In this document: positions 1 to 60,954 of the stretch, piece after piece
How the letters are laid out: each line of letters begins with the position of its first letter
Numbering within the stretch: position 1 is the first letter of the stretch
The notes under the pieces: generated by a model
The model's input: only the letters and a program-made list of their open reading frames with translations
Told to the model about the DNA's origin: nothing
Databases searched by the model: none
Assembly (NCBI GenBank): GCA_030040035.1
Contig: JASHUJ010000075.1
Location: 1 to 60,954 of the forward strand
Origin: Thermoplasmata archaeon
GTDB taxonomy: Archaea; Thermoplasmatota; Thermoplasmata; Lutacidiplasmatales; UBA184
Direction of reading: 5' to 3'
Length of the DNA: 60,954 nt
Made by a program: the position numbers and the translations under genes

Positions 1-106
1 CGATCGTGTCGTGACGGACTGCCCCTCGGTCCCGCAGCTGCCCGGGTCGCGGGGTCGGGACCGACGCCGGGGAGCGTGGAGGGGCGGCCGGGGCGGACAC
101 GCGAAG

Positions 107-544
107 CTACTCTCCTGCCCGAGGCACCGGAGGGATGTGCAGTCGTCGGTGCTGGATCATGATGCAGGAGTTCTCGAAGACCGTCATCCCGGCAGCCCGC
201 GCCTGCGCCGCGGCCGCCGCATGCCCGACGCCGAGCTGCATCCAGACGACCGGGGCCCGGCGGGCGATCGCCTCGTCGACGATCGGCGGGACCTGGTCGC
301 TGCGACGGAAGACGTCGACGATATCGACCAGGACGTCCGGAGGGATCGCGGCGAGCCGGGGGAACGACGTCTCGCCCAGCACCTCCGGGACCCGCGGGTT
401 GACCGGCACGATCCGATAGCCCTGCGACCGAAGGTACCGGGCGACCGCATTCGAGTCGCGTTCGGGCTTGTCGGAGAGGCCGACGATCGCGATCGTGCGT
501 GCGGTCGTCAGGATCCGGCGGAGCACTTCGTCGGTCCCGTCCAT
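107..544 (-). CDS. CoA-binding domain protein (YccU/YneT-like)
   Basis: Part of ORF 107..610. An internal ATG at 544 gives MDGTDEVLRRILTTARTIAIVGLSDKPERDSNAVARYL...VPVNP...VDVFR, the typical CoA_binding_2 pattern. Confidence 0.75.
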   Translation of the reverse strand: MDGTDEVLRRILTTARTIAIVGLSDKPERDSNAVARYLRSQGYRIVPVNPRVPEVLGETSFPRLAAIPPDVLVDIVDVFRRSDQVPPIVDEAIARRAPVVWMQLGVGHAAAAAQARAAGMTVFENSCIMIQHRRLHIPPVPRAGE

Positions 545-644
545 GGGACCGCCGCACAGCCGTCGGCCAGATGATTCTGACGCCCTCCGTGGGGGGGGGT
601 TCAACCTCATTAGCTCCCGTTCCCCGACCGTCCCGAGGAGGGGG

Positions 645-1031
645 ATGTACCTCGACTACGTCGGCCTACGCGTCACGAACCTCGCGCGGGCGATCCGATT
701 CGTGACCAAGGGGCTCGGTCTCGAGGAGGTCCGCCGCGGCCGGATGGGCCACGGCGGGGTCTGGGTCCTCTACATGGACCGGGTCTCCCGTCAGTACCTG
801 GAGCTCAACTGGTACCCCCGACGCTCGCGCTACGCGACGCCGTTCGTGCCCGGGGAAGGGCTCGATCATCTGGGCTTCCGGGTGAACGATCTGAAGTCCG
901 CCGGGCGCCGGCTGATCGCCGCGGGCGCCCGGAAGGTCGACGAGATCCGGTATCGCGGGAAGGTCGTCCTCGAGTTCTACGAGGGGCCCGACGGCCTCTG
1001 GGTCGAGCTCATCCTGACCCCGTCGAGCTAG
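645..1031 (+). CDS. VOC/glyoxalase-family protein
   Basis: ATG at 645 is preceded by gaggaggggg. MYLDYVGLRVTNLARAIRFVTKGLGL...GLDHLGFRVNDL...GPDGLWVELI is a glyoxalase/bleomycin-resistance fold pattern. Confidence 0.7.
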   Translation: MYLDYVGLRVTNLARAIRFVTKGLGLEEVRRGRMGHGGVWVLYMDRVSRQYLELNWYPRRSRYATPFVPGEGLDHLGFRVNDLKSAGRRLIAAGARKVDEIRYRGKVVLEFYEGPDGLWVELILTPSS

Positions 1032-1912
1032 GTCGCCCCGGCTGGCGGCCCGGGCCCGGGAACTGCGTCCGGCCAGGGCGGCGGGGTCGTGATCGAGGCG
1101 GGGGCGCTCGACCCCTGGGCGTAGACGATCCCGGCGATGGCGAGGCCGATCAGGATGACCAGGTAGTGGAGCACGACGCCGAGCTCGAGGGAGACGAGCG
1201 TCAGGAAGGCGGTCGCGTCGTTCGCCCCGTGCAGGAGCGCGGGTACCACCAGGTTTCCGCCGGAGAAGCGATACGTCGCGGCCAGCGCGAACCCGAGCAG
1301 GTACAGTGTCGGGAAGATGAGCGGGTAGGCCGCCCCGTACGTCGTGCCGTAGTAGAGGTGCACGCCGGCGAAGACCGCGCTCGTCCACGTCGCGGGGCCG
1401 AGCCACGAGCCCGGCCGGTCCCGCCAGTAGCCGAAGATCCACCCCCGGAAGATCGTCTCCTCGAACGCGCCGACGATGAAGGAGAAGCCGACCCAGAACC
1501 ACGGGTTCCCTTTCGCCTGTTCGAGGGCCGGGTTCGGCTTGTTGAGGAGCCCGAGGGCCGAGGGATCGACGACCGCGTAGACGACGGCGAGCCCGATCAC
1601 GATGACGAGGGCGAGCGCGCTCATGAGGCCGAACCATCGGAGCCCCTGCACCGACGCGAGCTCCAGGTTCCGGTCCCAGTTCCGCAGCGGCCGGCCCCCG
1701 ACGAGCAGCGCGAACGCGATGACCGGTAGACCGTAGACGACGAAGAGGTCCCCCGGCAGGTTGTCGTAGAGCGCCTGCGCCGCGGGCACCGACTGGGGAA
1801 CGAAGTACTGGCTGAGGATCACGAAGACCGTGATCGCGACCCCGAGGGCGTAGCGCGGGACGGACGCCGGGCCCGCGGCTCGATCCGGCTGGGCCGCGGA
1901 GATCGCCGGCAC
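1028..1912 (-). CDS. CPBP-family intramembrane metalloprotease (CAAX protease/Abi-like)
   Basis: Multi-TM protein with the EETIFRGW and LLHGANDA motifs (EExxxR ... HxxxN/D). Confidence 0.8.
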   Translation of the reverse strand: MPAISAAQPDRAAGPASVPRYALGVAITVFVILSQYFVPQSVPAAQALYDNLPGDLFVVYGLPVIAFALLVGGRPLRNWDRNLELASVQGLRWFGLMSALALVIVIGLAVVYAVVDPSALGLLNKPNPALEQAKGNPWFWVGFSFIVGAFEETIFRGWIFGYWRDRPGSWLGPATWTSAVFAGVHLYYGTTYGAAYPLIFPTLYLLGFALAATYRFSGGNLVVPALLHGANDATAFLTLVSLELGVVLHYLVILIGLAIAGIVYAQGSSAPASITTPPPWPDAVPGPGPPAGAT

Positions 1913-1932
1913 GAGGGACCGAGCGGTCTCCG

Positions 1933-2190
1933 CTACTTAGCGGCCGTCCGGGCCGGCGGCGCGGTCGCCGCGTCGTCGGCCCGCGCCGATCGCTCGGCCG
2001 CCTGGAGGCACGCGAGCAGGTCCTCGAGCGTGGCGCGCGCGCTCGCGGCCGACGGAGCGCGGAGGCGGATGACGAGATCGGAGCCCTCGGTCGTCACGTC
2101 GACGTAGGAGGGGTTGTCGGCGGCCACCGCGGCCCGGAGCCGGGTCGCTTCCGCGGGGTCCCGGCCGCGCCGTCGGACGAGCACGGTCAC
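1933..2190 (-). CDS. Pcc1-like KEOPS subunit (small, 85 aa)
   Basis: GTG at 2190 overlaps the upstream stop as GTGA. TVLVRRRGRDPAEATRLRAAVAADNP...LVIRLRAPSAASARATLEDLLACLQAAE resembles the Pcc1/CTAG fold pattern. The assignment is by eye only. Confidence 0.45.
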   Translation of the reverse strand: MTVLVRRRGRDPAEATRLRAAVAADNPSYVDVTTEGSDLVIRLRAPSAASARATLEDLLACLQAAERSARADDAATAPPARTAAK

Positions 2191-3191
2191 TTCGACGGGG
2201 ACGTCCGCTTCTCGGCCGGCGGGGATCGAGCACCTCCTGGAGGCGCGCCGGCCCCGGGACCCCGGTCGAGCGCGTGGGGCACGATCGGGGCGGTCTGCGT
2301 CCGGCGCGCGACCTCCGCGGCGGCCCGCTCGCGCAAGTACTCGACGATCGAGGGCCAGACCCGTCCGTCGTCCCGCTCCCGGTTCTCGAAATTGTGCTCC
2401 CCGATGAAGCGATGGAACGCCGCGGCGCTCGCCGCGTCCCACGCGCCGGTCAGTCGGCCGGTGTAGTATCCGAGGATGCTGAGGTCGTGCTGCATCCCCC
2501 GGGCGACGTCCCCGGCGATCGGGACGAGGCGCGCCGGATCCTCCCGGTCGAGCATCGTCATGTCGTAGAGGTGGAAGACGCGCCGCAGTTCCTCGATCGG
2601 AGAGGGGTGATCGTCGACCCGCACGTCGATCCACCGGTCGTTCCGACCCCCGTATCCTCCCCCGGCGCGGACCGCGAGCAGGGCCGCCGACTGCATCCCG
2701 CGCCGATCGCCTCCCTCCCGCTGGCCGGCCGCGAGCGCGGCCAGCATCCGGTCGATCAGGTCGCCGCCCGTGGACTCGTACGTGCGGGCCATCGCGCGCA
2801 CGACGCTCGGGCCGAAGAGGATGTTCCCCTGGCAGGCGAACCCTTCCCCGACCTCGTGCCCCGCCCACTCCATGCACTTCGGCCCCGTGAACGCGGCCGC
2901 CCCGCCCCGGGCGTCGACCACCCCGAGCTGGCGCTCGTCCCGCCCGGAATCCGCCGCGGTGAGCCGTCGGACGACCTCGGGCGCGTCGTGGCCGGCCCGC
3001 AGGAGCGCGAGCCCTTCGGACCCGTACGCCGCGTTCGCGAGCGCCTGCGTCGCGATCGCCCCGACCCCGGCCTCCGCGTAGGGGACCACCGCGCCGACCG
3101 AGATGAACTTCGACTGGACCGCGACGGCCCACGTCGCGCTCGCGGGCTCCGCCGCGACGATCGAGAACGTGCCGAACCGCGGGACGCCCAT
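2187..3191 (-). CDS. DUF1028 (Ntn-hydrolase-like) protein with C-terminal peptidoglycan-binding-like domain
   Basis: Start MGVPRFGTFSIVAAEP (ATG at 3191) is the classic DUF1028 N-terminus. The C-terminus ILGYYTGRLTGAWDAASAAAFHRFIGEHNFENR is PG_binding-like. It is the 3' third of track ORF 2187..4970. Confidence 0.75.
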   Translation of the reverse strand: MGVPRFGTFSIVAAEPASATWAVAVQSKFISVGAVVPYAEAGVGAIATQALANAAYGSEGLALLRAGHDAPEVVRRLTAADSGRDERQLGVVDARGGAAAFTGPKCMEWAGHEVGEGFACQGNILFGPSVVRAMARTYESTGGDLIDRMLAALAAGQREGGDRRGMQSAALLAVRAGGGYGGRNDRWIDVRVDDHPSPIEELRRVFHLYDMTMLDREDPARLVPIAGDVARGMQHDLSILGYYTGRLTGAWDAASAAAFHRFIGEHNFENRERDDGRVWPSIVEYLRERAAAEVARRTQTAPIVPHALDRGPGAGAPPGGARSPPAEKRTSPSK

Positions 3192-3250
3192 CGGGGGCCG
3201 GACGCGGGCCGGGGGTTTAACGGCTCGGCCGCCGGCGGCGGAACCCTGCG

Positions 3251-3610
3251 TCACGGGATCTCGCCCGGCGCGGTCGAACGGTGATCGGCTCCGGGAGAGA
3301 TCTCCCCGATCCGGCCGAGGAGGCGGTCCACGAGGCGCGTCGCCCGGGCCCGGTCGTGCGCGGCGAACGCCGCCTCGGCCGCCCGCAGGTCCGCGAGCTC
3401 GCGATCGACCGTGGCGCCGCGAGCCCGCAACACTCCGAGGAGTCGGGCGGCGAGCGCGAGGCGATTCGCCGTTCGGTCCTCCTCGACGTCCGGGCTTCCT
3501 TCGGGCGCGCCGTCCGGAACATAGCTCACGAGTCCCCGGGGCCACTGGGTGACCTCCCCCTCGCCGCGCTCGACGCGACGCCGCGACCGGGCGGGGCCCT
3601 CGTCCGTCAC
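3251..3610 (-). CDS. hypothetical protein
   Basis: 119-aa ORF co-directional with its neighbours. It has helical Arg/Ala-rich content and no recognisable motif. Confidence 0.3.
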   Translation of the reverse strand: MTDEGPARSRRRVERGEGEVTQWPRGLVSYVPDGAPEGSPDVEEDRTANRLALAARLLGVLRARGATVDRELADLRAAEAAFAAHDRARATRLVDRLLGRIGEISPGADHRSTAPGEIP

Positions 3611-3616
3611 GCGCGC

Positions 3617-4255
3617 CTAGGCTCCCTCGGCGTCCGCCGGGGGAGCGGCGGCCGGCGCCGCGCGCACCGGAGCGCCGTGCGGGAGGGGACAGCGCTCGCG
3701 AACGGCGGACCAGATCGCGTCGATCCGCTCGTAGAAGGCGCCCGACGGCCCCTCCGTGCCGAGCAGCGTCTTGGCCTCCTCGAGCCGCGGGGCGAGGTCC
3801 CCGGCCGCGAGGCCGTGCGCCGCGGCCCAATCGAGCGAGCCGGCGGCGAGCGCGAGCTGGTCTTCGGCCGCCCGGCGGGCTCGACGCGCCTCCTTCTCGG
3901 GGCCCGGGAGGGCGTGGTCCGGGTCCCAGTGCGGGGGCATCGGGGCCGGGATCGGAACGCGCAACCGGCGGAACGGCTCGGGGAGGCTCGGCCAGCGCGG
4001 CTCCGCGAGCCGCACGGAGAGCTGATCGAGCGCGGTCGCGCACGCCGAATAGTCGCCCGTCGCGAACGCCTTTTCGGCGCGGTCGAACGGGCCCAAGAGA
4101 TCCGGGTTGGGGGCCCCCTTCCAGAGATCGAGCAGCAGCGCGATGCGCGACGGCGCGAGGCGTCGCAGGTCCTTCTGGAGCGGCGACTCGGGAACGGACG
4201 GCGGGGGCGGGGCCTCGGGGGGGGCCTCGGGAGGACGGTTCGGGGCGCCGGGCAT
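3617..4255 (-). CDS. hypothetical protein (Pro-rich N-terminus, helical body)
   Basis: 212-aa ORF directly downstream of GGR. Its composition is less shadow-like than the alternative frames, and I recognise no family. Confidence 0.4.
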   Translation of the reverse strand: MPGAPNRPPEAPPEAPPPPSVPESPLQKDLRRLAPSRIALLLDLWKGAPNPDLLGPFDRAEKAFATGDYSACATALDQLSVRLAEPRWPSLPEPFRRLRVPIPAPMPPHWDPDHALPGPEKEARRARRAAEDQLALAAGSLDWAAAHGLAAGDLAPRLEEAKTLLGTEGPSGAFYERIDAIWSAVRERCPLPHGAPVRAAPAAAPPADAEGA

Positions 4256-4276
4256 CGTCGTCCGAGGTCGAGGCGC

Positions 4277-5464
4277 CTAGAGGAACGCCTCGAACTCCTT
4301 CGTGACCTCGGGGTACTTGTCGCGGACCGCCCGCAGGATGTTGTGGACGCTCAATTTCTCGAGCCGGACCCCCGAGAGGGCGTCGATGATCTTGTCGAAC
4401 GTCGCGTCGCTCAGCGTCACGAGCTTCTCCTTGGCGAGCCAGTTGCGGTAGAGCTTCTCCTCGAGGCGGACGCGCCAGCCCTTCTCGTACTTCTGGAGGA
4501 ACTCCTTCGAGGCGTCGCCCGAGAGGACGGCCTCGGCGGCGACGGTGCCGCAGATCTTCCCGGCGATGCACCCGTTCGCGATCCCGCCGCCGGTGAGCGG
4601 GTCGATCATCCGCGCGGCGTCCCCGACGAGCATGATGCCGTCGGCGACCGTCTGCTTGAGCGGGGGCGAGATGGAGACGCCGCCTCCGACCATGTCGATC
4701 TTCTTGCCTTTCGCGTAGCCGGGGTGGTGCTCGATCCACCGGTCGAGGTAGGTCCGGGCGTCCGCCGGGTTCTCGACCTGGCTCACCTGGACGCCGATCC
4801 CCACGTTCGCGAGGCCGTCGGCCTTGGGGAAGACCCAGACGTAGCCACCGGGCGCGACCTTCCCGAGGAAGAAATCGCAGTACCGGGCGTCGCAGTCGAC
4901 GTTCGTCATCCGGTACTGGAGGCACGTATCCATGTCGCGGACCGCGATGTTCGTGGGCAGGCCCGCCCACCGGCCGATCTGGCTCTCGAAGCCGTCGGCC
5001 CCGATCGTCACGGGGGCCCGGACCTCGTACGTCTGGCCGAACTCCTTCACCTTCGCGCCGACGATGCGGCCGCCGTCCTTCAGGAGCGCGACCGCGGCGG
5101 TCTTGAGCTTGACCTCGACGCCCGCGTTCGCGGCGTCGATCGCGAGCTGCTTATCGAACTCGTCCCGCTCGACGACGTAGCCGACCTCGTTGCCGGCGTG
5201 CTTCTCGTTGATCTCGAACACCTTCTCGCTCGGCGAGAAGATGCGCGCGCCCTCGACCTCCACGTTGATCCAGCGGCCGGGGGTGATCCCGACCTCGGGC
5301 AGCCAGTCCTTGCTCATGCCCTCCCCGCATCGGACCGGGCTTCCGATCTCCTGCCGCTTCTCGAGCAGGAGGACCCGGGCGCCGGCCTTCGCGGCCCACT
5401 TCGCCGTCATGCTGCCCGCGGGTCCGCCGCCGATCACCAGGACATCCGTCTTCAGATCGGGCAT
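4277..5464 (-). CDS. geranylgeranyl reductase family protein (digeranylgeranylglycerophospholipid reductase-like)
   Basis: MPDLKTDVLVIGGGPAGSMTAKWAAKAGARVLLLEKRQEIGSPVRCGEG, LVGDAARMIDPLTGGGI. ATG at 5464. Confidence 0.9.
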   Translation of the reverse strand: MPDLKTDVLVIGGGPAGSMTAKWAAKAGARVLLLEKRQEIGSPVRCGEGMSKDWLPEVGITPGRWINVEVEGARIFSPSEKVFEINEKHAGNEVGYVVERDEFDKQLAIDAANAGVEVKLKTAAVALLKDGGRIVGAKVKEFGQTYEVRAPVTIGADGFESQIGRWAGLPTNIAVRDMDTCLQYRMTNVDCDARYCDFFLGKVAPGGYVWVFPKADGLANVGIGVQVSQVENPADARTYLDRWIEHHPGYAKGKKIDMVGGGVSISPPLKQTVADGIMLVGDAARMIDPLTGGGIANGCIAGKICGTVAAEAVLSGDASKEFLQKYEKGWRVRLEEKLYRNWLAKEKLVTLSDATFDKIIDALSGVRLEKLSVHNILRAVRDKYPEVTKEFEAFL

Positions 5465-5487
5465 CGTTCCTCCGTGCTTCGGTCCCT

Positions 5488-5679
5488 TCAGTCGATCTCG
5501 ATCGCGCCCACCGGACAGGCCTTCACGCAGATCTCGCACCGGGTGCAGACCTTCTCGTCGAACGTGATCCGGGTCTCATCGAGGTAGATGCAGTTGAGCG
5601 GGCAGATGCCGACGCACGCCCCGCAGTAGATGCAGAGCTGGCCGGACGACTCGATATGGAGGCTCTTCTTGCTCGCCAC
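5488..5679 (-). CDS. 2x[4Fe-4S] ferredoxin
   Basis: 63 aa with two clusters: CIYCGACVGICP and CTRCEICVKACP. Confidence 0.85.
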   Translation of the reverse strand: MASKKSLHIESSGQLCIYCGACVGICPLNCIYLDETRITFDEKVCTRCEICVKACPVGAIEID

Positions 5680-5740
5680 GGCGCCTCGGCTGCGACGGAC
5701 CCGGGCGGTATAAAAGGGCTCCTCGAGCGGCGCGGGCCGC

Positions 5741-6703
5741 TCACGAGGCGGGCGGGACGTGGACCGCGGGCGCGCGCGCCGCCAGCCAGCGCTCCGCGTC
5801 GATCGCGGCCATGCAGCCGGAGCCGGCGGCGCTGACGGCCTGCCGGTAGTGGCGGTCCTGCACGTCCCCCGCGGCGAAGACCCCCTCCACGCTCGTGCGG
5901 GTGTGATCGTGGACCTTCACGTAGCCGTCCCGGTCGAGGTCGAGGACCCCCCGGAAGACCTCGGTCGAGGGCACGTGGCCGATCGCCACGAAGAGGCCGC
6001 CGACCTTGAGCTCGCGCGTCGAGCCGTCCTTCACGTGGCGCACCCGGACCCCTTCGACCGAGTCCCGGCCCAGGACCTCGACGACCTCCGAATCGAGGAC
6101 GAACGAGATCTTCGGGTGGGCCCGGGCCCGGGCCGCCATGATCGGGCTCGCGCGCAGCGAGTCGCGCCGGTGGACGATCGTCACGTGCGTCGCGAAGTTG
6201 GTGAGGAAGAGGGCCTCCTCCATCGCGGTATCCCCGCCGCCGACGACGACGAGCTCGCGGCCCTTGAAGAAGAACCCGTCGCACGTCGCGCACGCCGAGA
6301 TGCCGTGGCCCATGAGCCGCTTCTCCGACGGCAGGTCGAGCCAGCGCGCGTTCGCCCCGGTCGCGACGATCACGGCGTCGGCGAGGTAGGTACCCTGCGT
6401 ACCGGTCTCGACGCGCAGCGGGGTCCGGGTGAAGTCGACCCGGGTGGCGTTGTCGTCGACGAATTCCGCCCCGAACCGCTCCGCCTGGCGGCGCATCCGG
6501 TCGATGAGCTCCGGCCCCTGCACCCCCTCCGGGAACCCGGGGTAGTTCTCGACGTCCGTCGTGATCAAGAGCTGGCCCCCGGCGGGCACGCCGGCGATCA
6601 CCACGGGCCTCAACTCGGCCCGCGCCGCGTAGAGCGCGGCCGTGAGACCGGCGGCGCCGCTGCCCAGGATCAGCAGTCGCACCGCGCGAGGTTCGGGTGC
6701 CAT
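5741..6703 (-). CDS. trxB: thioredoxin-disulfide reductase
   Basis: [17 protein letters not shown], redox-active [16 protein letters not shown]...[15 protein letters not shown]. Confidence 0.9.
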
Positions 6704-6760
6704 CGTAGATTCGAGTCGGCGAGGGATTAAAACGGAGCCCCCGCCGCGCGCGAGGGGCGC

Positions 6761-7288
6761 TCAGCGCCGACCGGCCGGGAGGCGGAGCCGGTCGGGCGCC
6801 TCGGCCTCCGAGTAGGCGGACCGGAAGAACAGGAGCGGAAGTCCGTCGCGGCCGGTCTCTTGGTGGTCGACCTCCCCGACCAGGAGGATGTGATCGCTCA
6901 CCGCCCATCGCGCCGCGACCTGGCATTCGAGCCCCCCCAAGGTGCCGTCGAGCAGCGGGGTCCCGCCCGGGGCCCGGTGGAACGCGAGCTCCCGGAACTT
7001 CGCTTCGGACGGCTCGTTGCGGGCGAACCGCTCGCTCAGCGCTCGCTGGTCCGCCGCGAGGAGGCTCACCCCGAATCGGCCCGAGCGCGCGATGACGGGA
7101 AGCGTATCGACGTCCCGGGCGAGGCTCACGAGGACGCTCGGTGGGGCGAGCGACACCGAAAGGAACCCGTTCACGGTGAGCCCCGCATCGTCCCGCCCCT
7201 CGTGGGCCGTGACGACCGAGACGCCCGTCGCCCAGCGTCCCATCAGCCGACGGAACTCCTCGGGGCTCGGGGCGCTCGCAGGGGCCAT
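6761..7288 (-). CDS. flavin reductase-like (FMN-binding split barrel) protein
   Basis: FRRLMGRWATGVSVVTA...GLTVNGFLSVSLAPPSVLVSL pattern. Confidence 0.8.
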   Translation of the reverse strand: MAPASAPSPEEFRRLMGRWATGVSVVTAHEGRDDAGLTVNGFLSVSLAPPSVLVSLARDVDTLPVIARSGRFGVSLLAADQRALSERFARNEPSEAKFRELAFHRAPGGTPLLDGTLGGLECQVAARWAVSDHILLVGEVDHQETGRDGLPLLFFRSAYSEAEAPDRLRLPAGRR

Positions 7289-7291
7289 CGC

Positions 7292-8413
7292 TCACTCATC
7301 CCGCCACTTGAACAGGCGGACGGCCAGCGCGAAGACGACGAGGCCGGCGACGAGGACCACCGCGAGGTCCGCGAGGGCGCGGGACATGTTCGCGAAGAGC
7401 ATCACCTGGTTCATCCCGTCGATCACGTAGTACAGCGGGAGGACGTGGGCGAACGTCTGGAGGTACGGCGGGAAGCTCGACACGGTGAAGAACGTCCCCG
7501 AGAGGAACATCATCGGGAACGTGATGATGTTCCCGATGAGCGCCGCACTCTCGGGGGTCTTCGCGACCGTGCCGGCGAGCATGCCCAGCGAGACGAAGAA
7601 GAACGGCCCGACGATCAGGAACGGGACGAGGCCCAGCGTGAGCGCGACGTGCGCCGAGAACAGGTAGACGCCGGCGCCGATCATGATGCCCGCCGTGACG
7701 AACGTGAGGGCCACGTACCACGTGATCCGGGAGAGGAGCCACTCGGCCCGGGTGAGCGGCGTCAGCGACAGCTCCCGGAAGATCCCGTCCTTGCGGTACG
7801 ACGAGGCGATGTCGACCATCGAGAACATCGGGCTCGTGAGGATCGAGAACCCGATCAGGCCCGGGATCAGGTAGTCGATGTACGTGTAGACCTGGCTCCC
7901 CACGTTCTCGCTCGTGTAGCCGATCACGGGAGCGCAGACGGACCCGGAGCAGGCGCGGGCGAGGTTGAAGCCGTTCGCCACGCCCTGCACCGCCCCGAGC
8001 ACCGTGCCGGAGGACGCGGCGTCCGAGGGGTTCGTGAAGACGGTCAGGTTCGTCGGGGTCCCGTTCCGATAGTTCGCCGCGAAGCCGTCCGGCACGATGA
8101 GGCCGACCGGATCGTCGTTCTTCCCGAGCCACGAGGCGAAGTTCGACGGCGAGACGGTCGTGTCGGAGACGACGTTGACCTTCACGACGCTCGTGTTGTT
8201 CAGCGCGGCGAGGAACTCGCGGCTGACGGGGGAGTTGTGGTCGAGATTGAGCACCTCGACGGTCACGGGCCCGCTCCCGGTCGCCGAGAAGATGAGACCG
8301 AAGAGCGCGATGAGGATGATCGGGAAGATCAGGGAGAAGAACAGCGCGACCGGATTGCGGAGGTAGCTCCGCATGACGACTCGGAAGTCGGCGGCCACGT
8401 GCCGGAAGTTCAT
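7292..8413 (-). CDS. ABC-2 type transporter permease
   Basis: MNFRHVAADFRVVMRSYLRNPVALFFSLIFPIILIALFG. Large extracytoplasmic loop followed by 5 TM helices. ATGA overlap with the ATPase gene. Confidence 0.8.
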   Translation of the reverse strand: MNFRHVAADFRVVMRSYLRNPVALFFSLIFPIILIALFGLIFSATGSGPVTVEVLNLDHNSPVSREFLAALNNTSVVKVNVVSDTTVSPSNFASWLGKNDDPVGLIVPDGFAANYRNGTPTNLTVFTNPSDAASSGTVLGAVQGVANGFNLARACSGSVCAPVIGYTSENVGSQVYTYIDYLIPGLIGFSILTSPMFSMVDIASSYRKDGIFRELSLTPLTRAEWLLSRITWYVALTFVTAGIMIGAGVYLFSAHVALTLGLVPFLIVGPFFFVSLGMLAGTVAKTPESAALIGNIITFPMMFLSGTFFTVSSFPPYLQTFAHVLPLYYVIDGMNQVMLFANMSRALADLAVVLVAGLVVFALAVRLFKWRDE

Positions 8414-9378
8414 CGAGGGGTCTCCTGCTTGAGCGCCCCATCGTCCATCTGCCCGACGAGCCGGACGAAGACGTCCTCCAGGGTGTCCCGCGACGTCTGG
8501 AACGAGTCCCACGGCAGACCGCTCGCTTCGATCGCGCCGAGGATCTTGAGCGCGTCCGACTTATCCGCCAGCTCGACGGACACCCGGCCGTTCTCGACCG
8601 CCACGGGGCGGTCCAGGTGCTGCTCGAGGTACGTCGCGAGCTCGGGCGGCCCCGCGACTTCGATCCGCTCGGGGCGGCCGTTCGCGCGGATGATCTCGGC
8701 CGGCGTGCCGGCCGCGATGATCTTGCCGTGGTGGATGATCGCGACCCGGTCCGCCAACAGCTCGGCCTCCTCGAGGTAGTGGGTCGTCAGGAACACCGTG
8801 CGACCCTCCCCCTTCAGGCTCCGGATGACCGCCCAGATCGCCCGGCGTGCGTGGGGATCGAGACCGGTCGTCGGCTCGTCGAGGAAGCAGATCTCGGGAT
8901 TGTTCGTGAGCGCGAGGGCGAGTCCGAGCTTCTGCTTCTGCCCGCCCGAGAGCGTGTCAAAGCGCGCGTCGATCTTGTCCAGCAATTCTACTTGGGCCAG
9001 GAGCCGCGCCGGGTCGACGTCCGTGTGGAACAGCGCCCGATAGTACTCGATCGCCTCCCGGGCCGTGATTTTCTCGAAGAATCGGAAGTCCTGGGGGATC
9101 ACGCCGATGCGCCGGTGGAGGGCCGCCCCATCGGTCCAGGGATCGAGCCCGAGCACCTCGACGTCCCCCGACGTCCGGCGCCGTAGCCCCTCGAGGATCT
9201 CGGTGGTTGTCGTCTTCCCGGCGCCGTTGGGCCCGAGGAACGAGAAGACCGTACCGGCCGGGACCGAGAAATCGATCCCGCCCACCGCGGAGAGGTTCCC
9301 GTACTGCTTCACCAGGCCGTGAACCTCGATGGCGGCGCTCACGGGGCCCGGGTAGGAAAGGAAGATATGAAGCCTCAC
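8410..9378 (-). CDS. ABC transporter ATP-binding protein
   Basis: Walker A GPNGAGKTTT, signature LSGGQKQKL, Walker B ICFLDEPTTGLD. The true start may be the GTG at 9342 (VSAAIEVHGL). Confidence 0.9.
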   Translation of the reverse strand: MRLHIFLSYPGPVSAAIEVHGLVKQYGNLSAVGGIDFSVPAGTVFSFLGPNGAGKTTTTEILEGLRRRTSGDVEVLGLDPWTDGAALHRRIGVIPQDFRFFEKITAREAIEYYRALFHTDVDPARLLAQVELLDKIDARFDTLSGGQKQKLGLALALTNNPEICFLDEPTTGLDPHARRAIWAVIRSLKGEGRTVFLTTHYLEEAELLADRVAIIHHGKIIAAGTPAEIIRANGRPERIEVAGPPELATYLEQHLDRPVAVENGRVSVELADKSDALKILGAIEASGLPWDSFQTSRDTLEDVFVRLVGQMDDGALKQETPR

Positions 9379-9524
9379 GCGCGCGAGAACGTCGCACGGT
9401 CCGCCGGCGTCCGAGGCCGATGGGCGCGCGACGCCGGTTGCTCGGGGCGAGCCGTGGTTACGCCCTCCGCAAGCCCGATCGGCGGGCGAAGTGATTTATC
9501 GGGGCACCCCACCCCCGCGCCGTC

Positions 9525-10469
9525 TTGGCGGCATCCCCCCCCGGTCCACGTCGGTCCCTCGCGAGCGCGCTGCCGGATCACCCGCTGTTCTTCGAGCCCG
9601 TCCCGCCGGGGATGCGGGTCGTCCCCTCGGCGGTCGCTGCGCGCATCGACGCGCTCGCCTCGCTCGTACAGTCGGTCCCCCGCACGGACGCCACGGTCGT
9701 CCCCGAACTTGTCGACGAGAACCACGAGGGTCGGCCGCGCTACCGCTCGGGCGACCTTCGGCAGTTCGCGGGCGAGCTTGCCGCGCGTTCCGGGCGCGAG
9801 ACGATCCTCAACAAGGCGGTGGCGTACGTCGGCTCCGAGGCCGAGCTCGAGCAGTGGGCGCGGGAGACCGTCGCTCACGGAGTCCGCAACGCCGTCCTGG
9901 TCGGCGGGGCGAGCCGGTACATCCCGTACTCCGGCCCACCGGTCACGACCGCCGACCAGCTCCTCCGGCCGATCTTCCGAGCGGCCCAGGGCGTGATCGG
10001 GAACATCGCGATCCCCCAACGAGCGGGAGAGGCGCACCGGATGCTCTCGAAGACGCGGGCCGGCGCGTCGTTCTTCACGACGCAGATCCTGTTCGATGCG
10101 CACCAAGTGATCCCGGTCCTGCGGGACTACGACCTCCTGTGCCGCCAGGCGGCAACCCCCCCGGCGCCGGTCGTCGTGAGCTTCGCGCCGATCGCGGACG
10201 AGATGGACCTCGAATTCGTCCAGTGGCTCGGCGCGGACCTCTCGGACTCGGCCGAGGTCGCGATCCTGGACGGTCCCGAGGCGGAGACCGCGCAGCGGAG
10301 CGAGGCCCGGGCGTTCGAAGTCTGGGACGAGCTCGTGGCCGCCGTTCGCCGAGAAGAACTCTCGGTCCCTCTCGGCGTCAACGTCGAGCAGATATCTCCC
10401 CGGCACCTGGAGCCGGCGGGCCGGCTCCTCCGGCGGTTTGCCGAGCGACCGCCCTTTACCGGGACGTAG
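9525..10469 (+). CDS. methylenetetrahydrofolate reductase-like (MetF-fold) protein
   Basis: GASFFTTQILFD...PVVVSFAPI resembles the MTHFR TIM-barrel C-terminal half. The start codon is uncertain (TTG at 9525). Confidence 0.45.
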   Translation: MAASPPGPRRSLASALPDHPLFFEPVPPGMRVVPSAVAARIDALASLVQSVPRTDATVVPELVDENHEGRPRYRSGDLRQFAGELAARSGRETILNKAVAYVGSEAELEQWARETVAHGVRNAVLVGGASRYIPYSGPPVTTADQLLRPIFRAAQGVIGNIAIPQRAGEAHRMLSKTRAGASFFTTQILFDAHQVIPVLRDYDLLCRQAATPPAPVVVSFAPIADEMDLEFVQWLGADLSDSAEVAILDGPEAETAQRSEARAFEVWDELVAAVRREELSVPLGVNVEQISPRHLEPAGRLLRRFAERPPFTGT

Positions 10470-11592
10470 CCCGACCGCGACGCGCCCCGGGCACCGTCCG
10501 ACCGTCGATCCAGGCCCGCGCGCCATCGAGCTCGACCTCGGCTCCGGCGAGCGGACTCGAGAACCAGAATGAGCGGCCGGGCCGTCCGGGGCGGCGTCGC
10601 CCGTCGCCCAGCCCAAGGGAGATGGTGCGGGCGTCGATCGCCTCGAGCTCGGGAGCCCAACCGATCGCCGGGTTCAGCCCGAACGTGAGCACCCCGGGCC
10701 GGTCTCGGCCGGGCCCCGCGCGGTCGTACTGCGCCGCGAACGTCGCGCCACCGAGATCGAAGGAATAGTCCGTGAGTTGGCCCCGGTGGAAGGTCCACCG
10801 CGCCCCCGCCGTGGTCGGGGGTTCGAGAAAGCGTCGGTAGGTCCGTCGGTTCGACTCCCACGTACCCTCGGCGGTACCCGCGCGCAAGGGGAGCGCGACG
10901 GTACCGGAAGGGATCGAAGTACCGAGGCGAGCGGCGCGAGGGTCGGCCGGCCCGACCCTGCCGTCGTCGATCGCGATACCTCGGGGATCGATTTCGGCGA
11001 AGAAGTCCGTCCCGTTCGGATGTCGGACCCGCACCGTACGAGCCCGCGCGAGCCGACGCGCGAGCCGGATTCCCTTTCGATGCAGCTGACCCGGCGAGTA
11101 GAGGCTTGCCCGCCAGACCTGTCGCTGCCAGGCCTCGGGATCGACCCCGAAGTGCGCAGCGGCCGTGTCCGTCGTCATCGCGATGGCGAGCCGGGCCACG
11201 CGGACCCCGTGACGCTGTGCGGCGAGCCACCACGAGGGACCGTGACGGGCGACGGTCGTGTCCCGGTCCCGCTCGCGGAGTCCGTAGAGGCGAGGGAACG
11301 CCTCGGGGCCGGGCAGATAGACGTACACGTCGCTCCCCACGAGAAGCGCGGGGGACGAACGCGGCACGAAGCGGTTCCGGGGAAGCCGGAGTGAGCGGAA
11401 GAACGTCTCTTCCTCTTCGAGGACGAGGACGGGTTCGGCCCCCCGGCGGCGGGCCTCGTGGACCAGGGCGAGGGCCCACGGCAGCGCGTGGCCCCAGGTC
11501 TCGATGGTGACGAGCTCCCCGCGGCGCACCCCGAGAGCGGGGCCGAGGACGGACCGCGCGAGGAGCTCCTCCGCGTGCGCTGGGAGCGGCAT
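10456..11592 (-). CDS. aminopeptidase, peptidase M29 (AmpS/aminopeptidase T-like)
   Basis: ATG at 11592. MPLPAHAEELLARSVLGPALGVRRGELVTIETWGHALPWALALVHEARRRGAEPV is the typical M29 N-terminus. It is the 3' part of track ORF 10456..11904. Confidence 0.75.
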   Translation of the reverse strand: MPLPAHAEELLARSVLGPALGVRRGELVTIETWGHALPWALALVHEARRRGAEPVLVLEEEETFFRSLRLPRNRFVPRSSPALLVGSDVYVYLPGPEAFPRLYGLRERDRDTTVARHGPSWWLAAQRHGVRVARLAIAMTTDTAAAHFGVDPEAWQRQVWRASLYSPGQLHRKGIRLARRLARARTVRVRHPNGTDFFAEIDPRGIAIDDGRVGPADPRAARLGTSIPSGTVALPLRAGTAEGTWESNRRTYRRFLEPPTTAGARWTFHRGQLTDYSFDLGGATFAAQYDRAGPGRDRPGVLTFGLNPAIGWAPELEAIDARTISLGLGDGRRRPGRPGRSFWFSSPLAGAEVELDGARAWIDGRTVPGARRGRATSR

Positions 11593-11595
11593 CTT

Positions 11596-11960
11596 ACTTC
11601 GGGATTCCGAGGCGCGAACCGGACGAGCGTGGGTAGGAAAGTCCGGTCGTGCGGTCGGGAATTCGCCGGGGAACCCTCGGCCCCGTCCCGCCCGAGATCC
11701 TCCCGAGGGACTGCTGGGATTGAGGAGCGAAACCGAACTCGTGGGTCCGACCGCCGAGGATCCAACGGTCGGCGCAGGTCGCCTCCGGGCACGAGTCGAT
11801 TGAGGTGGGGACCAGAACACCCGATCGAAGATCCGTCGCGGTGGAGGAACGAAGGGCGCGCGCGGTCGAAAGGCGGTCGGGGAGCTCGAAAAGCCGCGGT
11901 CCAAGCGGATCCCCGGTGCGGCCGGCCCCCCCCAACCCGCTGGCTGGAGTCCCGCGCCGC
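11596..11960 (+). ncRNA. rnpB: candidate RNase P RNA (archaeal type A-like)
   Basis: It lies in a ~550-nt gap with no credible ORF.
- Exact CR-I core AGGAAAGUCCGG at 11635-11646.
- P4-like pairing of AGUCCGGU (11640-11647, U11642 bulged as in known P4) with GCUGGCU (11939-11945).
- This is followed immediately by an 8-bp P1-like helix, GGGAUUCC (11601-11608) with GGAGUCCC (11946-11953).
- GGAGCGAAACCGAACUCGUGGG (about 11722-11743) resembles the CR-III GAGCAA..CCAAAU..GGGG region.
The ends are approximate. Confidence 0.5.
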
Positions 11961-12143
11961 GCCACGTTCTCCGTCACGTGGGTGAGCAGAAGGAGTTTGT
12001 CAGTTGGGGTGGATCGGGGCACCGGTGGCGAGGACCCCGACGCACCCCTAGCCCCACCGGCCGAAGCCGTCGTTTCCCCGTCGGCGAGGCATGCTTCCCT
12101 CGTCCCGGCGGATGCCCGATCACGCCGCGCCTCTGGGACGCGG

Positions 12144-12785
12144 TCAGCGGACGGCCGTACTGAGCACGCTGGTCGCCGCGCTGAGGTCCGAATCGTCCAA
12201 GAGGAAGATCGTATCCGTGTAGCAGGAAAGCGCTTCGACGATGTTGATCCCCTGGGCGGCGAGCACGCCCGCGAGATGTCGCAGGAGGCCGGGGGTCTCC
12301 TCGATGCTTTCCGGGCTGGTGACCGCGACCTCGATGAGGTTCTTCCGCACCGAGATCAGCTGGCTCTCGCGCAGCGGCCGCGTGACCCGGGGAACGGAAT
12401 CCTCGTCGACGATGATCACCGTCCCGCGGGAGACCTGGATCAACCGGCAAAGGGAGTTCTCGTCCAACAGCTCCTCGACCACATCCCCGAGCCGCTGAAG
12501 CACATCGACGCTCTGCACCACCGTGATCGCGGCGACCTTCGTCCGGGTCTCGATCCGACTCTTGCGGAGCACCCGACGGATGCCGGTCTCTCGGAACGAC
12601 TCCGTCCCCCGGGGATACCGGCGGCAGGCGGCGAGGACCGCTTCGCCACCGGAGAGACCGAGGTCCTCGGACACGCGTCGTGCGATCGCCGAATAGTTCG
12701 CGATGCGCAGACGGATCGCGTCCGCGAGGACCGGATGGGTATCGAGGTAGGCGCGCACCTGTTCGGCGACAGAGGGCCTCGACAT
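12144..12785 (-). CDS. HTH + ACT-domain protein (probable amino-acid-responsive regulator)
   Basis: The N-terminus is helix-turn-helix-like (NYSAIARRVSEDLGLSGGEAVLAACRR). The C-terminus ETPGLLRHLAGVLAAQGINIVEALSCYTDTIFLLDDSDLSAATSVL is ACT_7-like. It is divergent from argG. Confidence 0.65.
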   Translation of the reverse strand: MSRPSVAEQVRAYLDTHPVLADAIRLRIANYSAIARRVSEDLGLSGGEAVLAACRRYPRGTESFRETGIRRVLRKSRIETRTKVAAITVVQSVDVLQRLGDVVEELLDENSLCRLIQVSRGTVIIVDEDSVPRVTRPLRESQLISVRKNLIEVAVTSPESIEETPGLLRHLAGVLAAQGINIVEALSCYTDTIFLLDDSDLSAATSVLSTAVR

Positions 12786-12793
12786 GCTTGTCT

Positions 12794-12845
12794 GATTTTG
12801 GACAAATCCGCCCGATTTTGTCCGACAGTCGTCGTATCCTATAAA
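12794..12845 (+). promoter_or_regulatory. divergent promoter/operator region between ACT regulator and argG
   Basis: One of the few AT-rich patches.
- Direct repeat GATTTTG at 12794-12800 and 12814-12820.
- Inverted repeat GGACAAA (12800-12806) / TTTGTCC (12817-12823).
- TATAAA box at 12840-12845, 38 nt upstream of the argG GTG. Confidence 0.5.
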
Positions 12846-12882
12846 GCGGAGCTCCCCCGTCGCATTCCCGACCCGAGGCTCC

Positions 12883-14118
12883 GTGACACCTTCGAAGATC
12901 GTGCTCGCCTACTCCGGCGGCCTCGACACGTCCGTCGCGATCCCTTGGCTGCAGGAGCATCGGAACGCCGACGTGGTGGCCGTCACGGTCGACGTGGGCC
13001 AACCGGTCGACCTCGAGGCGGTCCGTCGGAAGGCGATCTCCTCGGGCGCGGTCAACGCCTTCGTCCTCGACGCACGACAGGAGTTCGCGGAGGAGTTCAT
13101 CGGCCCGGCGCTGCGGGCCAACGCCCTGTACGAGGGCGTCTACCCTCTGAGCACGGCCCTCGCCCGACCGCTGATCGCGCGCCACCTCGTGGAGGTCGCT
13201 CAGCGCGAGCACGCCCAGTACGTCGCGCACGGATGCACGGGGAAGGGCAACGATCAGGTCCGCTTTGACCTCTCGACGACCAGTCTCGCCCCCGAGCTCG
13301 AGGTCGTCGCGCCCGCCCGGGAATGGGGGATGTCCCGGGAGGAAGAGATCGCGTTCGCCGAGGCGCACGGGATTCCGGTACCCGCGACGCGCCAATCGCC
13401 GTACAGCACGGACGAGAACCTCTGGGGTCGCTCGGTCGAGTGCGGGATCCTCGAAGATCCAGCGGTCGAACCCCCGGAAGAGGCGTTCGGATGGACCACG
13501 GCACCGGCCCAGGCGCCGAACGATCCCGGCTACGCGAACATTCGCTTCGATCATGGCGTGCCCGTCGCCCTCAACGGGCGCCCGAGCCCGTTCCATTCCC
13601 TGATCGTCGATCTCAATCAGCTCGCGGGCGCCCACGGGGTGGGAAGGATCGATCACCTCGAATCCCGAGTGGTCGGGATCAAGTCCCGTGAGGTGTACGA
13701 ATGCCCCGCGGCCACGGTTCTGATCGCGGCGCATCAAGCGCTCGAAGCGCTCGTTCTCCCCCGCGACTTGCTCGACTTCAAACGGGCCGTCGAGCAGCGG
13801 TACGCCCAGCTGGTCTACGACGGTCTCTGGTTCACTCCGCTCAAGGGGGCGCTCGATGCCTTCGTCTCCGCGACGCAGGACCGCGTGTCCGGCGAGGTCG
13901 CGGTGAAGCTGTTCAAAGGCTCGGCTCGCGTGACGGGGCGCCGCTCCCCCCACGCGCTTTACCAGAGCGGGCTCGCGACGTACTCGAGCGGCGACCGGTA
14001 TCGTCAGCAGATGGCGGAGGGGTTCATCTACGTCTGGGGGCTCCCCGCGCGAACTTGGGCGGCGGTCGGGGCGACGTCCCGCCCTCCGCTCGCCCCCACG
14101 GCGAAGTCCCACCCGTAG
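12883..14118 (+). CDS. argG: argininosuccinate synthase
   Basis: IVLAYSGGLDTSVAIPWL, HGCTGKGNDQVRF, ENLWGRS, full length. Confidence 0.95.
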   Translation: MTPSKIVLAYSGGLDTSVAIPWLQEHRNADVVAVTVDVGQPVDLEAVRRKAISSGAVNAFVLDARQEFAEEFIGPALRANALYEGVYPLSTALARPLIARHLVEVAQREHAQYVAHGCTGKGNDQVRFDLSTTSLAPELEVVAPAREWGMSREEEIAFAEAHGIPVPATRQSPYSTDENLWGRSVECGILEDPAVEPPEEAFGWTTAPAQAPNDPGYANIRFDHGVPVALNGRPSPFHSLIVDLNQLAGAHGVGRIDHLESRVVGIKSREVYECPAATVLIAAHQALEALVLPRDLLDFKRAVEQRYAQLVYDGLWFTPLKGALDAFVSATQDRVSGEVAVKLFKGSARVTGRRSPHALYQSGLATYSSGDRYRQQMAEGFIYVWGLPARTWAAVGATSRPPLAPTAKSHP

Positions 14119-14136
14119 GGACCGCCTCTTCGATCC

Positions 14137-15546
14137 ATGTCGAACTCATCCCCACCTCCCTCGTACGTTCGCTCGCCGGGCGTTCCGTTCCTCTGCTCGC
14201 TGCCCGTGGATCGAGCGCTGGCGCGGTTCGACCTCGCGGGGAGCATCGTCCACGTGGAGATGCTGGAACGGGTCGGGCTACTGGCCGGGGATGAGGCCCG
14301 CGCCCTCCGGGACGGCCTGCGCGCGATCGGACGCGAGATCGAGGTCGGAACCTTCCCGTGGCGGGAAGCGCTCGAGGACGTGCACACGAACGTCGAATCA
14401 CGTCTAACGGAGATCGTGGGGCCGCTCGGAGGGAAGCTCCATACCGGGCGGAGCCGGAACGACCAGGTGGCGCTCGATGAGCGCCTCTTCCTTCGGGAGC
14501 TCGTCCGCGATGTCGCTCGGCGCATCGTCGACCTGAGCTCCTCGCTGATCCGGCGGGCCGGCGAAGACGCTGCGACCCCGATGCCGGGGTACACCCATCT
14601 GCAGCGGGCTCAACCCGTCACCCTCGGACACTGGTTCCTGGCCCAGTACTGGAGGTTCGATCGCGACGTCGACCGGCTCCTCGCGACCGAGCACCGGGCG
14701 AACGTCTCCCCCCTCGGGGCCGGTGCCCTCGCCGGCTCGACCTTGCCGCTCGACCCCCAGTACGTCGCCGAGCGCCTCGGCTTCACGCGAGCGTTCGAGA
14801 ACTCGATCGACGCGGTGAGCGACCGCGACTACTTCGCGGAGGTGCTCTTCGATCTCGCCCTCGTCGCGGTGCACGCGAGCTCGCTCGCAGAGGAGATCGT
14901 CCTGTTCGCGACAAAGGAGTTCGGATTCGTTCTGCGAACTCCCGCGCTCGGCTCCGGTAGTAGTTTGATGCCCCAGAAGCGGAACCCGGACGTCCCGGAG
15001 CTCGTTCGCGGGAAGGCCGGTCGCGTGATCGGCGACCTCGTCGCTCTGCTCACGACGCTGAAGGGCCTGCCGCTCGCGTACGACCGCGATCTTCAGGAGG
15101 ACAAAGCTCCGGTCCTTGACGCGCACGCTACCGTGCTCGGGGCGCTCGGCGCGCTCGCCGAACTGGTGCCGCGACTCGAGTTCGACCACGAGCGACTCCG
15201 ATCGGCGGCTTCGGATCCCGAGCTGTACGCGACGGATCTCGCGGAGGCGATGGTCGGTCGGGGGATTCCGTTCCGAGCGGCCCACGAATCGGTCGGCGCG
15301 TCCTACCGCGAGGCTTCGCGATCGGCGGGTCCGACGAGTCCCGTCGGTCCCACCGAAGCGGTCGCCTCCGTGGACCCCGCCGCCGCGATCGACCGTCGGG
15401 GCGTGTCGGGCGGACCCGGCGCGGCGCCGTTCGCGGAACAGCTCGGCCTCGCTGCGCGGCGACTCGCTGCGCGCCGCGAATCCCTCTCCTCGCTCGATCG
15501 ACAGATCGCGCGGATCGAGGAGCTATTGAAGGAGGAACGGAAATGA
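14137..15546 (+). CDS. argH: argininosuccinate lyase
   Basis: HTGRSRNDQVALD, GYTHLQRAQPVTLGHW, GSSLMPQKRNPDVPELVRGK signature. Confidence 0.95.
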   Translation: MSNSSPPPSYVRSPGVPFLCSLPVDRALARFDLAGSIVHVEMLERVGLLAGDEARALRDGLRAIGREIEVGTFPWREALEDVHTNVESRLTEIVGPLGGKLHTGRSRNDQVALDERLFLRELVRDVARRIVDLSSSLIRRAGEDAATPMPGYTHLQRAQPVTLGHWFLAQYWRFDRDVDRLLATEHRANVSPLGAGALAGSTLPLDPQYVAERLGFTRAFENSIDAVSDRDYFAEVLFDLALVAVHASSLAEEIVLFATKEFGFVLRTPALGSGSSLMPQKRNPDVPELVRGKAGRVIGDLVALLTTLKGLPLAYDRDLQEDKAPVLDAHATVLGALGALAELVPRLEFDHERLRSAASDPELYATDLAEAMVGRGIPFRAAHESVGASYREASRSAGPTSPVGPTEAVASVDPAAAIDRRGVSGGPGAAPFAEQLGLAARRLAARRESLSSLDRQIARIEELLKEERK

Positions 15547-15704
15547 CGCAGTGTCCCGAGTGCGACGCGACCGTGGAGAACCCGACGATGATCGTGGGCG
15601 AGGTCTTCCCCTGCCCCGACTGCGGGACCGAGCTCGAGGTCAGTGGGCTCGAGCCGTTCGCCGTCGTCCTCGCTCCCCAGGAAGCCGAGGACTGGGGTGA
15701 GTGA
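15543..15704 (+). CDS. lysW: LysW/ArgW alpha-aminoadipate/glutamate carrier protein (53 aa, absent from the ORF track)
   Basis: ATGA overlap with the argH stop. MTQCPECDATVENPTMIVGEVFPCPDCGTELEVSGLEPFAVVLAPQEAEDWGE has a CxxC...CxxC zinc ribbon and the diagnostic acidic C-terminal EDWGE tail. Confidence 0.85.
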   Translation: MTQCPECDATVENPTMIVGEVFPCPDCGTELEVSGLEPFAVVLAPQEAEDWGE

Positions 15705-16548
15705 CGGGTTCCGGCTCGGGGTCTACTGCACGATCGTCCGTCCCGAGGAGAAACGCATCCTCGCGGCCGCGGACGCCCGCGGAGTCGAGGTCGACCGCTG
15801 GGACGACGCGGCCGTAACGTTCGGTCTCGAGCGACCGTCGGCCCTCCCATCGGTGGTGCTGATCCGCTCGGTGAGCCACACGAGCGCCCTGTACGCCGCC
15901 TGGGGCTTCGAGCACTACGGGACGCCGACGATCAGTACCGCGGAGGTCCTCGCGCTCGCGGGCGACAAAGTCCGCACGTCGTTCCGGCTGGCCGAAGCCG
16001 GCGTCCCGACGCCCCGGACCGTGGTCGCCTTCTCCCCCGATTCCGCCCTCCGAGCCATCGAGGCGGTCGGGTACCCGGCCGTGCTCAAGCCGGCCGTCGG
16101 CTCGTGGGGTCGGTTGATGGCGAAGGTCGGGGATGCCGAGCAGGCGGTCCAGATCCTCGAGCACAAGAGCGCCCTTCCCGGTCCGCTCCACTCCGTGTTC
16201 TACGTCCAGGAGTACGTTCCGAAGCCCGAGCGAGACCTCCGAACCCTCGTGATCGGTGACTCGGTGGTCGGCGCGATGTACCGCCGGTCGAGCGAGTGGC
16301 GGACGAATGCGGCCCGGGGGGGTTCCGTGGAAGCCGCCCCCCTGACCGAGGAGCTGGTCGAGCTCTCGCTGCGGGCAGCGCAGGCCGTGGGCGGCGGCGT
16401 ACTCGCGGTCGACCTCATGGAGTCTCCGCGCGGGCTCGTCGTCCACGAGGTCAATCCGACCCCGGAGTTCAAGGCCCTCGCCGGGGCCACCGGGATCGAC
16501 ATCGCCGCGCAGATCGTGGATTACGCGATCGAGGTGGGCCGACGGTGA
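15697..16548 (+). CDS. lysX: RimK-type ATP-grasp ligase LysX/ArgX
   Basis: GTG at 15697 overlaps lysW by 8 nt. LGVYCTIVRPEEKRILAAADARGVEV...GYPAVLKPAVGSWGR...VDLMESPRGLVVHEVNPTPEF. Confidence 0.9.
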   Translation: MSDGFRLGVYCTIVRPEEKRILAAADARGVEVDRWDDAAVTFGLERPSALPSVVLIRSVSHTSALYAAWGFEHYGTPTISTAEVLALAGDKVRTSFRLAEAGVPTPRTVVAFSPDSALRAIEAVGYPAVLKPAVGSWGRLMAKVGDAEQAVQILEHKSALPGPLHSVFYVQEYVPKPERDLRTLVIGDSVVGAMYRRSSEWRTNAARGGSVEAAPLTEELVELSLRAAQAVGGGVLAVDLMESPRGLVVHEVNPTPEFKALAGATGIDIAAQIVDYAIEVGRR

Positions 16549-17570
16549 ACGTCGCGGTGGTCGGCGGATCGGGGTACGTCGGGGGCGAGCTCCTCCGGTT
16601 GCTCCTCCACCATCCGGACGTCGAGCTCGCGCAGGTGACCTCCGTCCACTGGGCGGGGAAACCGATCGCGCGCGCGCACCCGAATCTGCGGGGGGCCTCG
16701 TCGCTCCGGTTCGTGTCCCCGGCGGACCTGCGTCCGGCGGAGGCCCTGTTCGTCGCGACGCCGCACGGGGAGGCGATGGCGCGCATGCCCGAGTGGCTCG
16801 CGAGCAGCGGGTTCGTGATCGACCTCACCGCGGACCACCGCCTGCACGACGCCGCGGCGTACCCCCGGTACTACCGGGCCGACCATCCGCATCCCGAGCT
16901 CCTCACGCAGGCGGTCCCGGGACTTCCGGAGTTCTACCGGAACGAGCTCCGCGCGGCCCGGTTGATCGCCGTCCCGGGCTGCATCGCGACCGCCTCGATC
17001 CTCGCGCTCCGGCCCCTTGTCGGGCTGACCGGGGTTCCGGATCGCCCGGTCGTGATCGACGCGAAGAGCGGGTCGTCCGCGAGCGGACGGGAGTCCGGGC
17101 CGGCCGGCGCCCATGCGGAGCGCTCGGGCGTCATGCGGGCCTACGCTCCCGCCGGCCACCGGCACACCGCCGAAATCGAGCAGGAGACCGGGCTCACGGT
17201 CGCGCTGTCCGCCCACGCGGTCGAGGCGGTCCGGGGAGTCCTCGCGACCTGCCACGTCTTCCTCTCCCGCCCGGTCGAGGAGAAGGAACTCTGGCGAACC
17301 TACCGGGCCGCGTACGGCTCCGAGCCGTTCGTCCGGATCGTCCACGATTCGGACGGCCTCTACCGCGAGCCGGAGCCCAAGATCCTGGCCGGGTCCAACT
17401 ACTGCGACGTCGGCTTTGCCGTCGACGCGCACGCGCAGCGTCTCGTCGCGATCGCCGCGCTCGACAACCTCGGGAAGGGGGCCGCCGGGAACGCCGTGCA
17501 GTGCTTCAACGTCCGGGCGGGGCGACCGGAGACGACCGCACTCGACTTCCCGGGCCTCCACCCGATCTAG
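16545..17570 (+). CDS. lysY: N-acetyl-gamma-glutamyl-phosphate/LysW-aminoadipyl-phosphate reductase
   Basis: GTGA overlap with lysX. VNVAVVGGSGYVGGELLRLL, PGCIATASILALRP (active-site Cys). Confidence 0.9.
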   Translation: MNVAVVGGSGYVGGELLRLLLHHPDVELAQVTSVHWAGKPIARAHPNLRGASSLRFVSPADLRPAEALFVATPHGEAMARMPEWLASSGFVIDLTADHRLHDAAAYPRYYRADHPHPELLTQAVPGLPEFYRNELRAARLIAVPGCIATASILALRPLVGLTGVPDRPVVIDAKSGSSASGRESGPAGAHAERSGVMRAYAPAGHRHTAEIEQETGLTVALSAHAVEAVRGVLATCHVFLSRPVEEKELWRTYRAAYGSEPFVRIVHDSDGLYREPEPKILAGSNYCDVGFAVDAHAQRLVAIAALDNLGKGAAGNAVQCFNVRAGRPETTALDFPGLHPI

Positions 17571-17578
17571 CCGCGGAC

Positions 17579-18373
17579 ATGACGCTCGTCGTGAAGATCG
17601 GTGGGGCCGCCGGGAACGAGGTGGACCCCGTCCTCCCCGACCTGGCGGACCGCGCCGGGACGGTCCTCGTCCACGGAGGTTCCTCCGAGATCGACCGCCT
17701 GGGAGCCGCGCTGGGTCGGCCGTCCGAATACTACACCTCCCCGAGCGGGGTCGTGTCGCGTCGCAGCGACTCCGCCCATCTCGAGGTGGTGGTCCTCGCG
17801 CTCGCGGGAAAGGTCCAGACCGACCTCGTCGCTCGATGCGCGGCGCAGGGCATTCGAGCGGTCGGTCTCTCGGGCGTCGACGGGACGGTGATCCGCGCCC
17901 GGCGGAAAGAGGGCGCGCGGGCGGTCGTCGACGGTCGCGTCCTGCGAGTTCCCGACGACCGCTCGGGCACGATCGAGCGGGTCGACACCGATCTATTGCA
18001 CCTCCTCCTGGGCGCCGGGATCCTCCCGATCCTGGGGCCCCCCGCCGTCACCGCCACCGGCGAGATCGTCAATGTCGACGCGGATCGCGTGGCGGCCCAC
18101 GTGGCGATCGCCCTCGCCGCCGAGCGGCTCGTGTTCCTCACGAACGTTGCCGGGCTCCTCCGCGCGCCGACCGACCCGGGGTCCCTGATCCACCGGGTGC
18201 GGCGGACAGAACTCGCCTCGGTCCTCCCGTACGCGCTCGGTCGGATGCGCAAGAAGCTCGCGGCGACGCAGAGTGCGCTCGACGGCGGAGTCCGCGAGGT
18301 CATCATCGCCTCGTCCGCGGGACCGCTTCCGATCGAACGGGCGATCCGCGGGGAGGGCACGGTCTTCGCATGA
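17579..18373 (+). CDS. lysZ: acetylglutamate/LysW-aminoadipate kinase
   Basis: MTLVVKIGGAAGNEV...VLVHGGSSEI...NVDADRVAAHVAIAL, amino-acid kinase fold. Confidence 0.85.
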   Translation: MTLVVKIGGAAGNEVDPVLPDLADRAGTVLVHGGSSEIDRLGAALGRPSEYYTSPSGVVSRRSDSAHLEVVVLALAGKVQTDLVARCAAQGIRAVGLSGVDGTVIRARRKEGARAVVDGRVLRVPDDRSGTIERVDTDLLHLLLGAGILPILGPPAVTATGEIVNVDADRVAAHVAIALAAERLVFLTNVAGLLRAPTDPGSLIHRVRRTELASVLPYALGRMRKKLAATQSALDGGVREVIIASSAGPLPIERAIRGEGTVFA

Positions 18374-19530
18374 GCGAGTCGCTCGTCGCCCGGTCGCTCG
18401 AGTTCGGCCAGCCAGCCCGCGGCCGTCTCACGATCGTTCGGGCCCAAGGGGCCCGGCTCTGGGGCGCCGACGGCCGGGAGTTCGTCGATCTGGGCGCGAC
18501 GCACGGAGCCGGCAGTCTCGGGGCGGCCCACCCGGAAGTGGCGCGGGCGGTCGCCGCTCAAGCGCGCGAACTCCTCTACCTCGGCAGCGGTTACTCGAAT
18601 CCGGTCCGGACCGCCTTCCTGGAGCGACTGCTCTCCCTCCTTCCGAGCTCCTTCACCCGGGTGTTCCTGTCCAATTCGGGGGCCGAGGCGGTCGAGGCCG
18701 GTCTCAAGGCCGCCCGATCGGCGACGGGACGGCCGGGGATCGTCGCCGCGATGCGGGGGTTCCACGGACGGACGTTCGGGGCCCTGAGCGCGACCTGGCG
18801 TCGGGAGCTGCGCGAGCCGTTCGAGCCGCTCGTGCCGGGGTTCGCTCACGTTCCGTTCAACGATGCGGCCGCGCTCGACGAGGCCGTCGACGAGTCGACC
18901 GCGTTGGTCCTGCTCGAGCCGGTCCAGGGGGAAGGGGGCGTGCACGTCGCGACGGCCGAGTACCTGCGAGCCGCGCGCGCTGCCTGCGATCGGACAGGGG
19001 CGCTCCTCGCGTTCGACGAAGTTCAGACCGGGATCGGCCGGACGGGCCGGCTCTTCGCCTTCGAGCGATGGGGCGTCGTCCCGGACGTGCTGCTGCTGGC
19101 GAAGTCGCTGGCGGGCGGCGTGCCGATCGGTGCGACGGTCACCACCGAGGAGGTCGCCCGGCGCTTCCGGGGGACCCATCATTCGACCTTCGGCGGCAAC
19201 CCGCTCGCGTGCGCGGCCGGCCTCGCCGCGCTCGAGGTCACCGTGCGCGAGCATCTCCCGGCGCGCGCCGAGGCGCTGGGAGCGATCGGTCGCCGCCACC
19301 TCGAGGCGCTCCCCGGCCCCAAGGTCCGCGAGGTCCGCGGGCTCGGCCTCCTGCTGGGCGTCGAGCTGCGCGAGCGGGTCGCGCCGTACCTGGCGGCGCT
19401 CGAACGCCGGGGCTATCTCGCGATCTCCGCCGGCCCGAGCGTCCTTCGCCTGCTTCCGCCGCTCACGATCCCCGACGCCGATTGGGACGCGGGCCTCCGC
19501 GCGATCGCGGAGGTGGTCGCCGGTGGATGA
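18370..19530 (+). CDS. lysJ: acetylornithine/LysW-gamma-L-lysine aminotransferase (class III PLP)
   Basis: ATGA overlap with lysZ. SNSGAEAVEAGLKAAR, FDEVQTGIGRTGRLFAFE, LLLAKSLAGGVPIG (PLP Lys). Confidence 0.9.
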   Translation: MSESLVARSLEFGQPARGRLTIVRAQGARLWGADGREFVDLGATHGAGSLGAAHPEVARAVAAQARELLYLGSGYSNPVRTAFLERLLSLLPSSFTRVFLSNSGAEAVEAGLKAARSATGRPGIVAAMRGFHGRTFGALSATWRRELREPFEPLVPGFAHVPFNDAAALDEAVDESTALVLLEPVQGEGGVHVATAEYLRAARAACDRTGALLAFDEVQTGIGRTGRLFAFERWGVVPDVLLLAKSLAGGVPIGATVTTEEVARRFRGTHHSTFGGNPLACAAGLAALEVTVREHLPARAEALGAIGRRHLEALPGPKVREVRGLGLLLGVELRERVAPYLAALERRGYLAISAGPSVLRLLPPLTIPDADWDAGLRAIAEVVAGG

Positions 19531-20584
19531 GCTCGACGCGCTCGAGCGGCTCGTCCGAACGTACAGTCCCTCGGGTCGAGAACGCGGCGCGGTGAGAGAA
19601 TTCGTTCGGATCGCCCGCTCGCTCGGCTACGTGTCGCGCGTCGACGCGGCGGGCAACGGGATCGCGCGGCGCGGGGCCGGCCGGCCCCGGATCGTGTTCC
19701 TCGGGCACATCGACACGGTCGACGGCGAGATCCCGATCCGTCGGACTGCGGGCCACCTCGCCGGCCGCGGCGCGGTCGACGCGAAGGCGGCGCTCGTCGC
19801 CGCGCTCTTGGCCGGCCGGGATGCCAGCGGTCCCGGAGCCTACTGCGTGGTCGCGGCGGTGGGCGAAGAGACGGACAGCCGGGGGGCGCGCCACGTCATG
19901 GCCGGGACCCGACCCGACGCCCTGATCGCGGGCGAACCGAGCGGCTGGGACGGGCTCACGATCGGTTACAAGGGCATGGTCCGGATCGAAGCGGCGTTCC
20001 GCGGGTCCCGGACCCACTATTCGTCGCCCTACCTGACGTCGATGGATCGCGCCCTCCAGTGGGTGGGGTTGGTCCGAAGCTTCGTCGCCGAACGGCGCGG
20101 GTCCACGCCGTTCCACTCGCTCACCATGAAGGTCGTCGGACTCTCGTCCTCCGCGGACCGAGGGATCGAGATCGCCCGGATCTCGGTCGACCTGCGCGTG
20201 CCCCCCGGCTGCTCGACCGCGGCGCTCGTCGCCGCGCTGCCCGGCGGCACGCGGGCCGACTCGGTCCGTGTCCGCGTCCGGATCGAGCCGGTCGAGGTCG
20301 AACGGTCGAATCCCGTCGTCGTCGCGCTGGTCGCGGGGATCCGCGCCCAGGGGGGCCGGCCCACGCTCTGGCGGAAGGGCGGCACCTCGGACCTCAACCT
20401 CGCGGTGCGCGCGTGGGGGGTCCCGGCCGCGGCCTACGGACCGGGCGACGCCCGGCTCGATCACACGGATCGCGAGCGGATTTCTCGCGGGGAGCTCGGT
20501 CGGTCGATCGCCGTGCTGCGGATCGCGATCGAGCGGATCCGCCGCGGGGCGCTCACTCCTCGACGATCGGTCGCCGGTGCTTGA
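19523..20584 (+). CDS. lysK: LysW-lysine/ornithine hydrolase (ArgE/DapE M20 family)
   Basis: GTG at 19523 overlaps the lysJ end. LERLVRTYSPSGRERGAVREF...FLGHIDTV...GRGAVDAKAALVAAL...AVGEETDSRG. Confidence 0.85.
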   Translation: MDELDALERLVRTYSPSGRERGAVREFVRIARSLGYVSRVDAAGNGIARRGAGRPRIVFLGHIDTVDGEIPIRRTAGHLAGRGAVDAKAALVAALLAGRDASGPGAYCVVAAVGEETDSRGARHVMAGTRPDALIAGEPSGWDGLTIGYKGMVRIEAAFRGSRTHYSSPYLTSMDRALQWVGLVRSFVAERRGSTPFHSLTMKVVGLSSSADRGIEIARISVDLRVPPGCSTAALVAALPGGTRADSVRVRVRIEPVEVERSNPVVVALVAGIRAQGGRPTLWRKGGTSDLNLAVRAWGVPAAAYGPGDARLDHTDRERISRGELGRSIAVLRIAIERIRRGALTPRRSVAGA

Positions 20585-21428
20585 CGAACTCGCCGCTCCG
20601 CAGTTCGCGCATCGCGGTGGCGAGTTCGTCCGGCCGATTCATGACGATCGGACCGTACCAGGCGACCGGCTCGTGGAGCGGACGGCCCGTGACGAGGAGG
20701 AACCGAGCGCCCCGGTCGGACGCGTGCATCCGGACGGACACGCCGGGGGCGAACAGGGCGGTCTCCCCCCGGTCGAGTGGTTGGGCATCGCGGCCCTCGA
20801 ACGTCCCGACCCCTTCGATCCCGTGGACGAAGGCGGTGTGGTCCGGGTGGGTCGCGAGCTCGAACGAACCTCCGGCCGGGACCCGAACGTCGAGATACGT
20901 CGGATCGACGGGGATCCCCCGGACCGGGCCCTCGACGGCTCCGAACGTCCCGGCAACGACCTTGACCCGGCTCCCCGCGTCCGTCGTCACCTCGGGAATG
21001 TCGCCGGCGGAGAGGCCCCGGTACGCCGGGTCGCTCATCTTCTCCTTCGCGGGGAGATTGACCCAGAGCTGGAAACCGGACATCGGGCCCTCGGTGCGCT
21101 GCGGCATCTCCTGATGGATGATCCCACTGCCCGAGTTCATCCACTGAACATCGCCGGCGCCGATCACCCCCGAGTTGCCGAGCGTGTCGCCGTGGGCGAC
21201 CCGCCCGTCGAGCACGTAGGTGACGGTCTCGATGCCGCGGTGCGGGTGCCAGGGAAATCCGGCGAGATAGTCCGCCGGGTTCGACGAGCCGAACCGGTCC
21301 AGGAGCAGGAATGGGTCGAAGAGAGGCACTTCGGGGTTGGCGAACGACCGGCGGAGGCGCACGCCCGCGCCCTCCACGGTGGGAACGCCCGGAAATCGGT
21401 GGGCGATCGAACGTACGGGGTCGGGCAC
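20553..21428 (-). CDS. pirin-family protein
   Basis: GFPWHPHRGIETVTYVLDGRVAHGDTLGNSGVIGAGDVQWMNSGSGIIHQE. GTG at 21428 is preceded by gaggtaagg. The 3' end overlaps lysK convergently by 32 nt. Confidence 0.85.
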   Translation of the reverse strand: MPDPVRSIAHRFPGVPTVEGAGVRLRRSFANPEVPLFDPFLLLDRFGSSNPADYLAGFPWHPHRGIETVTYVLDGRVAHGDTLGNSGVIGAGDVQWMNSGSGIIHQEMPQRTEGPMSGFQLWVNLPAKEKMSDPAYRGLSAGDIPEVTTDAGSRVKVVAGTFGAVEGPVRGIPVDPTYLDVRVPAGGSFELATHPDHTAFVHGIEGVGTFEGRDAQPLDRGETALFAPGVSVRMHASDRGARFLLVTGRPLHEPVAWYGPIVMNRPDELATAMRELRSGEFVKHRRPIVEE

Positions 21429-21564
21429 TTTCCTTACCTCGCACCATCGAATTACTCGGAGTAACTTAAAGGGCGAGGGAAGTCCCGGCCACTTGCTGGT
21501 CCGCCGGCCGCGGGGACCACGGGCTCGAACCAATCCTAAAGCCGAGCAGAGGGTACCCCGCACG

Positions 21565-22461
21565 GTGGGCGCGACGTTCTGCTCCTTTTGCGGTCGGCCT
21601 CTCCCTCCGGTGGGTACGTTCTGCCCCTACTGCGGCGCCGCGCGCGCGAGCGGGCCCCCGGGCCCGGGCGGCGGACCGGCCGCTCCGTCCGGGTATGCGG
21701 CCCCACCCTCGGCCCCGGTGGGCCCCGGGTACTTGGCCCCCCCGCTCCTGCCCGCGGGCGCGGTGCCGGCGCTGCCGATCCCCAACCCGGCGACCCGAGC
21801 GTCGGACCTCGCCGGACTCTCCCGCGTCGAGCTCGCCGCGATCCTCTCCCTCGTGACCGCCCTCGTCGGCGTCGTGGTGGACTTTACCGGCGGCCTCTCG
21901 AACCTGTTCACGGTGACCCGCACTCCGACGGGGACGACCATCTCGCTCCCGCCCGAGGGATTCTGGATCGGCGTGATCGTCGTCGAGGCGGTCCTCGGGC
22001 TCGTGGTAATCCTCCTCTATCGCGCGGCCTTCCGGGACCTCGCCCGCGTCGACCGGAGATTTGCGAGCCCCGCAAGCTTCGCGCTGGTCGCCTTCATCGG
22101 GGTGATCCTCGCGGTCACGGGCGCGGCGTTGACGCTCGACGCGCTGTACCGCGCCGTCCAGTGCGCTGGTGCCGGCCATCCGCTCACCTCCGCGTGCCTG
22201 CCGCTCGGCAGCCTGTTCGGCGGAATCGCGCTCGTGGTGATCGGCGGGATCGCTGCGCTGGTCGGGTACCTCGGCATCCTGATCGGCGTCTGGCGGCTCG
22301 GCACGCGGTTCGACGAGGCGGCGTTCAAGGTCGGAGCGATCCTGCTGATCTTGCCGTTGCTCAACATCGTCGGCGCGATCCTCATCCTGATCGGGGCACG
22401 CGCGGGACGTCGGAAGGTCACGGGATTCCCCGGTGCGCCGGCCCCTCCCGGCTTCTTCTGA
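21565..22461 (+). CDS. membrane protein with N-terminal zinc ribbon (DUF973-like by eye)
   Basis: GTG at 21565. CSFCGRPLPPVGTFCPYCG, then a Pro/Gly-rich linker and about 5 TM helices. Confidence 0.55.
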   Translation: MGATFCSFCGRPLPPVGTFCPYCGAARASGPPGPGGGPAAPSGYAAPPSAPVGPGYLAPPLLPAGAVPALPIPNPATRASDLAGLSRVELAAILSLVTALVGVVVDFTGGLSNLFTVTRTPTGTTISLPPEGFWIGVIVVEAVLGLVVILLYRAAFRDLARVDRRFASPASFALVAFIGVILAVTGAALTLDALYRAVQCAGAGHPLTSACLPLGSLFGGIALVVIGGIAALVGYLGILIGVWRLGTRFDEAAFKVGAILLILPLLNIVGAILILIGARAGRRKVTGFPGAPAPPGFF

Positions 22462-22530
22462 ACCCGCGCTGCCCCGCCACGACGCGCGCGACCCAGAGTC
22501 CGGATCGTCCGCGAGGATCCCCGGGCCCGC

Positions 22531-23499
22531 TCAGGCGAGCAGGTGGGTCGCCCGGAAGGCGAGCACGACGCCGTAGCCCAACGCGGCCCCCGAGACCGGT
22601 CCGAGCGCCCAGCCGGTGAGTACCCCCCGCACGGTCTTCCAGAGCACGGTCCGGTGGCGTCGCGCCATCCCCGTGCCGATCATCGCTCCGACGAGTGCCT
22701 GGTTCATCGACGTGAAGAAGCCGAAGGCGACCGCGACCAGGATCACGATCGACTGGGCCAGCTGGGCACTGATCGCCATCCGCGCGTCGAGCTGGACCAG
22801 GTCGAACGCCACGGCCTTGAGGAGCGGACGCCCCCAAGTAAGGACCCCGAGCGCGAGCCCGACTCCCCCGACCAGACCCGCGAGCATCAGGCCCAGGAGA
22901 CCGGTCATGACGAAGGCGCCCGAGGCGTTCGAGACGTCGTTGGCCCCCATCGCGAAGGAGGCGGCGGCCCCGACCCCGACGAGGCCGACGACCGCCGCGT
23001 GCGCGAGGTCCCGGGCGCGGGGGCCCGGCGGCCGCATCCGGTCCGCCACGCGAACGACGACGTAGCCCAGCGCGAAGGCGGCGAACGGTGCACTGGCCCA
23101 GACGACGAGCAGCGTACCGATCGTCCCCCAGTCGATCCCGATCCCCGCCGCGAAGCCCGCTCCGACGGCCGAGAAGACCAGGATCTGGATCGTCGACGTC
23201 GGCAGCGTGAGGAAGTTGTACGCGCTCGTGAGCGCGAGGGCGCTCACGATGATCGCGAGCGCGAGGCCGAGGGCGACCCGTGATGAAAGGAGAATGCCGT
23301 GGCCCACGGTCGTCTCGACCGCCCCGCTCGCGAAGACCGCTCCGAGGAGGGCGAGCGGGGCCATCAGGAGAAGCGCCCGGCCGGGCCGGATCGCTCCGGC
23401 GGCATAGGGCATTCCCATGCAGGCACCCGTGTAGTGGGCGCCGATACTGATCGCGAAGCCGAACGCGGCCGCGATGAGGACGTAGGCGATCAGCAGCAT
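22531..23499 (-). CDS. inorganic phosphate transporter, PiT family
   Basis: Polytopic, with the GANDVSNA signature. Confidence 0.9.
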   Translation of the reverse strand: MLLIAYVLIAAAFGFAISIGAHYTGACMGMPYAAGAIRPGRALLLMAPLALLGAVFASGAVETTVGHGILLSSRVALGLALAIIVSALALTSAYNFLTLPTSTIQILVFSAVGAGFAAGIGIDWGTIGTLLVVWASAPFAAFALGYVVVRVADRMRPPGPRARDLAHAAVVGLVGVGAAASFAMGANDVSNASGAFVMTGLLGLMLAGLVGGVGLALGVLTWGRPLLKAVAFDLVQLDARMAISAQLAQSIVILVAVAFGFFTSMNQALVGAMIGTGMARRHRTVLWKTVRGVLTGWALGPVSGAALGYGVVLAFRATHLLA

Positions 23500-23658
23500 G
23501 GATTGGCTCGGTCCCGGTGCCCCCGGACGGATCTCCTCCCGCCCACCGGGTTTCGCGGTTTAGGCCTATCCGGGGGGACCCGCGCATCGGCTCTCGGGTC
23601 CGCCGGCCGTTTCGCCCTCTCGGCTCGGCCTTAAGTCGCGGCGGGCCCACGACCCGCG

Positions 23659-24993
23659 GTGGGCTTGGAGCCGCAGACGCCGGATCGGACCGGTCCGTCG
23701 GGACCGCCGCGGCCGGCGACGTTGCGGAAGGCGATCCGGACCCGTCACGCGATCGCGCTCTACGTGGGCTCCGTACTCGGGTCCGGTATCCTCGTGCTGC
23801 CGGGGCTCGCCGCCCGGATCGCAGGCCCGGGCTCGCTCCTCGCGTGGGGGCTGCTCGCGGTCGCGAGCCTCCCATTCGCCCTCACGTTCGCCGCGCTCTC
23901 GGCGCGGCATCCGGAGTCCGGGGGGATCTATGGGTTCGCGCGCGAAGCCTTTGGCCCGACGGCCGCGCTCGTTTCGGGCTGGCTCTTCGGCCTCTGGGAG
24001 GCGACCGGGGCGCCGGCCGTCGCCCTGATCGCCGCCGCATACCTCGGCTACGCCTTCCCGCTCGACCGGCCCGAGACGTTCGTTTTCGGCTACGCGATCG
24101 TCGCGACGGCGATCCTGGTGAACTACCGCGGGATCGTGCTCAGCACCCGGGTCCAGCTCGCGGTGATCGTCTCGATCCTGGCCCTCTTGGTCGTCGCGGT
24201 CGTCCTCGCCGGCGCGCGGGTGAGCGCAGCGAACTTCGTGCCGTTCCTCCCGTACGGCCTCGTGCCGGTCGGTACGGCCGCCGCCCTCATCTTCTGGTCG
24301 TTCCTGGGCTACGAGAACGTTCCGAACGTCGCGGAGGAGTTCGAGGACCCCGCCCGCGATTTCCCCCGCAGCGTCTACGCGAGCGTCGGGATCATCGGGG
24401 CGCTCTACCTCGCCGTGGCCCTCGTCACCGTCGGAACCGACGCGTACGCGGCCGGCGGGGGAGTGGCGCCGTTCGCCGTGCTGCTCGGCCACGTCGTCGG
24501 CCCGTTCGGCGCGGAGGCGACCGCGATCCTCGCGGTGTTCATCATCTTCGGGGTGGTCAACGCCTACACGACCGGCTTCTCTCGCGTGTTCTACGCGGCC
24601 GCCCGGGACGGGGTGTTCCCCCGATCGTTCGCCACCCTCGATCCTCGGACCCGGGTGCCGCGACGGGTCCTGCTCGGCATGCTCGGGGCATCCTCGCTGG
24701 TGTTCGTGGCGTACTTTGCGTTCTCCATCGATCTCACGACCGCTCTCCTCTTCGCGAGCGGAGCGGCGATCCTGCTGTACGTCATCGGTTCGGCCGCGGC
24801 GGTCCGGCTCCGGCCCCCGCTCGGCGCGCGCGATCGGCCCCTGCGCTGGTTGCCCTGGATCTCGCTCGCCATCTCGCTCCTCGTGCTCCCGTTCATCGGG
24901 TGGCCGGCGCTGGCGGCGTTCGGGGTCGCCGTCGCGGCGCTCGTGTATGCCCGGTGGGTCCGCCCGGGGCCGCGACCCGCGATCCCGAGTTGA
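23659..24993 (+). CDS. APC-family amino acid permease
   Basis: 12-TM-type protein. AIALYVGSVLGSGILVLPG, FWSFLGYENVPNVAEE. Confidence 0.85.
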   Translation: MGLEPQTPDRTGPSGPPRPATLRKAIRTRHAIALYVGSVLGSGILVLPGLAARIAGPGSLLAWGLLAVASLPFALTFAALSARHPESGGIYGFAREAFGPTAALVSGWLFGLWEATGAPAVALIAAAYLGYAFPLDRPETFVFGYAIVATAILVNYRGIVLSTRVQLAVIVSILALLVVAVVLAGARVSAANFVPFLPYGLVPVGTAAALIFWSFLGYENVPNVAEEFEDPARDFPRSVYASVGIIGALYLAVALVTVGTDAYAAGGGVAPFAVLLGHVVGPFGAEATAILAVFIIFGVVNAYTTGFSRVFYAAARDGVFPRSFATLDPRTRVPRRVLLGMLGASSLVFVAYFAFSIDLTTALLFASGAAILLYVIGSAAAVRLRPPLGARDRPLRWLPWISLAISLLVLPFIGWPALAAFGVAVAALVYARWVRPGPRPAIPS

Positions 24994-25017
24994 TCCGGCG
25001 GGCGCCCCCGCGACCGT

Positions 25018-26556
25018 CTACGTTCCGTTGGCGGGCCCCCCGCCGCCGGCGAGGGGGCGATCGCCCCCGGCGGGCGCGGGGAGATCCCGTCCGCGCAACC
25101 AGGCGAAGAGGGCGGCGGTCGCGAGGATCGCGGCCGATCCGTAGAGCGCGGCATGGATGCCGCCCACGAACTGCGCTCCCAGCCCGCCGGCGAGGCTCGC
25201 CGTGCCGAGGAAGACCTCGTACGCGACGTAGCGCGGCACGCTCGCCGACGCGATCGTGAGCGCGAGGACGAAGCTGAGCAGGGTCCCCATGTTCGAGAGC
25301 GTGCCGCGCAATCCCGAGATCGAACCGAGCGCCGACGGGGGCGCCCGGCTCATGATCGCGGAGGTGTTCGCCGGATAGAACATCCCGGCCCCGACCCCTT
25401 GGATGAGCGAGATCACCGGGATCCAGCCGAGCCACGTGGTCACCGTGAGGGTGGAATAGCACAGGACGGTGAGCGTCAGCGCGACCACCCCGCCGGTCAT
25501 GAGGACGCGCGTGCCGAACCGGTCGACCCGCCGACCGAACGTCGGGCCGAGGACCGCGCCGACGATGTACCCCGGCACGAGGAGGAGCGACGCGTTGAGC
25601 GGCGAGAGGCCGCGAACGCCCTGGAGATACATCGTGAGCAGGAAGATCACGGACAGGTAGCCGAGGGCCTGGAGGAAGCCGGCCGCGAGCGAACAGCCCA
25701 GCACCCGGTCGCGCAGCACTCGGAGGTCGACCATGGGGCGGGCCGTCTTGAGCTCGACCGCCGCGAACGCGGGGATCAGCACGAGCCCGATCCCGACGTA
25801 CAGGAGGTACGTCATCGTGACGCCGAACGAGGCGATCTCGATCGCTCCGTAACAGATCAGGGTCAGCGCGCTCGAGAAGAGCAAGAAGCCCGGCACGTCG
25901 AACGCGACCTTGGTGCGTTGGGTCCGGGGCAACGTGCGGAGGCCGAGCGCGACGGCGACGATGCCGATCGGGATGTTGATGAAGAAGATGTAGCGCCAGC
26001 CGATCAGCGTCGTGATCACGCCGCCGAGGAGGATCCCGAGGATCGCCCCGACGCTGTAGCCGAACACGATGAACCCGAAGGCCCGTCCCCGACGGGACGG
26101 CGGGATCGACGCGGTGATCACCGCGGAGGCATTCGCCCAGAGGATCGCTCCGCCGATCGCCTGGACGGCGCGCGAGACGATCAGGATCTCGGCGTTGGGG
26201 GCCAGGCCGCAGAGCGCCGAGCCGATCGTGAAGATCACGAAGCCCGCGTTGTAGACGAGGCCGCGGCCGAGCACGTCGCCGAGACGGCCGGCCTGGGTCG
26301 TGAGGGCGGTCGTGATCAGGAGATAGATGAGGATCGTCCAAATGATCGTCTCGAGCGGGGCGGAGAGCTCCCGCGCCATCGTCGGAAGCGCAAGGATCAC
26401 GATCGTGCTGTCGACGGCCACCATGAGGATCCCGATCGTGGTGAGCACGAGGATGCTCGCCTCGCGTCGGGCGATCGCACGTTCGTTCTCCGCGGCAGGT
26501 CCCGGTGCGGCGCCCGCGGCCGGGGCGAGCGCGGGGGAGACGGGGTCGGGCGCCAT
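25018..26556 (-). CDS. MFS transporter, DHA2 (EmrB/QacA-like, 14 TM)
   Basis: LPTMARELSA..., GRLGDVLGRGLVY (motif A-like); the length and TM count fit DHA2. Confidence 0.85.
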   Translation of the reverse strand: MAPDPVSPALAPAAGAAPGPAAENERAIARREASILVLTTIGILMVAVDSTIVILALPTMARELSAPLETIIWTILIYLLITTALTTQAGRLGDVLGRGLVYNAGFVIFTIGSALCGLAPNAEILIVSRAVQAIGGAILWANASAVITASIPPSRRGRAFGFIVFGYSVGAILGILLGGVITTLIGWRYIFFINIPIGIVAVALGLRTLPRTQRTKVAFDVPGFLLFSSALTLICYGAIEIASFGVTMTYLLYVGIGLVLIPAFAAVELKTARPMVDLRVLRDRVLGCSLAAGFLQALGYLSVIFLLTMYLQGVRGLSPLNASLLLVPGYIVGAVLGPTFGRRVDRFGTRVLMTGGVVALTLTVLCYSTLTVTTWLGWIPVISLIQGVGAGMFYPANTSAIMSRAPPSALGSISGLRGTLSNMGTLLSFVLALTIASASVPRYVAYEVFLGTASLAGGLGAQFVGGIHAALYGSAAILATAALFAWLRGRDLPAPAGGDRPLAGGGGPANGT

Positions 26557-26663
26557 CGCAGGGAATAGATCGGGCCGCTAGGACACGACGTTGCTGATAA
26601 GCTGGGCGCCGCGGACGCTTACCCGGTGGTCAGCAGCGGTCGCCCGCACCACGTCCGACGAGT

Positions 26664-27488
26664 TCAGATCGCGTTGACCGCGAACCCGAGGGCGAAGCCG
26701 AGCATCGCCCCGATGTAGACGAGCTGATTGCGCCGGATCGACGCCTCCCGCGACTCGAGCGGGCGGAACGCCACCCGCAGCATGGGCAGGATGACGTAGG
26801 CGATCGCACCGATCGCGAGCGCGTCGAAGATCACGATGAAGAGGGCGTTGCTCCAGAAGTACCCGATCGCCCCGCCCACCAGGGTCGGCAGCCCGCCGAC
26901 GAGGAACAGACCGGCCATCATCGCCACGCCGCGGCGCGCGTCCGTGCCCAGGAACGGTGAGGCGATCGGGAAGCCTTCGGTCACGTTCTGGAGGAAGAAG
27001 CCGACGAAGACGACGGCGAGGATCCCGAGCGCGCCCGCGGTCCAGTTGACGCCGAAAACGAGGCCCTCGGTGAGGTTCTGGAGTCCGATGCCGAGGGCGA
27101 TGATCAGCGCGGTATTGCGCGGCCGGGCTTCCGCGCCGGGCGCAGCATCGTCCGACTTTGCGCCGCGCGGGGCGAGGTGGGGCAGGTTGTCGACGAAGTA
27201 CAACGCGAGGAATGCGGCGACGAAGGCGAGCCCGAACGCGATCGAGTAGGTGACGTTCGCGACGTAGCCGCTCGGATAGAGGATGGTCGAGACGTCGGAG
27301 AAGACGTCCGCGAGCAGGAAGATGAGGATCCCGATCGCGGCGGCGTTGAGCCCGACGGCCCAGCGACCCTGCGCCCGCTTGCTGTACACGATCGGCAGCG
27401 ACAGGAAGATCGAGAGGCCCATCGCGGCGGTCAGCGCCATGAAGATCGCGAAGTCGTTCATCCGTGCGTCCGTCCCCGATTTCCGCAC
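26664..27488 (-). CDS. ZIP-family divalent metal transporter
   Basis: GIGLQNLTEGLVFG and FFLQNVTEGFPIA (HN/QNxxEG-type ZIP motifs), 8 TM. Confidence 0.75.
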   Translation of the reverse strand: MRKSGTDARMNDFAIFMALTAAMGLSIFLSLPIVYSKRAQGRWAVGLNAAAIGILIFLLADVFSDVSTILYPSGYVANVTYSIAFGLAFVAAFLALYFVDNLPHLAPRGAKSDDAAPGAEARPRNTALIIALGIGLQNLTEGLVFGVNWTAGALGILAVVFVGFFLQNVTEGFPIASPFLGTDARRGVAMMAGLFLVGGLPTLVGGAIGYFWSNALFIVIFDALAIGAIAYVILPMLRVAFRPLESREASIRRNQLVYIGAMLGFALGFAVNAI

Positions 27489-27533
27489 TCCGAGGTGAGT
27501 ATTTAATCGATGCGTTCGTGACAGCGCTACACT

Positions 27534-27554
27534 TTAATTCACGGTGTGAATTAA
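27534..27554. promoter_or_regulatory. perfect 9-3-9 palindrome (candidate operator) in ZIP/regulator divergent promoter
   Basis: TTAATTCAC-GGT-GTGAATTAA. It sits in a 91-nt AT-rich intergenic region and overlaps TTTAAT/ATTAA TATA-like elements 26-46 nt upstream of the regulator start. A second TATTTAA lies at 27500-27506. Confidence 0.6.
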
Positions 27555-27579
27555 CGCACGTCCGGGGGACGGTCACAGC

Positions 27580-28350
27580 TTGACCATGCCGAGTTCTCGC
27601 ACGGCCTCGATCTCGTGGGTCTATCTCGTCCAGGCGCTCGCGGCCCGGGAGGGGGTCGAGCACCTCGGCCTCTCCTCGCGTCGGGTCGCGGATCTGCTCG
27701 GTCTCGCCCCATCGGCGGTGTCCCAGTATCTGTCGGGGAAGCGGGTCGGGGCGAGGTTCCTCGCCTTCGCGACGGACGAGCGGGCCCAGGCGATCGCCCG
27801 ACGTACGATCGAGGGGTTGATCGAGGCCCGGGAGACCGGTCGGGGCCCGGCCCGGCTCGTGCTCGAGGGGGCGGTCGCGCTCTCCGAGCTTCCCAGTTCA
27901 ACCGAGACCCGCTCTCCGGCCGGCGCCCGCCGCCCGCCGTCCCCCTCCTCCCCGGAACTGCGGCAACTGGCGAAGTGGATGCGCCGTCGGGTCCGGGCGG
28001 AACAGGTCGCGGTCACCCAGTGCATGCGGCTCGCCCAGCGCGCCCGGGACGAGTTGACGCGGGCGCTCCTGCGCCAGATCGCTTCCGACAGCCTCCGCCA
28101 CGCCGAGATCGTGGCGTCGCTGGCGACCTACATCGACCGTGGCGTTTCGAGCGCGTACGCTTCAGGGATCACTCGACGCGAGATCGAGGCGTTGATCGAG
28201 GGCGAGCGACGAGCCGAGTCCCGGGCCGGCTCGAGCTCCGCTCGCCAGCTGCGTGGCACGATGGCGATCCTGATCGACAGCATGGAAGCGGACGAGCGAA
28301 AGCACACGGAGCTCCTGCGCGGTCTCCTCGAGACCGGATTCCGTAGCTGA
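27580..28350 (+). CDS. HTH domain fused to ferritin/rubrerythrin-like four-helix domain (putative metal-responsive regulator)
   Basis: N-terminal HTH-like segment LSSRRVADLLGLAPSAVSQYLSGKR. C-terminal IASDSLRHAEIVASL ... MEADERKHTELLRGLL are ExxH-type ferritin-like motifs. TTG at 27580 or ATG at 27586. Confidence 0.5.
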   Translation: MTMPSSRTASISWVYLVQALAAREGVEHLGLSSRRVADLLGLAPSAVSQYLSGKRVGARFLAFATDERAQAIARRTIEGLIEARETGRGPARLVLEGAVALSELPSSTETRSPAGARRPPSPSSPELRQLAKWMRRRVRAEQVAVTQCMRLAQRARDELTRALLRQIASDSLRHAEIVASLATYIDRGVSSAYASGITRREIEALIEGERRAESRAGSSSARQLRGTMAILIDSMEADERKHTELLRGLLETGFRS

Positions 28351-28433
28351 GCGGCCGCGCGCCTTCTTCGCTGGGGCATCGGTCATCACAGAAACTATCT
28401 CGCGGCAGTCGCTGCGGCTCCGCGAGGGCCCCT

Positions 28434-28634
28434 ATGGTCCAGAAAGTGAGCGAAGTGGTGGGAACGTCCACCCAAGGATTCGCGAAGGCCGCCGAGAACG
28501 CCGTGCACACCGCCGCGAAGACGGTCCGGAACCTGCGCTGGTTCCGGGTCACCGACCTCGAAGGGAGCGTGAAGGATCAGAAGATCTCCGAGTACCACGC
28601 GACGGTCAAGATCTACTTCGATCTGGAAGAGTAG
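28434..28634 (+). CDS. dodecin (flavin-storage protein)
   Basis: 66 aa. VSEVVGTSTQGFAKAAENAVHTAAKTVRNLRWFRVTDLEG...YHATVKIYF is the classic dodecin pattern. Confidence 0.85.
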   Translation: MVQKVSEVVGTSTQGFAKAAENAVHTAAKTVRNLRWFRVTDLEGSVKDQKISEYHATVKIYFDLEE

Positions 28635-28761
28635 AGGCGGGTCGCAGGCGCCCGTTCGGGCTTGCGGTCGGGGCCGGCGGTGCGGGGGCCGGTGGCGGGC
28701 ACGAGGCGCCGACGAGCGTACGGTCCCCCGAGCGTGTCCTCACGGCGGCGCGTCAGGCGGC

Positions 28762-30300
28762 TCACGTCATCGGAAGTAGGTCGTACCGACCCGAGCTGAA
28801 ATCCCAGTCGAGGATGTACGGGTGCGTACGAGGACGGATACCCAGCAGGACCGTCCGGCCGTATCTTTCCTCGATCTGAACGTGCGTGTCCAGCGAGGCG
28901 GCGAGGACCCGGATCACCGGGTCGTCGCTTCGCCCGAATCCGAACCCGTGGAATCGGGGCAGCCGCGCATATCCGCTGACGATCATCGGGAACGTCTCGG
29001 GGTTCAGCGGCGCCCCCGCGATGCTGGCGAGCGCCCGGACGCCGTCGATGTAGATCACGTAGAGCGTGGGCCGGCCCTCGGGCGTCGCCTGGAGAAACCG
29101 GAACGCGTCCGGGAAGAGGGGCCCGACGCCCGGCGCGACGACCGAGCGCACGTCCCGGCCGTCATCCGGAGCCCGGCGAATCGGGAGCGCGACGGACTTG
29201 AACTCGCCGAGGCCCGGATCGGGGCCCCACGGGGTGACGATCCGAAGGCGCTCCCGTAGGAAGTCGGCCGGGATCCACCGGGAGAGCTGCGCGAGGATCT
29301 GACCGGGCGAGCTCGCGGCGGAAGGGATCCACACGGCCCGACCCCCGATGCTGAGAGCGTGCGCGACCACCGGGAAGAGGAACACGTCGCCCATCGTACC
29401 CGAGAAGCGCGGCGGCACCTGGAGGCCCGTCAATCCGTGGAAGCGGAGCCGACCGAAGGCGTTCACGAACGCGGTCGAACCCGGAAAGAGCGAGTTGTCG
29501 TCGGGCGCCGGATCCGGTTCCGGCGGGCCGATGGGCGGTCGGAACCCGATCGGCAGCTGGGGCGGGCAGTGGAAGTCTCCACCGTCGAGGCTGTAGAGGT
29601 ACCGGCTCTCGGGAGTCGGGATTTCCCGGAGCTTTGGGATCGAGACGACCCGCAGTCGGAACCCGTCCAGATCCTCCCAGCCCAGCTCGACGATCCCGTC
29701 CGCGGCCGTTCGCATCTCCCCGTCCGGTATCTCGGCCACGACGAAGATGCCGCGGATCGGCAGCCGTCCGAACTTCGCTCGCATGATCGGCGTGGTCGTC
29801 GTGATCACCTCGACGGCCCCGGCCTCGCCCGCCCGCGACCGGAACTCGCGCTCGGTCGACGGATCCCACGTGTCGACGACGACGAACCCTCCGCCGGCCG
29901 CGACCATCCGCTGGACGGCCTCGAGGATCGGGGTCGGGAACGCTTCCTCAGATCGGGCGGAGGCGGGCGCGAACGACATCAGCCCCGCGGGATCCGACGC
30001 GACGGGCACGCCCTCGCCTTTCCGCACGCCCTCCGGATCCACGAGCAAGAGCGAGAGCACCGGTCCGCTGCCCGCCGTTCCATCCCCGCTCGATCGGTCG
30101 GGTTCGGTCCGGTACGCGACGAAGATCCCGTGCCCCTTCAGTCGCGGGAGGAGCGTGCGCACCAACGTGCTCTTCCCGGTGCCGGCGGACCCCGTGATCA
30201 GGAGCGATTGCGGCGGGGGTTCGGCGAGGAACCGTTCGAAATGGTCGAGTAGGTCGAACCCGCCCGCTGCCTTCCCCTTGGGGCCGGCGTCGGGGGCCAC
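28762..30300 (-). CDS. RecA-superfamily ATPase, KaiC/GvpD-like, with degenerate second domain
   Basis: Walker A ITGSAGTGKSTL and Walker B-like GGGFVVVDTWD in the first half. The second half (GDVFLFPVVAHALSIGGRAVWIPS...) has a KaiC-like layout but no P-loop. Confidence 0.55.
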   Translation of the reverse strand: MAPDAGPKGKAAGGFDLLDHFERFLAEPPPQSLLITGSAGTGKSTLVRTLLPRLKGHGIFVAYRTEPDRSSGDGTAGSGPVLSLLLVDPEGVRKGEGVPVASDPAGLMSFAPASARSEEAFPTPILEAVQRMVAAGGGFVVVDTWDPSTEREFRSRAGEAGAVEVITTTTPIMRAKFGRLPIRGIFVVAEIPDGEMRTAADGIVELGWEDLDGFRLRVVSIPKLREIPTPESRYLYSLDGGDFHCPPQLPIGFRPPIGPPEPDPAPDDNSLFPGSTAFVNAFGRLRFHGLTGLQVPPRFSGTMGDVFLFPVVAHALSIGGRAVWIPSAASSPGQILAQLSRWIPADFLRERLRIVTPWGPDPGLGEFKSVALPIRRAPDDGRDVRSVVAPGVGPLFPDAFRFLQATPEGRPTLYVIYIDGVRALASIAGAPLNPETFPMIVSGYARLPRFHGFGFGRSDDPVIRVLAASLDTHVQIEERYGRTVLLGIRPRTHPYILDWDFSSGRYDLLPMT

Positions 30301-30396
30301 GATGTGAGGATTCGTGGCGACGCTTACAAACGTTCCGACAGGGACATGACCGAGAGGTGGGGACCCTGCCGGCGCTTCCGAGCGTCCCGGAAGCGG

Positions 30397-31074
30397 TCAG
30401 CAGCGCACGGCCATCGACCCGACGACCAACCGCTCACGGAGCGCGAACTCGAACGAGGTCGTGCGGGCGGCTCCGGGCGACGCGCGGCCGCTGCGCAACA
30501 GGGCCGAGCCATCCAGGTTCGCGATCGCCTCGCGCCGCGCCCACAGCCGGCAGAATTCGAGGACGAATTCCCGTTCGGGGAGCGCTTTGAGTCGGGCGAC
30601 CTCGGCGCCCGAGAATTGGGCTTCGGCGATGCGGACGAGCTCGTCGACCGGGCGTACGACCTCGAGTCCGACCCCGATGTCCCGTCCGACCGCGAGCCCG
30701 AGGACCAGCGCCCGTTCCGAGCGCGAGAGACCGAACCGGATCTTCCGGGCGTCATCGGCCGGAAGCGAATCGGCGGCGAGCTCGGGACGCCCCGAATCTC
30801 CCTCTACGAACCGGAGCGATTCCGGTGGGAGGCCCGTGACCTGCCCCATCACGTCGCGCGTGAACAGGCACGAGGCCACGAATCGGTGGCGCTCCTCGGG
30901 GGAGGCGCACCGGCGGGCCCGTTCCCGTTCGTCGAGCGAGAGGAGTTCGACGCGCCCGCCGACGAGGATCTCATCGAGGTCCCCGATCCAGAGCTGGGCG
31001 CGGGCGAGGTCTTCGGGAGGCTCTCCCGGGTTCGTATGGACCGCCACGTCAAGCGGCCGTTCCTTCCACTCCAC
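30397..31074 (-). CDS. Sfp-type 4'-phosphopantetheinyl transferase-like protein (divergent active site)
   Basis: GTG at 31074 is preceded by gaggagg. LSLDERERARRC...RHRFVASCLFTRDVM...GDSGRPEL...FGLSRSERALVLGLAVGRDIGVGLE...LWARREAIANL follows the PPTase layout. Confidence 0.5.
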   Translation of the reverse strand: MEWKERPLDVAVHTNPGEPPEDLARAQLWIGDLDEILVGGRVELLSLDERERARRCASPEERHRFVASCLFTRDVMGQVTGLPPESLRFVEGDSGRPELAADSLPADDARKIRFGLSRSERALVLGLAVGRDIGVGLEVVRPVDELVRIAEAQFSGAEVARLKALPEREFVLEFCRLWARREAIANLDGSALLRSGRASPGAARTTSFEFALRERLVVGSMAVRC

Positions 31075-31295
31075 GATTGACCTCCTCGGGAACGCCCCTA
31101 GTGAGGCGTCTCCTCCTCGGGGCACTCCGCCCCTACCGGACCGGCCGGCACCTGCCGCCACCCGGCCCGGCCGCCGCGCTCGATGGGGGCGCGCACGACC
31201 GGAGACGTTCGAGCTTTCCGTACTTGAACGTACGGTCCGACAGGTCTCGCGAGGAGTCGGCCCGCGCCCCGGAGCGCGGACGCCGGCGCTATCCT

Positions 31296-31835
31296 CTATG
31301 CGGAAGCGCTCGCCGGAGCCGCCGGCGTGGCCGTGAGCCGAGCGCCCAGGGGGCCCGGACGTTCGGGGACCCGGTGCGGCACCTCGAGGATCTTCTGGAT
31401 GTACGCTTCCTCAAAGATCTCTGTGAGGGGGCGGGAACGATGGTCCGCGAAGACCCGATCGGCGTGCCACTTGGCTCCGAACTGCACCAGCGTCATGAGT
31501 ACGGGCAGGACGTCGCGACCCTTCGGTGTCAGCTCCCAACGCACGTACTTCGGTTCTTGCGCGGCGCGTCGGATGAAACCCTCTCGCTCCAGCTCGTGGA
31601 GTCGGAGCGAGAGCGCCCGCTTCGTGAGGCCCGGGGTCGCCCGGAGGATCTCGTTGAACCGCTGGGCTCGATAGAGCCCGATGTCCCGCACGACGAGCAT
31701 CGACCACTTCCGGCCCAGCACCCCGAGGCTCGCTTCGACCGGGCAGCACTCGAAATCGACCTTGAAACGGACCGGTCTCGCCGGAATTCGTCGCTCGATC
31801 ATGCCCGTCCTACTTTCGAACCCCCACCGGTTCAT
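31296..31835 (-). CDS. HxlR-family transcriptional regulator
   Basis: CPVEASLGVLGRKWSMLVVRDIGLYRAQRFNEILRATPGLTKRALSLRLHELEREGFI. The start is 31835 or 31802. Confidence 0.85.
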   Translation of the reverse strand: MNRWGFESRTGMIERRIPARPVRFKVDFECCPVEASLGVLGRKWSMLVVRDIGLYRAQRFNEILRATPGLTKRALSLRLHELEREGFIRRAAQEPKYVRWELTPKGRDVLPVLMTLVQFGAKWHADRVFADHRSRPLTEIFEEAYIQKILEVPHRVPERPGPLGARLTATPAAPASASA

Positions 31836-32104
31836 ATCGGTTTACGCCGTCGTCCCCATCCCAGGAAGCTTCGATGGCTCCGCGAGCGATCGGCGGGTCC
31901 CGCGCGAACGGATCCGCGGGCGAACGTCCCCGTCGGTCCGTCGCGGCCGTTCGGGAGGTCCCCGACGGTTCTATATTCCGAGCGACTGTCAGCCCGGACG
32001 GACCCGGGTCCGGTGCCGCTGAACCGGCGCCGATGCCCGAACGATCCCCCGCCGATGAGGTCGGACACGTTCTGCCGCACCGCAGAGTTCCCGAGGCCCA
32101 TCGA

Positions 32105-32413
32105 ATGACCGCACCCTCGGGCGCTCGCGACTCCGCCGGCCCGAGCCTCGAAGTCCATCTCGACAGCTGGCTCCGGGAGTTCGGCCCCCGACAGCGCGAG
32201 GAGGTTGCCGCGGACACGGTCGAGCACCTCCTGGATACGCTCGAGAGCCGGTATCCCCGGCTCAAGTTCAAGTTGCGCGACGAGACCGGGCGGCTGCGTC
32301 GGTACGTCCGGGTGTTCGTCGATGGCGAGGACGTCAGCGGGACGACCGGAGTGGGTACGCCGCTCGCCGGAGCTCGAACGATCGATATCCTCCATTCCAT
32401 CGCCGGAGGATGA
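32105..32413 (+). CDS. ThiS/MoaD-family beta-grasp (ubiquitin-like) protein ending in Gly-Gly
   Basis: 102 aa. ...YVRVFVDGEDVSGTTGVGTPLAGARTIDILHSIAGG-stop. It is the 3' part of track ORF 31874..32413. Confidence 0.7.
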   Translation: MTAPSGARDSAGPSLEVHLDSWLREFGPRQREEVAADTVEHLLDTLESRYPRLKFKLRDETGRLRRYVRVFVDGEDVSGTTGVGTPLAGARTIDILHSIAGG

Positions 32414-33555
32414 GAGATAGGAACATGGACAGCCGGATCCGGATTCTGGTGGGCACGCGCAAGGGAACGTACGTGGTGGCCGGGGACTCGCGCCGGCGTC
32501 GATGGACGGTCGGCCCGGTCGCTCACGAGGGCAGCGAGATCTACCACGTGGTCGCCGACCCGCGTCGCCCGGGTGACCTCTACGCGGCCGTGAACAGCGA
32601 CTTCTGGGGGCCGATGGTCCAACGGTCGGCCAATTGGGGCAAGACCTGGAAGGAGATCGCCACGCCGCTCACACCGGGCGGGAAAGATCGCAAGCCGGAG
32701 TTCAACGACAGCGATCCACTGTCACCGGTCAAGCGACCGCTCCGCAACCTCTGGCACATCGAGCCGGGACCGGCGGACGAACCCGAGACCCTGTACCTCG
32801 GGGCCGATCCGCATCTGCTGTTCCGCACCCAGGACCGCGGAGCGTCGTGGGATCCCATCGACGGGATCAACCAGCACCCCAAACGGGGCGAGTGGTCACC
32901 GGGGGCCGGTGGCCACTGCCTTCACACGATCCTCCTCGACCCGCGGGACGCCCGTCGAATGTACATCGGCATGTCGGCCGTGGGCACGTTCCGCACCGAG
33001 GACGGTGGCCGAAGCTGGACGCCGCGCAACAAGGGGGTCATCACCCCGTTCCTCCCCGAGAAGTATCCCGAGACCGGCCAATGCGTGCATCACGTGGCGA
33101 TCGATCCCGCGGACCCCGACACGTTCTATCGTCAGGACCACGCCGGGATGTACGTTTCGCACGATCGGATGGATCGCTGGACCCGGATCGGGCGACCCCT
33201 CGGCGATGACTTCGGCTTCTGCGTCGCGTCGGCCCGGGCGGCGCCGGGTCGGGCGTTCTTCGTGCGGCTCGACGGGAGAGCCCGGGTCACCGGCGAGGGG
33301 CACTTCCAGGTGCACGAATGGGACGATACGCGCCGCCGTTGGCGCAAGCTCCTCCGGCCGGACGCGTTCCCCGGACACTTCGGCGTGCAGCGCGAGGGGA
33401 TCGCCACGGACGAGCTCGACCCTCCCGGGATCTACGTCGGGACGACGACCGGCCAACTGTTCGTCAGCCCGAACGCCGGCCGGACCTGGCAGTTGGTCCC
33501 GTTCTCGTTCCCCGGCATCCACACGGTCAGCGTGGCGAGCCCGGCCGCGAAATGA
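32410..33555 (+). CDS. BNR/Asp-box repeat beta-propeller protein (sialidase/Ycf48-like fold)
   Basis: ATGA overlap with the ThiS-like stop. Four Asp-boxes: SANWGKTW, TQDRGASW, TEDGGRSW, SPNAGRTW. No signal peptide. Confidence 0.75.
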   Translation: MRDRNMDSRIRILVGTRKGTYVVAGDSRRRRWTVGPVAHEGSEIYHVVADPRRPGDLYAAVNSDFWGPMVQRSANWGKTWKEIATPLTPGGKDRKPEFNDSDPLSPVKRPLRNLWHIEPGPADEPETLYLGADPHLLFRTQDRGASWDPIDGINQHPKRGEWSPGAGGHCLHTILLDPRDARRMYIGMSAVGTFRTEDGGRSWTPRNKGVITPFLPEKYPETGQCVHHVAIDPADPDTFYRQDHAGMYVSHDRMDRWTRIGRPLGDDFGFCVASARAAPGRAFFVRLDGRARVTGEGHFQVHEWDDTRRRWRKLLRPDAFPGHFGVQREGIATDELDPPGIYVGTTTGQLFVSPNAGRTWQLVPFSFPGIHTVSVASPAAK

Positions 33556-33762
33556 CCTAGGGCGGGCCCGGGAACCGGGGGACTCGAGGCGTCCGGCCGC
33601 CTGTCTCGAACCGGGGAGGAGTTCGGGTCGCTCTCTTCGCCGGCTCTCGCCGGCTGCTGACCTTCGGCGATCCCCCGGCACTCGCGACTCCCCAGGGACG
33701 GGGTTTAATTGCGCCACCGAAATCCTCGGGCGGAGTTCTGGCCGGTGTCGCATCACGCGCGG

Positions 33763-36700
33763 GTGCATCGAGGCACGACGGGCCGATTGGCGGTGACCGC
33801 CGTCGGCGCCTGCGTCCTCGTGTTGCTGATCAACTCGCTGGCCTCGGGTCCGCTCGACGCGGTGGGGGGCGACGGGACCCTCGCCACGAGCCCGGCAACG
33901 GGCCCGCCCGGATCGCAGGGCAGCGCCTTGCTCTCGGCGGCCGCCGCGTCGCTCGGGCGAGGCGCGGGGCCGGCTGCCGGTGCGTCGCTGCAGTGCACGG
34001 AGTCCTCGAGTGCCGGGTCCGAGTCGTGCGCGGCCCCTTCTCCCGCCCTGGCCGCGACGAGCGCGGCACCGGGGTTCGCCTCTCCCCCCCCGGAGTGGGG
34101 ATACTACCTCGCCTACGACGAGCTCGACCACTACGTTCTCTTGCTCGGTGCCGGGGCGGAGACGTGGACCTTCTCCCACGGAGTCTGGAGCGAGCTGCAC
34201 CCGAAGGTCGCGCCGCCGTCCCGATCCCGCATGAGCCTCGCCTACGACCCCGCGGGTCCGTACGTCCTCCTGTTCGGTGGACTCGGCCTCAAGTCCGCGA
34301 CCGACGCCCTCAACGACACGTGGACGTACGCGGCGGGCGTCTGGACGAACCTCACGTCGTCCGCGGGGCACGCGCCCAGCCGCCGGTACCACGCGGTGAT
34401 GGCGTTCGATAACGAGAGCGACGAGATGGTCCTGTTCGGCGGGACGAACAACACCGCGGCCGTCGGGGACACGTGGTACTTCGACGCCGGGAAGTGGTCC
34501 CAAGTCCCGATCGGTGGCGTCCTGTGCGGCGGGCCGGGCCAACCGGACTGTGCGAACGGCACCGCCCCGACGGATCGCTATGGCGCGTCGATGGTCTACG
34601 ACGCCGCGAGCGACTACCTCCTTCTCTTCGGGGGCGGAGCCCACGATCCGGCCTTGAAGGGCAACAAGACGTACTCGGATACCTGGGAATTCTCGGGTGG
34701 CGCCTGGACCAACATCACCCCGGCGAAGTCGTCCCCGCCGCCCCGCATCCTGGCCACGCTCGCCTACGACTCGCTCGACAAGTACGTCATCCTGTTCGGC
34801 GGGCTCGTCACGAACAAGATCCTCAACGCCGGCAACGATACCTGGCGGTTCTCGAAGGGCAGTTGGACCGAGCTCCACCCACCGATCTCCCCGCCGACCC
34901 GCGTGCAGGCGGGCATGGCGTACGACCCGGCCGACGGGTACATCGTCCTATTCGGCGGTCTCTCGTCGACCGCGTACAACGCACCGATCCTCGGCGACAC
35001 CTGGGTCTTCCAGTCCGGAAGCTGGATGGAGATCTCGGTCACGGCTTCCCCGACCCCGCGCGCCGGCGAAGGGCTCGCGTACGACGCCACGGACCACTAC
35101 GATCTCCTGTTCGGCGGCGTCTACGGACCGTTCGTCCTCAACGACTCGTGGCGATTCGTCAACGGTACGTGGACGAAGCTCGATCTCGCGGGGCCCGTGC
35201 CGTCGCCCCGGTACGACGCGAGCCTCGCCTACGACGCGCACGACGGCTACGTCGTGCTGTTCGGCGGACGGAACGCGACGCACTACCTCGACGACACGTG
35301 GACGTACTCGCAAGGCCGGTGGACCCAGCTTCACCCCTCGACCTCGCCGCCGGCCCGGGCGAGCGCGGCCATCGTCTACGACGCCGCGAGCGACGAGCTC
35401 GTGCTGTTCGGTGGGCAGAACTCGACGACGACGTTCAAGGACACGTGGACGTTCGAGGGGGGCGTTTGGACGTCGGTGGTCTCCGCCAGCCACCCGGCGT
35501 CCCGCTCCTCCGCCAGCCTCGCGTACGTCCCGTCGAGCGGGACGGCGGTGCTCTTCGGAGGTCTCGGCCCGAGCGGGGCGATCCTGGACGACACTTGGAC
35601 GTTCCAGGCAGGTCTGTGGACGAACGACTCGCACAAGGTCGGATCGGCCCCGCCGGCGGAGTACGGGGGGGCCTTCGCGCAGGATCTCGCCGACGGGTAC
35701 GCCGTGCTGTTCGGCGGGAACACGAGCGCGGGGCCGAGCAACGAGACCTGGGAATACTCGCCCAACGCCTGGACCGAGGTCGCTCCGACTCCGTACCCCT
35801 CGGCCCGCGAGGGATCGGCGATCGCGTACGACCCGAGCTACGAGTCGCTGCTCCTGTTCGGTGGGTTCGGCAACGGCCGGCCGCTGAACGACGGCTGGCT
35901 CTTTGCGCTCGGCAACTGGACCGCGCTCCTCCCGCCCGCTCGTCCGTCCGCTCGCGTCTCGGCGTCGATGGTCTATGACGGCAAGGACAACTACGTGCTC
36001 CTCTACGGCGGGATCGATGGAACCCGTCTCCTCGGCGACACGTGGGAGTACCTCAACTACGTCTGGACCCAGGTCACGACGTCGCAGGCCACGCCTCCGG
36101 CGCGCTTCGACGCCTCGTTGGTCTACGATGCGACGGACCACTACGTCCTCCTGTTCGGAGGCGAAGGGACCGGGGGGCCGCTCGGCGATACCTGGGACTA
36201 CAACAACGGGCAGTGGTCGAACCTCACCCCCAAGCACTCGCCGCCGTCGCGCCTCGGCGCCGCGATGGTGTACGACCCTCGCGATGCGTACGTGGTCCTG
36301 TTCGGCGGGATCGGTGCGAGCGGTCAGGACCTCGCGGACACGTGGACGTACTCGCACGGCGCGTGGAGCGAGATCAGTCCCGCGACCGCCCCGAGCGGAC
36401 GCGCCAACGCGAGCGCGACGTTCGACGCGCTCGACGACTACGTGGTCCTCTTCGGCGGGGTCCGCGGTTCGACGTATCTGTCGGATACGTGGACGTTCGC
36501 CGGCGGGAATTGGACCAAGCTCCAACCGGCCCAGCCGCCGGCCGCGCGGGCGTCGGCGAGCTTGACGTACGACTCCGCCGACAAGTACGTCCTGCTGTTC
36601 GGTGGGGAGGGAGCGTCCGGAGCGCTCGGCGACACGTGGACGTTCGCGGGGGGCGAATGGAGCCCGCTCGCGGTGACCACCGCCCCGTCCCCGCGGAGCG

Positions 36701-37707
36701 GCGCCGCGGCAGCCTTCGACTCGCGCGACGGCTACGTGTTCCAGTTCGGCGGAGCGTCGGCCGCGGGGGCCCAGGCGGACTCCTGGACGTTCGTGCGGGC
36801 CATCTGGGTGGGCATCGACCCCTCGACCGCCGCCCCGGCCCGGTACGATGCGGCGATGGTCTACTCCGACAAGTACGAGAGCGTCGTGCTGTTCGGGGGG
36901 TACGGGACGAACGGGCCGCTCAACGACACCTGGGAATTCGCGGATGGCGTCTGGACCGAGGTCACGGTCACGACGCGCGCGCCGGCGGCCCGGTACGACG
37001 CGAGCATGACCTTCGACGAGAAGGACGAGTACATCGTCCTCTTCGGCGGTCGGAACGGATCGACGATCTTCGACGACACGTGGGAGTTCAAGCTGCTCAA
37101 GTGGACGAAGCTCAATCCCGCGAGCCATCCGTCGCCGCGGTACGGGGCGGCGATCGCCTTCGACTCGGTGGCGAAATACGTCGTCCTGTTCGGGGGGACC
37201 GATGGAACCGCGACGTACGGGGACACGTGGACGTTCGTGAAGGGGCAGTGGACCAACGTGTCGCCGGCGATCGGCCCCGGCCCTCGCCACGACGCGGCCT
37301 TGGCCTACGACGCGTACACCCACCAGCTCGTCCTCTTCGGCGGGGTCGGTAGCGCCGGCGCGTACCTCGCCGACACGTGGACCTTCTCGAGTGGGACCTG
37401 GAGCCGGATCACGCCCGTCAACTCGCCGGCCGCGCGTTCCGGCGCTACCTTGTACTACAATTCCCCGACCCGCAGCCTGGTGCTGTACGGTGGGGAAGGT
37501 ACGGCAGGGGCGCTCGGCGACACGTGGGCGTTCTCGAACGGCAATTGGACGTCGGTGGGCCCGCCGCAATCGCCCGGGGCGCGCTACGGCGCGACGATGG
37601 TCTACGATACGATCGACGGCTACGGCGTGCTCTTCGCGGGCACGAACGGCACCGGGCCCCTGAACGACACGTGGACGTACGACGACGGGACGTGGGCGCC
37701 CGCTTGA
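33763..37707 (+). CDS. giant secreted/surface Kelch-repeat protein (about 24 repeats)
   Basis: N-terminal signal/anchor RLAVTAVGACVLVLLINSLASG, then 24 units of ~50 aa: R..a..vYD......VLFGG......l.DTW.f..g.W. The track start is TTG 33709, but that codon lies inside a TTTAATT box (33704-33710), so GTG 33763 is preferred. Confidence 0.85.
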   Translation: MHRGTTGRLAVTAVGACVLVLLINSLASGPLDAVGGDGTLATSPATGPPGSQGSALLSAAAASLGRGAGPAAGASLQCTESSSAGSESCAAPSPALAATSAAPGFASPPPEWGYYLAYDELDHYVLLLGAGAETWTFSHGVWSELHPKVAPPSRSRMSLAYDPAGPYVLLFGGLGLKSATDALNDTWTYAAGVWTNLTSSAGHAPSRRYHAVMAFDNESDEMVLFGGTNNTAAVGDTWYFDAGKWSQVPIGGVLCGGPGQPDCANGTAPTDRYGASMVYDAASDYLLLFGGGAHDPALKGNKTYSDTWEFSGGAWTNITPAKSSPPPRILATLAYDSLDKYVILFGGLVTNKILNAGNDTWRFSKGSWTELHPPISPPTRVQAGMAYDPADGYIVLFGGLSSTAYNAPILGDTWVFQSGSWMEISVTASPTPRAGEGLAYDATDHYDLLFGGVYGPFVLNDSWRFVNGTWTKLDLAGPVPSPRYDASLAYDAHDGYVVLFGGRNATHYLDDTWTYSQGRWTQLHPSTSPPARASAAIVYDAASDELVLFGGQNSTTTFKDTWTFEGGVWTSVVSASHPASRSSASLAYVPSSGTAVLFGGLGPSGAILDDTWTFQAGLWTNDSHKVGSAPPAEYGGAFAQDLADGYAVLFGGNTSAGPSNETWEYSPNAWTEVAPTPYPSAREGSAIAYDPSYESLLLFGGFGNGRPLNDGWLFALGNWTALLPPARPSARVSASMVYDGKDNYVLLYGGIDGTRLLGDTWEYLNYVWTQVTTSQATPPARFDASLVYDATDHYVLLFGGEGTGGPLGDTWDYNNGQWSNLTPKHSPPSRLGAAMVYDPRDAYVVLFGGIGASGQDLADTWTYSHGAWSEISPATAPSGRANASATFDALDDYVVLFGGVRGSTYLSDTWTFAGGNWTKLQPAQPPAARASASLTYDSADKYVLLFGGEGASGALGDTWTFAGGEWSPLAVTTAPSPRSGAAAAFDSRDGYVFQFGGASAAGAQADSWTFVRAIWVGIDPSTAAPARYDAAMVYSDKYESVVLFGGYGTNGPLNDTWEFADGVWTEVTVTTRAPAARYDASMTFDEKDEYIVLFGGRNGSTIFDDTWEFKLLKWTKLNPASHPSPRYGAAIAFDSVAKYVVLFGGTDGTATYGDTWTFVKGQWTNVSPAIGPGPRHDAALAYDAYTHQLVLFGGVGSAGAYLADTWTFSSGTWSRITPVNSPAARSGATLYYNSPTRSLVLYGGEGTAGALGDTWAFSNGNWTSVGPPQSPGARYGATMVYDTIDGYGVLFAGTNGTGPLNDTWTYDDGTWAPA
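34080..37700 (+). repeat. tandem ~150-nt coding repeats (Kelch blades)
   Basis: GACACGTGGACGT(A/T)C (codons D-T-W-T-Y/F) recurs about every 150 nt, e.g. near 34316, 35293, 35441, 36341, 36631, 37221 and 37666. Confidence 0.8.
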
Positions 37708-37809
37708 CGGCCGCGCGGACGCGCATCCCGTCGGCGTCCCGCGCGCCCGCGCCGGCAGCAGGGCTCAAGAGAGATCGCCCGCTCGCGGTCGCCCGGCGGA
37801 TCGTCCGGC

Positions 37810-38358
37810 ATGCCCGACGCACGTGAGCAACGCGCCCGCACCCTGCGATGGCAGGACCCGGCCCAATTCGCCGAACCGATCCGCCGCCTGAGCGGGATCG
37901 ACTTCATGCGGAGCTTCCTGTCCGGCGAGCTGCCCCCGCCGCCCGTGATGGAATTGCTGGGGATCCGACTGGTCTCGATCGAGCCCGGTTCCGTGGGGTT
38001 CGAGTTCGACCCGGCCGAGTACATGTACAGCCCGCTCGGGAACGTGCACGGGGGGATCGTCACGGTCCTCCTGGACACGGCGATGGGCTGCTCGTTCCAC
38101 ACCACGCTCCCCGCCGGGGTCGGGTATACGACGATCGAGCTGAAGGTGAACTTCCTGCGCCCGGTCACGACCGACTCCGGCACGCTGCGCGCCGAGGGTC
38201 GGGTGGTCCACGCCGGCGCGCGGGTCGCGACGACCGAAGCGCGTCTGGCCGACCGATCCGGACGTCTGCACGCGCACGCCACCTCGTCGCTGCTCATCCT
38301 TCGGCCGGAGCCCGCGAGAACCCCGTCGGGCAGCGAATCGACCCGCCCCGTCGCGTGA
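37810..38358 (+). CDS. PaaI/hotdog-fold thioesterase
   Basis: LGIRLVSIEPGSVGFEF...GNVHGGIVTVLLDTAMGCS...GRVVHAGARVATTEARL. Confidence 0.85.
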   Translation: MPDAREQRARTLRWQDPAQFAEPIRRLSGIDFMRSFLSGELPPPPVMELLGIRLVSIEPGSVGFEFDPAEYMYSPLGNVHGGIVTVLLDTAMGCSFHTTLPAGVGYTTIELKVNFLRPVTTDSGTLRAEGRVVHAGARVATTEARLADRSGRLHAHATSSLLILRPEPARTPSGSESTRPVA

Positions 38359-38462
38359 AGGTCCGTACCACGAGCGCCCGGCGGTCCAGCACGGACGGGA
38401 TGCGAGGGCGCCCCCCCTCGAAAGCCTGAGGACCGTGGGCGGGCTCGGCGGGTCGAGGGACC

Positions 38463-40547
38463 GTGGCCGAGACGTACGACGTCGCGATCCTCGGCACGGG
38501 ACTCTTCGGCGCGGCATTGGCCTACCATCTCGCCGAGGACCCGTCCCTCCGCATTCTGGCGATCGACGCGGAGCGCACCCCCCGGCAGCCCAGCGCGACC
38601 GATGCGAGCGCCGGGATCCTCTCGGTGCAGGGCTGGGATCCCTGGGACCTCGGGATCGTACGGGAGAGCACCGAGGAGTACGTCGAGATCGCCGAGCGGG
38701 AAGGTGCGCCGCCCGTCCGACGTGACGGAGGTCTGCGCGTGGCCCGAACGGAGGTCGGGGTCCGCTGGCTCGCCCGGGTGCAGCGCGTGCTGGAGCGAGA
38801 AGCGGTCGCGAACCGGCAGGTCGGGCCCGAAGCGGTCCGGGAGATCCTCCCCATCGCCGATCTGAGCGACGTCCGGGCGGCGCTCTTCACTCCGGACGAC
38901 GCGACGATCGAACCGACCGCGATCCGATCCGGCTATCTCCGAGCCGCCCAGCGCGCCGGGGTCGACCAGCGCTCCCGGGCCGACGGGATCCGTGTCGATC
39001 GACTTGCGGACGGCGCGTGGAGCCTCGGGACCGAGCCGACCTGCGTCGCCCGCGCGCTGGTCGTCGCCGCGGGTGCCTGGTCGAAGGGGGTCCTCCAGTC
39101 GCTCGGCCACTCGATCCCGGTCGCACCGTTCCGGGCGCAGGTCGTCCGGTTGCGGCCCCGCCCCCTCCTCCCGCCGTTCCCTACGCTCCACGATCTCGAC
39201 CTGGGTCTCTACGTGCGGTCGGCCCCCGACGGTCGCGTCCTGGCGGGCGATGGGACCGGGTCGACCGAGGAGGACCCCTTCCGCTGGGAGGCGGAGGCGG
39301 ACCGATCGTTCGTCGAGCGGATGGAGGCGAGCGTGGGGTCCCTGCTCGGCGGACTTCCGACCGCCCCCCGTGAGGCCGCGTCGGCCGGGCTCTGCACGGC
39401 CTCTCCCGACCGCTATCCGCTGGTGGGCCGGGTCCCGAGGGCCGAAGGATTGTACATCGCGACCGGGTTCAACGGGTTTGGCGTGATGCGGGCCGGGGGT
39501 CTCGCGCGGCGCCTCGCCGAGGCGATCCGTTCGGGTCGGTGGGAGACCTTACGTCCGGCCGACCCAATGCGGTTCCCGGAACCCGGCCTTCCGTTCGACC
39601 CGGTTCCTGAGTTTCCGCTGGAATCCGAGGGCGAGGATCCCGGACCGGTTCGGGACGGGAGCCCGCGGCCGACCGTTCCGGCCGCCGTACGGCGGGGGGA
39701 CGGAGCCATCGGATACCGATCGATCGGGACGCTCGAGGAGGTCGACCACCTGCGCTGGGCGCCGCTCTCCGGGTGGTTCGATCCGTTCCTTCCCACGTTC
39801 GCGAAAGACGCACTGCGGACCGGCGGAGCGGTCGAGGTCGCCGAGGACGGCGGGACGGTTCGGGGCCTCCTCCTGTCCGGGGCCAGCGAGGGCGTGGGAT
39901 CCGGGTTTACGCGGACCCGCGCGATCGCCGAGCGGTACCTCACCGCGATGGATCCCGCCGGACTCTACCTGGAGGCACCGTGGGTCCCGGGCGGGGCGCC
40001 GGTCGAGGTCTTCGCGGCGGACCTTCGGGATTGGACTCCCCGGGAAGGGATCCGGAACCCAGTGCGGATCGCCGGGCCCCGGGACCTCGAACCGATCCGA
40101 TCGTTGATGCGCGCTCTACTCGGGCCGGGGGTCGACCCGTGGATCGCGACGCTGCCGCGTCCCGAGGAATCCGGCTTCCTGTGCGAACTCGACGGACGGG
40201 TCGTGGGGGTCAGCTGGCTCACCCGCGTGGGGGGGTACGCGCGCGGCCACTCGTTCCTCGTGCACCCCCGCTTCCGAGGGCTCGGGATCGGAGCGGACCT
40301 GCTCACCGCCCGGATGCACTGGTTGCGGCGCACGGGAGGTCGGCAGGTCGTGAGCGAGATCTACGACGGCAACGTCGCCTCGCGGGCGGCCGCCGAGCGG
40401 GCCGGGATGGCGCCGGTGGGCCGCATGTTCCACTTCGGGCCGTCGGCGCGCGCGCGACCTCTCGCTACGTTCGAGGTGCCCCGCAGTTGGGGCAGTTCGT
40501 GGCCGTCGAGTCCATCAGCGTCCCGCAGTACCGGCACGGGACCTTGA
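38463..40547 (+). CDS. FAD-dependent oxidoreductase (DAO-type) fused to C-terminal GNAT acetyltransferase
   Basis: YDVAILGTGLFGAALAYHLA (GxGxxG) ... GFNGFGVMRAG. The C-terminus is VVGVSWLTR...HPRFRGLGIGADLL...SRAAAERAGM (GNAT motif A). Confidence 0.7.
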   Translation: MAETYDVAILGTGLFGAALAYHLAEDPSLRILAIDAERTPRQPSATDASAGILSVQGWDPWDLGIVRESTEEYVEIAEREGAPPVRRDGGLRVARTEVGVRWLARVQRVLEREAVANRQVGPEAVREILPIADLSDVRAALFTPDDATIEPTAIRSGYLRAAQRAGVDQRSRADGIRVDRLADGAWSLGTEPTCVARALVVAAGAWSKGVLQSLGHSIPVAPFRAQVVRLRPRPLLPPFPTLHDLDLGLYVRSAPDGRVLAGDGTGSTEEDPFRWEAEADRSFVERMEASVGSLLGGLPTAPREAASAGLCTASPDRYPLVGRVPRAEGLYIATGFNGFGVMRAGGLARRLAEAIRSGRWETLRPADPMRFPEPGLPFDPVPEFPLESEGEDPGPVRDGSPRPTVPAAVRRGDGAIGYRSIGTLEEVDHLRWAPLSGWFDPFLPTFAKDALRTGGAVEVAEDGGTVRGLLLSGASEGVGSGFTRTRAIAERYLTAMDPAGLYLEAPWVPGGAPVEVFAADLRDWTPREGIRNPVRIAGPRDLEPIRSLMRALLGPGVDPWIATLPRPEESGFLCELDGRVVGVSWLTRVGGYARGHSFLVHPRFRGLGIGADLLTARMHWLRRTGGRQVVSEIYDGNVASRAAAERAGMAPVGRMFHFGPSARARPLATFEVPRSWGSSWPSSPSASRSTGTGP

Positions 40548-41514
40548 CGGTCTCCCGGATCACGACCTGCTGGACCGGCGGCTGGTCCCGCGGGATGAGG
40601 TTCACCGGGGCGGGCGGCGCGAACGTGGGCATCGTGCCGGGGACCGCGGTCGTCGGGTGACGCGGCAGTGCGGGACCGCGTCGTCGGCGCCGCAGGGCCA
40701 CGGCCACGACGAGGACCACGATGACGACGACCACGATCGCGGCCACCACGATCAGCCACGGGAAGGACGGGGTCGTCGAGGTCGACGGGGGCGGGGACGT
40801 CGACGTGAGCGCGAAGCTCGTCTGGGTGTCCGTGAGCCGGTCGGTGTACGTGAACCCGTCGCCGGCCGAATCCGAGTCGTGCTCGGTGTACACGTAGCCG
40901 AGGATGTAGCCGGTCCCCGGATCGAAGTAGGCCTTCCAGTTGTAGGCGGCGGCGAAGTCCCCGTACGCGTCGTCCCGCTGGTAGCTCCCGTTGCCTTCGG
41001 TGAAGATCGAGGCCACGTATCCGGTCGGGCTCGAAGCCAGGGCGAACGGAACGTCCGTCCCGACGACCGTCATCGGGGAGTTCAGGAGGTCGAACGGGGC
41101 GCCCGGGCCGAGACTGTCGTTCATGTAGAACCACACGTACGGATCGACGTACCCGGTCTGGTTGTCCGTTCCGGCGACGTAGTGGAAGCTCGTGCCCGAG
41201 AACGAGAACGAGCCCCCCTCGGACCAGGGATAGTCGGCGCCCTGGTCGTTCTGGTACGTCCCCGAGGCGGCGTAGGTCGCGTTCGCGGTTCCGTTCGGAG
41301 CGACCGCGGTGACCGCGATCGAGCCGGTGTAGCTGCCCGTCTCGGTGTAGCCCGAGTAGTTCCCGGTGCCGTTCGTGACGGTGATCGTCTCCGCGTACGC
41401 GAACCGGTCGCCGGCCGCCGGCAGGTAGTGGCCGGGTCCGCTCGCGGTCGCGGTGCCGGCCAGCCCGAGGACGCCGAACAGGATCAGGAGGAACCCGACG
41501 CCCCGGGCTCTCAT
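40465..41514 (-). CDS. type I membrane protein: signal peptide, Tyr/Gly/Thr-rich ectodomain, STP stalk, TM helix, cytoplasmic zinc ribbon
   Basis: MRARGVGFLLILFGVLGLAGTATASG; at least 7 N-x-S/T sequons; TSTSPPPSTSTTPS; WLIVVAAIVVVVIVVLVVAVALRRRRR; CRYCGTLMDSTATNCPNCG. Confidence 0.65.
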   Translation of the reverse strand: MRARGVGFLLILFGVLGLAGTATASGPGHYLPAAGDRFAYAETITVTNGTGNYSGYTETGSYTGSIAVTAVAPNGTANATYAASGTYQNDQGADYPWSEGGSFSFSGTSFHYVAGTDNQTGYVDPYVWFYMNDSLGPGAPFDLLNSPMTVVGTDVPFALASSPTGYVASIFTEGNGSYQRDDAYGDFAAAYNWKAYFDPGTGYILGYVYTEHDSDSAGDGFTYTDRLTDTQTSFALTSTSPPPSTSTTPSFPWLIVVAAIVVVVIVVLVVAVALRRRRRGPALPRHPTTAVPGTMPTFAPPAPVNLIPRDQPPVQQVVIRETVKVPCRYCGTLMDSTATNCPNCGAPRT

Positions 41515-43052
41515 CCGCCGAACCCTCCGCCCCAGCCCCCGCCGCCGACCGCGTGGAGATGGGCCGGGTGGACCCCGCCCATCGCGCTGTACGTCGCGTA
41601 GTAGCCGCCGTGGACGACCACGACCGGGATCCAGAGCCGGGGCGCGGCGTTGTAGTACGAGAAGCTCGGGTACGTGGCGGGCTTCGTCTGCGTCGGGTCG
41701 AGCTCGTTGACGCTCCGGACGTTCACCCCATGGATCGTCCGCACCGCGAGCGAGAGCAGCTCGGCCGACGACATCGGACCGGTGCGCTGCCCGAGGATCT
41801 CGTACGCTTTCTCGAGCAGGTTCAGCGTCTCGTTCGCCTCCAGGACCGGGATCGAGGCGAGGATCGCGGCGGCGACGAGCGGGTACTCGAGGTAGGCGCT
41901 CACCCCCCGCACGAGGATCGCCATCTTCGTCGCGATCGTCCCGGGCGGCAGGTCGGAGAGCGCGAGATAGGCGGACGCGAGCTCGGTGTCCTCGCTGACC
42001 GAGTACCCCCAGCCGGAGAAGATCGCCTTCACCTGGGTGAAGGCGGTCTTAAGGTCGGCGAACGGCTTGTTCACGATCGCGAGCAGCGCCGCGGATTCGT
42101 ACGACGGGGTGACGCGCAGGAACTGCGCCAAGGGGTCGGTCGCGAACGTCCCGTCCGCCCGTCGACCCGAGAGAAGGATGGCCGCCACTCCCGGAGCGGC
42201 GTCGTCCGGGATCCCGAGCGTCCGGACGTTTGTTACGAGCGTGCCCAGGTCGGCGCTCGAGTTCGCGAGGGGCTGAGGGATGCCGGTGAGCACCTCGGAG
42301 GCGAGCAGCCGGTTCTCGAGGTTCGACGTCAACGCGGCGACCGCGTGGTACGCCGCCAGGAACGCCGGGACCTGCTGCGCGGGATCGCCCTTCTGCTTCG
42401 CGATCCCGATGGCGACCGCCCAGAGGTAGACGGGATCGATGCCGGCGAGGGCCTGGGAAAGGGGTACGTGGACCGCCGCGGCTTGGTTGACGATCGAGCC
42501 GATCTCCGTGTCGATCGCTTGGGCCTGGGTCCAGTACGACGCGAACTCCTCGTCGCCGACCCGGTAGAGCGCGACGTTGAGGTCGCGCAGGGCCACGCGA
42601 CCGGCGGTGGTGATCGCGATGAACTGGCCGTCGTACGCGCTCATCTGGGCGAGCTCGCCCTGCTTCACGAGGAGCTGCGCGAAATCGGCCTCGCGCTTCG
42701 CGACCTCGGCCTCGAGGGACTGCAACGCCTCCTGCTCCTGGTGGAGCTGGTCGACCGACGCCTCCTCCTTGTCAACCCCCTCCAGGTGGAAGAGGACCGA
42801 GTGCGTGCGGCGCGTGTCCGTCGTGAGGGAGTCGGACATCTGGGCGACCTGGGCCTTCTCCTGGTCGATCGCGGCCTGGGCGGCCTGCAGCTGGGCGACC
42901 TCCGCTTCGAGCTGGGTCTTCTGATCCGGCGACAGCAGGTCGATGAGCCCGAGTTGTTGGAGCGCACTCACGTCCGTCGCGGCGAGATTCCCTTGGACCG
43001 ATCGGGCGCTGACGCTCTGCAGGAACGCGGCGACGTGGGTGCAGTCGGGCAT
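41511..43052 (-). CDS. coiled-coil + helical-domain protein with Gly/Trp-rich C-terminal tail (no family recognised)
   Basis: ATG at 43052, 1 nt after the upstream stop. Heptad-like QLEAEVAQLQAAQAAIDQEKAQVAQ and EQEALQSLEAEVAKREADFAQLL. Tail HAVGGGGWGGGFGG. ATGA overlap with the next gene. The track ORF 41511..43799 over-extends. Confidence 0.6.
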   Translation of the reverse strand: MPDCTHVAAFLQSVSARSVQGNLAATDVSALQQLGLIDLLSPDQKTQLEAEVAQLQAAQAAIDQEKAQVAQMSDSLTTDTRRTHSVLFHLEGVDKEEASVDQLHQEQEALQSLEAEVAKREADFAQLLVKQGELAQMSAYDGQFIAITTAGRVALRDLNVALYRVGDEEFASYWTQAQAIDTEIGSIVNQAAAVHVPLSQALAGIDPVYLWAVAIGIAKQKGDPAQQVPAFLAAYHAVAALTSNLENRLLASEVLTGIPQPLANSSADLGTLVTNVRTLGIPDDAAPGVAAILLSGRRADGTFATDPLAQFLRVTPSYESAALLAIVNKPFADLKTAFTQVKAIFSGWGYSVSEDTELASAYLALSDLPPGTIATKMAILVRGVSAYLEYPLVAAAILASIPVLEANETLNLLEKAYEILGQRTGPMSSAELLSLAVRTIHGVNVRSVNELDPTQTKPATYPSFSYYNAAPRLWIPVVVVHGGYYATYSAMGGVHPAHLHAVGGGGWGGGFGG

Positions 43053-43053
43053 C

Positions 43054-44238
43054 TCAGGCGTCCACGAGCGGAAAATTGGTATAAAGTCCCTCGTCGGCGA
43101 GGGCGTTCCGGATCTGGAGCGACGCCGGCCGACCCTCCCCGGCGAGCCGGACGTACCGGTCCTGCGCGAGCGCCCGTTCGAGCAGGGCGACGAGCTGCGC
43201 CTTGCGCGACTCCGGGCCCCCGAACCGTCGTCGGCGTTCCTGATCGATCTGCTCGTAAGCGAAGAGGAATTCGTACAGCGATCGGAACACTTGGTCCTCG
43301 ATCTTCTCCCGTACCCGATCCCGGTCGACCCCCTCCTCCTCGATCCCTTCGAGGTCGACGAAGTAGACGGTACCGTCGGGGGCGATGACCGCGTCCTTGT
43401 CCAGCCAGACGTCGTGGAAGTCGAGCCCGTAGTACCGGTCCCGCGCGGGGTCGAACCGGAGCGTCCGTGCGAAGAGCGTGAGGAGCGGGACGGTCGAGCG
43501 CAAGTAGGCGACCTCGAACTGGAGGGCCTGCTGGGCCGAGTCGAGGTGGAAATGGTCGAACACGTCGCGCACGCCCGTACCCACGGTCTGTTTTCCGTGG
43601 AAGTAGATGCGCACGTTCGAAGGGACGAGTCGGATCTCCTGGACGATCGGTCCGGGGAATCGACGGAACCAGTGCAGCGACCGGATGCGCTCCTCGAGGA
43701 CCGGGGGCAGGTGGGCGATCTTGACGACCGGCGCGAGGCGGAATCCCGCGAGCGACGTGAGATCGGCCCGCTCGGAGATCCCGAGCGCGATGCGCGCATG
43801 CTCCAGCCCTTGGCCGCCGTACGGGGAACCCCGCAGCCAGACCTCGCCCGTGATGATCCGCTCCGGATCGTCCGGGGCGGGCGGCACCGTCGGCGAGGCG
43901 AGCCGGCGGCGCACGTCGGGATCCTCGGTCAGCCGCTCCACCGACGACCGGTCGAGCGGCCGGGACGCGAACGGATCCACGGCGGATCCGACGCCTTTCA
44001 CCGACAGATAGAAGGCGGTCCCGTCGAGGGTCGCGATCGGGTCGGTCGCGACCGCGCCGCGGTTATCGTCCTCGAGGAACGACCGAACCGCGATCGGGGG
44101 ATCGTCCAGCAACCCGGTCAGGGCGGGCGGCAAGAAGAGCCGGTCGAGCGCCGGTAACTCGACGTGGCGGAACCGGTCATTCGTGGTCGTGCGCGCCGGG
44201 TACTCGGCGAGCCGGATCGGCATCCCGCGGAGGGACAC
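43054..44238 (-). CDS. protein-kinase-like-fold protein (atypical, family not recognised)
   Basis: YLSVKGVGS (beta3-Lys-like), FHDVWLDKDAVIAPDGTVYFVDLEG (catalytic-loop-like HxDxxxxD plus a metal-binding DxE/DFG-like site). Confidence 0.5.
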   Translation of the reverse strand: MSLRGMPIRLAEYPARTTTNDRFRHVELPALDRLFLPPALTGLLDDPPIAVRSFLEDDNRGAVATDPIATLDGTAFYLSVKGVGSAVDPFASRPLDRSSVERLTEDPDVRRRLASPTVPPAPDDPERIITGEVWLRGSPYGGQGLEHARIALGISERADLTSLAGFRLAPVVKIAHLPPVLEERIRSLHWFRRFPGPIVQEIRLVPSNVRIYFHGKQTVGTGVRDVFDHFHLDSAQQALQFEVAYLRSTVPLLTLFARTLRFDPARDRYYGLDFHDVWLDKDAVIAPDGTVYFVDLEGIEEEGVDRDRVREKIEDQVFRSLYEFLFAYEQIDQERRRRFGGPESRKAQLVALLERALAQDRYVRLAGEGRPASLQIRNALADEGLYTNFPLVDA

Positions 44239-44434
44239 GGAGGTTCCCAGCCCCGGGACGAACGGAGGTCTCTTGAACGTCTCGTACCCGCTCCGACGAC
44301 GACGAAGGGATCGTCGTCCGGAGCTTCCAAGCCCGCTCGGGTCCCGAACGCTCGACGGATCGGGCGTGCGCGAACCGTTCGGCCCGTCGAAGCGTCCTTC
44401 TACCCGAGACCGCCTCCGCGATAGGGGGCTCCCC

Positions 44435-45814
44435 TTGGCGCCGGTCCGACGTTCCGAGCCGCCGATTGCCGCGCGCCCGACGCGCGAAGAACGCTACCGT
44501 TGGGGCAAGCGCCTGCGTCAAAAGGTGCCGCGGTCGAGCCAGGCGATCTGGTCGCCGGCGCGCGATCGACCGGACCCGCTGGAACTCCTCGCCCGGTCCG
44601 ACCGGCGTCGCGTCGCGGAGCTCTTGCCCATCCGGTACGGCCGCATGTCGCTCAACCCGTTCGCCTTCCTGCGCGGCGCGGCCGACGTGATGGCGTCCGA
44701 TCTCGCGTCGACGCCCACGACCGGTCTCCGCGTGCAGCTGGGTGGGGACGCCCACTTGAGCAACTTTGGGATCTTCGGCACGCCCGAGCGGCACGAGGTC
44801 TTCGACCTCAACGATTTCGACGAGACCCTGCCCGGTCCCTGGGAGTGGGACGTGAAGCGGCTGGCCACGAGCTTCGTGGCGGGGGGTCGCGCGCACGCCC
44901 TCGCGCCGGTCGACTGCCACCGGGCCGCGCTCCGCGCGGCCCGATCGTACCGCGAGTCGATGAACTCCTACGCGTTCGAGCGATACCTCGACATCTGGTA
45001 CTCGCACCTCGACCCGGAGCAAGTCTCCGAGCAGGTGCGCCGCGGGGCCCGCCGGGTGATCGGCCGGCTCGCCCGACGGGCGCGCGGTCGGACGGTGCTG
45101 CACGTATTCCCCAAGGTCGTCCGGAAGGTCGGCGGAGGCTATCGGATCCGGGACGTCCCGCCGCTCATCGTGCACTACCCGGGACGGTGGCGGCAGGAGA
45201 TCACCCACGTACTGATCCAGCGCTATCTCGCGACGATCCCCGAGGATCGGCGGATGCTGCTCGAGCGATACCGGATCGCGGACGTGGCCCAGAAGGTCGT
45301 CGGCGTCGGCAGCGTGGGGACCCGTTGCTCGGTCATCTTGCTGGTCGGGGATCGGGACACGGACGACCCGGTGCTCCTCCAGTCGAAGCAGGCTCTCCCG
45401 TCCGCGCTCGAGCCGTATGCGGGGCCGAGCACCTACGCGAACCACGGACAGCGGGTCGTCGTCGGCCAGCACCTGATCCAGCAGTCGAGCGACAGCTTCC
45501 TCGGATGGGGGTCGATCCGGTCGGAGGACTTCTACGTTCGCCAGCTCCGCGATTGGAAGTTCTTCCCCGATCTCGACTCGATGGCGCCGAGGGAGTGGCT
45601 CGGCCATGCCGAGTTGTGCGGGGCGGCGCTCGCCCGGGCCCACGCGCGCACGGGGGACCCGGCCGCGATCAGCGGCTACCTGGGTACGAAGGGCACGTTC
45701 GAGGAGGCGATCGCACGGTTCGCCGAGGCCTACGCCGATCAGACCCAACGCGACTACGCCGAGATGATGGCGGCGATCCGGCACGGCCGCCTCCCAGCCC
45801 GGCGGGGCGCCTAG
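44435..45814 (+). CDS. DUF2252 family protein
   Basis: ELLPIRYGRMSLNPFAFLRGAA...LGGDAHLSNFGIFGTPERHEVFDLNDFDETLPGPWEWDVKRL is the hallmark DUF2252 pattern. There is no in-frame ATG near the N-terminus, so TTG at 44435 is proposed. Confidence 0.75.
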   Translation: MAPVRRSEPPIAARPTREERYRWGKRLRQKVPRSSQAIWSPARDRPDPLELLARSDRRRVAELLPIRYGRMSLNPFAFLRGAADVMASDLASTPTTGLRVQLGGDAHLSNFGIFGTPERHEVFDLNDFDETLPGPWEWDVKRLATSFVAGGRAHALAPVDCHRAALRAARSYRESMNSYAFERYLDIWYSHLDPEQVSEQVRRGARRVIGRLARRARGRTVLHVFPKVVRKVGGGYRIRDVPPLIVHYPGRWRQEITHVLIQRYLATIPEDRRMLLERYRIADVAQKVVGVGSVGTRCSVILLVGDRDTDDPVLLQSKQALPSALEPYAGPSTYANHGQRVVVGQHLIQQSSDSFLGWGSIRSEDFYVRQLRDWKFFPDLDSMAPREWLGHAELCGAALARAHARTGDPAAISGYLGTKGTFEEAIARFAEAYADQTQRDYAEMMAAIRHGRLPARRGA

Positions 45815-45947
45815 CGGATCGGCGGGCGGCGCCGGCCGCGAAGCTCCAAATACGTCGCAACCCTAGTACGCCTGGCTGTGGGGTCAGCCCGGCCCTCGTC
45901 CGAGGACCGAACCGCAGCGCGCTGCCAATGACCCCTGGGAAGAGGCA

Positions 45948-46430
45948 ATGCCCAGGGATACCGAAGCGCCACCGGAGTCGACGGCGACGAAAGGTCGGGA
46001 GCCGATGGCCCGGCCCCCCAGCGGGGGGACGTGGGTCCAGTTCTCCTCCTCGTTGAAAGAAGAGATCCGGCCGTGGATCGACCTCGACGAGGTCGAGATC
46101 GAAGGGTTCGAGACCTGGCTCCGGTCCGTGCTTCCGCTGATCCCTCGGGGCCCGTTCCACACGCCGGGCAAGCTGGCGACCGATCCGGTCCAACGGCTCT
46201 CCGAAGTGGCCCGCGCGCTGGCCGAGTGCGCCGGGGATCGGGCCCGGGCCAACTTCCAGGCCGCGACCTACTACCGGGAGAACCAGGTCCTGGCGCGTCG
46301 GGTCCGCGCGCTCGAAGCGGTCATCCGGACGACGGGATCGGACTCGGAGAAGGCGGCGCTGCTCGAGCCGGAGCCCGACGTGGACCAGGCGGCTTCGCGC
46401 TACATCCCGAAAGGCCGGGACGCGCTATGA
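45948..46430 (+). CDS. hypothetical protein
   Basis: 160-aa ORF whose stop overlaps the USP start (ATGA). No motif recognised. Confidence 0.4.
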   Translation: MPRDTEAPPESTATKGREPMARPPSGGTWVQFSSSLKEEIRPWIDLDEVEIEGFETWLRSVLPLIPRGPFHTPGKLATDPVQRLSEVARALAECAGDRARANFQAATYYRENQVLARRVRALEAVIRTTGSDSEKAALLEPEPDVDQAASRYIPKGRDAL

Positions 46431-46894
46431 GCGGCCCCGCTACCGCGTCGGGTCCTCCGTCGGCCGCCGCGCCCGCGCCGCCGGCCCGGATCGTGGTCGG
46501 GTTCGACGGATCGCCTCCCGCGAATCGCGCGGCCCGGCTCGCCCTCGCGCTCGCGCCGAGCGGAGCGGGGAACGTCTGGTTCGTGCATGCGACCCAGCCG
46601 GACCACCGGATGGCGGAGCCGCTCACGGACGAGGAGATCGTGGCCCCCAACCGCGCGGTGACGCGCGCGATGGAGTCGCTGCGCGCGTACGCCCAGCCCC
46701 GCGGCCTGTCGGCCTTCGTCGTCGATCGCGAGGGCGCCCCCGGCCCGGTGCTGATCGCGGTCGCGTCGGAGATCGGCGCGGAGCTGGTGGTCGTCGGGAC
46801 TCGGGGTCGAGGGGACGCGAGCCGGGTCCTCCTGGGTTCGGTGTCGGCGTACGTGGTGGCCCACGCGCCGGTACCGGTCGTCGTCGTCCCCTGA
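46427..46894 (+). CDS. universal stress protein (UspA family)
   Basis: IVVGFDGSPPANRAARLAL...AELVVVGTRGRGDASRVLLGSVSAYVVAHAPVPVVVV. Confidence 0.85.
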   Translation: MSGPATASGPPSAAAPAPPARIVVGFDGSPPANRAARLALALAPSGAGNVWFVHATQPDHRMAEPLTDEEIVAPNRAVTRAMESLRAYAQPRGLSAFVVDREGAPGPVLIAVASEIGAELVVVGTRGRGDASRVLLGSVSAYVVAHAPVPVVVVP

Positions 46895-46915
46895 GCGCGC
46901 GCCGTCGGGTCGCGG

Positions 46916-48190
46916 ATGGCGAACGACCGGGCGACGGCCCGTCCATCCGTTCGGATCCCGCATGACGTCTGGGCGGTCTCGATCACGAGCCTCTTCTCCG
47001 ATTGGAGCTACGAGATGCTCCTGCCCATCCTGCCGTTCTTTCTCGCCCTCGACCTCGGCGCCTCGCCGCTCGTCATCGGGTTCGTCGAGGGGGCCGCCGT
47101 TCTCGCCCAGAGCTGGACCCAGTTCGTCGCGGGACAGCGCCTCGCCGGCCGGGCGGATCGTCGGGCGGTCGGCACGGGCGGGTATGCAACCACGACCATC
47201 GCGCACGGGCTGGTCGCCCTCGCGACCGCCTGGCCGATCGCGGCCCTCCTCCGCGTCACCGCGTGGGGGGCGAGGGGCGAGCGACAACCGATCAAGAAGG
47301 CGATCCTCGCGGACGCCGCGGAGCCGGGCGCCCGCGGTCGTTCGTTCGGTCTCGAGCAGACGTTCGACTCCCTCGGAGCGGTCGGCGGCACGGCGTCGGC
47401 GGCGGTGCTGGTCGTCACCGACGGGCTCCCCGCGTTCCGATGGATCTTCGCGCTCAGCGTGCTGCCGGGGCTGGTCGCGGTCGTGCTCTTCTACCGCCTG
47501 GTCCGCGACCCGCCAGGGGCCAGCCGCGATGGACCGAGGGAAGCGGCCCGTCCTCCGCGGCCGTTCCCGCGACGGTTCCGCTGGTTCCTCGTCGCGGTCG
47601 CCGTCTTCGGTCTGGCGTACTTCAACATCCTGCTCGGTCTCCTGCGCGTCGGTACCGGCCTCCTCGCACCGGGAGGAGTCGGACCGGTCGGCGCGATCCT
47701 GGTCGCGCTCGTCGCGTACCTGCTCTACAATCTGGTCTACGCCGGCCTCTCCTATCCGGCCGGCCTCCTCGCCGTCCGATTTCCCGGGGCCGGTCTCGTG
47801 GGCGTGAGCTTCCTGCTCTTCGTGCCGGTCGACGTTCTCTTCGCGCTCACCCCGAGCGTGGGGGTCGCATTGGCCGCGTTCGGTCTCGCGGGGGCCCAGA
47901 TCGCGCTCGCCGACGTCACCACCTCGACGTGGATCGGCGGGACCGTCGACCCGGCCAGCCGGGGCCGGGCCTTCGGCTGGTTCGGGGCCGTCCAGGGAGC
48001 CGCCTCGTTGGGAGCGTCGGTGATCGTCGGCGGACTCTGGACGTACTACTCCGCGCCGGTGGCGTTCTCGGCGTCCGCGGTCCTGGCCGTACTCGGCGCC
48101 GCGTGCCTCCTGCCGATCCTCGGGAGGCGATCGGCAGGCGACGACGCCGGACCGCCCCGGGCCCCCGGCGGACGGCCCGCCGATCAATAG
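46916..48190 (+). CDS. MFS transporter
   Basis: 12-TM-type protein with SDWSYEMLLPILPFFL at the N-terminus. The 3' end overlaps the next gene convergently by 7 nt. Confidence 0.75.
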   Translation: MANDRATARPSVRIPHDVWAVSITSLFSDWSYEMLLPILPFFLALDLGASPLVIGFVEGAAVLAQSWTQFVAGQRLAGRADRRAVGTGGYATTTIAHGLVALATAWPIAALLRVTAWGARGERQPIKKAILADAAEPGARGRSFGLEQTFDSLGAVGGTASAAVLVVTDGLPAFRWIFALSVLPGLVAVVLFYRLVRDPPGASRDGPREAARPPRPFPRRFRWFLVAVAVFGLAYFNILLGLLRVGTGLLAPGGVGPVGAILVALVAYLLYNLVYAGLSYPAGLLAVRFPGAGLVGVSFLLFVPVDVLFALTPSVGVALAAFGLAGAQIALADVTTSTWIGGTVDPASRGRAFGWFGAVQGAASLGASVIVGGLWTYYSAPVAFSASAVLAVLGAACLLPILGRRSAGDDAGPPRAPGGRPADQ

Positions 48191-50187
48191 AACGCCGCGA
48201 CGTACATCACGACGAGCAGCACCACGATGAGGATGTACGCGAGATACCGACCGAGCCGTCCGGGCATCACCGCGGCCTTCAGCACCGCCGAGGTCCCCTG
48301 CCCGAGCCGGACGAGCGCCTCGTAGAACAGTTTGAAGGCGTCGAACACCTCGAGGTCCACGTTGTAGGCCGCGACGGGGTCGACGCCGGCGCCGCTCGAC
48401 TCGCCGGTCTCGGCCCGGACCTCCCGGGTCGACAGCACCGAGCGCATCATGATGCGGATCCCCGTGCCGTAGCCGAACGAGGTGTACGTCTCCCCCGGCT
48501 GCCCCGGGGGGCTTCCCGCCATCCAGATCGGCACGCGGCGTCGGGGGCGGGGACGACCGAGCGCGTAGTAGCCCGCCGCGACCGCCGCCCCGGCGACGAC
48601 GATGAACGGGATCATCGGCGGCGAGAGGATCCCGAACGGAGAGCCCGAGAGGATCGACCAGCCGTCGGGCACCGCGAGGAGCTGTCCCACGGGGGCCGCG
48701 ACCGAGCTCCCGGCGAAGCCCGAGACGGCGGGCGCGATGAACCGCAGGATCCAGGGCGCGAGGACGCCGATCGCGAGGACCATCGCCCCGACCGCCCCCA
48801 CGACCCCGCCGAGGCGCGACTCGGGCGGGCCCGCGCCCGAGGGCCGGGGGCGCCAGAGCATCGAGAAGCCGACGAACTTGACCATCGCGACCACGATCAG
48901 GCCCGCGGCGAGGGCCACCGCCGCACCGGCGAGGAGCCCCACGAACTCGACCCATGACTGACCGAAGCGGTACGATTGGAACAACGCCTCGAGCACCATC
49001 CACTCGCTCACGAATCCGGCGAGGGGCGGTCCGGCGGCCAGGCTGAGGGTGGCGATGATCGTGCCGCCGAACTCGCCCCGACTGCCCGATTTCGCCTGGC
49101 CCTCCACGGAGTTGAGGTCGAAGGTGTGCGCCGTGTGCTCGATGTACCCGGCGCTCAGGAAGAGGCCGGTCTTGGCGATCGCGTGGGCCAGGGCCTGGTA
49201 GAAGGCGGCGAAGAGCGCGAAGACGTAGAGTTCGTGCACCCCATCGCTCTGGGCGAGCAGGGCGACGCCCAGGGCGACGAGGATGAGACCGTTGTTCTCG
49301 ATGGTGCTGTAGGCCGGCAGGCCCTTCGAGTGCTCGCTCACGGCCGCGAAGAGGGCCCCGAGGAGGGCGGAGATCGCTCCGATCGCGAGGACCACGGCGC
49401 CCCACCAGAGCGGGGGGCTCGACAGGAGGCTCACGAGCCGGAAGAGCCCGTAGGCGCCCGCGAGCGTCAGGGTCGAGCTGAGGACCGCGGACGCGTTCGA
49501 CGGGGCCGAGGAATGCGCGATCGGGAGCCACTCGCTCAGATGGAACGGCGCGATGCCCATCTTGATCCCGAAGCCGAGCAGCCCCGCGACGAAGACCAGC
49601 GTCGCGAGGTCGCCCGGGCCGAGGTGCGGTCCGAAGGCGAAGACGCCGGTCCCGACGCGCAACCCGGCGAACGCGAGGGAGATGAACAGCGTGCTCGCTT
49701 CGCCGAACGCGAGAAAGACGAACGCGGCGGAGAAGATGCGCTCGCCCGGCCCCTTCGCCTGGAGGATCATGCCGTACGAGGCGAGGGTCATCGTCTCCCA
49801 GCCGATCAGGAACAGCACCTGATCCGAGGCGGCGATGAGGAGCGCGATCGAGCCGAGCGTCAGCGCGTACGTGATCGCGAGCAGCGGCGACCGCCGGTCG
49901 TCGTACGTCAGCGAATACACCGACGTGGCGACCCACACGAGCGCCGCGGCGAGCGCGAAGAACGCGGCGAGCGGGTCGAGCGTGAGGCCTTCCACGTCGC
50001 CGAGCGGGCCCGCCCACGTGGCGCCCGTCACGGAGCCGCCCGCGAGGACCAGGACCGCGACGATCCCGAGTCCCGCCGAACCGACGAGCGATCCGAGGTA
50101 CGGCCCGCGTCGGCCGAGCGGCCCCAGCGCCGCCCCGACGAAGAACGCGGCGACCGAGACCGTCAGGAGGAGCCCCGCCGGGTCCAT
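48184..50187 (-). CDS. NuoL/HyfB/MrpA-like antiporter-type membrane subunit
   Basis: 667 aa, ATG at 50187. GWETMTLASY...FGIKMGIAPFHLSEWLPIAHSSAPS. C-terminal amphipathic helix plus a terminal TM, like the NuoL lateral helix. Confidence 0.85.
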   Translation of the reverse strand: MDPAGLLLTVSVAAFFVGAALGPLGRRGPYLGSLVGSAGLGIVAVLVLAGGSVTGATWAGPLGDVEGLTLDPLAAFFALAAALVWVATSVYSLTYDDRRSPLLAITYALTLGSIALLIAASDQVLFLIGWETMTLASYGMILQAKGPGERIFSAAFVFLAFGEASTLFISLAFAGLRVGTGVFAFGPHLGPGDLATLVFVAGLLGFGIKMGIAPFHLSEWLPIAHSSAPSNASAVLSSTLTLAGAYGLFRLVSLLSSPPLWWGAVVLAIGAISALLGALFAAVSEHSKGLPAYSTIENNGLILVALGVALLAQSDGVHELYVFALFAAFYQALAHAIAKTGLFLSAGYIEHTAHTFDLNSVEGQAKSGSRGEFGGTIIATLSLAAGPPLAGFVSEWMVLEALFQSYRFGQSWVEFVGLLAGAAVALAAGLIVVAMVKFVGFSMLWRPRPSGAGPPESRLGGVVGAVGAMVLAIGVLAPWILRFIAPAVSGFAGSSVAAPVGQLLAVPDGWSILSGSPFGILSPPMIPFIVVAGAAVAAGYYALGRPRPRRRVPIWMAGSPPGQPGETYTSFGYGTGIRIMMRSVLSTREVRAETGESSGAGVDPVAAYNVDLEVFDAFKLFYEALVRLGQGTSAVLKAAVMPGRLGRYLAYILIVVLLVVMYVAAFY

Positions 50188-50188
50188 G

Positions 50189-50941
50189 TCAGTCCCCTCC
50201 GGCCGTCCGGGCGCGCCCGTGCACCCGCAGGATCGCGTCGAGGATCTCCACCGGGGCCGGGGGACACCCGGGAACAAAGACGTCGACCGGCACGAGCTCC
50301 TCCAAGCCGGCGAGGAGCCCCGGCGTCCCCGCGAACGCGCCGCCGCTGATCGGGCACACGCCGGCCGCGATCACCGCCTTCGGAGCGGGCAGGGCCTCGT
50401 ACGCGCGGAGGACGGCGGGCGCCATCTCGGGCGTGGGGATGCCCACGACGAGCAGGACATCCGCGTGGCGCGGGGAGCTGGTGAAGAAGATGCCCAGACG
50501 CTGCGAGTCGTAGAGCGGGTTCGCCAGCGCCAGGACCTCGAGATTGCAGGCATTGCAGCTGCCGGCGTCCACGAGGAAGACGTGCAGGGACCGGGGGAAC
50601 CCGACGAGCGGGGGCAGCGCCTCGACGAGGCCCGGGCCGGCCGGCGCGGCGGACCCGACGCGGAGCTCCGCCCGCCTCCCCGTCGAGGCTTCCACCGGAC
50701 CGCGGAACTCGAACCCGGCGGGCCGGCAGCGGGCGCAGCGAATGCACTTCCCTCGATCGAGCTCTTCCTCGGAGATCGCGCCGACGGGGCAGCGGGCGAC
50801 GCCGTCGTGCAGCGCCGCGTCGCCCCGGAGCGGGATGGGCGGCCGGGCGGTCTCGGGGACCTCGGCATCGGTCGCGGGCTCGGCCGGGTAGCGGCTCGTG
50901 ACGATGCCGTTCCGGGCCGCTTGTCCGATCCACGTCGGCAT
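50189..50941 (-). CDS. fusion of a single-cluster ferredoxin-like domain and a NuoB/HycG-like small subunit
   Basis: N-terminal CPVGAI...CIRCARC. C-terminal GSCNACNLE...GVCPISGG...PGCPP provides the four N2-type cluster cysteines. Confidence 0.85.
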   Translation of the reverse strand: MPTWIGQAARNGIVTSRYPAEPATDAEVPETARPPIPLRGDAALHDGVARCPVGAISEEELDRGKCIRCARCRPAGFEFRGPVEASTGRRAELRVGSAAPAGPGLVEALPPLVGFPRSLHVFLVDAGSCNACNLEVLALANPLYDSQRLGIFFTSSPRHADVLLVVGIPTPEMAPAVLRAYEALPAPKAVIAAGVCPISGGAFAGTPGLLAGLEELVPVDVFVPGCPPAPVEILDAILRVHGRARTAGGD

Positions 50942-50949
50942 CGTTCCCC

Positions 50950-52269
50950 CTACGCGTCGATCTCCGCGAAGACGAGGCCGAAGCTCTCCCACGCGAAGTG
51001 GAAATCGGTGAAGACGCCGTTGCGCAGTCCGCGGGCGAAGAGCGGGATGTTCGCCTGGCTCGCCGCGCGCATCCCGATCCGGGTCACCCGCCCATCCGAG
51101 GCCGTCACGTCGTAGACGAGGTCCCCGCTGGGGCTCTCGACCCGCGCGAGGCCCCGGCCCGGGGCGACCGGGGGGGCCGGCGAGAGGAGGCGGCCGGGAT
51201 CGCGGGGCCAGCGGTCGAGCATCTGCTCGAGCAGCAGGTAGCTCGACTGCACTTCGCGGGCCCGAACGAGCATGCGGGCGAGGGCATCTCCGGCCGACTC
51301 TTGCGACAGCTCGAGGAAGAGGTCGTTGTACGGCGTGACCGGCACGCGCAGCCGATCGTCCCACGCCACGCCGCACGCGCGCAAGGTCGGCCCGACGGCG
51401 CCCCAGCGCAGCGCCTCCTCGCGTCGCACGGGGCACGTCGCCTGGATCCGGTCGATGAACGTCCGGCTGCCGAGGAAGAGCTCCCAGAGGCGCTCGAACT
51501 GCTCCGAATGTAGGTTCAGCCGACGGCCGAGATCGCGCCGATCCGCCGCGTCGAGGTGCCGTCGGGGACCCCCCGGCAGGAGGGCGCCGAACAGCCATCG
51601 GTGACCGAAGATCGAGCCCTGGATGCGGAGCATCTCCTCCGCCAGCGCGTGCGTCTGGGCGGCGCCGACGTTCTGGCTCGCCGCCTCGGCCAGCCGGGCG
51701 AGCACGTGCACGTGGTTGTAGATCCGCTGCAGCTCCTGGGCGAGCGCCCGGACCCACAGTTCGCCCTCCGGCACTTCGATACCGGCTGCGCTCTCCGCCG
51801 CGGCGAGGTAGGCCGCGGCGTGGGCGGCCGAGAAGTTCCCGGCGAGCCGTTCGATGCGGAGCGCCCCGTCGGAAATGGGCTGCCCGGCGATCGACGTGAG
51901 GATCCGCCGCGACTTGAACCCCGTCACGGGTTCGAGGGAGAGGATCCGCTCGCCGTAGGTCCGGACCTCGAACTTCCCGCTCTCGGGCACCCCCATCGAG
52001 ACCGGCCCGTAGGGGAACGTGAAGATCCCGTACCCTTCGATCGTCTCCATCGGCCCGGCGGATCGGGTCAGTTCGGGCGTCCGGGACCGCTGCCAGGTCG
52101 CTCGGACCTCGGTGGGCACCGGGATCCGGATCCCGTGGCGAAGCACGGGCCGCCCCGTCGCGTAATCGTTGAACAGGGCGAACGTCGCGTCCTCGGGCGA
52201 GTACGCGAGCGCCCGTTCGGGGCCGTACGGATCGAACGGCTCCGTCTCGGAAGGCCGGACCGCGCTCAC
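50950..52269 (-). CDS. NuoD/[NiFe]-hydrogenase-large-subunit-like protein lacking all NiFe-ligand cysteines
   Basis: GTGA overlap at 52266-52269. GPVSMGVPESGKFEV..., ERLAGNFSAAH where group-4 hydrogenases have ERxCGxCxxxH. The C-terminus WESFGLVFAEIDA is NuoD-like, where DPCxxC is expected. Confidence 0.8.
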   Translation of the reverse strand: MSAVRPSETEPFDPYGPERALAYSPEDATFALFNDYATGRPVLRHGIRIPVPTEVRATWQRSRTPELTRSAGPMETIEGYGIFTFPYGPVSMGVPESGKFEVRTYGERILSLEPVTGFKSRRILTSIAGQPISDGALRIERLAGNFSAAHAAAYLAAAESAAGIEVPEGELWVRALAQELQRIYNHVHVLARLAEAASQNVGAAQTHALAEEMLRIQGSIFGHRWLFGALLPGGPRRHLDAADRRDLGRRLNLHSEQFERLWELFLGSRTFIDRIQATCPVRREEALRWGAVGPTLRACGVAWDDRLRVPVTPYNDLFLELSQESAGDALARMLVRAREVQSSYLLLEQMLDRWPRDPGRLLSPAPPVAPGRGLARVESPSGDLVYDVTASDGRVTRIGMRAASQANIPLFARGLRNGVFTDFHFAWESFGLVFAEIDA

Positions 52270-53702
52270 GGCGTCGAGCCTCCCAGGATCCGGGCGGCCG
52301 CGCCCAAGGCGCCCGAGAGGTAGGGGAGCGCGGCGACCCCGATCACGAGCGCCACGCCGACGTTGACGAACGCGATCCACGCCCCGTCCTCGGCCCCGGG
52401 ATGCGCCGGGCCGGGCGCGGCCGTCGGCTCGCCGAAGACCATGCGGCCGATCTGCGAGTTCACCCCGAGGAAGGCGATCAGGATCACGAGAGCGAGGAGC
52501 AGTGCCACGTCGTACCAGCCGGCCGCGAGCGCGCCCACGACGATGAGGAGCTCTCCGAGGAACGTCCCGAACGGCGGCGCGCCCGTGACCGCGAAGGCGG
52601 CCAGGATCCAGGCCCCGCTGGTGCGGGGCATCCGATGCCGGAGGTCCCGGACCTCGTCGATGCGGTTCGTGCCCGTCCCCCGCAGCACGTTGCCCGAGCA
52701 GTAGAACGCGGCCGACTTCGCGAACGCGTGGGCGACGAGCAGGACCAGGGCGCCGTAGAGCGCGACCCCCCCGAGGGCGAGCCCGACGACCGCGATGCCC
52801 ATGACCTCCATGCTCGAGTAGGCGAACAGCCGCTTGAACGACCGCTGGCGCTGGAGGAGGAACGCCCCCACGAACGCCGAGGTCAGGCCGAAGAGGATCA
52901 GGAGATCGGTGATCGCGGCCGGGGCCGGCCGGGGGAGGATCGCGTAGACCCGGGCGAACGTGTAGAGCGCGGTCGGGAGCAGCACGCCCGAGAACAACGC
53001 CGAGATCGGGGAGGGCGCTTCGGAGTGGGCATCCGGGAGCCACGAGTGCATGGGGAAGAGCCCGACCTTCGTCCCGTAGCCGACGAGGGCGAGCGCGACC
53101 GCCATCTCGATCGGGAGCGTCACCGCGGGGGGCGCGGCCGCGAGCGCGAACGCGTCGAGGGTGCCGGTCGTCGCGTAGATGAGGAGCAGCGCGAAGAGGG
53201 CGATCGTGAGGCCGGCCGAGGCGATCAGCGTGTAGCGCCAGGCCGCCTCGACGCTCGTCGGCTTGCGCTCGAGCACGATCAGGAGCGCGCTCGCGACGGT
53301 CGTCGCTTCGATCCCGATCCACATCAGACCGAGATCGGACACGACCAGCGTCGCGATCATCGCGAACGCGAAGGCGTGGAGGAGCGCGTAGTAGATCTGC
53401 GGTGTGAGGAACGGCCGGTGGACCGCCCGCAGGTACCCGTCCGAGTACCACGCCGACGTGGCGTAGATGCTGGTGACCATCACGAGGAACACCTCGCTGA
53501 GCGAGTCGAGCCCGAGGTACTCCCCCCAGCGGCCGCTGGCCCCCTCGACGAGGAGACCGAGCGCCGCGGCGAGGGCGACGAGGGACCCGATGCGCGCCGC
53601 GTCGCGCCCGACGGCGGGATACGGCACGAGCGCGAGGACCGCGCTCGCGGCCGGGGCGACGAGGAGCAGGAAGAGCCAGAGGGTGTCGAGCGCGTCGTTC
53701 AT
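52266..53702 (-). CDS. NuoN/NuoM/HyfF/MrpD-like antiporter-type subunit
   Basis: 478 aa polytopic. GYGTKVGLFPMHSWLPDAHSEAPSPISALFSG. Confidence 0.85.
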   Translation of the reverse strand: MNDALDTLWLFLLLVAPAASAVLALVPYPAVGRDAARIGSLVALAAALGLLVEGASGRWGEYLGLDSLSEVFLVMVTSIYATSAWYSDGYLRAVHRPFLTPQIYYALLHAFAFAMIATLVVSDLGLMWIGIEATTVASALLIVLERKPTSVEAAWRYTLIASAGLTIALFALLLIYATTGTLDAFALAAAPPAVTLPIEMAVALALVGYGTKVGLFPMHSWLPDAHSEAPSPISALFSGVLLPTALYTFARVYAILPRPAPAAITDLLILFGLTSAFVGAFLLQRQRSFKRLFAYSSMEVMGIAVVGLALGGVALYGALVLLVAHAFAKSAAFYCSGNVLRGTGTNRIDEVRDLRHRMPRTSGAWILAAFAVTGAPPFGTFLGELLIVVGALAAGWYDVALLLALVILIAFLGVNSQIGRMVFGEPTAAPGPAHPGAEDGAWIAFVNVGVALVIGVAALPYLSGALGAAARILGGSTP

Positions 53703-54346
53703 CCGGAGAGCTCCTCCAACGCCGACTCCTCGGGGGTGCCCGTCACGTCACGCTGGATCGAGAGGATCACGCCGACGAGCACGACCCCGAGGACGTCGAG
53801 AAAGACGACGGTCTCGACGAACAGCGGGAAGGCGTGCGCGTAGAGCGCGCCGGCGTAGACGATGGCGTTCTCTTCCTCGAGATACCCGATGACCTGGACG
53901 AGGGTGTTCGAGCGGGTCGCGAGCATCAAGAGTCCCTGGACGAGGAGCACGAACGGGAGCGCGGCGCCGACCTCGGGGAACCCGGACGCGAACGTCTGCT
54001 GGAACACGAACCACGCGATGATCGCGGCCGCGACGGCCGCGAGCGCGTGACCGGTCACCCGGTTCGCGGCGTGGATCTCGCGGAGGCGCCAGCGGAAGGC
54101 CCGGATCTGGCGGCGCAGGACGTACGGGATCACCAGGGCCCGGATGATGACCGTGAGGGCCGCGAGGACGAGCAGGTCGAGACTCTTCTCGGACCAAGCG
54201 AGCCAGCCCAGGAGAAGAGCGAGCAGCAGGGATTGGAGCGCGATCCCGCCGATCATCGGATCGACGAACGACTCCGACTGGAGGTAGAGGGCGGTGAGCA
54301 GGATGCCGACGCCCACCAGGGCGACGACCTCGGTCGAACCGTCCAT
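53699..54346 (-). CDS. HyfE/NuoK-like small membrane subunit
   Basis: 215 aa, about 6 TM. ATGA-type overlap with the next gene. Position and size match hydrogenase-4 component E. Confidence 0.7.
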   Translation of the reverse strand: MDGSTEVVALVGVGILLTALYLQSESFVDPMIGGIALQSLLLALLLGWLAWSEKSLDLLVLAALTVIIRALVIPYVLRRQIRAFRWRLREIHAANRVTGHALAAVAAAIIAWFVFQQTFASGFPEVGAALPFVLLVQGLLMLATRSNTLVQVIGYLEEENAIVYAGALYAHAFPLFVETVVFLDVLGVVLVGVILSIQRDVTGTPEESALEELSG

Positions 54347-55303
54347 CTAGGCCGCCCCCAGCACCGCGAAGGCGAAGACCGACAGGATCGCGAGGGAGAA
54401 CGACAGGGCGAGGTAGTCCCGGATCTTGAACAGGCGGACCTTCGCGATCGTCGCCTCGATGACCGCGAGGCCGCCCATCAGCGCGAGCAGCTTGGCGAAC
54501 AACACCCCGATGTTGATCGTCGCGTCGAGGAGCGTCGGTTGGGCGAAGAGGCCCCACGGGGCCGCGAAGACGTTCAGGAAGACGGCGCAGAGGAGGAACT
54601 GCTTCATCCAGCCGTTCCAGCGCAGGATGCCGAGCAGCCGGCCCGAGTGCTCGAACAGGCGCCCGTCCTCGAGCATTCCGAATTCCATCAGCCCCGCGCT
54701 CTCCACGGGCAGGCGACCGATCTCGGCCAGGAGCAACAGGAAGAACGCGCCGGTCACGAGGAGGTGCGTTGGGGAGAGATACGCCGAGCTCGAGGAGGTC
54801 AGCAGGTTGTTCGTGACGTACGGGTTGTTCGTCCCGGTGATCACGGCGACCGCGAAGAAGACGACGATGAGGGTCGGCTCGCCGAACGCCGCGAACGACA
54901 CCGTCCGACTGGCCCCGAGGGCGGCGTAGTTACTGCCCGAGTCCAGGGCCGCCAGGAGGGTCAGCGTCCCGGCGAGGGCGAACATCAGCCCGCCGCCCAG
55001 AAAGTCGACGGTGGAGGCGAAGGGGATCGGATACGGGGTGATGATGGGCACGACGATCGAGATGAGCAGGTACGCGCCGAACGCGAGGATCGGGGCGATC
55101 ACGAAGACCGCCGACGAGCCGTCCGGAACCAGGGTGTCCTTCCGCAGATACTTGGCGAGATCGAAGTACGGCTGGAAGATCGAAGGACCCCGTCGGGACT
55201 CGGTCCACGCCTTCCACCGCGCCGACACCCCCGCCAGGAGCGGCGAGAGGAGGAGCACCGTCGCGGCCTGCAGGACGTTGACCGCTTGCTCGGTCGCGTT
55301 CAC
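54347..55303 (-). CDS. NuoH/HycD/HyfC-like membrane subunit
   Basis: GTG at 55303. SPLLAGVSARWKAWTESRRGPSIFQPYFDLAKYLRKD is typical of HycD/NuoH N-termini. Confidence 0.85.
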   Translation of the reverse strand: MNATEQAVNVLQAATVLLLSPLLAGVSARWKAWTESRRGPSIFQPYFDLAKYLRKDTLVPDGSSAVFVIAPILAFGAYLLISIVVPIITPYPIPFASTVDFLGGGLMFALAGTLTLLAALDSGSNYAALGASRTVSFAAFGEPTLIVVFFAVAVITGTNNPYVTNNLLTSSSSAYLSPTHLLVTGAFFLLLLAEIGRLPVESAGLMEFGMLEDGRLFEHSGRLLGILRWNGWMKQFLLCAVFLNVFAAPWGLFAQPTLLDATINIGVLFAKLLALMGGLAVIEATIAKVRLFKIRDYLALSFSLAILSVFAFAVLGAA

Positions 55304-55307
55304 CTTG

Positions 55308-55331
55308 CCTACTCCCCGTTTCGAGAGTAGG
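55308..55331 (-). promoter_or_regulatory. 5'-leader hairpin covering the SD-like GAGUAGG of the complex's first gene
   Basis: CCTACTC (55308-55314) pairs with GAGTAGG (55325-55331), with a 10-nt loop. On the mRNA the purine-rich arm ends 4 nt before the GTG start. Confidence 0.3.
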
Positions 55332-55480
55332 CGTCATTGGCCCGAGGGCGGTTTGCCGGGGGACCCGGCCGGCGGACGCCTCCGCCGACCGTTTAGGAAA
55401 CGCAGCAGTACTTAGGCGTGGCGCTGCGGCTCCCCGAGGGAGCCGAGCGGAACCAGCTTTCCCCCACCCGTCCGAGGGTT

Positions 55481-56143
55481 CTACCGCCCGTCGAGCCCCT
55501 CGACCTCACCGAGCACCGAGATCCTCGCGTCGGTGACTTCCAGGCGACGGATCGAGCCGGTCGGAACCTCTAGCTCCCACATTCCACCCGCGGCCAAGCC
55601 CGCCGCGTGCGCGAGGACCAGCCGGATCGGGACATCGTGCGTCACCGCCACGATCTCGGCACCGTCGTTGCGGAACGCGATCCGGTGCAACGCCCGCAGC
55701 ACCCGATCCGCGGCGGAGCGAACCAGCTCTCCGCCCGGTGGACTGACCTCCGTGGGATCCGAGAGAAACTTCCGGTAGAGGTCGCCGTCCGTTCGCGCCA
55801 CCTCGTCGGGCGTGCGTCCGCTCCACGACCCGTAGTCGAGGTCCCGGAGGTCCGGCTCCACGTTCACGTTGAGCGCGTGCGGCGACGCGATCGCCGCGGC
55901 GGTCTCCTGGGCCCGGGCCAGCGGGCTCGAGCAGATCTCCCGGAGAACGACGTCCCTCAGTCGACCCGCGGCCCGGTCGGCCTCCGCCCTTCCGACTCCG
56001 TCGAGCGAAGGGTTCTCGCGGCCCCGAAATCGCCCTTGCGCGTTGAGCGGTGTGCGTCCGTGCCGCACGAGGTGAACGAGACAGCCCCGGTGCGGCGCAC
56101 GAACCTCGGTCGCATCGCGGGTGGTCATGTCCCCGGCTTCCAA
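55481..56143 (-). CDS. histidine phosphatase family protein (PGM/cobC-like)
   Basis: LVHLVRHGRTPLNAQGRFRGR (RHG motif) ... AVTHDVPIRL. Confidence 0.8.
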   Translation of the reverse strand: MEAGDMTTRDATEVRAPHRGCLVHLVRHGRTPLNAQGRFRGRENPSLDGVGRAEADRAAGRLRDVVLREICSSPLARAQETAAAIASPHALNVNVEPDLRDLDYGSWSGRTPDEVARTDGDLYRKFLSDPTEVSPPGGELVRSAADRVLRALHRIAFRNDGAEIVAVTHDVPIRLVLAHAAGLAAGGMWELEVPTGSIRRLEVTDARISVLGEVEGLDGR

Positions 56144-56446
56144 CGTCGGAGCCCAGAGCCGGTCGCCTCTTCAGCCTGGCCGTCCGCTCCGTCGCGAGGC
56201 GAGGGGCTCCCCCCTATGCTCTCGAGAGCCTACCCGACCGGCAAATCCTAAAGAGACCTCGGCAGAATGGTCGGCCCGGCGATGGGGCTCGCCGGAACTT
56301 CCGCGACGCGGATGATGGCTCCTACGGACGGAACCGATGAGGCCCCCGAGTCCGAGTGCACCGCCGCCCAACTCTAGCGGAGCTCCAGCGAGCGGCGTCC
56401 GTTGCGGACCGCGGCCCGAACGATCCGCCTCCCGAGGAAGCTCCCC

Positions 56447-56992
56447 ATGACTTCGGAGAGCCCCCGGAAGCCCGGTCGGGCGGGCTCGCCCGGTGGGGAC
56501 TTCCCCGCGCATATCGAGGTACGAGATGAGGAAATCCGCGTCGTGGTCGCCGTCGCGATCCAGCGCGAAGGGCGAGTGCTCGTCATCCGGGAGGAGGACG
56601 AACCGGACCATCACGCGTGGGTGTTTCCCCAGGGGTATCCGAAACCGGGCGAGGGCCTCGCCGAGGCCGCCCGACGCGAGGCGTTCGAGGAACTCGGCCT
56701 GGACGTGGAGCTCGACGGGCTGCTCGGGGTGTACGAGGGCTTCTCGGAACCCGGGGTCGAACCCCGAATTCACCGGGTGACCATCTGCTACCGGGCCCAC
56801 CCCGTCCAGAACGCGACGCCCCGGGCGAGTCGCGAGGCGATCGACTCGGCGTGGATCGACCCCGCCTCGATCGCCCCGGCCTCGATGCCCTCGATCCGGC
56901 GCCCGCTCGAGGATCTCCGAGCGAGTTCTCCTGCCGCAGGTCGACGACCCCGGCGCCCGTCCGGCACGGCTCGCCGCGCGGTCACGCCGTGA
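56447..56992 (+). CDS. NUDIX hydrolase
   Basis: Nudix box GYPKPGEGLAEAARREAFEELGL. ATG at 56447 within track ORF 56402..56992. Confidence 0.8.
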   Translation: MTSESPRKPGRAGSPGGDFPAHIEVRDEEIRVVVAVAIQREGRVLVIREEDEPDHHAWVFPQGYPKPGEGLAEAARREAFEELGLDVELDGLLGVYEGFSEPGVEPRIHRVTICYRAHPVQNATPRASREAIDSAWIDPASIAPASMPSIRRPLEDLRASSPAAGRRPRRPSGTARRAVTP

Positions 56993-58496
56993 GCGATGCG
57001 CCCGACTCCGCCGGGCCGAAGACCTGACGGTACAGGTCGAATCCGAAGCCGGTGGGCAGAGGCTCCCCCGGCACGATGCGGAAGGTCCGGTGTCCCTCCG
57101 GGGAACGCTCGGCCCGTAGGAAGAGGGCCCGTTCGGGCTCGATCCGCCGAAGTCGGTCGGCGAGGTCGAAGAAGTGCGTGACCAGCACGACCCGGACGCC
57201 GCCATCCAGGAACGCCCGGAGGACGGTCTCGGCGATCTCCGAACCCTCTCGCTCGTTCGTGGAGGCGAAGGACTCGTTGGCGAGCAGGAGGCTGCCGGGT
57301 CGAAGGTGACCCGCGATCGCGCGCATGCGGTCGAGCTCCTCCTCGAACTTGCCGCTCGTCATCGTCGCATCCTCCTCCCGACGGAAGTGAGTAAAGACCC
57401 CGCGGGGAACGCTCGTCGAGAATCGCCGGGCGGGGACGGACAATCCGGCTTGGGCGAGGAGGACCGCGAGGCCGACGCTGCGCAGGAACGTCGACTTTCC
57501 GCCTTGGTTGGCGCCGGTGATGACCACGAGCGGGCGGGACGCGACGTCGAGATCGTTGGGCACGACCGTCGTTCGTCCGCCGAGCGCCAAGGAGAGGTCG
57601 TACAGACCTTGGGCCGAGAGCCCGAACGGGGACGGATCGAGGGGCTCGGGAACGCAGACCGGCAGGCCGGCGCCGACGAGGCGGGCGTGCAGGTTCGCCC
57701 CGCCGAGATAGAAATCGAGCTCATCGCGCAACTGGGTGAAGAAGGCGTGCAACCGCGCGGTCGATTGCCGCAGGGCCTGCGCGCTCGACGCCACCCCGTG
57801 GTCGCGCAGCTCCGAGAGCGCGCGGCGTCCGGCCTCGTCCCGCTCCCCGAGCTCGAACGAGAAGGGGGACCGCCGGCCGACGAACGGGAGCCGCAGCCAG
57901 CGCCGTCGTTCCTCGGGCGGGCGTCGCAGGGAGTACTCCGAACCGCGGTTGCCCGCTCCGAGACGGAGGGCGAGCAACGTTCCACGAGGGAATCGAAGCT
58001 GGCGGAGGAGGTCCTCGACCGACCGGAAGTACGTCTCGTCGAGGTCCGTCGCCACACCTGAGAACAGGCGCTGGAATCCCTCCGAGCGGAACGCGGCTCC
58101 CTGGGTGACGGCCAGCTCCCGCAGCCGCCGCAGCCTCGGAAGGAGCAGCGCCAGGAGCTTCGTCCCTCGATAGAGGACCGACTCCGGGGACTCCCCGAAC
58201 CCCCAGACCTCCCGCTCGTCGCCGAGGGCCCCGAGCGCGAGCGCCCGGAGTTCGGCCACGGCCGGGGCCCGGGCCAGGCAATCCGCGAAGATCGCCTGCC
58301 GATAACGCACCGTGGCGGGCGGCGGGGGATCCGCGAGCAGTACCGAGCGGGCGACGGTCTGTACGTGATCGTCCCCACCGCCCATCACCGAGAGGGTGGA
58401 CTCGAGTTCGAGGTCCCGGATCAAGGCTGCGTCGAACGGACCCGTCGTTGCCCCCCCGTCGAACTCGCGATCCGGTGCCAGGAGGTGGACTCTCAT
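56982..58496 (-). CDS. MutS-like ABC ATPase, paralogue B (domain V only, no mismatch-binding or nuclease domain)
   Basis: ATGA overlap at 58493-58496. VVITGANQGGKSTFLRSVG, LLLANESFASTN, VLVTHFFDL. It is the 3' part of track ORF 56982..59678. Confidence 0.8.
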   Translation of the reverse strand: MRVHLLAPDREFDGGATTGPFDAALIRDLELESTLSVMGGGDDHVQTVARSVLLADPPPPATVRYRQAIFADCLARAPAVAELRALALGALGDEREVWGFGESPESVLYRGTKLLALLLPRLRRLRELAVTQGAAFRSEGFQRLFSGVATDLDETYFRSVEDLLRQLRFPRGTLLALRLGAGNRGSEYSLRRPPEERRRWLRLPFVGRRSPFSFELGERDEAGRRALSELRDHGVASSAQALRQSTARLHAFFTQLRDELDFYLGGANLHARLVGAGLPVCVPEPLDPSPFGLSAQGLYDLSLALGGRTTVVPNDLDVASRPLVVITGANQGGKSTFLRSVGLAVLLAQAGLSVPARRFSTSVPRGVFTHFRREEDATMTSGKFEEELDRMRAIAGHLRPGSLLLANESFASTNEREGSEIAETVLRAFLDGGVRVVLVTHFFDLADRLRRIEPERALFLRAERSPEGHRTFRIVPGEPLPTGFGFDLYRQVFGPAESGASLTA

Positions 58497-60142
58497 GATC
58501 CGAACCGCTCGCGGAGCGCCTCGTACGTGAGCCCATGCTTGCGGGCGAGGGCGAACGCGTATGCGCGCCCGTCCGCCGGTTGGCGAATGAGCCGGTACGT
58601 TCGTACCGCCGGGTCGTCGGGCCGGACCGTGCTCACGACGCTGACGACCGAGGGCGCGAGCGTGGACAGCTCGTCCAGGAACGTCACGTACACGCACCGC
58701 GCCCCCCGGTCGATCACCCGACGCAGGATCTCCTCTCCGAGGTGCAGCCCGTCCTGTACCGTCGCCGAACCGAACGTCTCGTTCAGCACGAGGACGCTGC
58801 GGGGGGTGGCCCGGTCGAGGATCGCCCGCAATCGGACGAGCTCGTCGAGGAGCTTTCCCCGCAGGTCCGCGACCGCTTCGCCCCGCTCGAAGTGGGTGTA
58901 CACCCGGTCGCAGAGCGCCAGGCGGACCGACTCGCCCGGGACCGGCCCTCCCAACGCGGCCAGGTGGTGGAGCTGCCCGAACATCCGGGCGAACGTCGTC
59001 TTGCCGCCGTTGTTGGGCCCGGTGACGACGAGGATCCGTTCGGTGGCTGAGAGCTGGACGTCGTTCGGGACGATCGGCATCGCTCGCTTCGAAAACTGAA
59101 GGGCGAGCGCGAGGTCGAACGTCGCACGAGCCGACACCTCGATCGTGCCGTCGAGGATCTCCGGGTACGAGCAGATCCGCCCGTCCCCCCGCAGCTTCGC
59201 CACCGCGTCGAGATACGCGAGGAAGAACTGGATCTCCCGGTCCAATCGCGCGACGCCCGGATCGACGAACTCGGGATGGCGGCTCGGGTACTCCCGGAGC
59301 CGGGCGAACTCCCGGGGGAAGAGCAGGGCGACCCGTTCCTGGATCGACTCTTCCACGTGGTTCATCTCCGGGTGGTCCGGGAAGCGGTACCCCTTGTCCG
59401 GAATGGGTTCGTCCCGGAAGCGGCGGAAGGCGCCGTCGATCTCCCGGCCGAGATCCGGATCGTCCGCGAACGGTCGGACGGTGATGCGGTCGCCTTGGAT
59501 CAGCAGGCCGTATCGGACGCGCGACAGCTCGTCCACCAGTTGGCGGGTCTCCGACTCGAGTTGGCGGTAGGCGGGCGAGGATCGATATCCGCGCAGGAAG
59601 GTCGCGGTCGATCGGAACCCGTCCGAAGCGGGCGAGATCCGATCGAGCGCGTCGGAGAGCTCGCGGATGGCGCGGCAATACTGGTCGGCGGCCTCGAGGA
59701 ACCAGCGGGCCCGTTGGAACTCGTTGCGCATCTTGGTCGACCGGTCACGGGCCGCCCGCATCGTGCGCAGCGCGGCCGCGAATCCGTCGGCCGATGCGCG
59801 CACTTCGGGTCGCTCGAGGTCCCGGAAGACCGCCTGACGGTACTGCACGTCCCGAGCCCTCAGGAGGGGGGCCGAGAAGATTCCGAGGAGGTCGTACTCC
59901 TCGCGTCCGGTCGTGATCGTCCTGAACGCCTGGTCGAGGTTGAGATCCGTCAGGACGGTCGCATCGGCCGTCGGGGGGGGCGTGTACGGGGCGGGCCCGA
60001 GGAGGCTCGCCGCTTCGATGGTTCGGTCCCGATCGCCGCGGCCGGGCCCGTCGGACGCGGCGACGGTCGAGCCCCGAGGTGCCGATCCCCGGGGCTCGAG
60101 GTCAGAGGGTTGTGGCCGCGACGTGTCGACCCTCGCGGTCAT
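58493..60142 (-). CDS. MutS-like ABC ATPase, paralogue A (domain V only)
   Basis: LVVTGPNNGGKTTFARMFG, VLVLNETFGSAT, CVYVTFLDELS. The N-terminal ~330 aa is helical. Confidence 0.8.
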   Translation of the reverse strand: MTARVDTSRPQPSDLEPRGSAPRGSTVAASDGPGRGDRDRTIEAASLLGPAPYTPPPTADATVLTDLNLDQAFRTITTGREEYDLLGIFSAPLLRARDVQYRQAVFRDLERPEVRASADGFAAALRTMRAARDRSTKMRNEFQRARWFLEAADQYCRAIRELSDALDRISPASDGFRSTATFLRGYRSSPAYRQLESETRQLVDELSRVRYGLLIQGDRITVRPFADDPDLGREIDGAFRRFRDEPIPDKGYRFPDHPEMNHVEESIQERVALLFPREFARLREYPSRHPEFVDPGVARLDREIQFFLAYLDAVAKLRGDGRICSYPEILDGTIEVSARATFDLALALQFSKRAMPIVPNDVQLSATERILVVTGPNNGGKTTFARMFGQLHHLAALGGPVPGESVRLALCDRVYTHFERGEAVADLRGKLLDELVRLRAILDRATPRSVLVLNETFGSATVQDGLHLGEEILRRVIDRGARCVYVTFLDELSTLAPSVVSVVSTVRPDDPAVRTYRLIRQPADGRAYAFALARKHGLTYEALRERFGS

Positions 60143-60954
60143 GGACCTCCCCGTCGAAGAACCGGCACGCCAGCTCGATCTCCGTGGGGCCGATCGTGAG
60201 CGGGCCGGGGGAACCGGGATGGAAGTATCGCAGCAGGGCCGCCGTCGCGGCGAGCCGGACCGCCCGCTGGCGGAGTCGAGGAGAAAACCGCGGGGCCTCC
60301 GTACGGGACAGCGCGCGCTCTGAGGCCCGGCGCAGGCGGGCGAACAGCCCCGGATCGAGCGAGATCCCCCGCCCGGCGAAGCGGCCCCGCACCAGCGGGT
60401 GGCCGGTCTCGATCGCGTAGACGAGCGTCAGGTGGTCGCGGATCGACTCCGCGGGGGCGAAGTCGAGCTCGCCGAGCTCGAGGCGCTCGGCGCTCGCCTC
60501 GACCGCGCGGAAGCGGGCGCGGGTCATCGGGTGGAAGCGCAGCAGCATCCGGTCCTCGAGGGCGGCGAAGTTGGGGTCGCCGATCGTCGTCCAGTAGTCC
60601 TGGGCACCGGCGGTGCGGACGTTGTAGTTGACGCTGAAGAAGGAGCGGAAGGTGTAGGGGCCGACGGTGCCGAGGGTCGTCTCCCACTTGACCTCGCGCT
60701 GCTCCATGACGAGCTTCAAGGGCTCGACCATGCCGCGATACTTGAACCAGTCATTGAACTCGGGGACGATGAAATTGAACGTGTGGCCGGTGTAGGCGGC
60801 GCCGACCCGGAGGAACTGGGCGGGGGTGATGCCGCCGCAGTAGCGGTTGCGGCCGGGAAGTCCGTGCGGCGGGACGCCGCTGCGGGGATTGCCGCGGACG
60901 AGGTCGTCGATGGAGAAGGTCTTGCCGGTGCCCGGGGGCCCGAAGAGGGCGAGG
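60102..60954 (-). CDS. AAA+ ATPase, MoxR/McrB/MCM-like (5' end outside window)
   Basis: The frame stays open to the window edge. LALFGPPGTGKTF...NFIVPEFNDWFKYRGMVEPLKLVMEQREV...FAALEDRMLLRF...RLRQRAVRLAATAALL (lid-like). The track lists only the part after the first Met (60731). Confidence 0.7.
   Translation of the reverse strand, partial: LALFGPPGTGKTFSIDDLVRGNPRSGVPPHGLPGRNRYCGGITPAQFLRVGAAYTGHTFNFIVPEFNDWFKYRGMVEPLKLVMEQREVKWETTLGTVGPYTFRSFFSVNYNVRTAGAQDYWTTIGDPNFAALEDRMLLRFHPMTRARFRAVEASAERLELGELDFAPAESIRDHLTLVYAIETGHPLVRGRFAGRGISLDPGLFARLRRASERALSRTEAPRFSPRLRQRAVRLAATAALLRYFHPGSPGPLTIGPTEIELACRFFDGEVHDREGRHVAATTL

Follow-up and report, generated by a model that had tools for sequence, protein, structure and literature searches.

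Soil Thermoplasmata archaea possess a vertically inherited module of four components, namely the membrane protein g3, a GNAT acetyltransferase, the kinase-like protein g1 and the helical protein g2. As a possible but far from certain interpretation, we propose that these four form a membrane-tethered protein-modification or signalling complex. In such a complex, g3 would hold the GNAT at the inner membrane face, through either zinc-ribbon docking or fusion, and g1 and g2 would act as an enzyme–partner pair. Both enzymes, g1 with ATP and the GNAT with acetyl-CoA, would attach groups covalently to one shared target, which would most probably be g2 or a protein that g2 recruits, and ligand binding by the ectodomain would thereby be coupled to the cytoplasmic modification state. 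The group transferred by g1 could be either phosphate or AMP. Points in favor of this interpretation are the conservation of the four-part unit, the fold and conserved residues of g1, the likeness of the GNAT to protein N-terminal acetyltransferases, the invariant final Gly of g2 and the lack of matches to defence-system models.

The window, i.e., the whole stretch of 60,954 nucleotides that was analyzed, is 70% GC and contains many spurious overlapping ORFs. The genes and domains of the locus are as follows:
43054..44238, minus strand: g1, a 394-aa ORF with a GTG start
41511..43052, minus strand: g2, a 513-aa ORF
40465..41514, minus strand: g3, a 349-aa ORF
39720..40457, plus strand: GNAT module (Pfam), aa ~420–665 of the 694-aa ORF 38463–40547, convergent with g3
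38478..39521, plus strand: DAO-family FAD oxidoreductase domain (Pfam DAO), N-terminal to the GNAT in the same ORF

NCBI's own call places the start of g1 5 codons downstream of the ORF start, giving a protein of 389 aa. The g1/g2 junction, gacgccTGAgATGccc, has a spacer of 1 nt, and the g2/g3 junction, ggcggATGAgag, is an ATGA overlap. The ORFs and junction sequences bear out the three-ORF layout, gap and overlap given in a preliminary description of this DNA, and the two junctions support the tightly coupled operon that it proposed. All the sequence details that it listed proved correct, with one minor correction for g2 given below. The three genes are more than chance ORFs because they have many homologues at E ≤ 1e-3 (more than 1,100 for g1, 355 for g2 and 374 for g3) and their order is kept in 80 species-representative genomes.

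Conservation was surveyed in these 80 species-level Thermoplasmata genomes, with loci counted only where the contig was long enough. Among species-level loci with room, 74/75 and 70/70 have the order g1→g2→g3 intact, and 70–75 of the 80 genomes keep it; the trio stays together across soil Thermoplasmata archaea, which answers the question of co-occurrence raised in the preliminary description. The g1/g2 spacer is exactly 1 nt in 48/72 loci and does not exceed 1 nt in most, as would be expected if g2 is translationally coupled to g1. Because a convergent GNAT lies beyond g3 in 65 of the 66 loci with room, and because GNAT–ectodomain fusions occur in four divergent lineages, the conserved unit has four parts, not three; the three-gene unit described earlier is conserved but incomplete.

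The module is a single conserved locus in most genomes, its flanking genes are partly conserved, and the protein identity of g1 to that of the window falls gradually from 79% to 50%. Single-locus occurrence and gradual decay fit vertical descent, and this pattern speaks against a role in anti-virus defence or as cargo of a mobile element, with which a set of enzymes and a membrane protein lacking annotation would otherwise agree. Given also that none of the four proteins matches PADLOC and that no integrase or transposase was found adjoining the module in the neighborhoods inspected, this already disfavored reading is extremely improbable. More distant g1-like genes in other archaea are solitary, without GNAT, g2 or g3, an observation that counts against the proposed complex.

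The following features were assigned to g3:
40807..41442, minus strand: ectodomain, aa 25–236, beta-rich and Tyr/Gly/Thr-rich, with 7 sequons (sequence)
40678..40806, minus strand: S/T/P stalk, single TM helix and RRRRR stop-transfer, aa 237–279 (read from sequence)
40483..40536, minus strand: cytoplasmic zinc ribbon CxxC-x10-CxxC, aa 327–344 (Cys conservation, Pfam)

Judging from its sequence, g3 is a type-I N-glycosylated membrane protein. The seven N-x-S/T sequons (N48, 52, 74, 78, 118, 132 and 175), the RRRRR at aa 275 and the CxxC-x10-CxxC motif, all of them reported previously, were located. The ectodomain gave no Pfam match in any of 21 members, nor did g3 match the PDB, and the ectodomain is predicted to be a novel one that belongs to no known family. 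All four Cys residues of the zinc ribbon are invariant in 21/21 sequences; Zn_ribbon_3 and Zn_Ribbon_1 match 21/21 members (best E 6e-6), with the window's own ribbon scoring 21.4 bits, under the Pfam cut-off of 27.

In the four divergent lineages (L086, L087, L090 and L091), a single protein combines a g3-like ectodomain, a TM helix and, in place of the zinc ribbon, the GNAT; the gene for this fusion is immediately followed by g1-like and g2-like genes. The fusion proteins begin with the same domain as the g3 ectodomain (97% hhalign probability, E 4e-11), and hhalign confirms the relationships. The fusion suggests the GNAT as the likeliest putative partner of the ribbon, rather than a scaffold plus a kinase. 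The latter pair belongs to the earlier model of three-protein outside-in signalling, in which g3 is a receptor whose zinc ribbon docks a g2 scaffold and a g1 protein kinase, and cytoplasmic targets are phosphorylated. It is a reasonable reading of the module: it is compatible with the topology of g3, with the coupling of the genes in an operon and with a PKL-fold g1 that has conserved Lys and Asp residues, and the trio is conserved. However, it leaves out the GNAT, which is conserved as well as the trio, and the lineages that swapped the ribbon for a GNAT kept g1 and g2; therefore, the ribbon would not be needed for g1/g2 docking. Moreover, the neighboring genes inspected include no conserved phosphatase, response regulator or transcription factor, and we regard this signalling model as rather unlikely.

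The motifs of g1 are as follows:
43987..44010, minus strand: YLSVKGVG, aa 77–84, with the candidate β3 Lys81 (conservation and model)
43609..43641, minus strand: signature QEIRLVPSNVR, aa 200–210, the most conserved superfamily motif (45-member conservation)
43345..43419, minus strand: catalytic-loop-like and DFG-like segment FHDVWLDKDAVIAPDGTVYFVDLEG, aa 274–298 (conservation and model)

No family match to g1 was found in Pfam or NCBIfam. When its AlphaFold model (pLDDT 86.8, pTM 0.87) was compared with the PDB by Foldseek, the best 50 listed matches were apparently all PKL-fold proteins, including NIS siderophore synthetases, SelO, eukaryotic-type kinases and APH, and all were weak (E ≥ 1.6e-3, TM ≤ 0.38); DesD was the best (E 1.6e-3, probability 0.97). 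KINtaro counts IucA_IucC among the PKL families (PMC10870513 supplement). We regard g1 as the founder of an unannotated, previously undescribed PKL-fold family. Among 45 superfamily members, K81, which closes model strand 74–81, is kept in 43 and G82 in 44. The signature is conserved at Q200 (43/45), R203 (43/45), P206 (45/45), S207 (42/45) and R210 (42/45), and is also invariant in a distant archaeal g1-like group. In the third segment, D295 (44/45), D282 (40/45, plus 2 Asn), E297 (39/45) and K281 (35/45, plus 3 Arg) are retained, with the putative catalytic base D276 found in only 27/45. The model has a kinase-like order of strand 268–274, a loop, strands 283–285 and 291–293, and then D295, so that Lys81, Asp282 and Asp295-Leu-Glu would occupy the β3 Lys, catalytic-loop and DFG positions. 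g1 appears to retain the Lys and two putative metal-binding acidic residues. The kinase-like fold proposed earlier from YLSVKGVG at aa 77 and FHDVWLDKDAVIAPDGTVYFVDLEG at aa 274 is upheld, as both motifs are present and map in the model to the right secondary-structure elements, and the matches listed appear to be PKL proteins only. The protein g1 has no Gly-rich loop and its putative catalytic base is poorly conserved, which also argues against g1 as the kinase of outside-in signalling. The weak fold matches and the variable D276 weigh against the proposed complex as well.

Kinase activity is only one possible chemistry of g1, with phosphate and AMP transfer both candidates, because its best structural neighbors are adenylating PKL enzymes (NIS synthetases and SelO); the variability of D276 suits adenylation or ligation at least as well as it does phosphorylation. 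The NIS synthetases (DesD, AcsD, AlcC, IucA, IucC and DfoC) reach TM 0.31–0.38, whereas protein kinases remain at 0.18–0.28. In NIS pathways, the synthetase works alongside a GNAT and a flavoenzyme, and the PDB entry of DfoC is titled as a desferrioxamine-pathway acetyltransferase/NIS synthetase. These likenesses raise the alternative of a membrane-associated small-molecule pathway, in which g1, with chemistry like that of an NIS synthetase, would use ATP to ligate or phosphorylate a derivative of an amino acid or amine, the GNAT would N-acetylate the same compound, the DAO domain, where present, would oxidize it, and g2 and g3 would handle or export the product, e.g., a metal-binding compound.

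The GNAT acetyltransferase has two parts. Its GNAT module matches Acetyltransf_1 (Pfam, E 1.4e-11), the acetyl-CoA motif R-x-x-G-x-G is invariant, and its closest solved structures, RimI (E 1.4e-12) and Thermoplasma Ard1 (E 1.5e-10), are protein N-terminal acetyltransferases. It also resembles small-molecule acetyltransferases, namely phosphinothricin acetyltransferase and EctA (diaminobutyrate), and this likeness, together with the DAO fusion (Pfam match aa 6–353, E 1.6e-52), would favor a small-molecule substrate, against the proposed complex. The DAO domain is of the amine-oxidase type. The full DAO–GNAT fusion is confined to the closest clade (12/65 loci), so that most loci lack the domain, and siderophore pathways use an N-hydroxylating monooxygenase, not a DAO-type flavoenzyme. 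In addition, g1 does not match the HMM of IucA_IucC and, at 394 aa, is ~200 aa shorter than the matched NIS synthetase chains (540–586 aa). With no transporter or other biosynthetic gene conserved among the neighbors inspected, and with the tethering of the GNAT to the ectodomain left unexplained, the small-molecule pathway is unlikely, although the four conserved His residues of the g2 tail would suit it.

This tail is the following feature:
41514..41633, minus strand: conserved C-terminal tail of g2, aa 474–513 (invariant alignment columns)

It comprises a hydrophobic patch, the His residues (H481/H495-P-x-H498-x-H500), a Gly/aromatic run and an invariant Gly, and is predicted to be disordered in the model. 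A TM helix in the tail was ruled out, as its hydropathy is ~0.85 (hand-calculated) and a Kyte-Doolittle scan of g2 placed no top hydrophobic window there. The C-terminus is HAVGGGGWGGGFGG, as described earlier. The final residue is Gly in 120/120 homologues and also in g2-like proteins of four distant lineages with otherwise dissimilar tails (...VPYFG, ...RGYYG, ...GRSWG and ...GGMG). Chance occurrence in five lineages was roughly estimated at ~0.01–0.02, with the lineages treated as independent, and the Gly-rich composition partly accounts for the terminal Gly. The conservation of this residue would suit a carrier or tag mechanism, in which g1 would adenylate the terminal Gly of g2 at its carboxylate and then couple this carboxylate to an amine, be it of a lipid head group, a protein or a metabolite, in analogy to ubiquitin-like or Atg8 conjugation or the LysW amino-group carrier but with an activating enzyme of the PKL fold. 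The structural neighbors of g1, the NIS synthetases, are carboxylate-adenylating PKL enzymes, the g1/g2 spacing agrees with such a pairing, and the invariant R60, R203 and R210 of g1 could bind a carboxylate. PKL enzymes are known to perform AMPylation and glutamylation (PMC10870513). However, g2, at 513 aa and helical, differs from small carriers of the beta-grasp or zinc-ribbon type, and no deconjugating enzyme or acceptor was identified; we consider a carrier or tag role improbable.

For the proposed complex, g2 is probably a partner or substrate of g1. It is an acidic helical protein, none of whose homologues is named, with no match in Pfam or the PDB by sequence and no significant match in a structure search with its AlphaFold model (pLDDT 74.7). 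The earlier statement that no characterized homologue exists holds for g1, g2 and g3 in family, PDB and structure searches. Two further features of g2 were assigned from the model:
41733..42545, minus strand: alpha-helical repeat (toroid- or solenoid-like) domain, aa 170–440
42648..42929, minus strand: coiled-coil hairpin, aa 42–135, with the tip DTRRTHSILFHLEG conserved in this clade

The repeat domain has 14 predicted helices (pLDDT mostly 78–95), and designed alpha/alpha toroids are the only structures that it resembles (4yxx, probability 0.93, target-normalized TM 0.54). The coiled coil noted previously is present, but not at the start of the protein, where a small alpha/beta domain (aa 1–40) is predicted to precede it. 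Neither the tip motif of g2 nor its N-terminal Cys is kept in distant lineages, which again counts against the complex. The modeled hairpin helices span aa 42–86 and 93–135, and the homologue alignment shows little or no variation at H84, S85, F88, H89, L90 and G92.

The preliminary description had proposed, from the sequence, an outside-in signalling or surface-anchoring operon of three genes coding for a kinase-like enzyme (g1), a coiled-coil scaffold (g2) and a receptor-like membrane protein with a cytoplasmic zinc ribbon (g3). In the window, these genes and a convergent acetyltransferase (GNAT) gene are arranged as follows:

43054-44238, minus strand: g1, 394 aa, GTG start
41511-43052, minus strand: g2, 513 aa
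40465-41514, minus strand: g3, 349 aa
38463-40547, plus strand: ORF coding for a DAO-family FAD oxidoreductase (aa 6-353) and then a GNAT module (Pfam match aa 563-649)

The NCBI call on the identical contig starts g1 five codons downstream (389 aa). The spacer between the g1 stop and the g2 start is one base (TGAgATG), and an ATGA is common to the stop codon of g2 and the start codon of g3; upstream of g1, no clear promoter or Shine-Dalgarno element was found. The window is ~70% GC and contains many overlapping chance ORFs. Despite this crowding the three minus-strand ORFs are real, and the features reported for them, namely the seven sequons, the RRRRR stop-transfer and the CxxC-x10-CxxC of g3 as well as the HAVGGGGWGGGFGG end of g2, are located where they had been placed.

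Database searches returned hundreds of homologues each for g1, g2 and g3, which are unnamed or annotated as 'hypothetical' (for g3 also as 'zinc ribbon domain-containing') and carry the organism label 'Thermoplasmata archaeon' throughout the matches listed. When one genome per GTDB species was scanned, a g1 relative was present in at least 234 genomes, and we examined the best 80 loci. These best 80 are labelled as Thermoplasmata or Thermoplasmatota MAGs, with one exception labelled 'bacterium', and include Candidatus Lutacidiplasma silvani, a member of the soil order described in PMC9287336. Where enough sequence was available, g2 followed g1 in 74 of 75 loci, the exception being a partial match, and g3 came next in all 70. 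In 48 of 72 loci exactly 1 nt separates g1 from g2, and the lowest identities to the window proteins across the 80 loci are 50% (g1), 37% (g2) and 41% (g3). The trio that had been described as a unit is kept together elsewhere, and g1-g2-g3 is a long-conserved operon rather than a local accident. One MAG (YP4.bin112) has a full operon copy on each of two contigs, with g1 copies 76% and 57% identical to window g1, which reflects a mixed bin or else a genuine duplication.

No Pfam or NCBIfam model matched g1, in agreement with the initial statement that it belongs to no named family. With 45 superfamily members (g1 and 44 relatives), Pfam gave no match at E <= 0.01, and none of the kinase families considered (Pkinase, APH, RIO1, Kdo, ABC1, DUF2252 and others) matched at E <= 10. 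Likewise, the IucA_IucC HMM (PF04183) did not match g1 even at E <= 10, and PDB sequence and profile searches with g1 and a broad g1 profile gave chance matches only. Searching 1.84 billion representative proteins with a profile yielded only 127 clusters, none of which has a Pfam domain, and no sequence bridge from the g1 family to a known one was found.

A confident AlphaFold model of g1 built from 29 homologues (pLDDT 86.8, pTM 0.87) was compared with the PDB by Foldseek; no match fell below E 1e-3 and TM values were 0.17-0.38, and the 50 best matches listed appear all to have the protein-kinase-like (PKL) fold. The best were the NIS siderophore synthetases DesD (E 1.6e-3, probability 0.97), AcsD, AlcC, IucA, IucC and DfoC (E to 3e-2, TM 0.31-0.38). 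The AMPylating pseudokinase SelO (6eac; E 8.5e-3, probability 0.91, TM 0.34) also matched, at the level of fold and without a sequence-level relationship, as did ROP5, ALK2, BMPR2, Bud32 and APH(3') (TM 0.18-0.28). The kinase-like motifs first noticed in the sequence map onto this model: strand 74-81 ends in K81, D276-D282 come after strand 268-274, and strands 283-285 and 291-293 precede D295. The conservation of these and other residues is listed below.

Residues of g1 conserved among the 45 superfamily members
R60: 45/45
K81: 43/45
G82: 44/45
P139: 44/45
G141: 45/45
Q143: 39/45
Q200: 43/45
R203: 43/45
P206: 45/45
S207: 42/45
R210: 42/45
D282: 40/45, plus 2 Asn
D295: 44/45, 13 residues after D282
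E297: 39/45

The order of the motifs, with a Lys at the end of beta3 and an acidic catalytic loop, is that of eukaryotic-type, RIO/Bud32 and APH kinases, and g1 has three residues expected of PKL enzymes, a conserved beta3 Lys (K81), a metal-binding Asn/Asp (D282) and a DFG-like Asp (D295). The last is part of a D-L-E sequence that replaces the kinase D-F-G 13 residues after D282, a spacing equal to that between Asn171 and Asp184 in PKA. Unlike canonical kinases, g1 has no GxGxxG loop, and the equivalent beta1-beta2 turn (D-G/D-N-R60) bears the invariant Arg60 instead. The would-be catalytic base, the HRD-type D276, is weakly conserved (27 of the 45 members), and two further motifs, PxGGQ and QExRLxPSNxR, are invariant. 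The best-conserved residue set is invariant also in a still more distant archaeal group. Given the fold matches and the conserved motif residues, we consider it very probable that g1 is an active PKL-superfamily enzyme, dependent on ATP and Mg, and the founder of a family of its own. Phosphoryl transfer is one possible chemistry, and AMP transfer or ligation, by analogy with SelO, SidJ and the NIS synthetases, is equally possible; enzymes such as SelO and SidJ, which retain the kinase fold with its conserved Lys and Asp, can transfer AMP or ligate instead of phosphorylating (PMC10870513).

For g2, searches against Pfam, NCBIfam and PDB sequences and profiles found no family and gave chance matches only. 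Its predicted structure (pLDDT 74.7) is divided as follows:

aa 1-40 and 136-165: small alpha/beta domain
helices 42-86 and 93-135: coiled-coil hairpin, inserted in the alpha/beta domain
aa 170-440: 14-helix repeat domain
C-terminal ~65 residues: tail, predicted to be disordered

A Foldseek search of the PDB with this model found no natural protein of like fold and returned only designed alpha/alpha toroids. The tail, though predicted to be disordered, is among the most conserved parts of the protein, with P476, Y484, T487, G493, H495, P496, H498 and H500 invariant. The tail is Gly-rich, and all 120 homologues compared end in Gly, as do the proteins of the four distant lineages treated below, whose tails otherwise differ (...HPMHMHTVPYFG, ...GGRGYYG, ...GGGRSWG and ...HPGHFHGGMG). 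The H-x-x-GGGGW of the tail is reminiscent of the copper-binding PHGGGWGQ repeat of the prion protein, a likeness that we take as a lead only. The hydrophobic patch before the His cluster was considered as a tail-anchor TM helix and rejected, since its hand-calculated hydropathy is ~0.85 and no top Kyte-Doolittle window falls there.

An invariant terminal Gly raises the question of whether g1 activates the C-terminus of g2, which we judge improbable. Ubiquitin-like and LysW carriers have a small beta-grasp or zinc-ribbon fold, whereas the 513-aa g2 is predicted to be all-helical, and no E1 or ATP-grasp gene conserved near the module was found. An elaborated form of this idea, in which g1 would be a carboxylate-adenylating PKL ligase joining the g2 Gly to an amine of a membrane lipid, protein or metabolite, with the membrane-tethered GNAT acting on the conjugate, is still more improbable. 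If the terminal Gly were a ligation site, it would represent a new kind of protein conjugation, and if g1 were the ligase, a new archaeal tagging, lipidation or carrier system in which a kinase-fold enzyme replaces an E1 or ATP-grasp enzyme.

The g3 ectodomain is well conserved and contains the motifs GTDNQTGY, VWFYMNNSL, EGNGSYQR and YFDPxTGY; it matched nothing known in Pfam or the PDB, and the zinc ribbon was the only part of g3 recognised. In this predicted ribbon C327, C330, C341 and C344, which form two CxxC pairs, are invariant in 21 of 21 sequences, and a strand QPxVQQIVxRETVKV before the Cys residues is invariant or almost so. Zn_ribbon_3 and Zn_Ribbon_1 were matched in all 21 members, the window protein scoring 21.4 bits against a gathering score of 27.

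The conserved unit extends beyond the three genes. In 65 of the 66 loci long enough to show it, a convergent GNAT gene lies directly after g3; this gene aligns to residues ~420-660 of the window ORF 38463-40547. The DAO part of this ORF occurs in 12 loci only, those of the closest clade, and the other loci have a GNAT of 256-288 aa. The module consists of a conserved N-terminal half-domain of ~110 aa and a canonical GNAT, which in the window matches PF00583 (Acetyltransf_1) at 45.1 bits against a cut-off of 20.7; stand-alone and fusion forms match the same model. The acetyl-CoA motif R-x-x-G-x-G is invariant (R205, G208 and G210), in line with the general R/Q-x-x-G-x-G/A pattern. The closest solved relatives are RimI (5isv, E 1.4e-12), Thermoplasma Ard1 (4pv6, E 1.5e-10) and Naa30 (E 8.7e-9), followed by phosphinothricin and diaminobutyrate acetyltransferases. 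The module shares the acetyl-CoA motif with the RimI/Ard1 (NatA-type) N-terminal acetyltransferases and differs from them in the extra half-domain of ~110 aa and in being membrane-tethered in some lineages and DAO-fused in others. Acetylation of the g2 N-terminus by the GNAT was considered on account of a small residue 2 and Cys4, and is weakened by the conservation of neither feature in the distant lineages. The single locus with ample downstream sequence and no GNAT detected after g3 (L058) may truly have lost the gene or may carry a copy that has diverged strongly.

The structural neighbours of g1 and the DAO-GNAT fusion would both suit a small-molecule pathway made up of an NIS-like ligase, a GNAT and a DAO. 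NIS synthetases likewise have a GNAT partner (the PDB title of DfoC is acetyltransferase/NIS synthetase), and IucA_IucC is listed as a PKL family in the KINtaro supplement (PMC10870513). However, the chains matched are 540-586 aa long against 394 aa for g1, which does not have their ~600-aa three-domain architecture, and with TM < 0.4 and no PF04183 match the likeness is a weak one at the level of fold that leaves g1 outside the NIS family. No conserved transporter or biosynthetic partner was found nearby, and we know of no counterpart of g2 and g3 in siderophore clusters. We regard such a pathway as unlikely.

The decisive evidence for the GNAT as a fourth component came from distant g1 relatives (34-39% identity) retrieved by the profile search of 1.84 billion representative proteins. 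In four distant lineages (contigs L085/L086, L087, L090 and L091), the operon starts with a 500-588 aa fusion protein composed of a g3-like ectodomain, a TM helix and a cytoplasmic GNAT module. The four ectodomains are related to g3 by BLASTP (E 9e-23, 2e-8, 4e-13 and 4e-9) and by hhalign (probability 97%, E 4e-11), and the GNAT modules to that of the window (E 1e-16, 6e-17, 1e-13 and 1e-14). A g1-like gene comes next, overlapping or almost abutting the end of the fusion gene, and is followed by a 484-533 aa distant relative of g2 (BLASTP E 4e-6 to 1e-3; hhalign probability 91%, E 1e-6), the L087 protein being connected to g2 through that of L090 (E 2e-46). One relative at a distance similar to that of the fusion contigs is labelled Thermoplasmata. 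This fusion of ectodomain, TM helix and GNAT indicates that g3 and the GNAT are functionally tied and defines a core set of ectodomain-anchor, GNAT, g1 and g2.

The GNAT of the fusion proteins sits where g3 has its zinc ribbon, and this bears on the three-part receptor-kinase model of the preliminary description. In its overall logic of ectodomain, single TM helix and cytoplasmic enzyme, the module agrees with single-pass receptor kinases such as those of the bacterial PknB type, as that description had suggested. In the fusion lineages, however, the enzyme carried by the receptor is the GNAT, and the kinase-like protein is a separate soluble polypeptide. The absence of the ribbon from lineages that keep g1 and g2 shows it to be dispensable and weakens the model, which we regard as unlikely. 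SelO, one of the fold-level analogues of g1, is to our knowledge not coupled to a GNAT or a membrane anchor.

Taken together, the module has four co-inherited components. In the two enzymes, g1 and the GNAT, the cofactor sites are intact. The third component, g3, is a type-I anchor in the membrane that some lineages have linked covalently to the GNAT, and the fourth, g2, is a large partner of non-enzymatic nature whose translation is coupled to that of g1. We tentatively propose that the anchor would hold the GNAT at the inner face of the membrane, that g1 and g2 would bind at this site, and that both enzymes would modify a shared target, most simply g2. This mechanism as a whole is the likeliest of the readings considered and falls somewhat short of being probable. 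A role in defence or as mobile cargo is extremely improbable, since the four proteins matched no PADLOC model and the module looks vertically inherited.

No description of the module was found in the literature searched. The combination, to which g2, the ectodomain, the invariant terminal Gly and the fusion variants all belong, is new relative to these sources; g1 makes up a new family of a known superfamily, and the zinc ribbon and the GNAT are domains of ordinary kinds. Of the four proteins, three fall outside any described family (g1, g2 and, by its ectodomain, g3), and our family and literature searches found no characterised signalling or envelope components in these uncultured soil archaea. 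With its unusual active site, in which an Arg replaces the Gly-rich loop, and its QExRLxPSNxR signature, g1 enlarges the PKL superfamily. The fusion offers a concrete and testable scheme of how two modifying enzymes may be wired together at a membrane anchor. The module is solid, well conserved and experimentally tractable, and the function proposed for it is putative.

Several minor features were observed around the module. In the window, the DAO-GNAT ORF and g3, which lie on opposite strands, share 83 nt at their 3' ends (40465-40547), and the last ~35 codons of the GNAT ORF are antisense to the zinc-ribbon codons of g3. Other GNAT orthologues are shorter at this end, so the extension probably reflects read-through of a GC-rich frame poor in stop codons; in either case the convergent GNAT and g3 transcripts would still overlap. 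In L086, where the anchor has no ribbon, a short gene immediately upstream of the fusion-type operon (534-707, minus strand) codes for a double zinc-ribbon protein of 57 aa that weakly resembles the g3 ribbon (BLASTP E 8e-4); the ribbon may have been kept there as a small protein of its own. L091 has an extra 285-aa gene (8978-9835) that overlaps the stop codon of the g2-like gene and shows no Pfam match and no similarity to g3. A secreted 1332-aa protein of Kelch-like repeats with many N-x-S/T sequons and no recorded Pfam match is encoded at 33709-37707 on the plus strand of the window, and in the locus L003/L004 Kelch/PKD giant surface proteins adjoin the GNAT in the same position, which may reflect partial synteny with cell-surface proteins.

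On the other side of the operon, divergent from g1, lies a DUF2252 gene (44435-45814, plus strand; Pfam E 9e-135), whose family is also listed as protein-kinase-like in KINtaro (PMC10870513). A paralogous relationship between g1 and this adjoining PKL gene was rejected (hhalign probability 0.4%), and the adjacency is absent from both divergent operon-bearing loci with gene calls listed (L002 and L003/L004).

At 20-30% identity, yet more distant g1-like genes are found as stand-alone genes in archaeal contigs of low GC, beside housekeeping genes (SecY; ribosomal proteins S6e and L34e; ribosomal proteins L3 and L4; Spt5 and L11), and a metagenome scan for such genes gave two loci only. The g1 family thus reaches other archaea as stand-alone genes and is older and broader than the module. 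In one low-GC archaeal contig (L089, 3295-8371), tandem g1-like paralogues of 409 and 456 aa come right after an M16 peptidase pair, and in L092 the gene of a TldD/PmbA-like protease lies convergent to a g1-like one; these peptidase neighbours hint that the wider g1 family may act on peptides.

What the first reader, a model, noticed from the sequence alone, without database searches (positions are those of the whole stretch)
48184..55303. Stand-alone six-gene minimal complex-I-like module with unusual subunit set (ferredoxin-NuoB fusion, no NuoC, no NuoI)
**Seen directly.**
- The minus-strand order is NuoH-like, HyfE-like, NuoN/HyfF-like, NuoD-like, [Fd-like + NuoB-like fusion], NuoL/HyfB-like.
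- Every junction overlaps or is separated by 8 nt or less.
- The NuoB-like part keeps its four cluster cysteines (GSCNACNLE, GVCPISGG, PGCPP).
- The fused N-terminal domain has only four cysteines (CP...CxxCxxC). That is enough for one cluster instead of the two in NuoI/HycF.
- I see no NuoC/HycE-N-terminal-like domain and no electron-input module (formate dehydrogenase, CODH or NuoEFG) in the flanks. Those flanks are an MFS gene and a histidine phosphatase gene.

**Inference.** This is a compact ferredoxin- or unknown-donor-driven ion pump.
Basis: partly seen in the sequence, partly recalled or inferred. Interest (0 to 1): 0.6.

Follow-up and report, generated by a model that had tools for sequence, protein, structure and literature searches.

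The report
Fluoride-switched hydrogenase-like membrane complex
This six-gene operon of a soil archaeon encodes a member of the known but unexplained "Ehr" family of hydrogenase-like membrane complexes. It sits behind a fluoride-type riboswitch, which suggests that it moves ions to help the cell survive fluoride and acid stress, not to make hydrogen.

Summary
Six tightly packed minus-strand genes encode, in order:
- a NuoH/HycD-like subunit
- a HyfE-like subunit
- a HyfF-like subunit
- a NuoD-like large subunit without NiFe cysteines
- a ferredoxin-NuoB fusion
- a HyfB/NuoL-like subunit

This is the known, functionally unsolved Ehr (energy-converting hydrogenase-related) architecture. The "ferredoxin" domain is a truncated HycF/NuoI that keeps one of its two clusters. 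NuoI-NuoB fusions are already described for Ehr and are common in many phyla.

What is specific to Thermoplasmata is the loss of the NuoC domain, which most bacterial Ehr fuse to the large subunit. An unrelated-looking stretch of about 85 residues stands in its place.

The main new point is regulatory. A crcB-type (fluoride) riboswitch variant at 55321-55395 lies directly before the first gene. Its tail pairs with the ribosome-binding tract.
- The same element is found at the same place in 15 related genomes.
- 29 of 39 "NuoH-first" Ehr loci from many phyla have one. None of 18 Geobacter-order loci do.
- Two more such leaders flank the operon in this window.

Best reading: a fluoride-induced ion translocator, possibly ferredoxin-driven here. 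This scan had already noted a fluoride-switched Ehr on other DNA. Function remains untested.

The parts
55321..55395 (-). crcB-type (fluoride) riboswitch aptamer, a variant with an extra hairpin, in the 5' leader of the operon
   Evidence: - RF01734 scores 31.4 bits, below the gathering score of 34. E = 3.1e-7 in the 231-nt leader and 5.2e-7 genome-wide.
- The same element lies 3.06-3.11 kb upstream of the large-subunit gene in 15 other genomes of the family. Two of these score above gathering.
- P1, P3, the pseudoknot and the extra hairpin are supported by covariation.
55307..55332 (-). Expression-platform hairpin: the aptamer's 3' tail (GCCUACUCUC) pairs with GGGAGUAGGC, the purine tract that ends 3 nt before the GTG start
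   Evidence: - The MFE fold is -56.5 kcal/mol, z = -4.07.
- The arms covary in relatives: CCUACUC/GAGUAGG, CCUACCC/GGGUAGG, CCUACCUUCG/CGAAGGUAGG.
54347..55303 (-). NuoH/HycD-like membrane subunit (318 aa), first gene of the operon
   Evidence: - PF00146, E = 3.5e-31.
- Best PDB match is HycD 7z0s_D, E = 2.9e-28.
53699..54346 (-). HyfE-like membrane subunit (215 aa)
   Evidence: NCBIfam NF008556 (hydrogenase 4 membrane subunit), E = 7.6e-11.
52266..53702 (-). HyfF/NuoN-like antiporter-like subunit (478 aa)
   Evidence: - PF00361, E = 2.6e-54; NF005042 HyfF, E = 1.1e-116.
- The TM5 Glu, TM7 Lys, TM8 Lys and TM12 Glu motifs are visible in the sequence.
50950..52269 (-). Ehr large subunit (439 aa): a NuoD/HycE-like domain from about residue 87 without NiFe ligands, preceded by a clade-specific 85-aa N-terminal mini-domain in place of NuoC
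   Evidence: - PF00346.
- The profile matches MbhL 6cfw_L at 1.5e-39 and HycE 7z0s_E at 2e-33, starting at position 87.
- RxCGxC reads RLAGNF and DPCxxC reads ESFGLVF.
- AF2 model pLDDT 89. Foldseek top hit is HycE, TM 0.76.
50189..50941 (-). Ehr small subunit (250 aa): a truncated HycF/NuoI domain (one [4Fe-4S] site) fused to a NuoB/HycG domain (one [4Fe-4S] site, CxxC type)
   Evidence: - PF01058.
- The N-terminal profile's best PDB hit is HycF 7z0s_F, E = 6.9e-4, aligned from residue 1.
- All eight Cys are invariant.
- AF2 model pLDDT 87.
48184..50187 (-). HyfB/NuoL-like antiporter-like subunit (667 aa), last gene of the operon
   Evidence: - NF005046 HyfB, E = 3.1e-113.
- Matches HycC 7z0s_C at 3.6e-31, with the WETM Glu, GIKMG Lys, AKT Lys and SEW Glu conserved.
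45865..45944 (+). Second variant crcB-type leader, before the convergent unk160-Usp-MFS genes
   Evidence: - RF01734 scores 20.4 bits, E = 9e-4 in 171 nt. This is weak on its own.
- Equivalent hits lie before the same gene pair in G385, G292, G348 and G216.
- The pseudoknot covaries: GGGGU/ACCCC.
45948..46894 (+). Conserved neighbour pair, convergent with the operon: an unknown 160-aa protein (45948-46430) and a universal stress protein (46427-46894, ATGA overlap)
   Evidence: - The same pair follows the HyfB-like gene in L002, L012, L013 and L014.
- The unknown protein is 44% identical to its L002 counterpart, E = 7e-43.
- The Usp sequence is shown.
56269..56331 (+). Canonical fluoride riboswitch before the NUDIX gene (56402-56992), 0.9 kb upstream of the operon's leader on the other strand
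   Evidence: RF01734 scores 41.6 bits, above the gathering score of 34, E = 3.7e-8.

Best explanation
**What it is.** The operon encodes an Ehr-type complex. Ehr stands for energy-converting hydrogenase-related: a derivative of group-4 [NiFe]-hydrogenases, close to FHL/Hyf.

**What it keeps and lacks**
- It keeps the membrane arm: a NuoH-like subunit, a HyfE-like subunit and two antiporter-like subunits with their charged transmembrane residues.
- It keeps a short two-cluster wire: an N6b-like cluster in the HycF remnant and the proximal NuoB cluster.
- It has no NiFe site, no canonical quinone ligands and no NuoC domain.

**How it is controlled.** Translation of the operon is gated by a crcB-type riboswitch.
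- Without ligand, the aptamer's 3' tail pairs with the purine tract just before the GTG start.
- With ligand, most likely fluoride, the tail is held in the aptamer's pseudoknotted fold and the tract is freed.

**Likely role (inferred).** The complex is made under fluoride stress and expels protons or Na+ without using ATP. This would counter the cytoplasmic acidification and loss of ion homeostasis caused by HF influx.

**Likely power source in this clade (inferred).** Both cluster sites are invariant, so the pump is probably driven by reduced ferredoxin from 2-oxoacid:ferredoxin oxidoreductases. The acceptor at the remodelled NuoD/NuoB/NuoH pocket is unknown.

**Shown versus inferred**
- Shown: gene content, lost and retained ligands, riboswitch fold and position, and the association across many phyla.
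- Inferred: fluoride as the ligand of this variant, the direction and ion of transport, and the donor and acceptor.
For: **Architecture**
- Homology of all six subunits.
- NiFe motifs are replaced in this operon and in all 80 related loci examined.
- The eight Fe-S cysteines are invariant in 46 relatives.
- Ehr is defined in the literature as six syntenic genes with NuoH, NuoL, HyfE and HyfB homology plus large and small subunits without NiFe motifs, function unknown (PMC4378227, PMC6349859 with Supplementary Note 4, PMC7894505, PMC10284858).

**Riboswitch**
- An RF01734 match ends 18 nt before the start codon.
- A match on the same strand lies 3.06-3.11 kb upstream of the large-subunit gene in 16 genomes of the family, counting this one.
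- 94.5% of cells are paired against 82.6% in shuffles, and 12 of 19 pairs show compensatory changes. The pseudoknot is 100% paired with 3 covarying pairs.
- The sequestering hairpin forms in the MFE fold and its arms covary.
- A canonical riboswitch (42.3 bits) precedes a distant Thermoplasmata Ehr.
- 29 of 39 NuoH-first loci from many phyla have a hit upstream, against 0 of 18 HyfB-first loci.
- Rfam's own model confirms the riboswitch in 8 of 8 bacterial loci tested, at 39.5-55.2 bits.

**Physiological context**
- Reviews list 'formate hydrogen lyase' and Na+/H+ antiporters among the genes most often associated with fluoride riboswitches, and link fluoride stress to cytoplasmic acidification (PMC11139923, PMC8752731).
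- 2-oxoacid:ferredoxin oxidoreductases are present in 5 of 5 genomes that carry the module.
Against: - This copy of the aptamer scores 31.4 bits, below Rfam's gathering score of 34. It differs from the consensus in the loop (GAGG instead of AUGG) and the 3' core (CCAAUGA instead of CUGAUGA), so ligand specificity is not proven.
- No electron acceptor can be named. The NuoD-like pocket lacks both NiFe and quinone ligands.
- Actinobacterial relatives have lost all four NuoB cysteines (DEDS) yet keep the complex. The family's shared function may therefore not need the wire.
- CrcB was not found in this 74%-complete genome.
- No Ehr complex has been characterised biochemically in the literature held.
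Confidence: 0.6

Rival explanations
1. A constitutive ferredoxin-driven (or unknown-donor-driven) respiratory ion pump. It would work as a minimal second complex I that feeds electrons to a quinone and have no special link to fluoride. The upstream RNA would be a degenerate or re-purposed element.
For: - Two invariant [4Fe-4S] sites and an intact membrane arm.
- 2-oxoacid:ferredoxin oxidoreductases are present.
- The aptamer copy scores below Rfam's gathering score and has core substitutions.
Against: - The riboswitch is kept at the same place in 16 genomes, with covariation and a covarying sequestering hairpin.
- Canonical fluoride riboswitches precede orthologous operons in many phyla.
- The genome already has a canonical nuo operon.
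- The module is patchy within the genus. Near-complete genomes lack it.
- The quinone-ligand Tyr and His motifs are absent.
Confidence: 0.15
2. A redox-independent, Mrp-like cation/proton antiporter. The peripheral arm would be only a structural or regulatory cap, and the Fe-S clusters would act as a redox or stress sensor instead of a wire.
For: - Relatives in Actinobacteria have lost the NuoB cluster (DEDS), and others have lost its fourth Cys.
- Earlier scan notes describe Ehr clades with no clusters at all.
- No donor or acceptor module is conserved nearby.
- Na+/H+ antiporters are the second most common gene class associated with fluoride riboswitches (PMC11139923).
Against: - In this clade all eight cluster cysteines are invariant over more than 100 sequence clusters at 57-81% identity. 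This argues that the clusters matter here.
- The NuoD-like pocket is also strongly conserved.
Confidence: 0.2
3. A true formate hydrogenlyase or H2-evolving group-4 hydrogenase, as the 'formate hydrogen lyase' annotation in the fluoride-riboswitch literature implies.
For: - The closest solved relatives are MbhL and HycE.
- Source annotations read 'Ni,Fe-hydrogenase III' and 'formate hydrogenlyase subunit'.
Against: - All four NiFe cysteines are replaced.
- A molybdopterin formate dehydrogenase is missing in 4 of 5 genomes with the module.
- HypD was not found. This is weak evidence, because a group-3 hydrogenase is present.
Confidence: 0.02
4. A decaying relic without function.
For: - The distribution within the genus is patchy.
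- One relative has split genes.
Against: - Six intact, translationally coupled genes.
- Dozens of invariant residues across 42-46 sequences.
- Conserved regulation by a structured leader.
Confidence: 0.03

Closest known systems
Ehr (energy-converting / Ech-hydrogenase-related) complexes. Examples: Geobacter sulfurreducens EhrA-D, L, S (GSU0739-45); M. tuberculosis Rv0082-87; Ehr of Sulfobacillus, Margulisbacteria, comammox Nitrospira, ammonia-oxidising archaea and Methanomassiliicoccales
   Same: - Six genes: NuoH-like, HyfE-like, HyfF-like, HyfB/NuoL-like, a large subunit without NiFe cysteines, and a NuoB-like small subunit.
- The NuoI-NuoB fusion is described for Ehr (PMC6349859 Supplementary Note 4).
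- Function is unknown.
- The gene order H-E-F-L-S-B is a circular permutation of Geobacter's A-B-C-D-L-S order. It is the commonest order in the 80 loci examined.
   Different: - The NuoC domain, which most bacterial Ehr fuse to the large subunit, is absent. A clade-specific 85-aa mini-domain stands in its place.
- The pocket has its own signature: FPYGPxSMGVPESG, GFKSRR, ERLAGNxSAxH.
- Riboswitch control has not been described for Ehr in the literature held.
E. coli formate hydrogenlyase / hydrogenase-4 (Hyc/Hyf; PDB 7Z0S)
   Same: - Best or near-best solved homologues of every subunit: HycD, HycC, HycE, HycF and HycG.
- HyfE- and HyfF-type subunits, as in Hyf.
   Different: - No NiFe ligands.
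- HycF is reduced to one cluster and fused to HycG.
- No NuoC-like N-domain of HycE.
- No HycB or FdhF partner.
'Formate hydrogen lyase' genes of the fluoride-riboswitch regulon (Baker et al. 2012, as cited in PMC11139923 and PMC8752731)
   Same: An FHL-like operon directly behind a crcB-motif RNA. It is surrounded by other members of that regulon: Usp, NUDIX, a MutS pair and a phosphatase.
   Different: - The complex cannot be a formate hydrogenlyase.
- The aptamer here is a variant with an extra hairpin and a changed pseudoknot sequence.
- It is an archaeal example with translational control.
Respiratory complex I / archaeal 11-subunit Nuo/Fpo-like complex
   Same: Homologous NuoB, D, H, I and L/M/N modules, and the same L-shaped logic of a short Fe-S wire plus antiporter-like subunits.
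   Different: - No NuoA, J, K or C.
- The proximal cluster has CxxC, not the tandem CC.
- No RLDY-type quinone Tyr.
- A separate canonical nuo operon exists on contig C78.

Membership tests
Ehr complex | Group-4-hydrogenase-like large subunit that lacks the RxCGxC and DPCxxC NiFe motifs | tested here: met
   The motifs read RLAGNF and ESFGLVF. Homology to MbhL and HycE is shown.
Ehr complex | NuoB-like small subunit plus NuoH-, HyfE-, HyfF- and HyfB-like membrane subunits in one six-gene cluster | tested here: met
   The same cluster is found in relatives.
Ehr complex | NuoI homologue fused to NuoB, as described for many Ehr | tested here: met
   The N-terminal profile hits HycF 7z0s_F, E = 6.9e-4, aligned from residue 1.
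Ehr complex | NuoC homologue fused to the large subunit, as described for many Ehr | tested here: not met
   - No PF00329 or PDB hit for residues 1-92.
- hhalign gives 0.2% against NuoC, and 2.3% against the NuoC domains of bacterial Ehr after trimming the shared NuoD start.
- This feature is not universal in the family, so membership stands.
Group 4 [NiFe]-hydrogenase (FHL/Hyf/Mbh/Ech) | Four NiFe-ligating cysteines in the large subunit | tested here: not met
Group 4 [NiFe]-hydrogenase (FHL/Hyf/Mbh/Ech) | Hyp maturation genes in the genome | tested here: inconclusive
   HypD was not found in 5 genomes. However, a group-3 large subunit with an intact RICGIC motif is present, so the negative result is unreliable.
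Respiratory complex I | NuoC, NuoI (two clusters), NuoA, NuoJ and NuoK subunits; tandem-Cys N2 site; quinone Tyr/His in NuoD | tested here: not met
   - The subunit set is shown.
- The proximal cluster motif is GSCNAC, of the CxxC type.
- The NuoD-like subunit reads ERLAGNF where NuoD has RLDY. That comparison rests on my own knowledge of NuoD.
- A canonical nuo operon lies elsewhere in the genome.
Fluoride riboswitch (crcB motif, RF01734) | Score at or above Rfam's gathering threshold (34 bits) | tested here: not met
   - This copy scores 31.4 bits.
- Orthologous leaders score 36.3 bits (G292) and 35.6 bits (G144), and L042 scores 42.3 bits.
- It works like, and is clearly derived from, the family. 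This copy is a divergent variant.
Fluoride riboswitch (crcB motif, RF01734) | P1, P3 and the pseudoknot between the P1 loop and the 3' tail | tested here: met
   P1 and the pseudoknot are 100% paired, with compensatory changes (A-U to C-G to G-C). None of 500 shuffles reach the observed values.
Fluoride riboswitch (crcB motif, RF01734) | Binds fluoride and switches expression on | not testable with these tools
   This needs in-line probing or a reporter assay.

The most novel reading that the evidence does not exclude
The NuoH-first subfamily of Ehr complexes, including this NuoC-less archaeal form, is a dedicated fluoride-stress machine. It would be an ATP-independent proton or sodium pump, ferredoxin-powered where the clusters are kept, that is switched on by fluoride to hold cytoplasmic pH and membrane potential while HF cycles across the membrane. 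The 'formate hydrogen lyase' class of the fluoride regulon would then be misnamed, and the long-unknown function of at least this branch of Ehr would be ion homeostasis under fluoride and acid stress.
Probability: 0.35. Interest if true: 0.8.

Novelty: new variant of a known kind. Interest (0 to 1): 0.55.

Why it matters
Ehr complexes occur in many phyla, including M. tuberculosis, Geobacter, nitrifiers and soil bacteria, and have had no known function for about 20 years.

This analysis shows that one large branch, including this archaeal operon, sits directly behind fluoride riboswitches. It also shows that these are the genes the riboswitch literature calls 'formate hydrogen lyase', although they cannot make hydrogen. 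That gives a concrete hypothesis which can be tested in cultured carriers.

The Thermoplasmata form has six subunits, two clusters and no NuoC. It is among the smallest complex-I-like machines that still has a redox wire, which makes it attractive for structural work on how such machines couple to ion transport.

Tried and rejected
- **Hidden NuoC in the large subunit's N-terminus.**
  - The Pfam scan of 33 members found no hit.
  - The profile search of PDB found no hit at E <= 10.
  - hhalign against canonical NuoC gave 0.2%.
  - hhalign against the NuoC domains of bacterial Ehr first gave 72%. This was an artefact of the shared NuoD start. After trimming it fell to 2.3%, with score 17.1 against 13.7 for a reversed control.
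  - At most a vestige of about 20 residues of the NuoC tail (ALYNDY..G..VL against LHDDWP.G.PLRKD) may remain. This is not significant.
- **The conserved 160-aa neighbour as a NuoC substitute.** hhalign gave 0.15%.
- **A formate dehydrogenase partner (the FDH-Ehr idea of PMC6349859).** A molybdopterin enzyme is absent in 4 of 5 genomes with the module.
- **Absence of Hyp as an argument against hydrogenase activity.** Dropped, because a group-3 hydrogenase is present.
- **Literature.**
  - The first two searches on 'Ehr' were swamped by electronic health records.
  - Marreiros 2013, Coppi 2005 and Baker 2012 are not held.
  - The search for related loci failed with a 30-sequence alignment and worked with 9 sequences.
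  - Foldseek on the fusion model reported only NuoB-domain matches and did not bear on the HycF-like domain.

Full report
**1. Observation.** The window is a whole 60,954-bp contig of a 74%-complete genome assembled from a metagenome. Source names of close homologues place it in soil Thermoplasmata archaea.

Six minus-strand genes occupy 48184-55303. Their junctions are 0 nt, -4 nt, -4 nt, +8 nt and +1 nt. Pfam and NCBIfam assign them as follows:
- NuoH/HycD-like
- HyfE-like
- HyfF-like
- NuoD/large-subunit-like
- NuoB-like with a weak N-terminal Fer4 signal
- HyfB-like

Only the start of the last gene needs moving, to the ATG at 50187.

**2. The peripheral arm.**

*Large subunit.*
- A 42-sequence family profile matches MbhL (6cfw_L, 1.5e-39) and HycE (7z0s_E, 2e-33). 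The match begins only at about position 87.
- The AlphaFold model has pLDDT 89. Its best structural match is HycE, with TM-score 0.76.
- RxCGxC reads RLAGNF and DPCxxC reads ESFGLVF, so there is no NiFe site.
- GYxHRGxEK reads GFKSRRI. The NuoD-type RLDY quinone tyrosine is also absent. That last comparison rests on my own knowledge of NuoD.

*Small subunit.*
- The first 100 residues are a HycF/NuoI homologue. A 35-sequence profile finds HycF (7z0s_F) as its best PDB hit, E = 6.9e-4. The alignment runs from residue 1 and includes the N-terminal TxxYP motif.
- Only the Cys-Pro of the first ferredoxin motif and the CxxCxxC of the second remain.
- In two-cluster ferredoxin folds, this set of four ligates one cluster. 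In Thermus Nqo9 it corresponds to N6b, the cluster next to N2. This is established knowledge and was not tested here.
- The NuoB domain keeps a CxxC-type, hydrogenase-like proximal site.
- All eight cysteines are invariant in 46 relatives.

**3. Is NuoC hidden?**
- Residues 1-92 of the large subunit give no Pfam hit in 33 members.
- They give no PDB hit at E <= 10.
- hhalign gives 0.2% probability against canonical NuoC.
- Against the NuoC domains that bacterial Ehr fuse to their large subunits, the first hhalign result (72%) came from the shared NuoD start. After trimming it fell to 2.3%.
- The model shows a small element of three strands and one helix.
- The genome's only PF00329 hit lies in a canonical nuoB-C-D-H operon on contig C78.
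- Near-complete relatives that carry the module also have a single NuoC.

NuoC is therefore absent, apart from at most an insignificant vestige of its tail.

**4. Membrane arm.**
- The HyfB-like subunit aligns with HycC and MbhH. The TM5 Glu, TM7 Lys, TM8 Lys and TM12 Glu are conserved.
- The HyfF-like sequence shows the same motifs.
- The NuoH-like subunit is closest to HycD (2.9e-28) and keeps the conserved loop motifs.

Nothing suggests a disabled ion path.

**5. What family is it?** The literature defines Ehr as six syntenic genes: NuoH-, NuoL/HyfB-, HyfE- and HyfF-like subunits, plus large and small subunits that lack the NiFe motifs. Its function is unknown.
- Sources: PMC4378227, PMC7894505, PMC10284858, PMC10432482, PMC6728331 and PMC6147122.
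- PMC6349859 Supplementary Note 4 states that in many Ehr the NuoB gene also encodes a NuoI homologue and the NuoD gene a NuoC homologue.

A scan of species-representative genomes returned 80 loci from Thermoplasmata, ammonia-oxidising archaea, Acidobacteria, Actinobacteria, Verrucomicrobia, Proteobacteria and others. In these loci:
- All large subunits lack NiFe cysteines.
- The order H-E-F-L-S-B, as found here, is the commonest. A second order starts with the HyfB-like gene, as in Geobacter.
- Most bacterial large subunits carry a detectable NuoC domain. The Thermoplasmata ones (L038-L040, L042, L079) have no room for it.
- The four-Cys, one-cluster NuoI domain is frequent. Proteobacteria keep eight Cys. 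Actinobacteria have lost the NuoB cysteines (DEDS).

The clade-specific features are the missing NuoC and the clade's own pocket signature.

The close clade includes the 85-aa N-terminus and shares at least 52% identity. It is confined to one Thermoplasmata family and is patchy within the genus. Genomes that are 95-100% complete lack it.

**6. Partners.**
- The flanks differ between relatives, so this is not a split operon.
- One neighbour is conserved: a convergent pair made of an unknown 160-aa protein and a universal stress protein, seen in 4 of 4 relatives.
- In the window, an MFS gene has been inserted between that pair and the operon.
- A molybdopterin formate dehydrogenase is missing in 4 of 5 genomes with the module.
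- 2-oxoacid:ferredoxin oxidoreductases are present in all five.

**7. The riboswitch.** Two earlier scan notes prompted a test. One described a fluoride-switched Ehr in an Acidimicrobiales bacterium. The other described a fluoride-regulon MutS pair next door in this window.

*In the window.*
- Rfam finds a canonical fluoride riboswitch at 56269-56331 (+), 41.6 bits, before the NUDIX gene.
- It also finds a match at 55321-55395 (-), 31.4 bits against a gathering score of 34, E = 3.1e-7. This match ends 18 nt before the GTG of the first Ehr gene.
- A third, weaker copy (20.4 bits) lies at 45865-45944 (+), before the unk160-Usp-MFS genes.

*In relatives.*
- I combined the family-wide riboswitch search with the large-subunit coordinates. 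A match on the same strand lies 3.06-3.11 kb upstream of the large-subunit gene in 15 further genomes. That position is exactly before the NuoH-like gene. Two of these matches exceed the gathering score.
- Three genomes that carry the module showed no hit.

*The leaders.*
- They are nearly identical in their core (GGCGGAGGCGUCCGCC ... AACCGCC..GGCCAAUGACGCCUAC).
- They carry an extra hairpin between P1 and the AACC stretch.

*Covariation, on a 21-sequence alignment.*
- 94.5% of cells are paired, against 82.6% in shuffles and 31-52% when the partners are slid.
- 12 of 19 pairs show compensatory changes.
- The pseudoknot is 100% paired. It reads GGAGU/ACUCC in the consensus, GGCGU/ACGCC in the Ehr leaders and GGGGU/ACCCC in the Usp leaders.

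*Expression platform.*
- The aptamer's 3' tail pairs with the purine tract that ends 3 nt before the start codon.
- The arms of this hairpin covary between relatives.
- This is the design of a translational ON switch.

**8. Breadth of the association.**
- A canonical riboswitch (42.3 bits) precedes the Ehr of a distant Thermoplasmata lineage.
- I built a covariance model from the alignment. It finds a hit within 400 nt upstream of the first gene in 29 of 39 NuoH-first loci and in 0 of 18 HyfB-first loci. Relatedness inflates this contrast.
- Rfam's own model confirmed the riboswitch in 8 of 8 bacterial loci tested, at 39.5-55.2 bits. Each of these loci has two to four riboswitches in all.
- Reviews list 'formate hydrogen lyase' and Na+/H+ antiporters among the commonest genes associated with fluoride riboswitches, and link fluoride stress to cytoplasmic acidification by HF (PMC11139923, PMC8752731).
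- I found no paper in the held library that connects Ehr with fluoride riboswitches.

**9. Mechanism.**

*Shown.*
- A hydrogenase-derived complex with an intact membrane arm.
- A conserved two-cluster wire, no catalytic metal site and no NuoC.
- Translational control by a crcB-type aptamer.

*Inferred.*
- Fluoride induces the complex.
- The complex expels H+ or Na+ without ATP and so relieves the acid and ion load of HF influx.
- In this clade, reduced ferredoxin probably powers it.

*Unresolved.*
- The acceptor is unknown.
- Relatives without the NuoB cluster suggest that the function shared across the family may be ion transport that does not strictly need electron flow.

Confidence in the overall statement is 0.6. 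It is higher (about 0.9) for riboswitch control as such, and lower (about 0.35) for ferredoxin-driven pumping.

**10. Verdict.** This is a new variant of a known kind:
- an Ehr complex without NuoC
- an archaeal example
- controlled by a variant crcB aptamer

The scan had already found a fluoride-switched Ehr on other DNA, so the link itself is not new to this project. This window adds:
- three riboswitch-type leaders in one fluoride-response island
- covariation support for the riboswitch fold
- a contrast between Ehr subfamilies across many phyla

Noticed in passing
window 45865-48190 (+): A weak third crcB-type leader (20.4 bits) precedes an operon of an unknown 160-aa protein, a universal stress protein (ATGA-coupled) and an MFS transporter. 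The unknown-Usp pair is convergent with the Ehr operon in all four relatives examined, and four other genomes also have a riboswitch-like hit before it.
   Followed up: partly
window 56269-56992 (+): A canonical fluoride riboswitch (41.6 bits) lies before a NUDIX hydrolase gene. Together with the MutS pair further right, the phosphatase and the Usp, the last 15 kb of the contig look like a fluoride-response island.
   Followed up: partly
G000:C16:3387-5215 (L138): The genome's strongest fluoride riboswitch (47.7 bits) precedes a 586-aa dynamin-family GTPase. CrcB (PF02537) was not found in this 74%-complete genome. One CLC gene lies on C132.
   Followed up: partly
G000:C176:1-2621 (L009): A group-3b-like [NiFe]-hydrogenase cluster: an NAD-binding/FeS subunit, a small subunit, and a large subunit with an intact RICGIC motif. 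Yet HypD was not found in this genome or in four related genomes.
   Followed up: partly
L043, L046, L061, L087, L089, L106 (Actinomycetes, Solirubrobacterales and other Actinomycetota): The small subunits of these Ehr operons have replaced all four NuoB cluster cysteines by D, E, D and S, while keeping the four cysteines of the NuoI-like domain. Several Acidobacteria and Verrucomicrobia have lost only the fourth NuoB Cys.
   Followed up: partly
L012 / L039 (contig_2006 of MFD03399.bin.2.20), locus positions 8681-9996 and 10746-12757: In this relative the large subunit and the HyfB-like gene are each split in two (69+378 aa and 132+538 aa). The cause could be frameshifts or long-read assembly indels.
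   Followed up: no
alignment A9, columns 9 and 62 (window 55375 and 55339, minus strand): All 19 variant aptamers have G and C at these two positions, where the two canonical aptamers have A and U. This may be a covarying tertiary pair of the fluoride-binding core. I recall such an A-U pair from the Thermotoga structure but did not check it.
   Followed up: no
L093 (Fulvimonas soli DSM 14263), L063/L064 (Paraburkholderia): These cultured bacteria carry NuoH-first Ehr operons. In Fulvimonas soli the operon is preceded by a 50.6-bit fluoride riboswitch and the locus has three more. These organisms are candidates for genetic tests.
   Followed up: no

Follow-up and report, generated by a model that had tools for sequence, protein, structure and literature searches.

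A predicted fluoride-riboswitch variant precedes an Ehr operon whose hydrogenase-like large subunit lacks all NiFe ligands in a Thermoplasmata archaeon

What is a hydrogenase-like large subunit for when none of the cysteines that would ligate its metal site is present? The question is raised by a gene at positions 50950..52269 of the window, by which we mean the whole 60,954-nucleotide stretch of DNA analysed. The gene lies on the minus strand (52269..50950), starts with a GTG that shares bases with the stop codon of the preceding gene (GTGA), and encodes a protein of 439 amino acids with the NiFe-hydrogenase/NuoD fold, here called EhrL. Read on the plus strand, 50950-52269 is only stop-free high-GC noise. 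The host is a high-GC soil Thermoplasmata archaeon.

The original prediction, made from the sequence by eye, held that every NiFe-ligand cysteine of this hydrogenase-large-subunit/NuoD homologue had been replaced, and alignment bears this out motif by motif. In HMMER comparisons with solved structures, ERLAGNFSAAH of EhrL aligned with ERMCGICSFSH of MbhL and DRVCGICGFAH of HycE. LAGNF thus occupies the place of the N-terminal RxCGxC, and both cysteines of the RxCGxCxxxH ligand motif are changed, to A143 and F146. At the C-terminus, ESFGLVFAEIDA aligned with SLDPCYSCTDR of HycE/HyfG; DPCxxC is replaced by FGLVFAE, with V433 and E436 in the cysteine positions, and the stretch resembles the NuoD motif (S/T)(I/L)D(F/V)V(M/F)(S/G)(D/E)(V/I)DR, as had been proposed. 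The GYxHRGxEK region reads GFKSRRILT, again as predicted. None of the 35 aligned EhrL family members carries a cysteine at even one of the four ligand positions, which agrees with the claim that a NiFe site cannot be ligated. The same substitutions recur in all 35 members and in dozens of independent assemblies. Because the loss is shared throughout the relatives, it is ancient and fixed and does not reflect a frameshift or sequencing error; no hidden cysteine was found. Among the 150 nearest representatives at 50% identity, just 23 have all four cysteines and more than 120 lack the full set. The family alignment (n = 35) has a mean column identity of 70% with about 100 invariant columns, and EhrL is under clear constraint.

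We then asked how EhrL relates to NuoD. EhrL and the NuoD/49-kDa subunit share the same fold (TM 0.70-0.77) and a similar C-terminal VFxE(I/V)D motif, and Complex1_49kDa is the only Pfam domain above threshold in EhrL. However, the quinone tyrosine of NuoD (T. thermophilus Y87 / E. coli Y273) is replaced by an invariant glycine, G144, and the quinone histidine (H38 / H224) by P95, a proline in at least 90% of the family. EhrL also lies outside a nuo operon and is farther by sequence from NuoD than from the hydrogenases. Operon content, phylogeny and the missing Tyr/His exclude a bona fide NuoD, and the original prediction was right in denying EhrL a canonical quinone pocket. The best matches among solved structures were MbhL (2e-39) and HycE (5e-33), with MbsL and NuoD behind. 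The AlphaFold2 model (pLDDT 87.8, pTM 0.91) had HycE (7z0s_E, TMq 0.79) as its top Foldseek match. EhrL has the group-4 large-subunit fold and is paired with a NuoB-like [4Fe-4S] small subunit. Although its closest solved relative by sequence, MbhL of Pyrococcus furiosus Mbh (6CFW), belongs to a complex with a NiFe site, EhrL has none. Its invariant pocket residues, some of them lining the former active site, include E96, which aligns with MbhL E21, presumably the proton-relay glutamate of Mbh. An N-terminal extension of about 80 amino acids is family-specific. As a NuoC remnant it was rejected at the sequence level, where the hhalign similarity amounts to a shared first strand only. Foldseek TM-scores were slightly higher against C/D-fused targets, and by this structural comparison the extension may be a NuoC vestige.

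In a neighbour-joining tree of large subunits with bootstrap, EhrL fell within a clade of short cysteine-less sequences (100% bootstrap), nested in a 94-member cysteine-less clade (83%) that contains no four-cysteine member. The nearest outgroup was the Ehr of Nitrososphaerota (42-49% identity), already mentioned in PMC10432482. Since the large subunit lacks the cysteines and all six operon products are nearer to E. coli Hyc/Hyf than to Nuo, we assign EhrL on sequence grounds to the known energy-converting hydrogenase-related (Ehr) class, and the complex appears to descend from Hyf/Hyc-type group-4 hydrogenases. Motifs, structure-sequence matches, operon partners and tree all agree with the placement first proposed, in the Ehr grey zone between hydrogenases and complex I. 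The class was named by Marreiros et al. 2013 (cited through PMC6349859 and PMC10432482), and Ehr have been described from ammonia-oxidising archaea, comammox Nitrospira, Margulisbacteria and acid-mine Thermoplasmatales (for Thermoplasmatales, PMC3750248). EhrL shares with this class a group-4-like large subunit without NiFe cysteines and NuoB-like, NuoH-like and antiporter-like partners. Its clade is the NuoC-less archaeal Ehr noted earlier in ammonia-oxidising archaea and acid-mine Thermoplasmatales; unlike other Ehr, it has no NuoC-like domain, carries on its HycG-like small subunit a fused HycF remnant with a single cluster, and is preceded by a predicted fluoride riboswitch. MbsL of Mbs/Mbx (6U8Y) is likewise no NiFe hydrogenase subunit. 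Mbs/Mbx complexes have an Mrp-type multi-subunit membrane arm and reduce sulfane sulfur. EhrL does not fall among them, as its similarity to MbsL (6u8y_L, 2e-26) is weaker than that to MbhL and HycE, and its membrane arm is Hyf-type with four subunits. Vestigial cysteines are kept in Mbs/Mbx (PMC4758237).

The EhrL gene is the fourth of a six-gene operon with the order H-E-F-L-S-B, which was kept in all genome loci examined; the operon is conserved in more than 100 loci. All six genes lie on the minus strand. EhrH (54347..55303) is a NuoH/HycD-like membrane subunit (Pfam NADHdh, 3.5e-31; best E. coli match HycD) in which the equivalents of NuoH D63, R148, E157, D213, K274 and R293 are invariant. 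EhrE (53699..54346) is HyfE-like (NCBIfam hydrogenase-4 membrane subunit, 7.6e-11), and alignment shows its C-terminal half to be NuoK-like with conserved carboxylates. Two subunits are of antiporter type: the HyfF-like EhrF (52266..53702; Pfam Proton_antipo_M, 2.6e-54; 39% identity to HyfF), with an invariant TM5 Glu (E132), TM7 Lys (K212) and TM12 Glu (E384) in 54 sequences, and the HyfB-like EhrB (48184..50187; NCBIfam hydrogenase-4 subunit B, 3.5e-113), with E131 and K209 invariant in 49 sequences and E395 present in 48 of them. Across the membrane arm, from the NuoH-like and NuoK-like subunits to both antiporter-like ones, the charged residues of ion translocation in complex I are kept. 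The small subunit EhrS (50189..50941; Pfam Oxidored_q6; 45% identity to HycG) consists of a HycF remnant with one ferredoxin-type cluster motif (CP...CxxCxxC; N-terminal part versus HycF 1.6e-4) fused to a HycG/NuoB-like domain (CxxC...C...CPP). All eight cysteines, four of them of HycG type, are invariant in 59 sequences from two phyla, and EhrS keeps every ligand for two [4Fe-4S] clusters.

In gene content and in the local arrangement of its genes (hyfC, E, F, G, H/I, plus B), the operon matches the E. coli Hyf/Hyc system (7Z0S), and a Hyc/Hyf protein is the best E. coli match for each Ehr subunit. Unlike that system, the operon in the window lacks HyfA/HycB, HyfD, a formate dehydrogenase partner and nearby maturation genes, and its hyfB equivalent is terminal. 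Equivalents of NuoA/C/I/J were not found in the operon by Pfam, and the neighbouring genes include no electron-input partner of the formate dehydrogenase, NuoEFG, CODH or hyp kind. No recognisable acceptor site was found in the complex. The membrane subunits are better conserved among relatives (EhrH, 70-88% identity) than EhrL (57-72%) and EhrS (49-71%), a pattern also compatible with a redox arm in decay.

The leader of the operon, which the original prediction did not include, provides a physiological context for the complex. At 55321..55395 (minus strand) we found a candidate aptamer with P1, an inserted hairpin, P2 and a pseudoknot. It aligned over its full length with the fluoride-riboswitch model RF01734 at 31.4 bits (E 8e-5 over the whole window), missing the Rfam gathering score of 34, and it deviates at conserved positions (GAUGG to GGAGG, CUGAUGA to CCAAUGA). 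Its 7 bp pseudoknot (AGGCGUC:GACGCCU) is perfectly complementary and invariant. A model of our own, R1, scored the leader at 104.5 bits; the structure was 94.6% paired across 36 leaders versus 28-50% in slid controls, and the inserted hairpin shows covariation. A further hairpin, GCCUACUC..GAGUAGGC (55304..55332, minus strand), overlaps the 3' pseudoknot strand and ties up an SD-like GGAG that lies some 10 nt upstream of the GTG with which the first Ehr gene begins. This putative expression platform had a minimum-free-energy fold with z = -4.07, and the hairpin was 98% paired across the 36 leaders, with two covarying pairs. The 3' strand of the pseudoknot appears to compete with the hairpin masking the ribosome-binding site, and we predict a translational ON switch. 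The aptamer architecture, pseudoknot and ON-switch logic are those of the RF01734 regulon, whereas the inserted hairpin, altered consensus nucleotides and below-gathering score set this leader apart from canonical members. Taken together, these features identify it, at the level of sequence and predicted structure, as a fluoride-riboswitch variant. This is a new observation; the Ehr literature that we searched makes no mention of a link to fluoride riboswitches.

An equivalent leader precedes the Ehr operon in all 40 family loci, and a descriptor search with a pseudoknot check recovered one in at least 41 of 49 hot-spring relatives, against a background of 2-3 matches on shuffled DNA. Metagenome loci were searched with an alignment of 16 sequences. 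Orthologous leaders in relatives scored 35.5-62.5 bits against RF01734, and the gathering score was passed in 11 of 11 sampled loci. The leader was also present in four of five distant cysteine-less clades, including NuoC-fused ones, and absent in the fifth (L140). None of seven Nitrososphaerota Ehr orthologues had a riboswitch, nor did E. coli hyc/hyf, the sole genuine four-cysteine comparison. By these searches, which place such a leader before the operon in about a hundred relatives, the Ehr operon almost always stands behind a predicted fluoride riboswitch in the window's archaeal clade and in several distant cysteine-less clades. The riboswitch-controlled 'formate hydrogen lyase' genes that we examined were cysteine-less Ehr complexes and not hydrogenlyases.

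The surroundings of the operon contain further signs of fluoride control. A canonical fluoride riboswitch (56269..56331, plus strand; Rfam 41.6 bits against a gathering score of 34) lies upstream of a NUDIX gene (56447-56992). On the other side of the operon, a second riboswitch-like leader with the variant architecture of the Ehr leader (45865..45944, plus strand; R1 25.1 bits, E 3e-6; Rfam 20.4 bits, local E 0.0016) has a compensatory pseudoknot, GGGGUC:GACCCC. It precedes an operon convergent to Ehr (46005..48190, plus strand) that encodes a small conserved protein with no Pfam match, a Usp and an MFS transporter, and it occupies the same position in about 30 related loci. A Usp and a protein of about 160 amino acids are syntenic in two loci (L001/L003), and Usp and MFS also adjoin distant Ehr operons. 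Immediately upstream of the Ehr leader is a histidine-phosphatase-family gene (55481..56143, minus strand), a family that adjoins crcB in another island (L137). Two MutS-domain-V genes follow (56982..60142, minus strand); in L100/L102 a homologue adjoining Ehr is riboswitch-controlled. Across loci, Ehr neighbours are often crcB, enolase, Usp, MFS, histidine phosphatase or MutS-like genes. Genes for 'formate hydrogen lyase' and mutS are known to have crcB-motif RNAs in front of them (PMC2864571), and Na+/H+ antiporters rank second in frequency among riboswitch-controlled gene classes (PMC11139923). The fluoride-regulon classes named in these two papers include 'formate hydrogen lyase', mutS, Usp, enolase, crcB and antiporters, and they overlap with the neighbourhood of Ehr in the window and elsewhere.

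We propose that EhrL belongs to a six-subunit Ehr complex that acts as an Fe-S-dependent ion pump, induced by fluoride and serving pH and ion homeostasis, a reading to which we give a probability of about 0.5. Fluoride binding to the leader would free the ribosome-binding site and turn translation on. A soluble low-potential donor, ferredoxin, would deliver electrons through the exposed cluster of the HycF remnant, from which they would pass by the HycG-type cluster to an acceptor chamber that EhrL, EhrS and EhrH build together. We infer both the pump activity and the acceptor, with a membrane quinone as the foremost candidate for the latter. The complex would use the energy set free to expel H+ (or Na+), and this expulsion would counter the acid load of HF influx and the loss of proton-motive force, as fluoride-regulon Na+/H+ antiporters would. 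EhrL would here serve as a coupling or chamber subunit and not as a hydrogenase. HF influx is known to acidify the cytoplasm (PMC11139923).

Other readings account for parts of these data. The complex could be a housekeeping ferredoxin:quinone oxidoreductase, a stripped-down complex I with a quinone pocket built from other residues and only a secondary link to fluoride. LVFAEIDA of EhrL does resemble xVFGEIDR of NuoD, with a valine and an acidic residue at the third and fourth cysteine positions, and the Fe-S ligands of EhrS are kept. Most Ehr carriers are archaea that contain quinones, many of them aerobic, in which the route of ferredoxin re-oxidation is unsettled. We nevertheless consider this reading unlikely, given the Gly and Pro in place of the quinone-ligating Tyr and His and the absence of NuoA/C/I/J equivalents; the nearly universal riboswitch control and the location of the operon in crcB/enolase islands argue for a stress-induced over a constitutive role. 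A redox-inactive, Mrp-like cation/proton antiporter, with the EhrL/EhrS arm kept as a structural or regulatory relic of a hydrogenase, would fit the better conservation of the membrane subunits and the lack of both an input module and a recognisable acceptor site, and Na+/H+ antiporters are a major fluoride-regulon class (PMC11139923). Against such a relic stand the eight cluster-ligating cysteines, invariant across two phyla, and the roughly 100 invariant columns of EhrL, which include the lining of the former active site. To our knowledge, moreover, a NuoH-like subunit occurs only alongside a peripheral arm, and we regard a redox-inactive antiporter as distinctly unlikely.

Two further readings concern the sequence features themselves. 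The leader RNA of the soil-Thermoplasmata family might have drifted to another ligand or to none, leaving the fluoride link to the relatives and not to the window. Its score under the gathering threshold, the changed loop and junction nucleotides and the inserted hairpin speak for drift, but its position matches that of canonical, gathering-score-passing leaders 5' of orthologous operons. The intact pseudoknot, a paralogous copy with compensatory changes, the preserved logic of the expression platform and a canonical riboswitch at a distance of 1 kb, in an island whose genes are typical of fluoride regulons, likewise make drift improbable. Automatic annotation of relatives as 'Ni,Fe-hydrogenase III large subunit' or 'formate hydrogenlyase' would suggest a working hydrogenase with other metal ligands, and cysteines might in principle be lost through error in a pseudogene or assembly artefact. 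Both are scarcely credible, since identical substitutions are found in every family member and in many assemblies, frameshifts are absent, conservation is strong, and the 61-kb window contains no hyp, hycI or formate dehydrogenase genes.

Ehr complexes are widespread and intermediate between membrane-bound hydrogenases and complex I, and the riboswitch link gives an experimentally testable clue to their purpose. It suggests that the 'formate hydrogen lyase' entries in fluoride-regulon lists, which have been read as a fermentation shift, are mislabelled. The fluoride-induced pump in the window would represent a minimal, naturally inducible six-subunit relative of complex I for mechanistic work, and a route by which acidophiles might cope with HF influx. 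More broadly, and tentatively, cysteine-less Ehr may largely serve in defence against fluoride/HF stress, as Fe-S-driven H+ (or Na+) pumps switched by riboswitches. If so, the 'formate hydrogen lyase' class of the fluoride regulon would be Ehr and not an H2-evolving enzyme, and fluoride and acid stress, rather than hydrogen or energy metabolism, would have driven the retention of these complexes in acidophilic archaea and several bacterial lineages.

EhrL, the 439-aa large subunit, is encoded on the minus strand; its gene starts with a GTG at 52269, which overlaps the preceding gene's stop codon as GTGA, and ends with its own stop at 50950. The window has a G+C content of 70%, and long spurious ORFs are abundant on both strands. 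In Pfam, EhrL matches Complex1_49kDa (9.5e-32), with a faint match to NiFeSe_Hases. Among solved structures, the top match by sequence is P. furiosus MbhL (3.7e-31 alone, 2e-39 with the family profile), followed by E. coli HycE (4e-25 and 5e-33, respectively) and then, in order, MbsL, NdhH and NuoD. EhrL ERLAGNFSAAH aligns opposite MbhL ERMCGICSFSH and HycE DRVCGICGFAH, and ESFGLVFAEIDA aligns opposite HycE SLDPCYSCTDR. Because of these alignments all four NiFe ligands are seen to be replaced (A143, F146, V433 and E436), as the original prediction had claimed. The NuoD-like C-terminus that it had also described is borne out by the resemblance to NuoD ..DVVFGEIDR. The quinone Tyr of NuoD corresponds to G144, invariant among the close Thermoplasmata relatives of EhrL (the family), and the quinone His to P95, a Pro in at least 90% of them. 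Invariant residues include E96, R141, G144, H150, E428, S429, G431 and D438; E96 aligns with MbhL E21, the proton-relay Glu of Mbh.

A search of 5.8 billion proteins returned at least 197 EhrL relatives of approximately 440 aa (57–80% identity), and those with a named source are from MAGs labelled 'Thermoplasmata archaeon'. None of the 35 relatives that we aligned has a Cys at any NiFe-ligand position, in an alignment with a mean column identity of 70% and approximately 100 invariant columns. This absence and the strong column conservation rule out an artefact as the source of the Cys loss. When 1.84 billion 50%-identity representatives were scanned exhaustively with HMMER, 180 matches fell below 1e-30, and only 23 of the best 150 carry the full four-Cys set. 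In a neighbour-joining tree of large subunits (353 columns, 152 sequences, 200 bootstraps), bootstrap support was 100% for the EhrL family, 100% for a clade of 38 short, NuoC-less and Cys-less representatives, and 83% for a Cys-less clade of 94 members that includes no four-Cys sequence; E. coli NuoCD was the most distant reference. All members of the short clade that are named or placed are archaeal, including Nitrososphaerota (42–49% identity), other Thermoplasmatota (34–38%) and Stygiolobus caldivivus. The AlphaFold2 model of EhrL is of high confidence (pLDDT 87.8, pTM 0.91) and is closest to HycE (TMq 0.79); E. coli NuoCD (0.77) and NuoD chains (0.70–0.73) follow. Its first approximately 80 residues form three strands and one helix, and have no similarity to NuoC detectable by sequence.

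EhrL is encoded by the fourth gene of a six-gene operon (55303..48184, minus strand), in the order NuoH/HycD-like (EhrH), HyfE-like, HyfF-like, large, small (EhrS) and HyfB-like subunits. The best E. coli match of every product is a Hyc/Hyf protein, not a Nuo paralogue, and the order is that of hyfC-E-F-G-(H/I) in E. coli hyf, with the hyfB counterpart moved to the operon end. The order H-E-F-L-S-B is identical in 64/64 genome loci examined; 65 metagenome loci have either this order or F-L-S-B-H-E. EhrS is a fusion, in which residues 1–72 resemble the start of HycF and retain the CP...CxxCxxC motif that supplies four ligands to a single ferredoxin-type cluster, while the HycG-like remainder has the proximal-cluster ligands CxxC...C...CPP. 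Across 59 sequences, among them those of Nitrososphaerota and distant Thermoplasmatota, none of the eight Cys varies. In the membrane arm, neither antiporter-like subunit has lost the TM5 Glu, TM7 Lys or TM12 Glu, the HyfE-like subunit keeps the NuoK-type carboxylates, and EhrH retains counterparts of NuoH D63, R148, E157, D213, K274 and R293. Comparing window 48184–55303 with loci L004–L052 of relatives, the membrane subunits are more conserved (EhrH, 70–88% identity) than the large (57–72%) and small (49–71%) subunits, whereas in complex I the peripheral subunits are usually more conserved than the membrane subunits. The window contains no hyp, hycI, formate dehydrogenase, NuoEFG or NuoC genes.

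Complexes of this description carry the name energy-converting hydrogenase-related (Ehr), after Marreiros et al. 2013 as cited in PMC6349859 and PMC10432482. In the published view they lack NiFe ligands and probably couple a redox reaction to ion translocation (PMC6349859, PMC10284858, PMC4758237). Earlier work describes Ehr in ammonia-oxidizing archaea (PMC10432482) and, for acid-mine Thermoplasmatales, 'Putative group 4 hydrogenases lacking the Ni-binding motifs' (PMC3750248); the window complex is therefore a member of an already described class. The original prediction, which placed it in the Ehr/Mbx-like grey zone between hydrogenases and complex I, is supported by this description and by the Cys-less clade of our tree.

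A permissive Rfam scan revealed a match to the fluoride riboswitch RF01734 at 55395..55321 (minus strand), its 3′ end 18 nt ahead of the EhrH start codon. The score of 31.4 bits falls slightly short of the gathering score of 34 (E 8e-5 over the whole window). The leader has P1 (GGCG/CGCC), P2 and a perfect 7-bp pseudoknot (AGGCGUC with GACGCCU), with an extra hairpin inserted ahead of the AAC junction. Directly 3′ of the aptamer, GCCUACUC pairs with GAGUAGGC (fold z = -4.07) in a hairpin that overlaps the pseudoknot by GCCU and occludes an SD-like GGAG approximately 10 nt before the start codon. From the usual logic we infer a translational ON switch. Across 36 aligned orthologous leaders, 94.6–94.8% of cells are paired, compared with 28–50% with slid partners; 5/6 pairs of the inserted hairpin have changes on both sides, two pairs of the expression platform covary, and the pseudoknot is invariant. 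A GGCTAAGTA / CCTAAGTA element is conserved approximately 25 nt upstream of the riboswitch (window 55396–55425, minus strand, and equivalents), and hot-spring loci have AT-rich TATA-like boxes at the same site. The element is probably the promoter, which would place the aptamer right at the mRNA 5′ end.

R1, a covariance model built from Ehr operon leaders, places a leader upstream of the operon in 40/40 Thermoplasmata-family loci with upstream DNA (51–114 bits). A descriptor that tests explicitly for the pseudoknot gave 76 matches in family loci and 2 on shuffled sequence. In the hot-spring set (65 metagenome loci of the NFWE/NHWE subclade), it matched directly upstream of the first gene in 41/49 loci with an intact operon start, and 11/11 sampled loci passed the Rfam gathering score (35.5–62.5 bits). 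Among the eight descriptor-negative loci, L091 scores 42.3 bits (together with two near-identical loci) and L117 31 bits; the remainder are riboswitch-like by eye. A riboswitch also precedes the operon in 4/5 testable distant NuoC-fused Cys-less clades, with L138, L141 and L143 passing the gathering score, L137 found by the descriptor only, and none at L140. No riboswitch was found upstream of Ehr operons in seven Nitrososphaerota loci, or at E. coli hyc, hyf and nuo, the informative controls being from E. coli only. These seven Nitrososphaerota loci (L053, L054, L057, L059, L061, L062 and L067) share a conserved palindrome, TGTAACAnnAGTTACA, approximately 150–200 nt before the first Ehr gene, and in most of them it is followed by TTTAATTA(C). 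These are probably a transcription-factor site and a TATA box and stand in place of the riboswitch; Ehr would therefore be regulated differently in ammonia oxidizers. As a genomic association, the riboswitch–Ehr link is strongly supported.

The window has two further leaders. A canonical RF01734 riboswitch (56269–56331, plus strand; 41.6 bits in the routine scan) precedes a NUDIX hydrolase gene (56447–56992, plus strand), 1 kb from the Ehr operon start. A third, riboswitch-like leader of the inserted-hairpin variant (45865–45944, plus strand), with a compensatory pseudoknot GGGGUC:GACCCC, precedes convergent genes at 46005–48190 (plus strand) for a small protein, Usp and an MFS transporter (Usp and MFS, 46493–48190). 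R1 gave a weaker second match set upstream of this convergent operon in approximately 30 related loci. The small protein belongs to a conserved 110–160-aa family without a Pfam match, which recurs behind riboswitches in L025, L039, L041 and many syntenic loci. In the distant, bacterial-type L137 (island 6942–21500), a NuoC-fused Cys-less Ehr operon is followed by genes for Usp, MFS, enolase, DUF190, CrcB, a histidine phosphatase (His_Phos_1) and two MutS-domain-V (MutS_V) proteins. The window has this set minus enolase, DUF190 and CrcB, plus the riboswitch-controlled NUDIX gene; its histidine phosphatase gene lies at 55481–56143 and its two MutS-domain-V-only genes at 56982–58496 and 58493–60142 (all minus strand). 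Such paired genes adjoin Ehr in both the window and L137 (19991–21500). In hot-spring L100/L102 a riboswitch drives a MutS-V gene 3′ of the Ehr operon (L100 10453–11976), and L141 has a divergent enolase with its own riboswitch. Elsewhere, the window encodes a 1332-aa protein consisting nearly entirely of Kelch/beta-propeller repeats (33709–37707, plus strand; Pfam 2e-154) and a LysW-type arginine/lysine biosynthesis cluster (12883–20584, plus strand) of argininosuccinate synthase and lyase, LysX-like ATP-grasp enzyme, semialdehyde dehydrogenase, amino-acid kinase, aminotransferase and M20 peptidase. At 4277–5679 (minus strand), a geranylgeranyl reductase gene is followed by one for a 63-aa 2x[4Fe-4S] ferredoxin, the two possibly forming a dedicated electron donor pair.

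crcB-motif RNAs have been described ahead of 'formate hydrogen lyase' and mutS genes (PMC2864571). Formate hydrogen lyase has been listed among the commonest fluoride-riboswitch-associated enzymes, which was read as a metabolic shift (PMC11139923). Our riboswitch-linked Ehr operons agree with that statement, and all riboswitch-linked 'hydrogenlyase' operons that we examined are Cys-less Ehr. The literature searched, with the primary list of Baker et al. 2012 outside it, links no Ehr or NiFe-ligand-less hydrogenase-like complex to fluoride. At low pH, HF passes through membranes and dissociates inside the cell, which lowers cytoplasmic pH and depletes the proton-motive force, and cells respond with exporters and, very often, Na+/H+ antiporters (PMC11139923).

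In the Ehr complex, a complete ion-translocating arm and two Fe-S clusters are retained, but a catalytic metal and a dedicated input module are absent; it is most economically read as a pump induced by fluoride. Extrusion of H+ or Na+ would be powered by oxidizing a soluble low-potential donor, and EhrL, EhrS and EhrH together would form the acceptor/coupling chamber. A quinone is a plausible acceptor because the C-terminus of EhrL is NuoD-like, although the canonical quinone ligands are missing. With such an acceptor Ehr might be a constitutive ferredoxin:quinone oxidoreductase, which we consider unlikely alongside the riboswitch association. A redox-dead, Mrp-like antiporter seems somewhat more doubtful still. 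Fluoride-riboswitch control of the window operon is itself predicted; that its leader, with the inserted hairpin and invariant pseudoknot, is a variant that has lost fluoride sensing is the least probable of these alternatives. The main interest of the operon is the riboswitch link, which makes the function of Ehr experimentally approachable.
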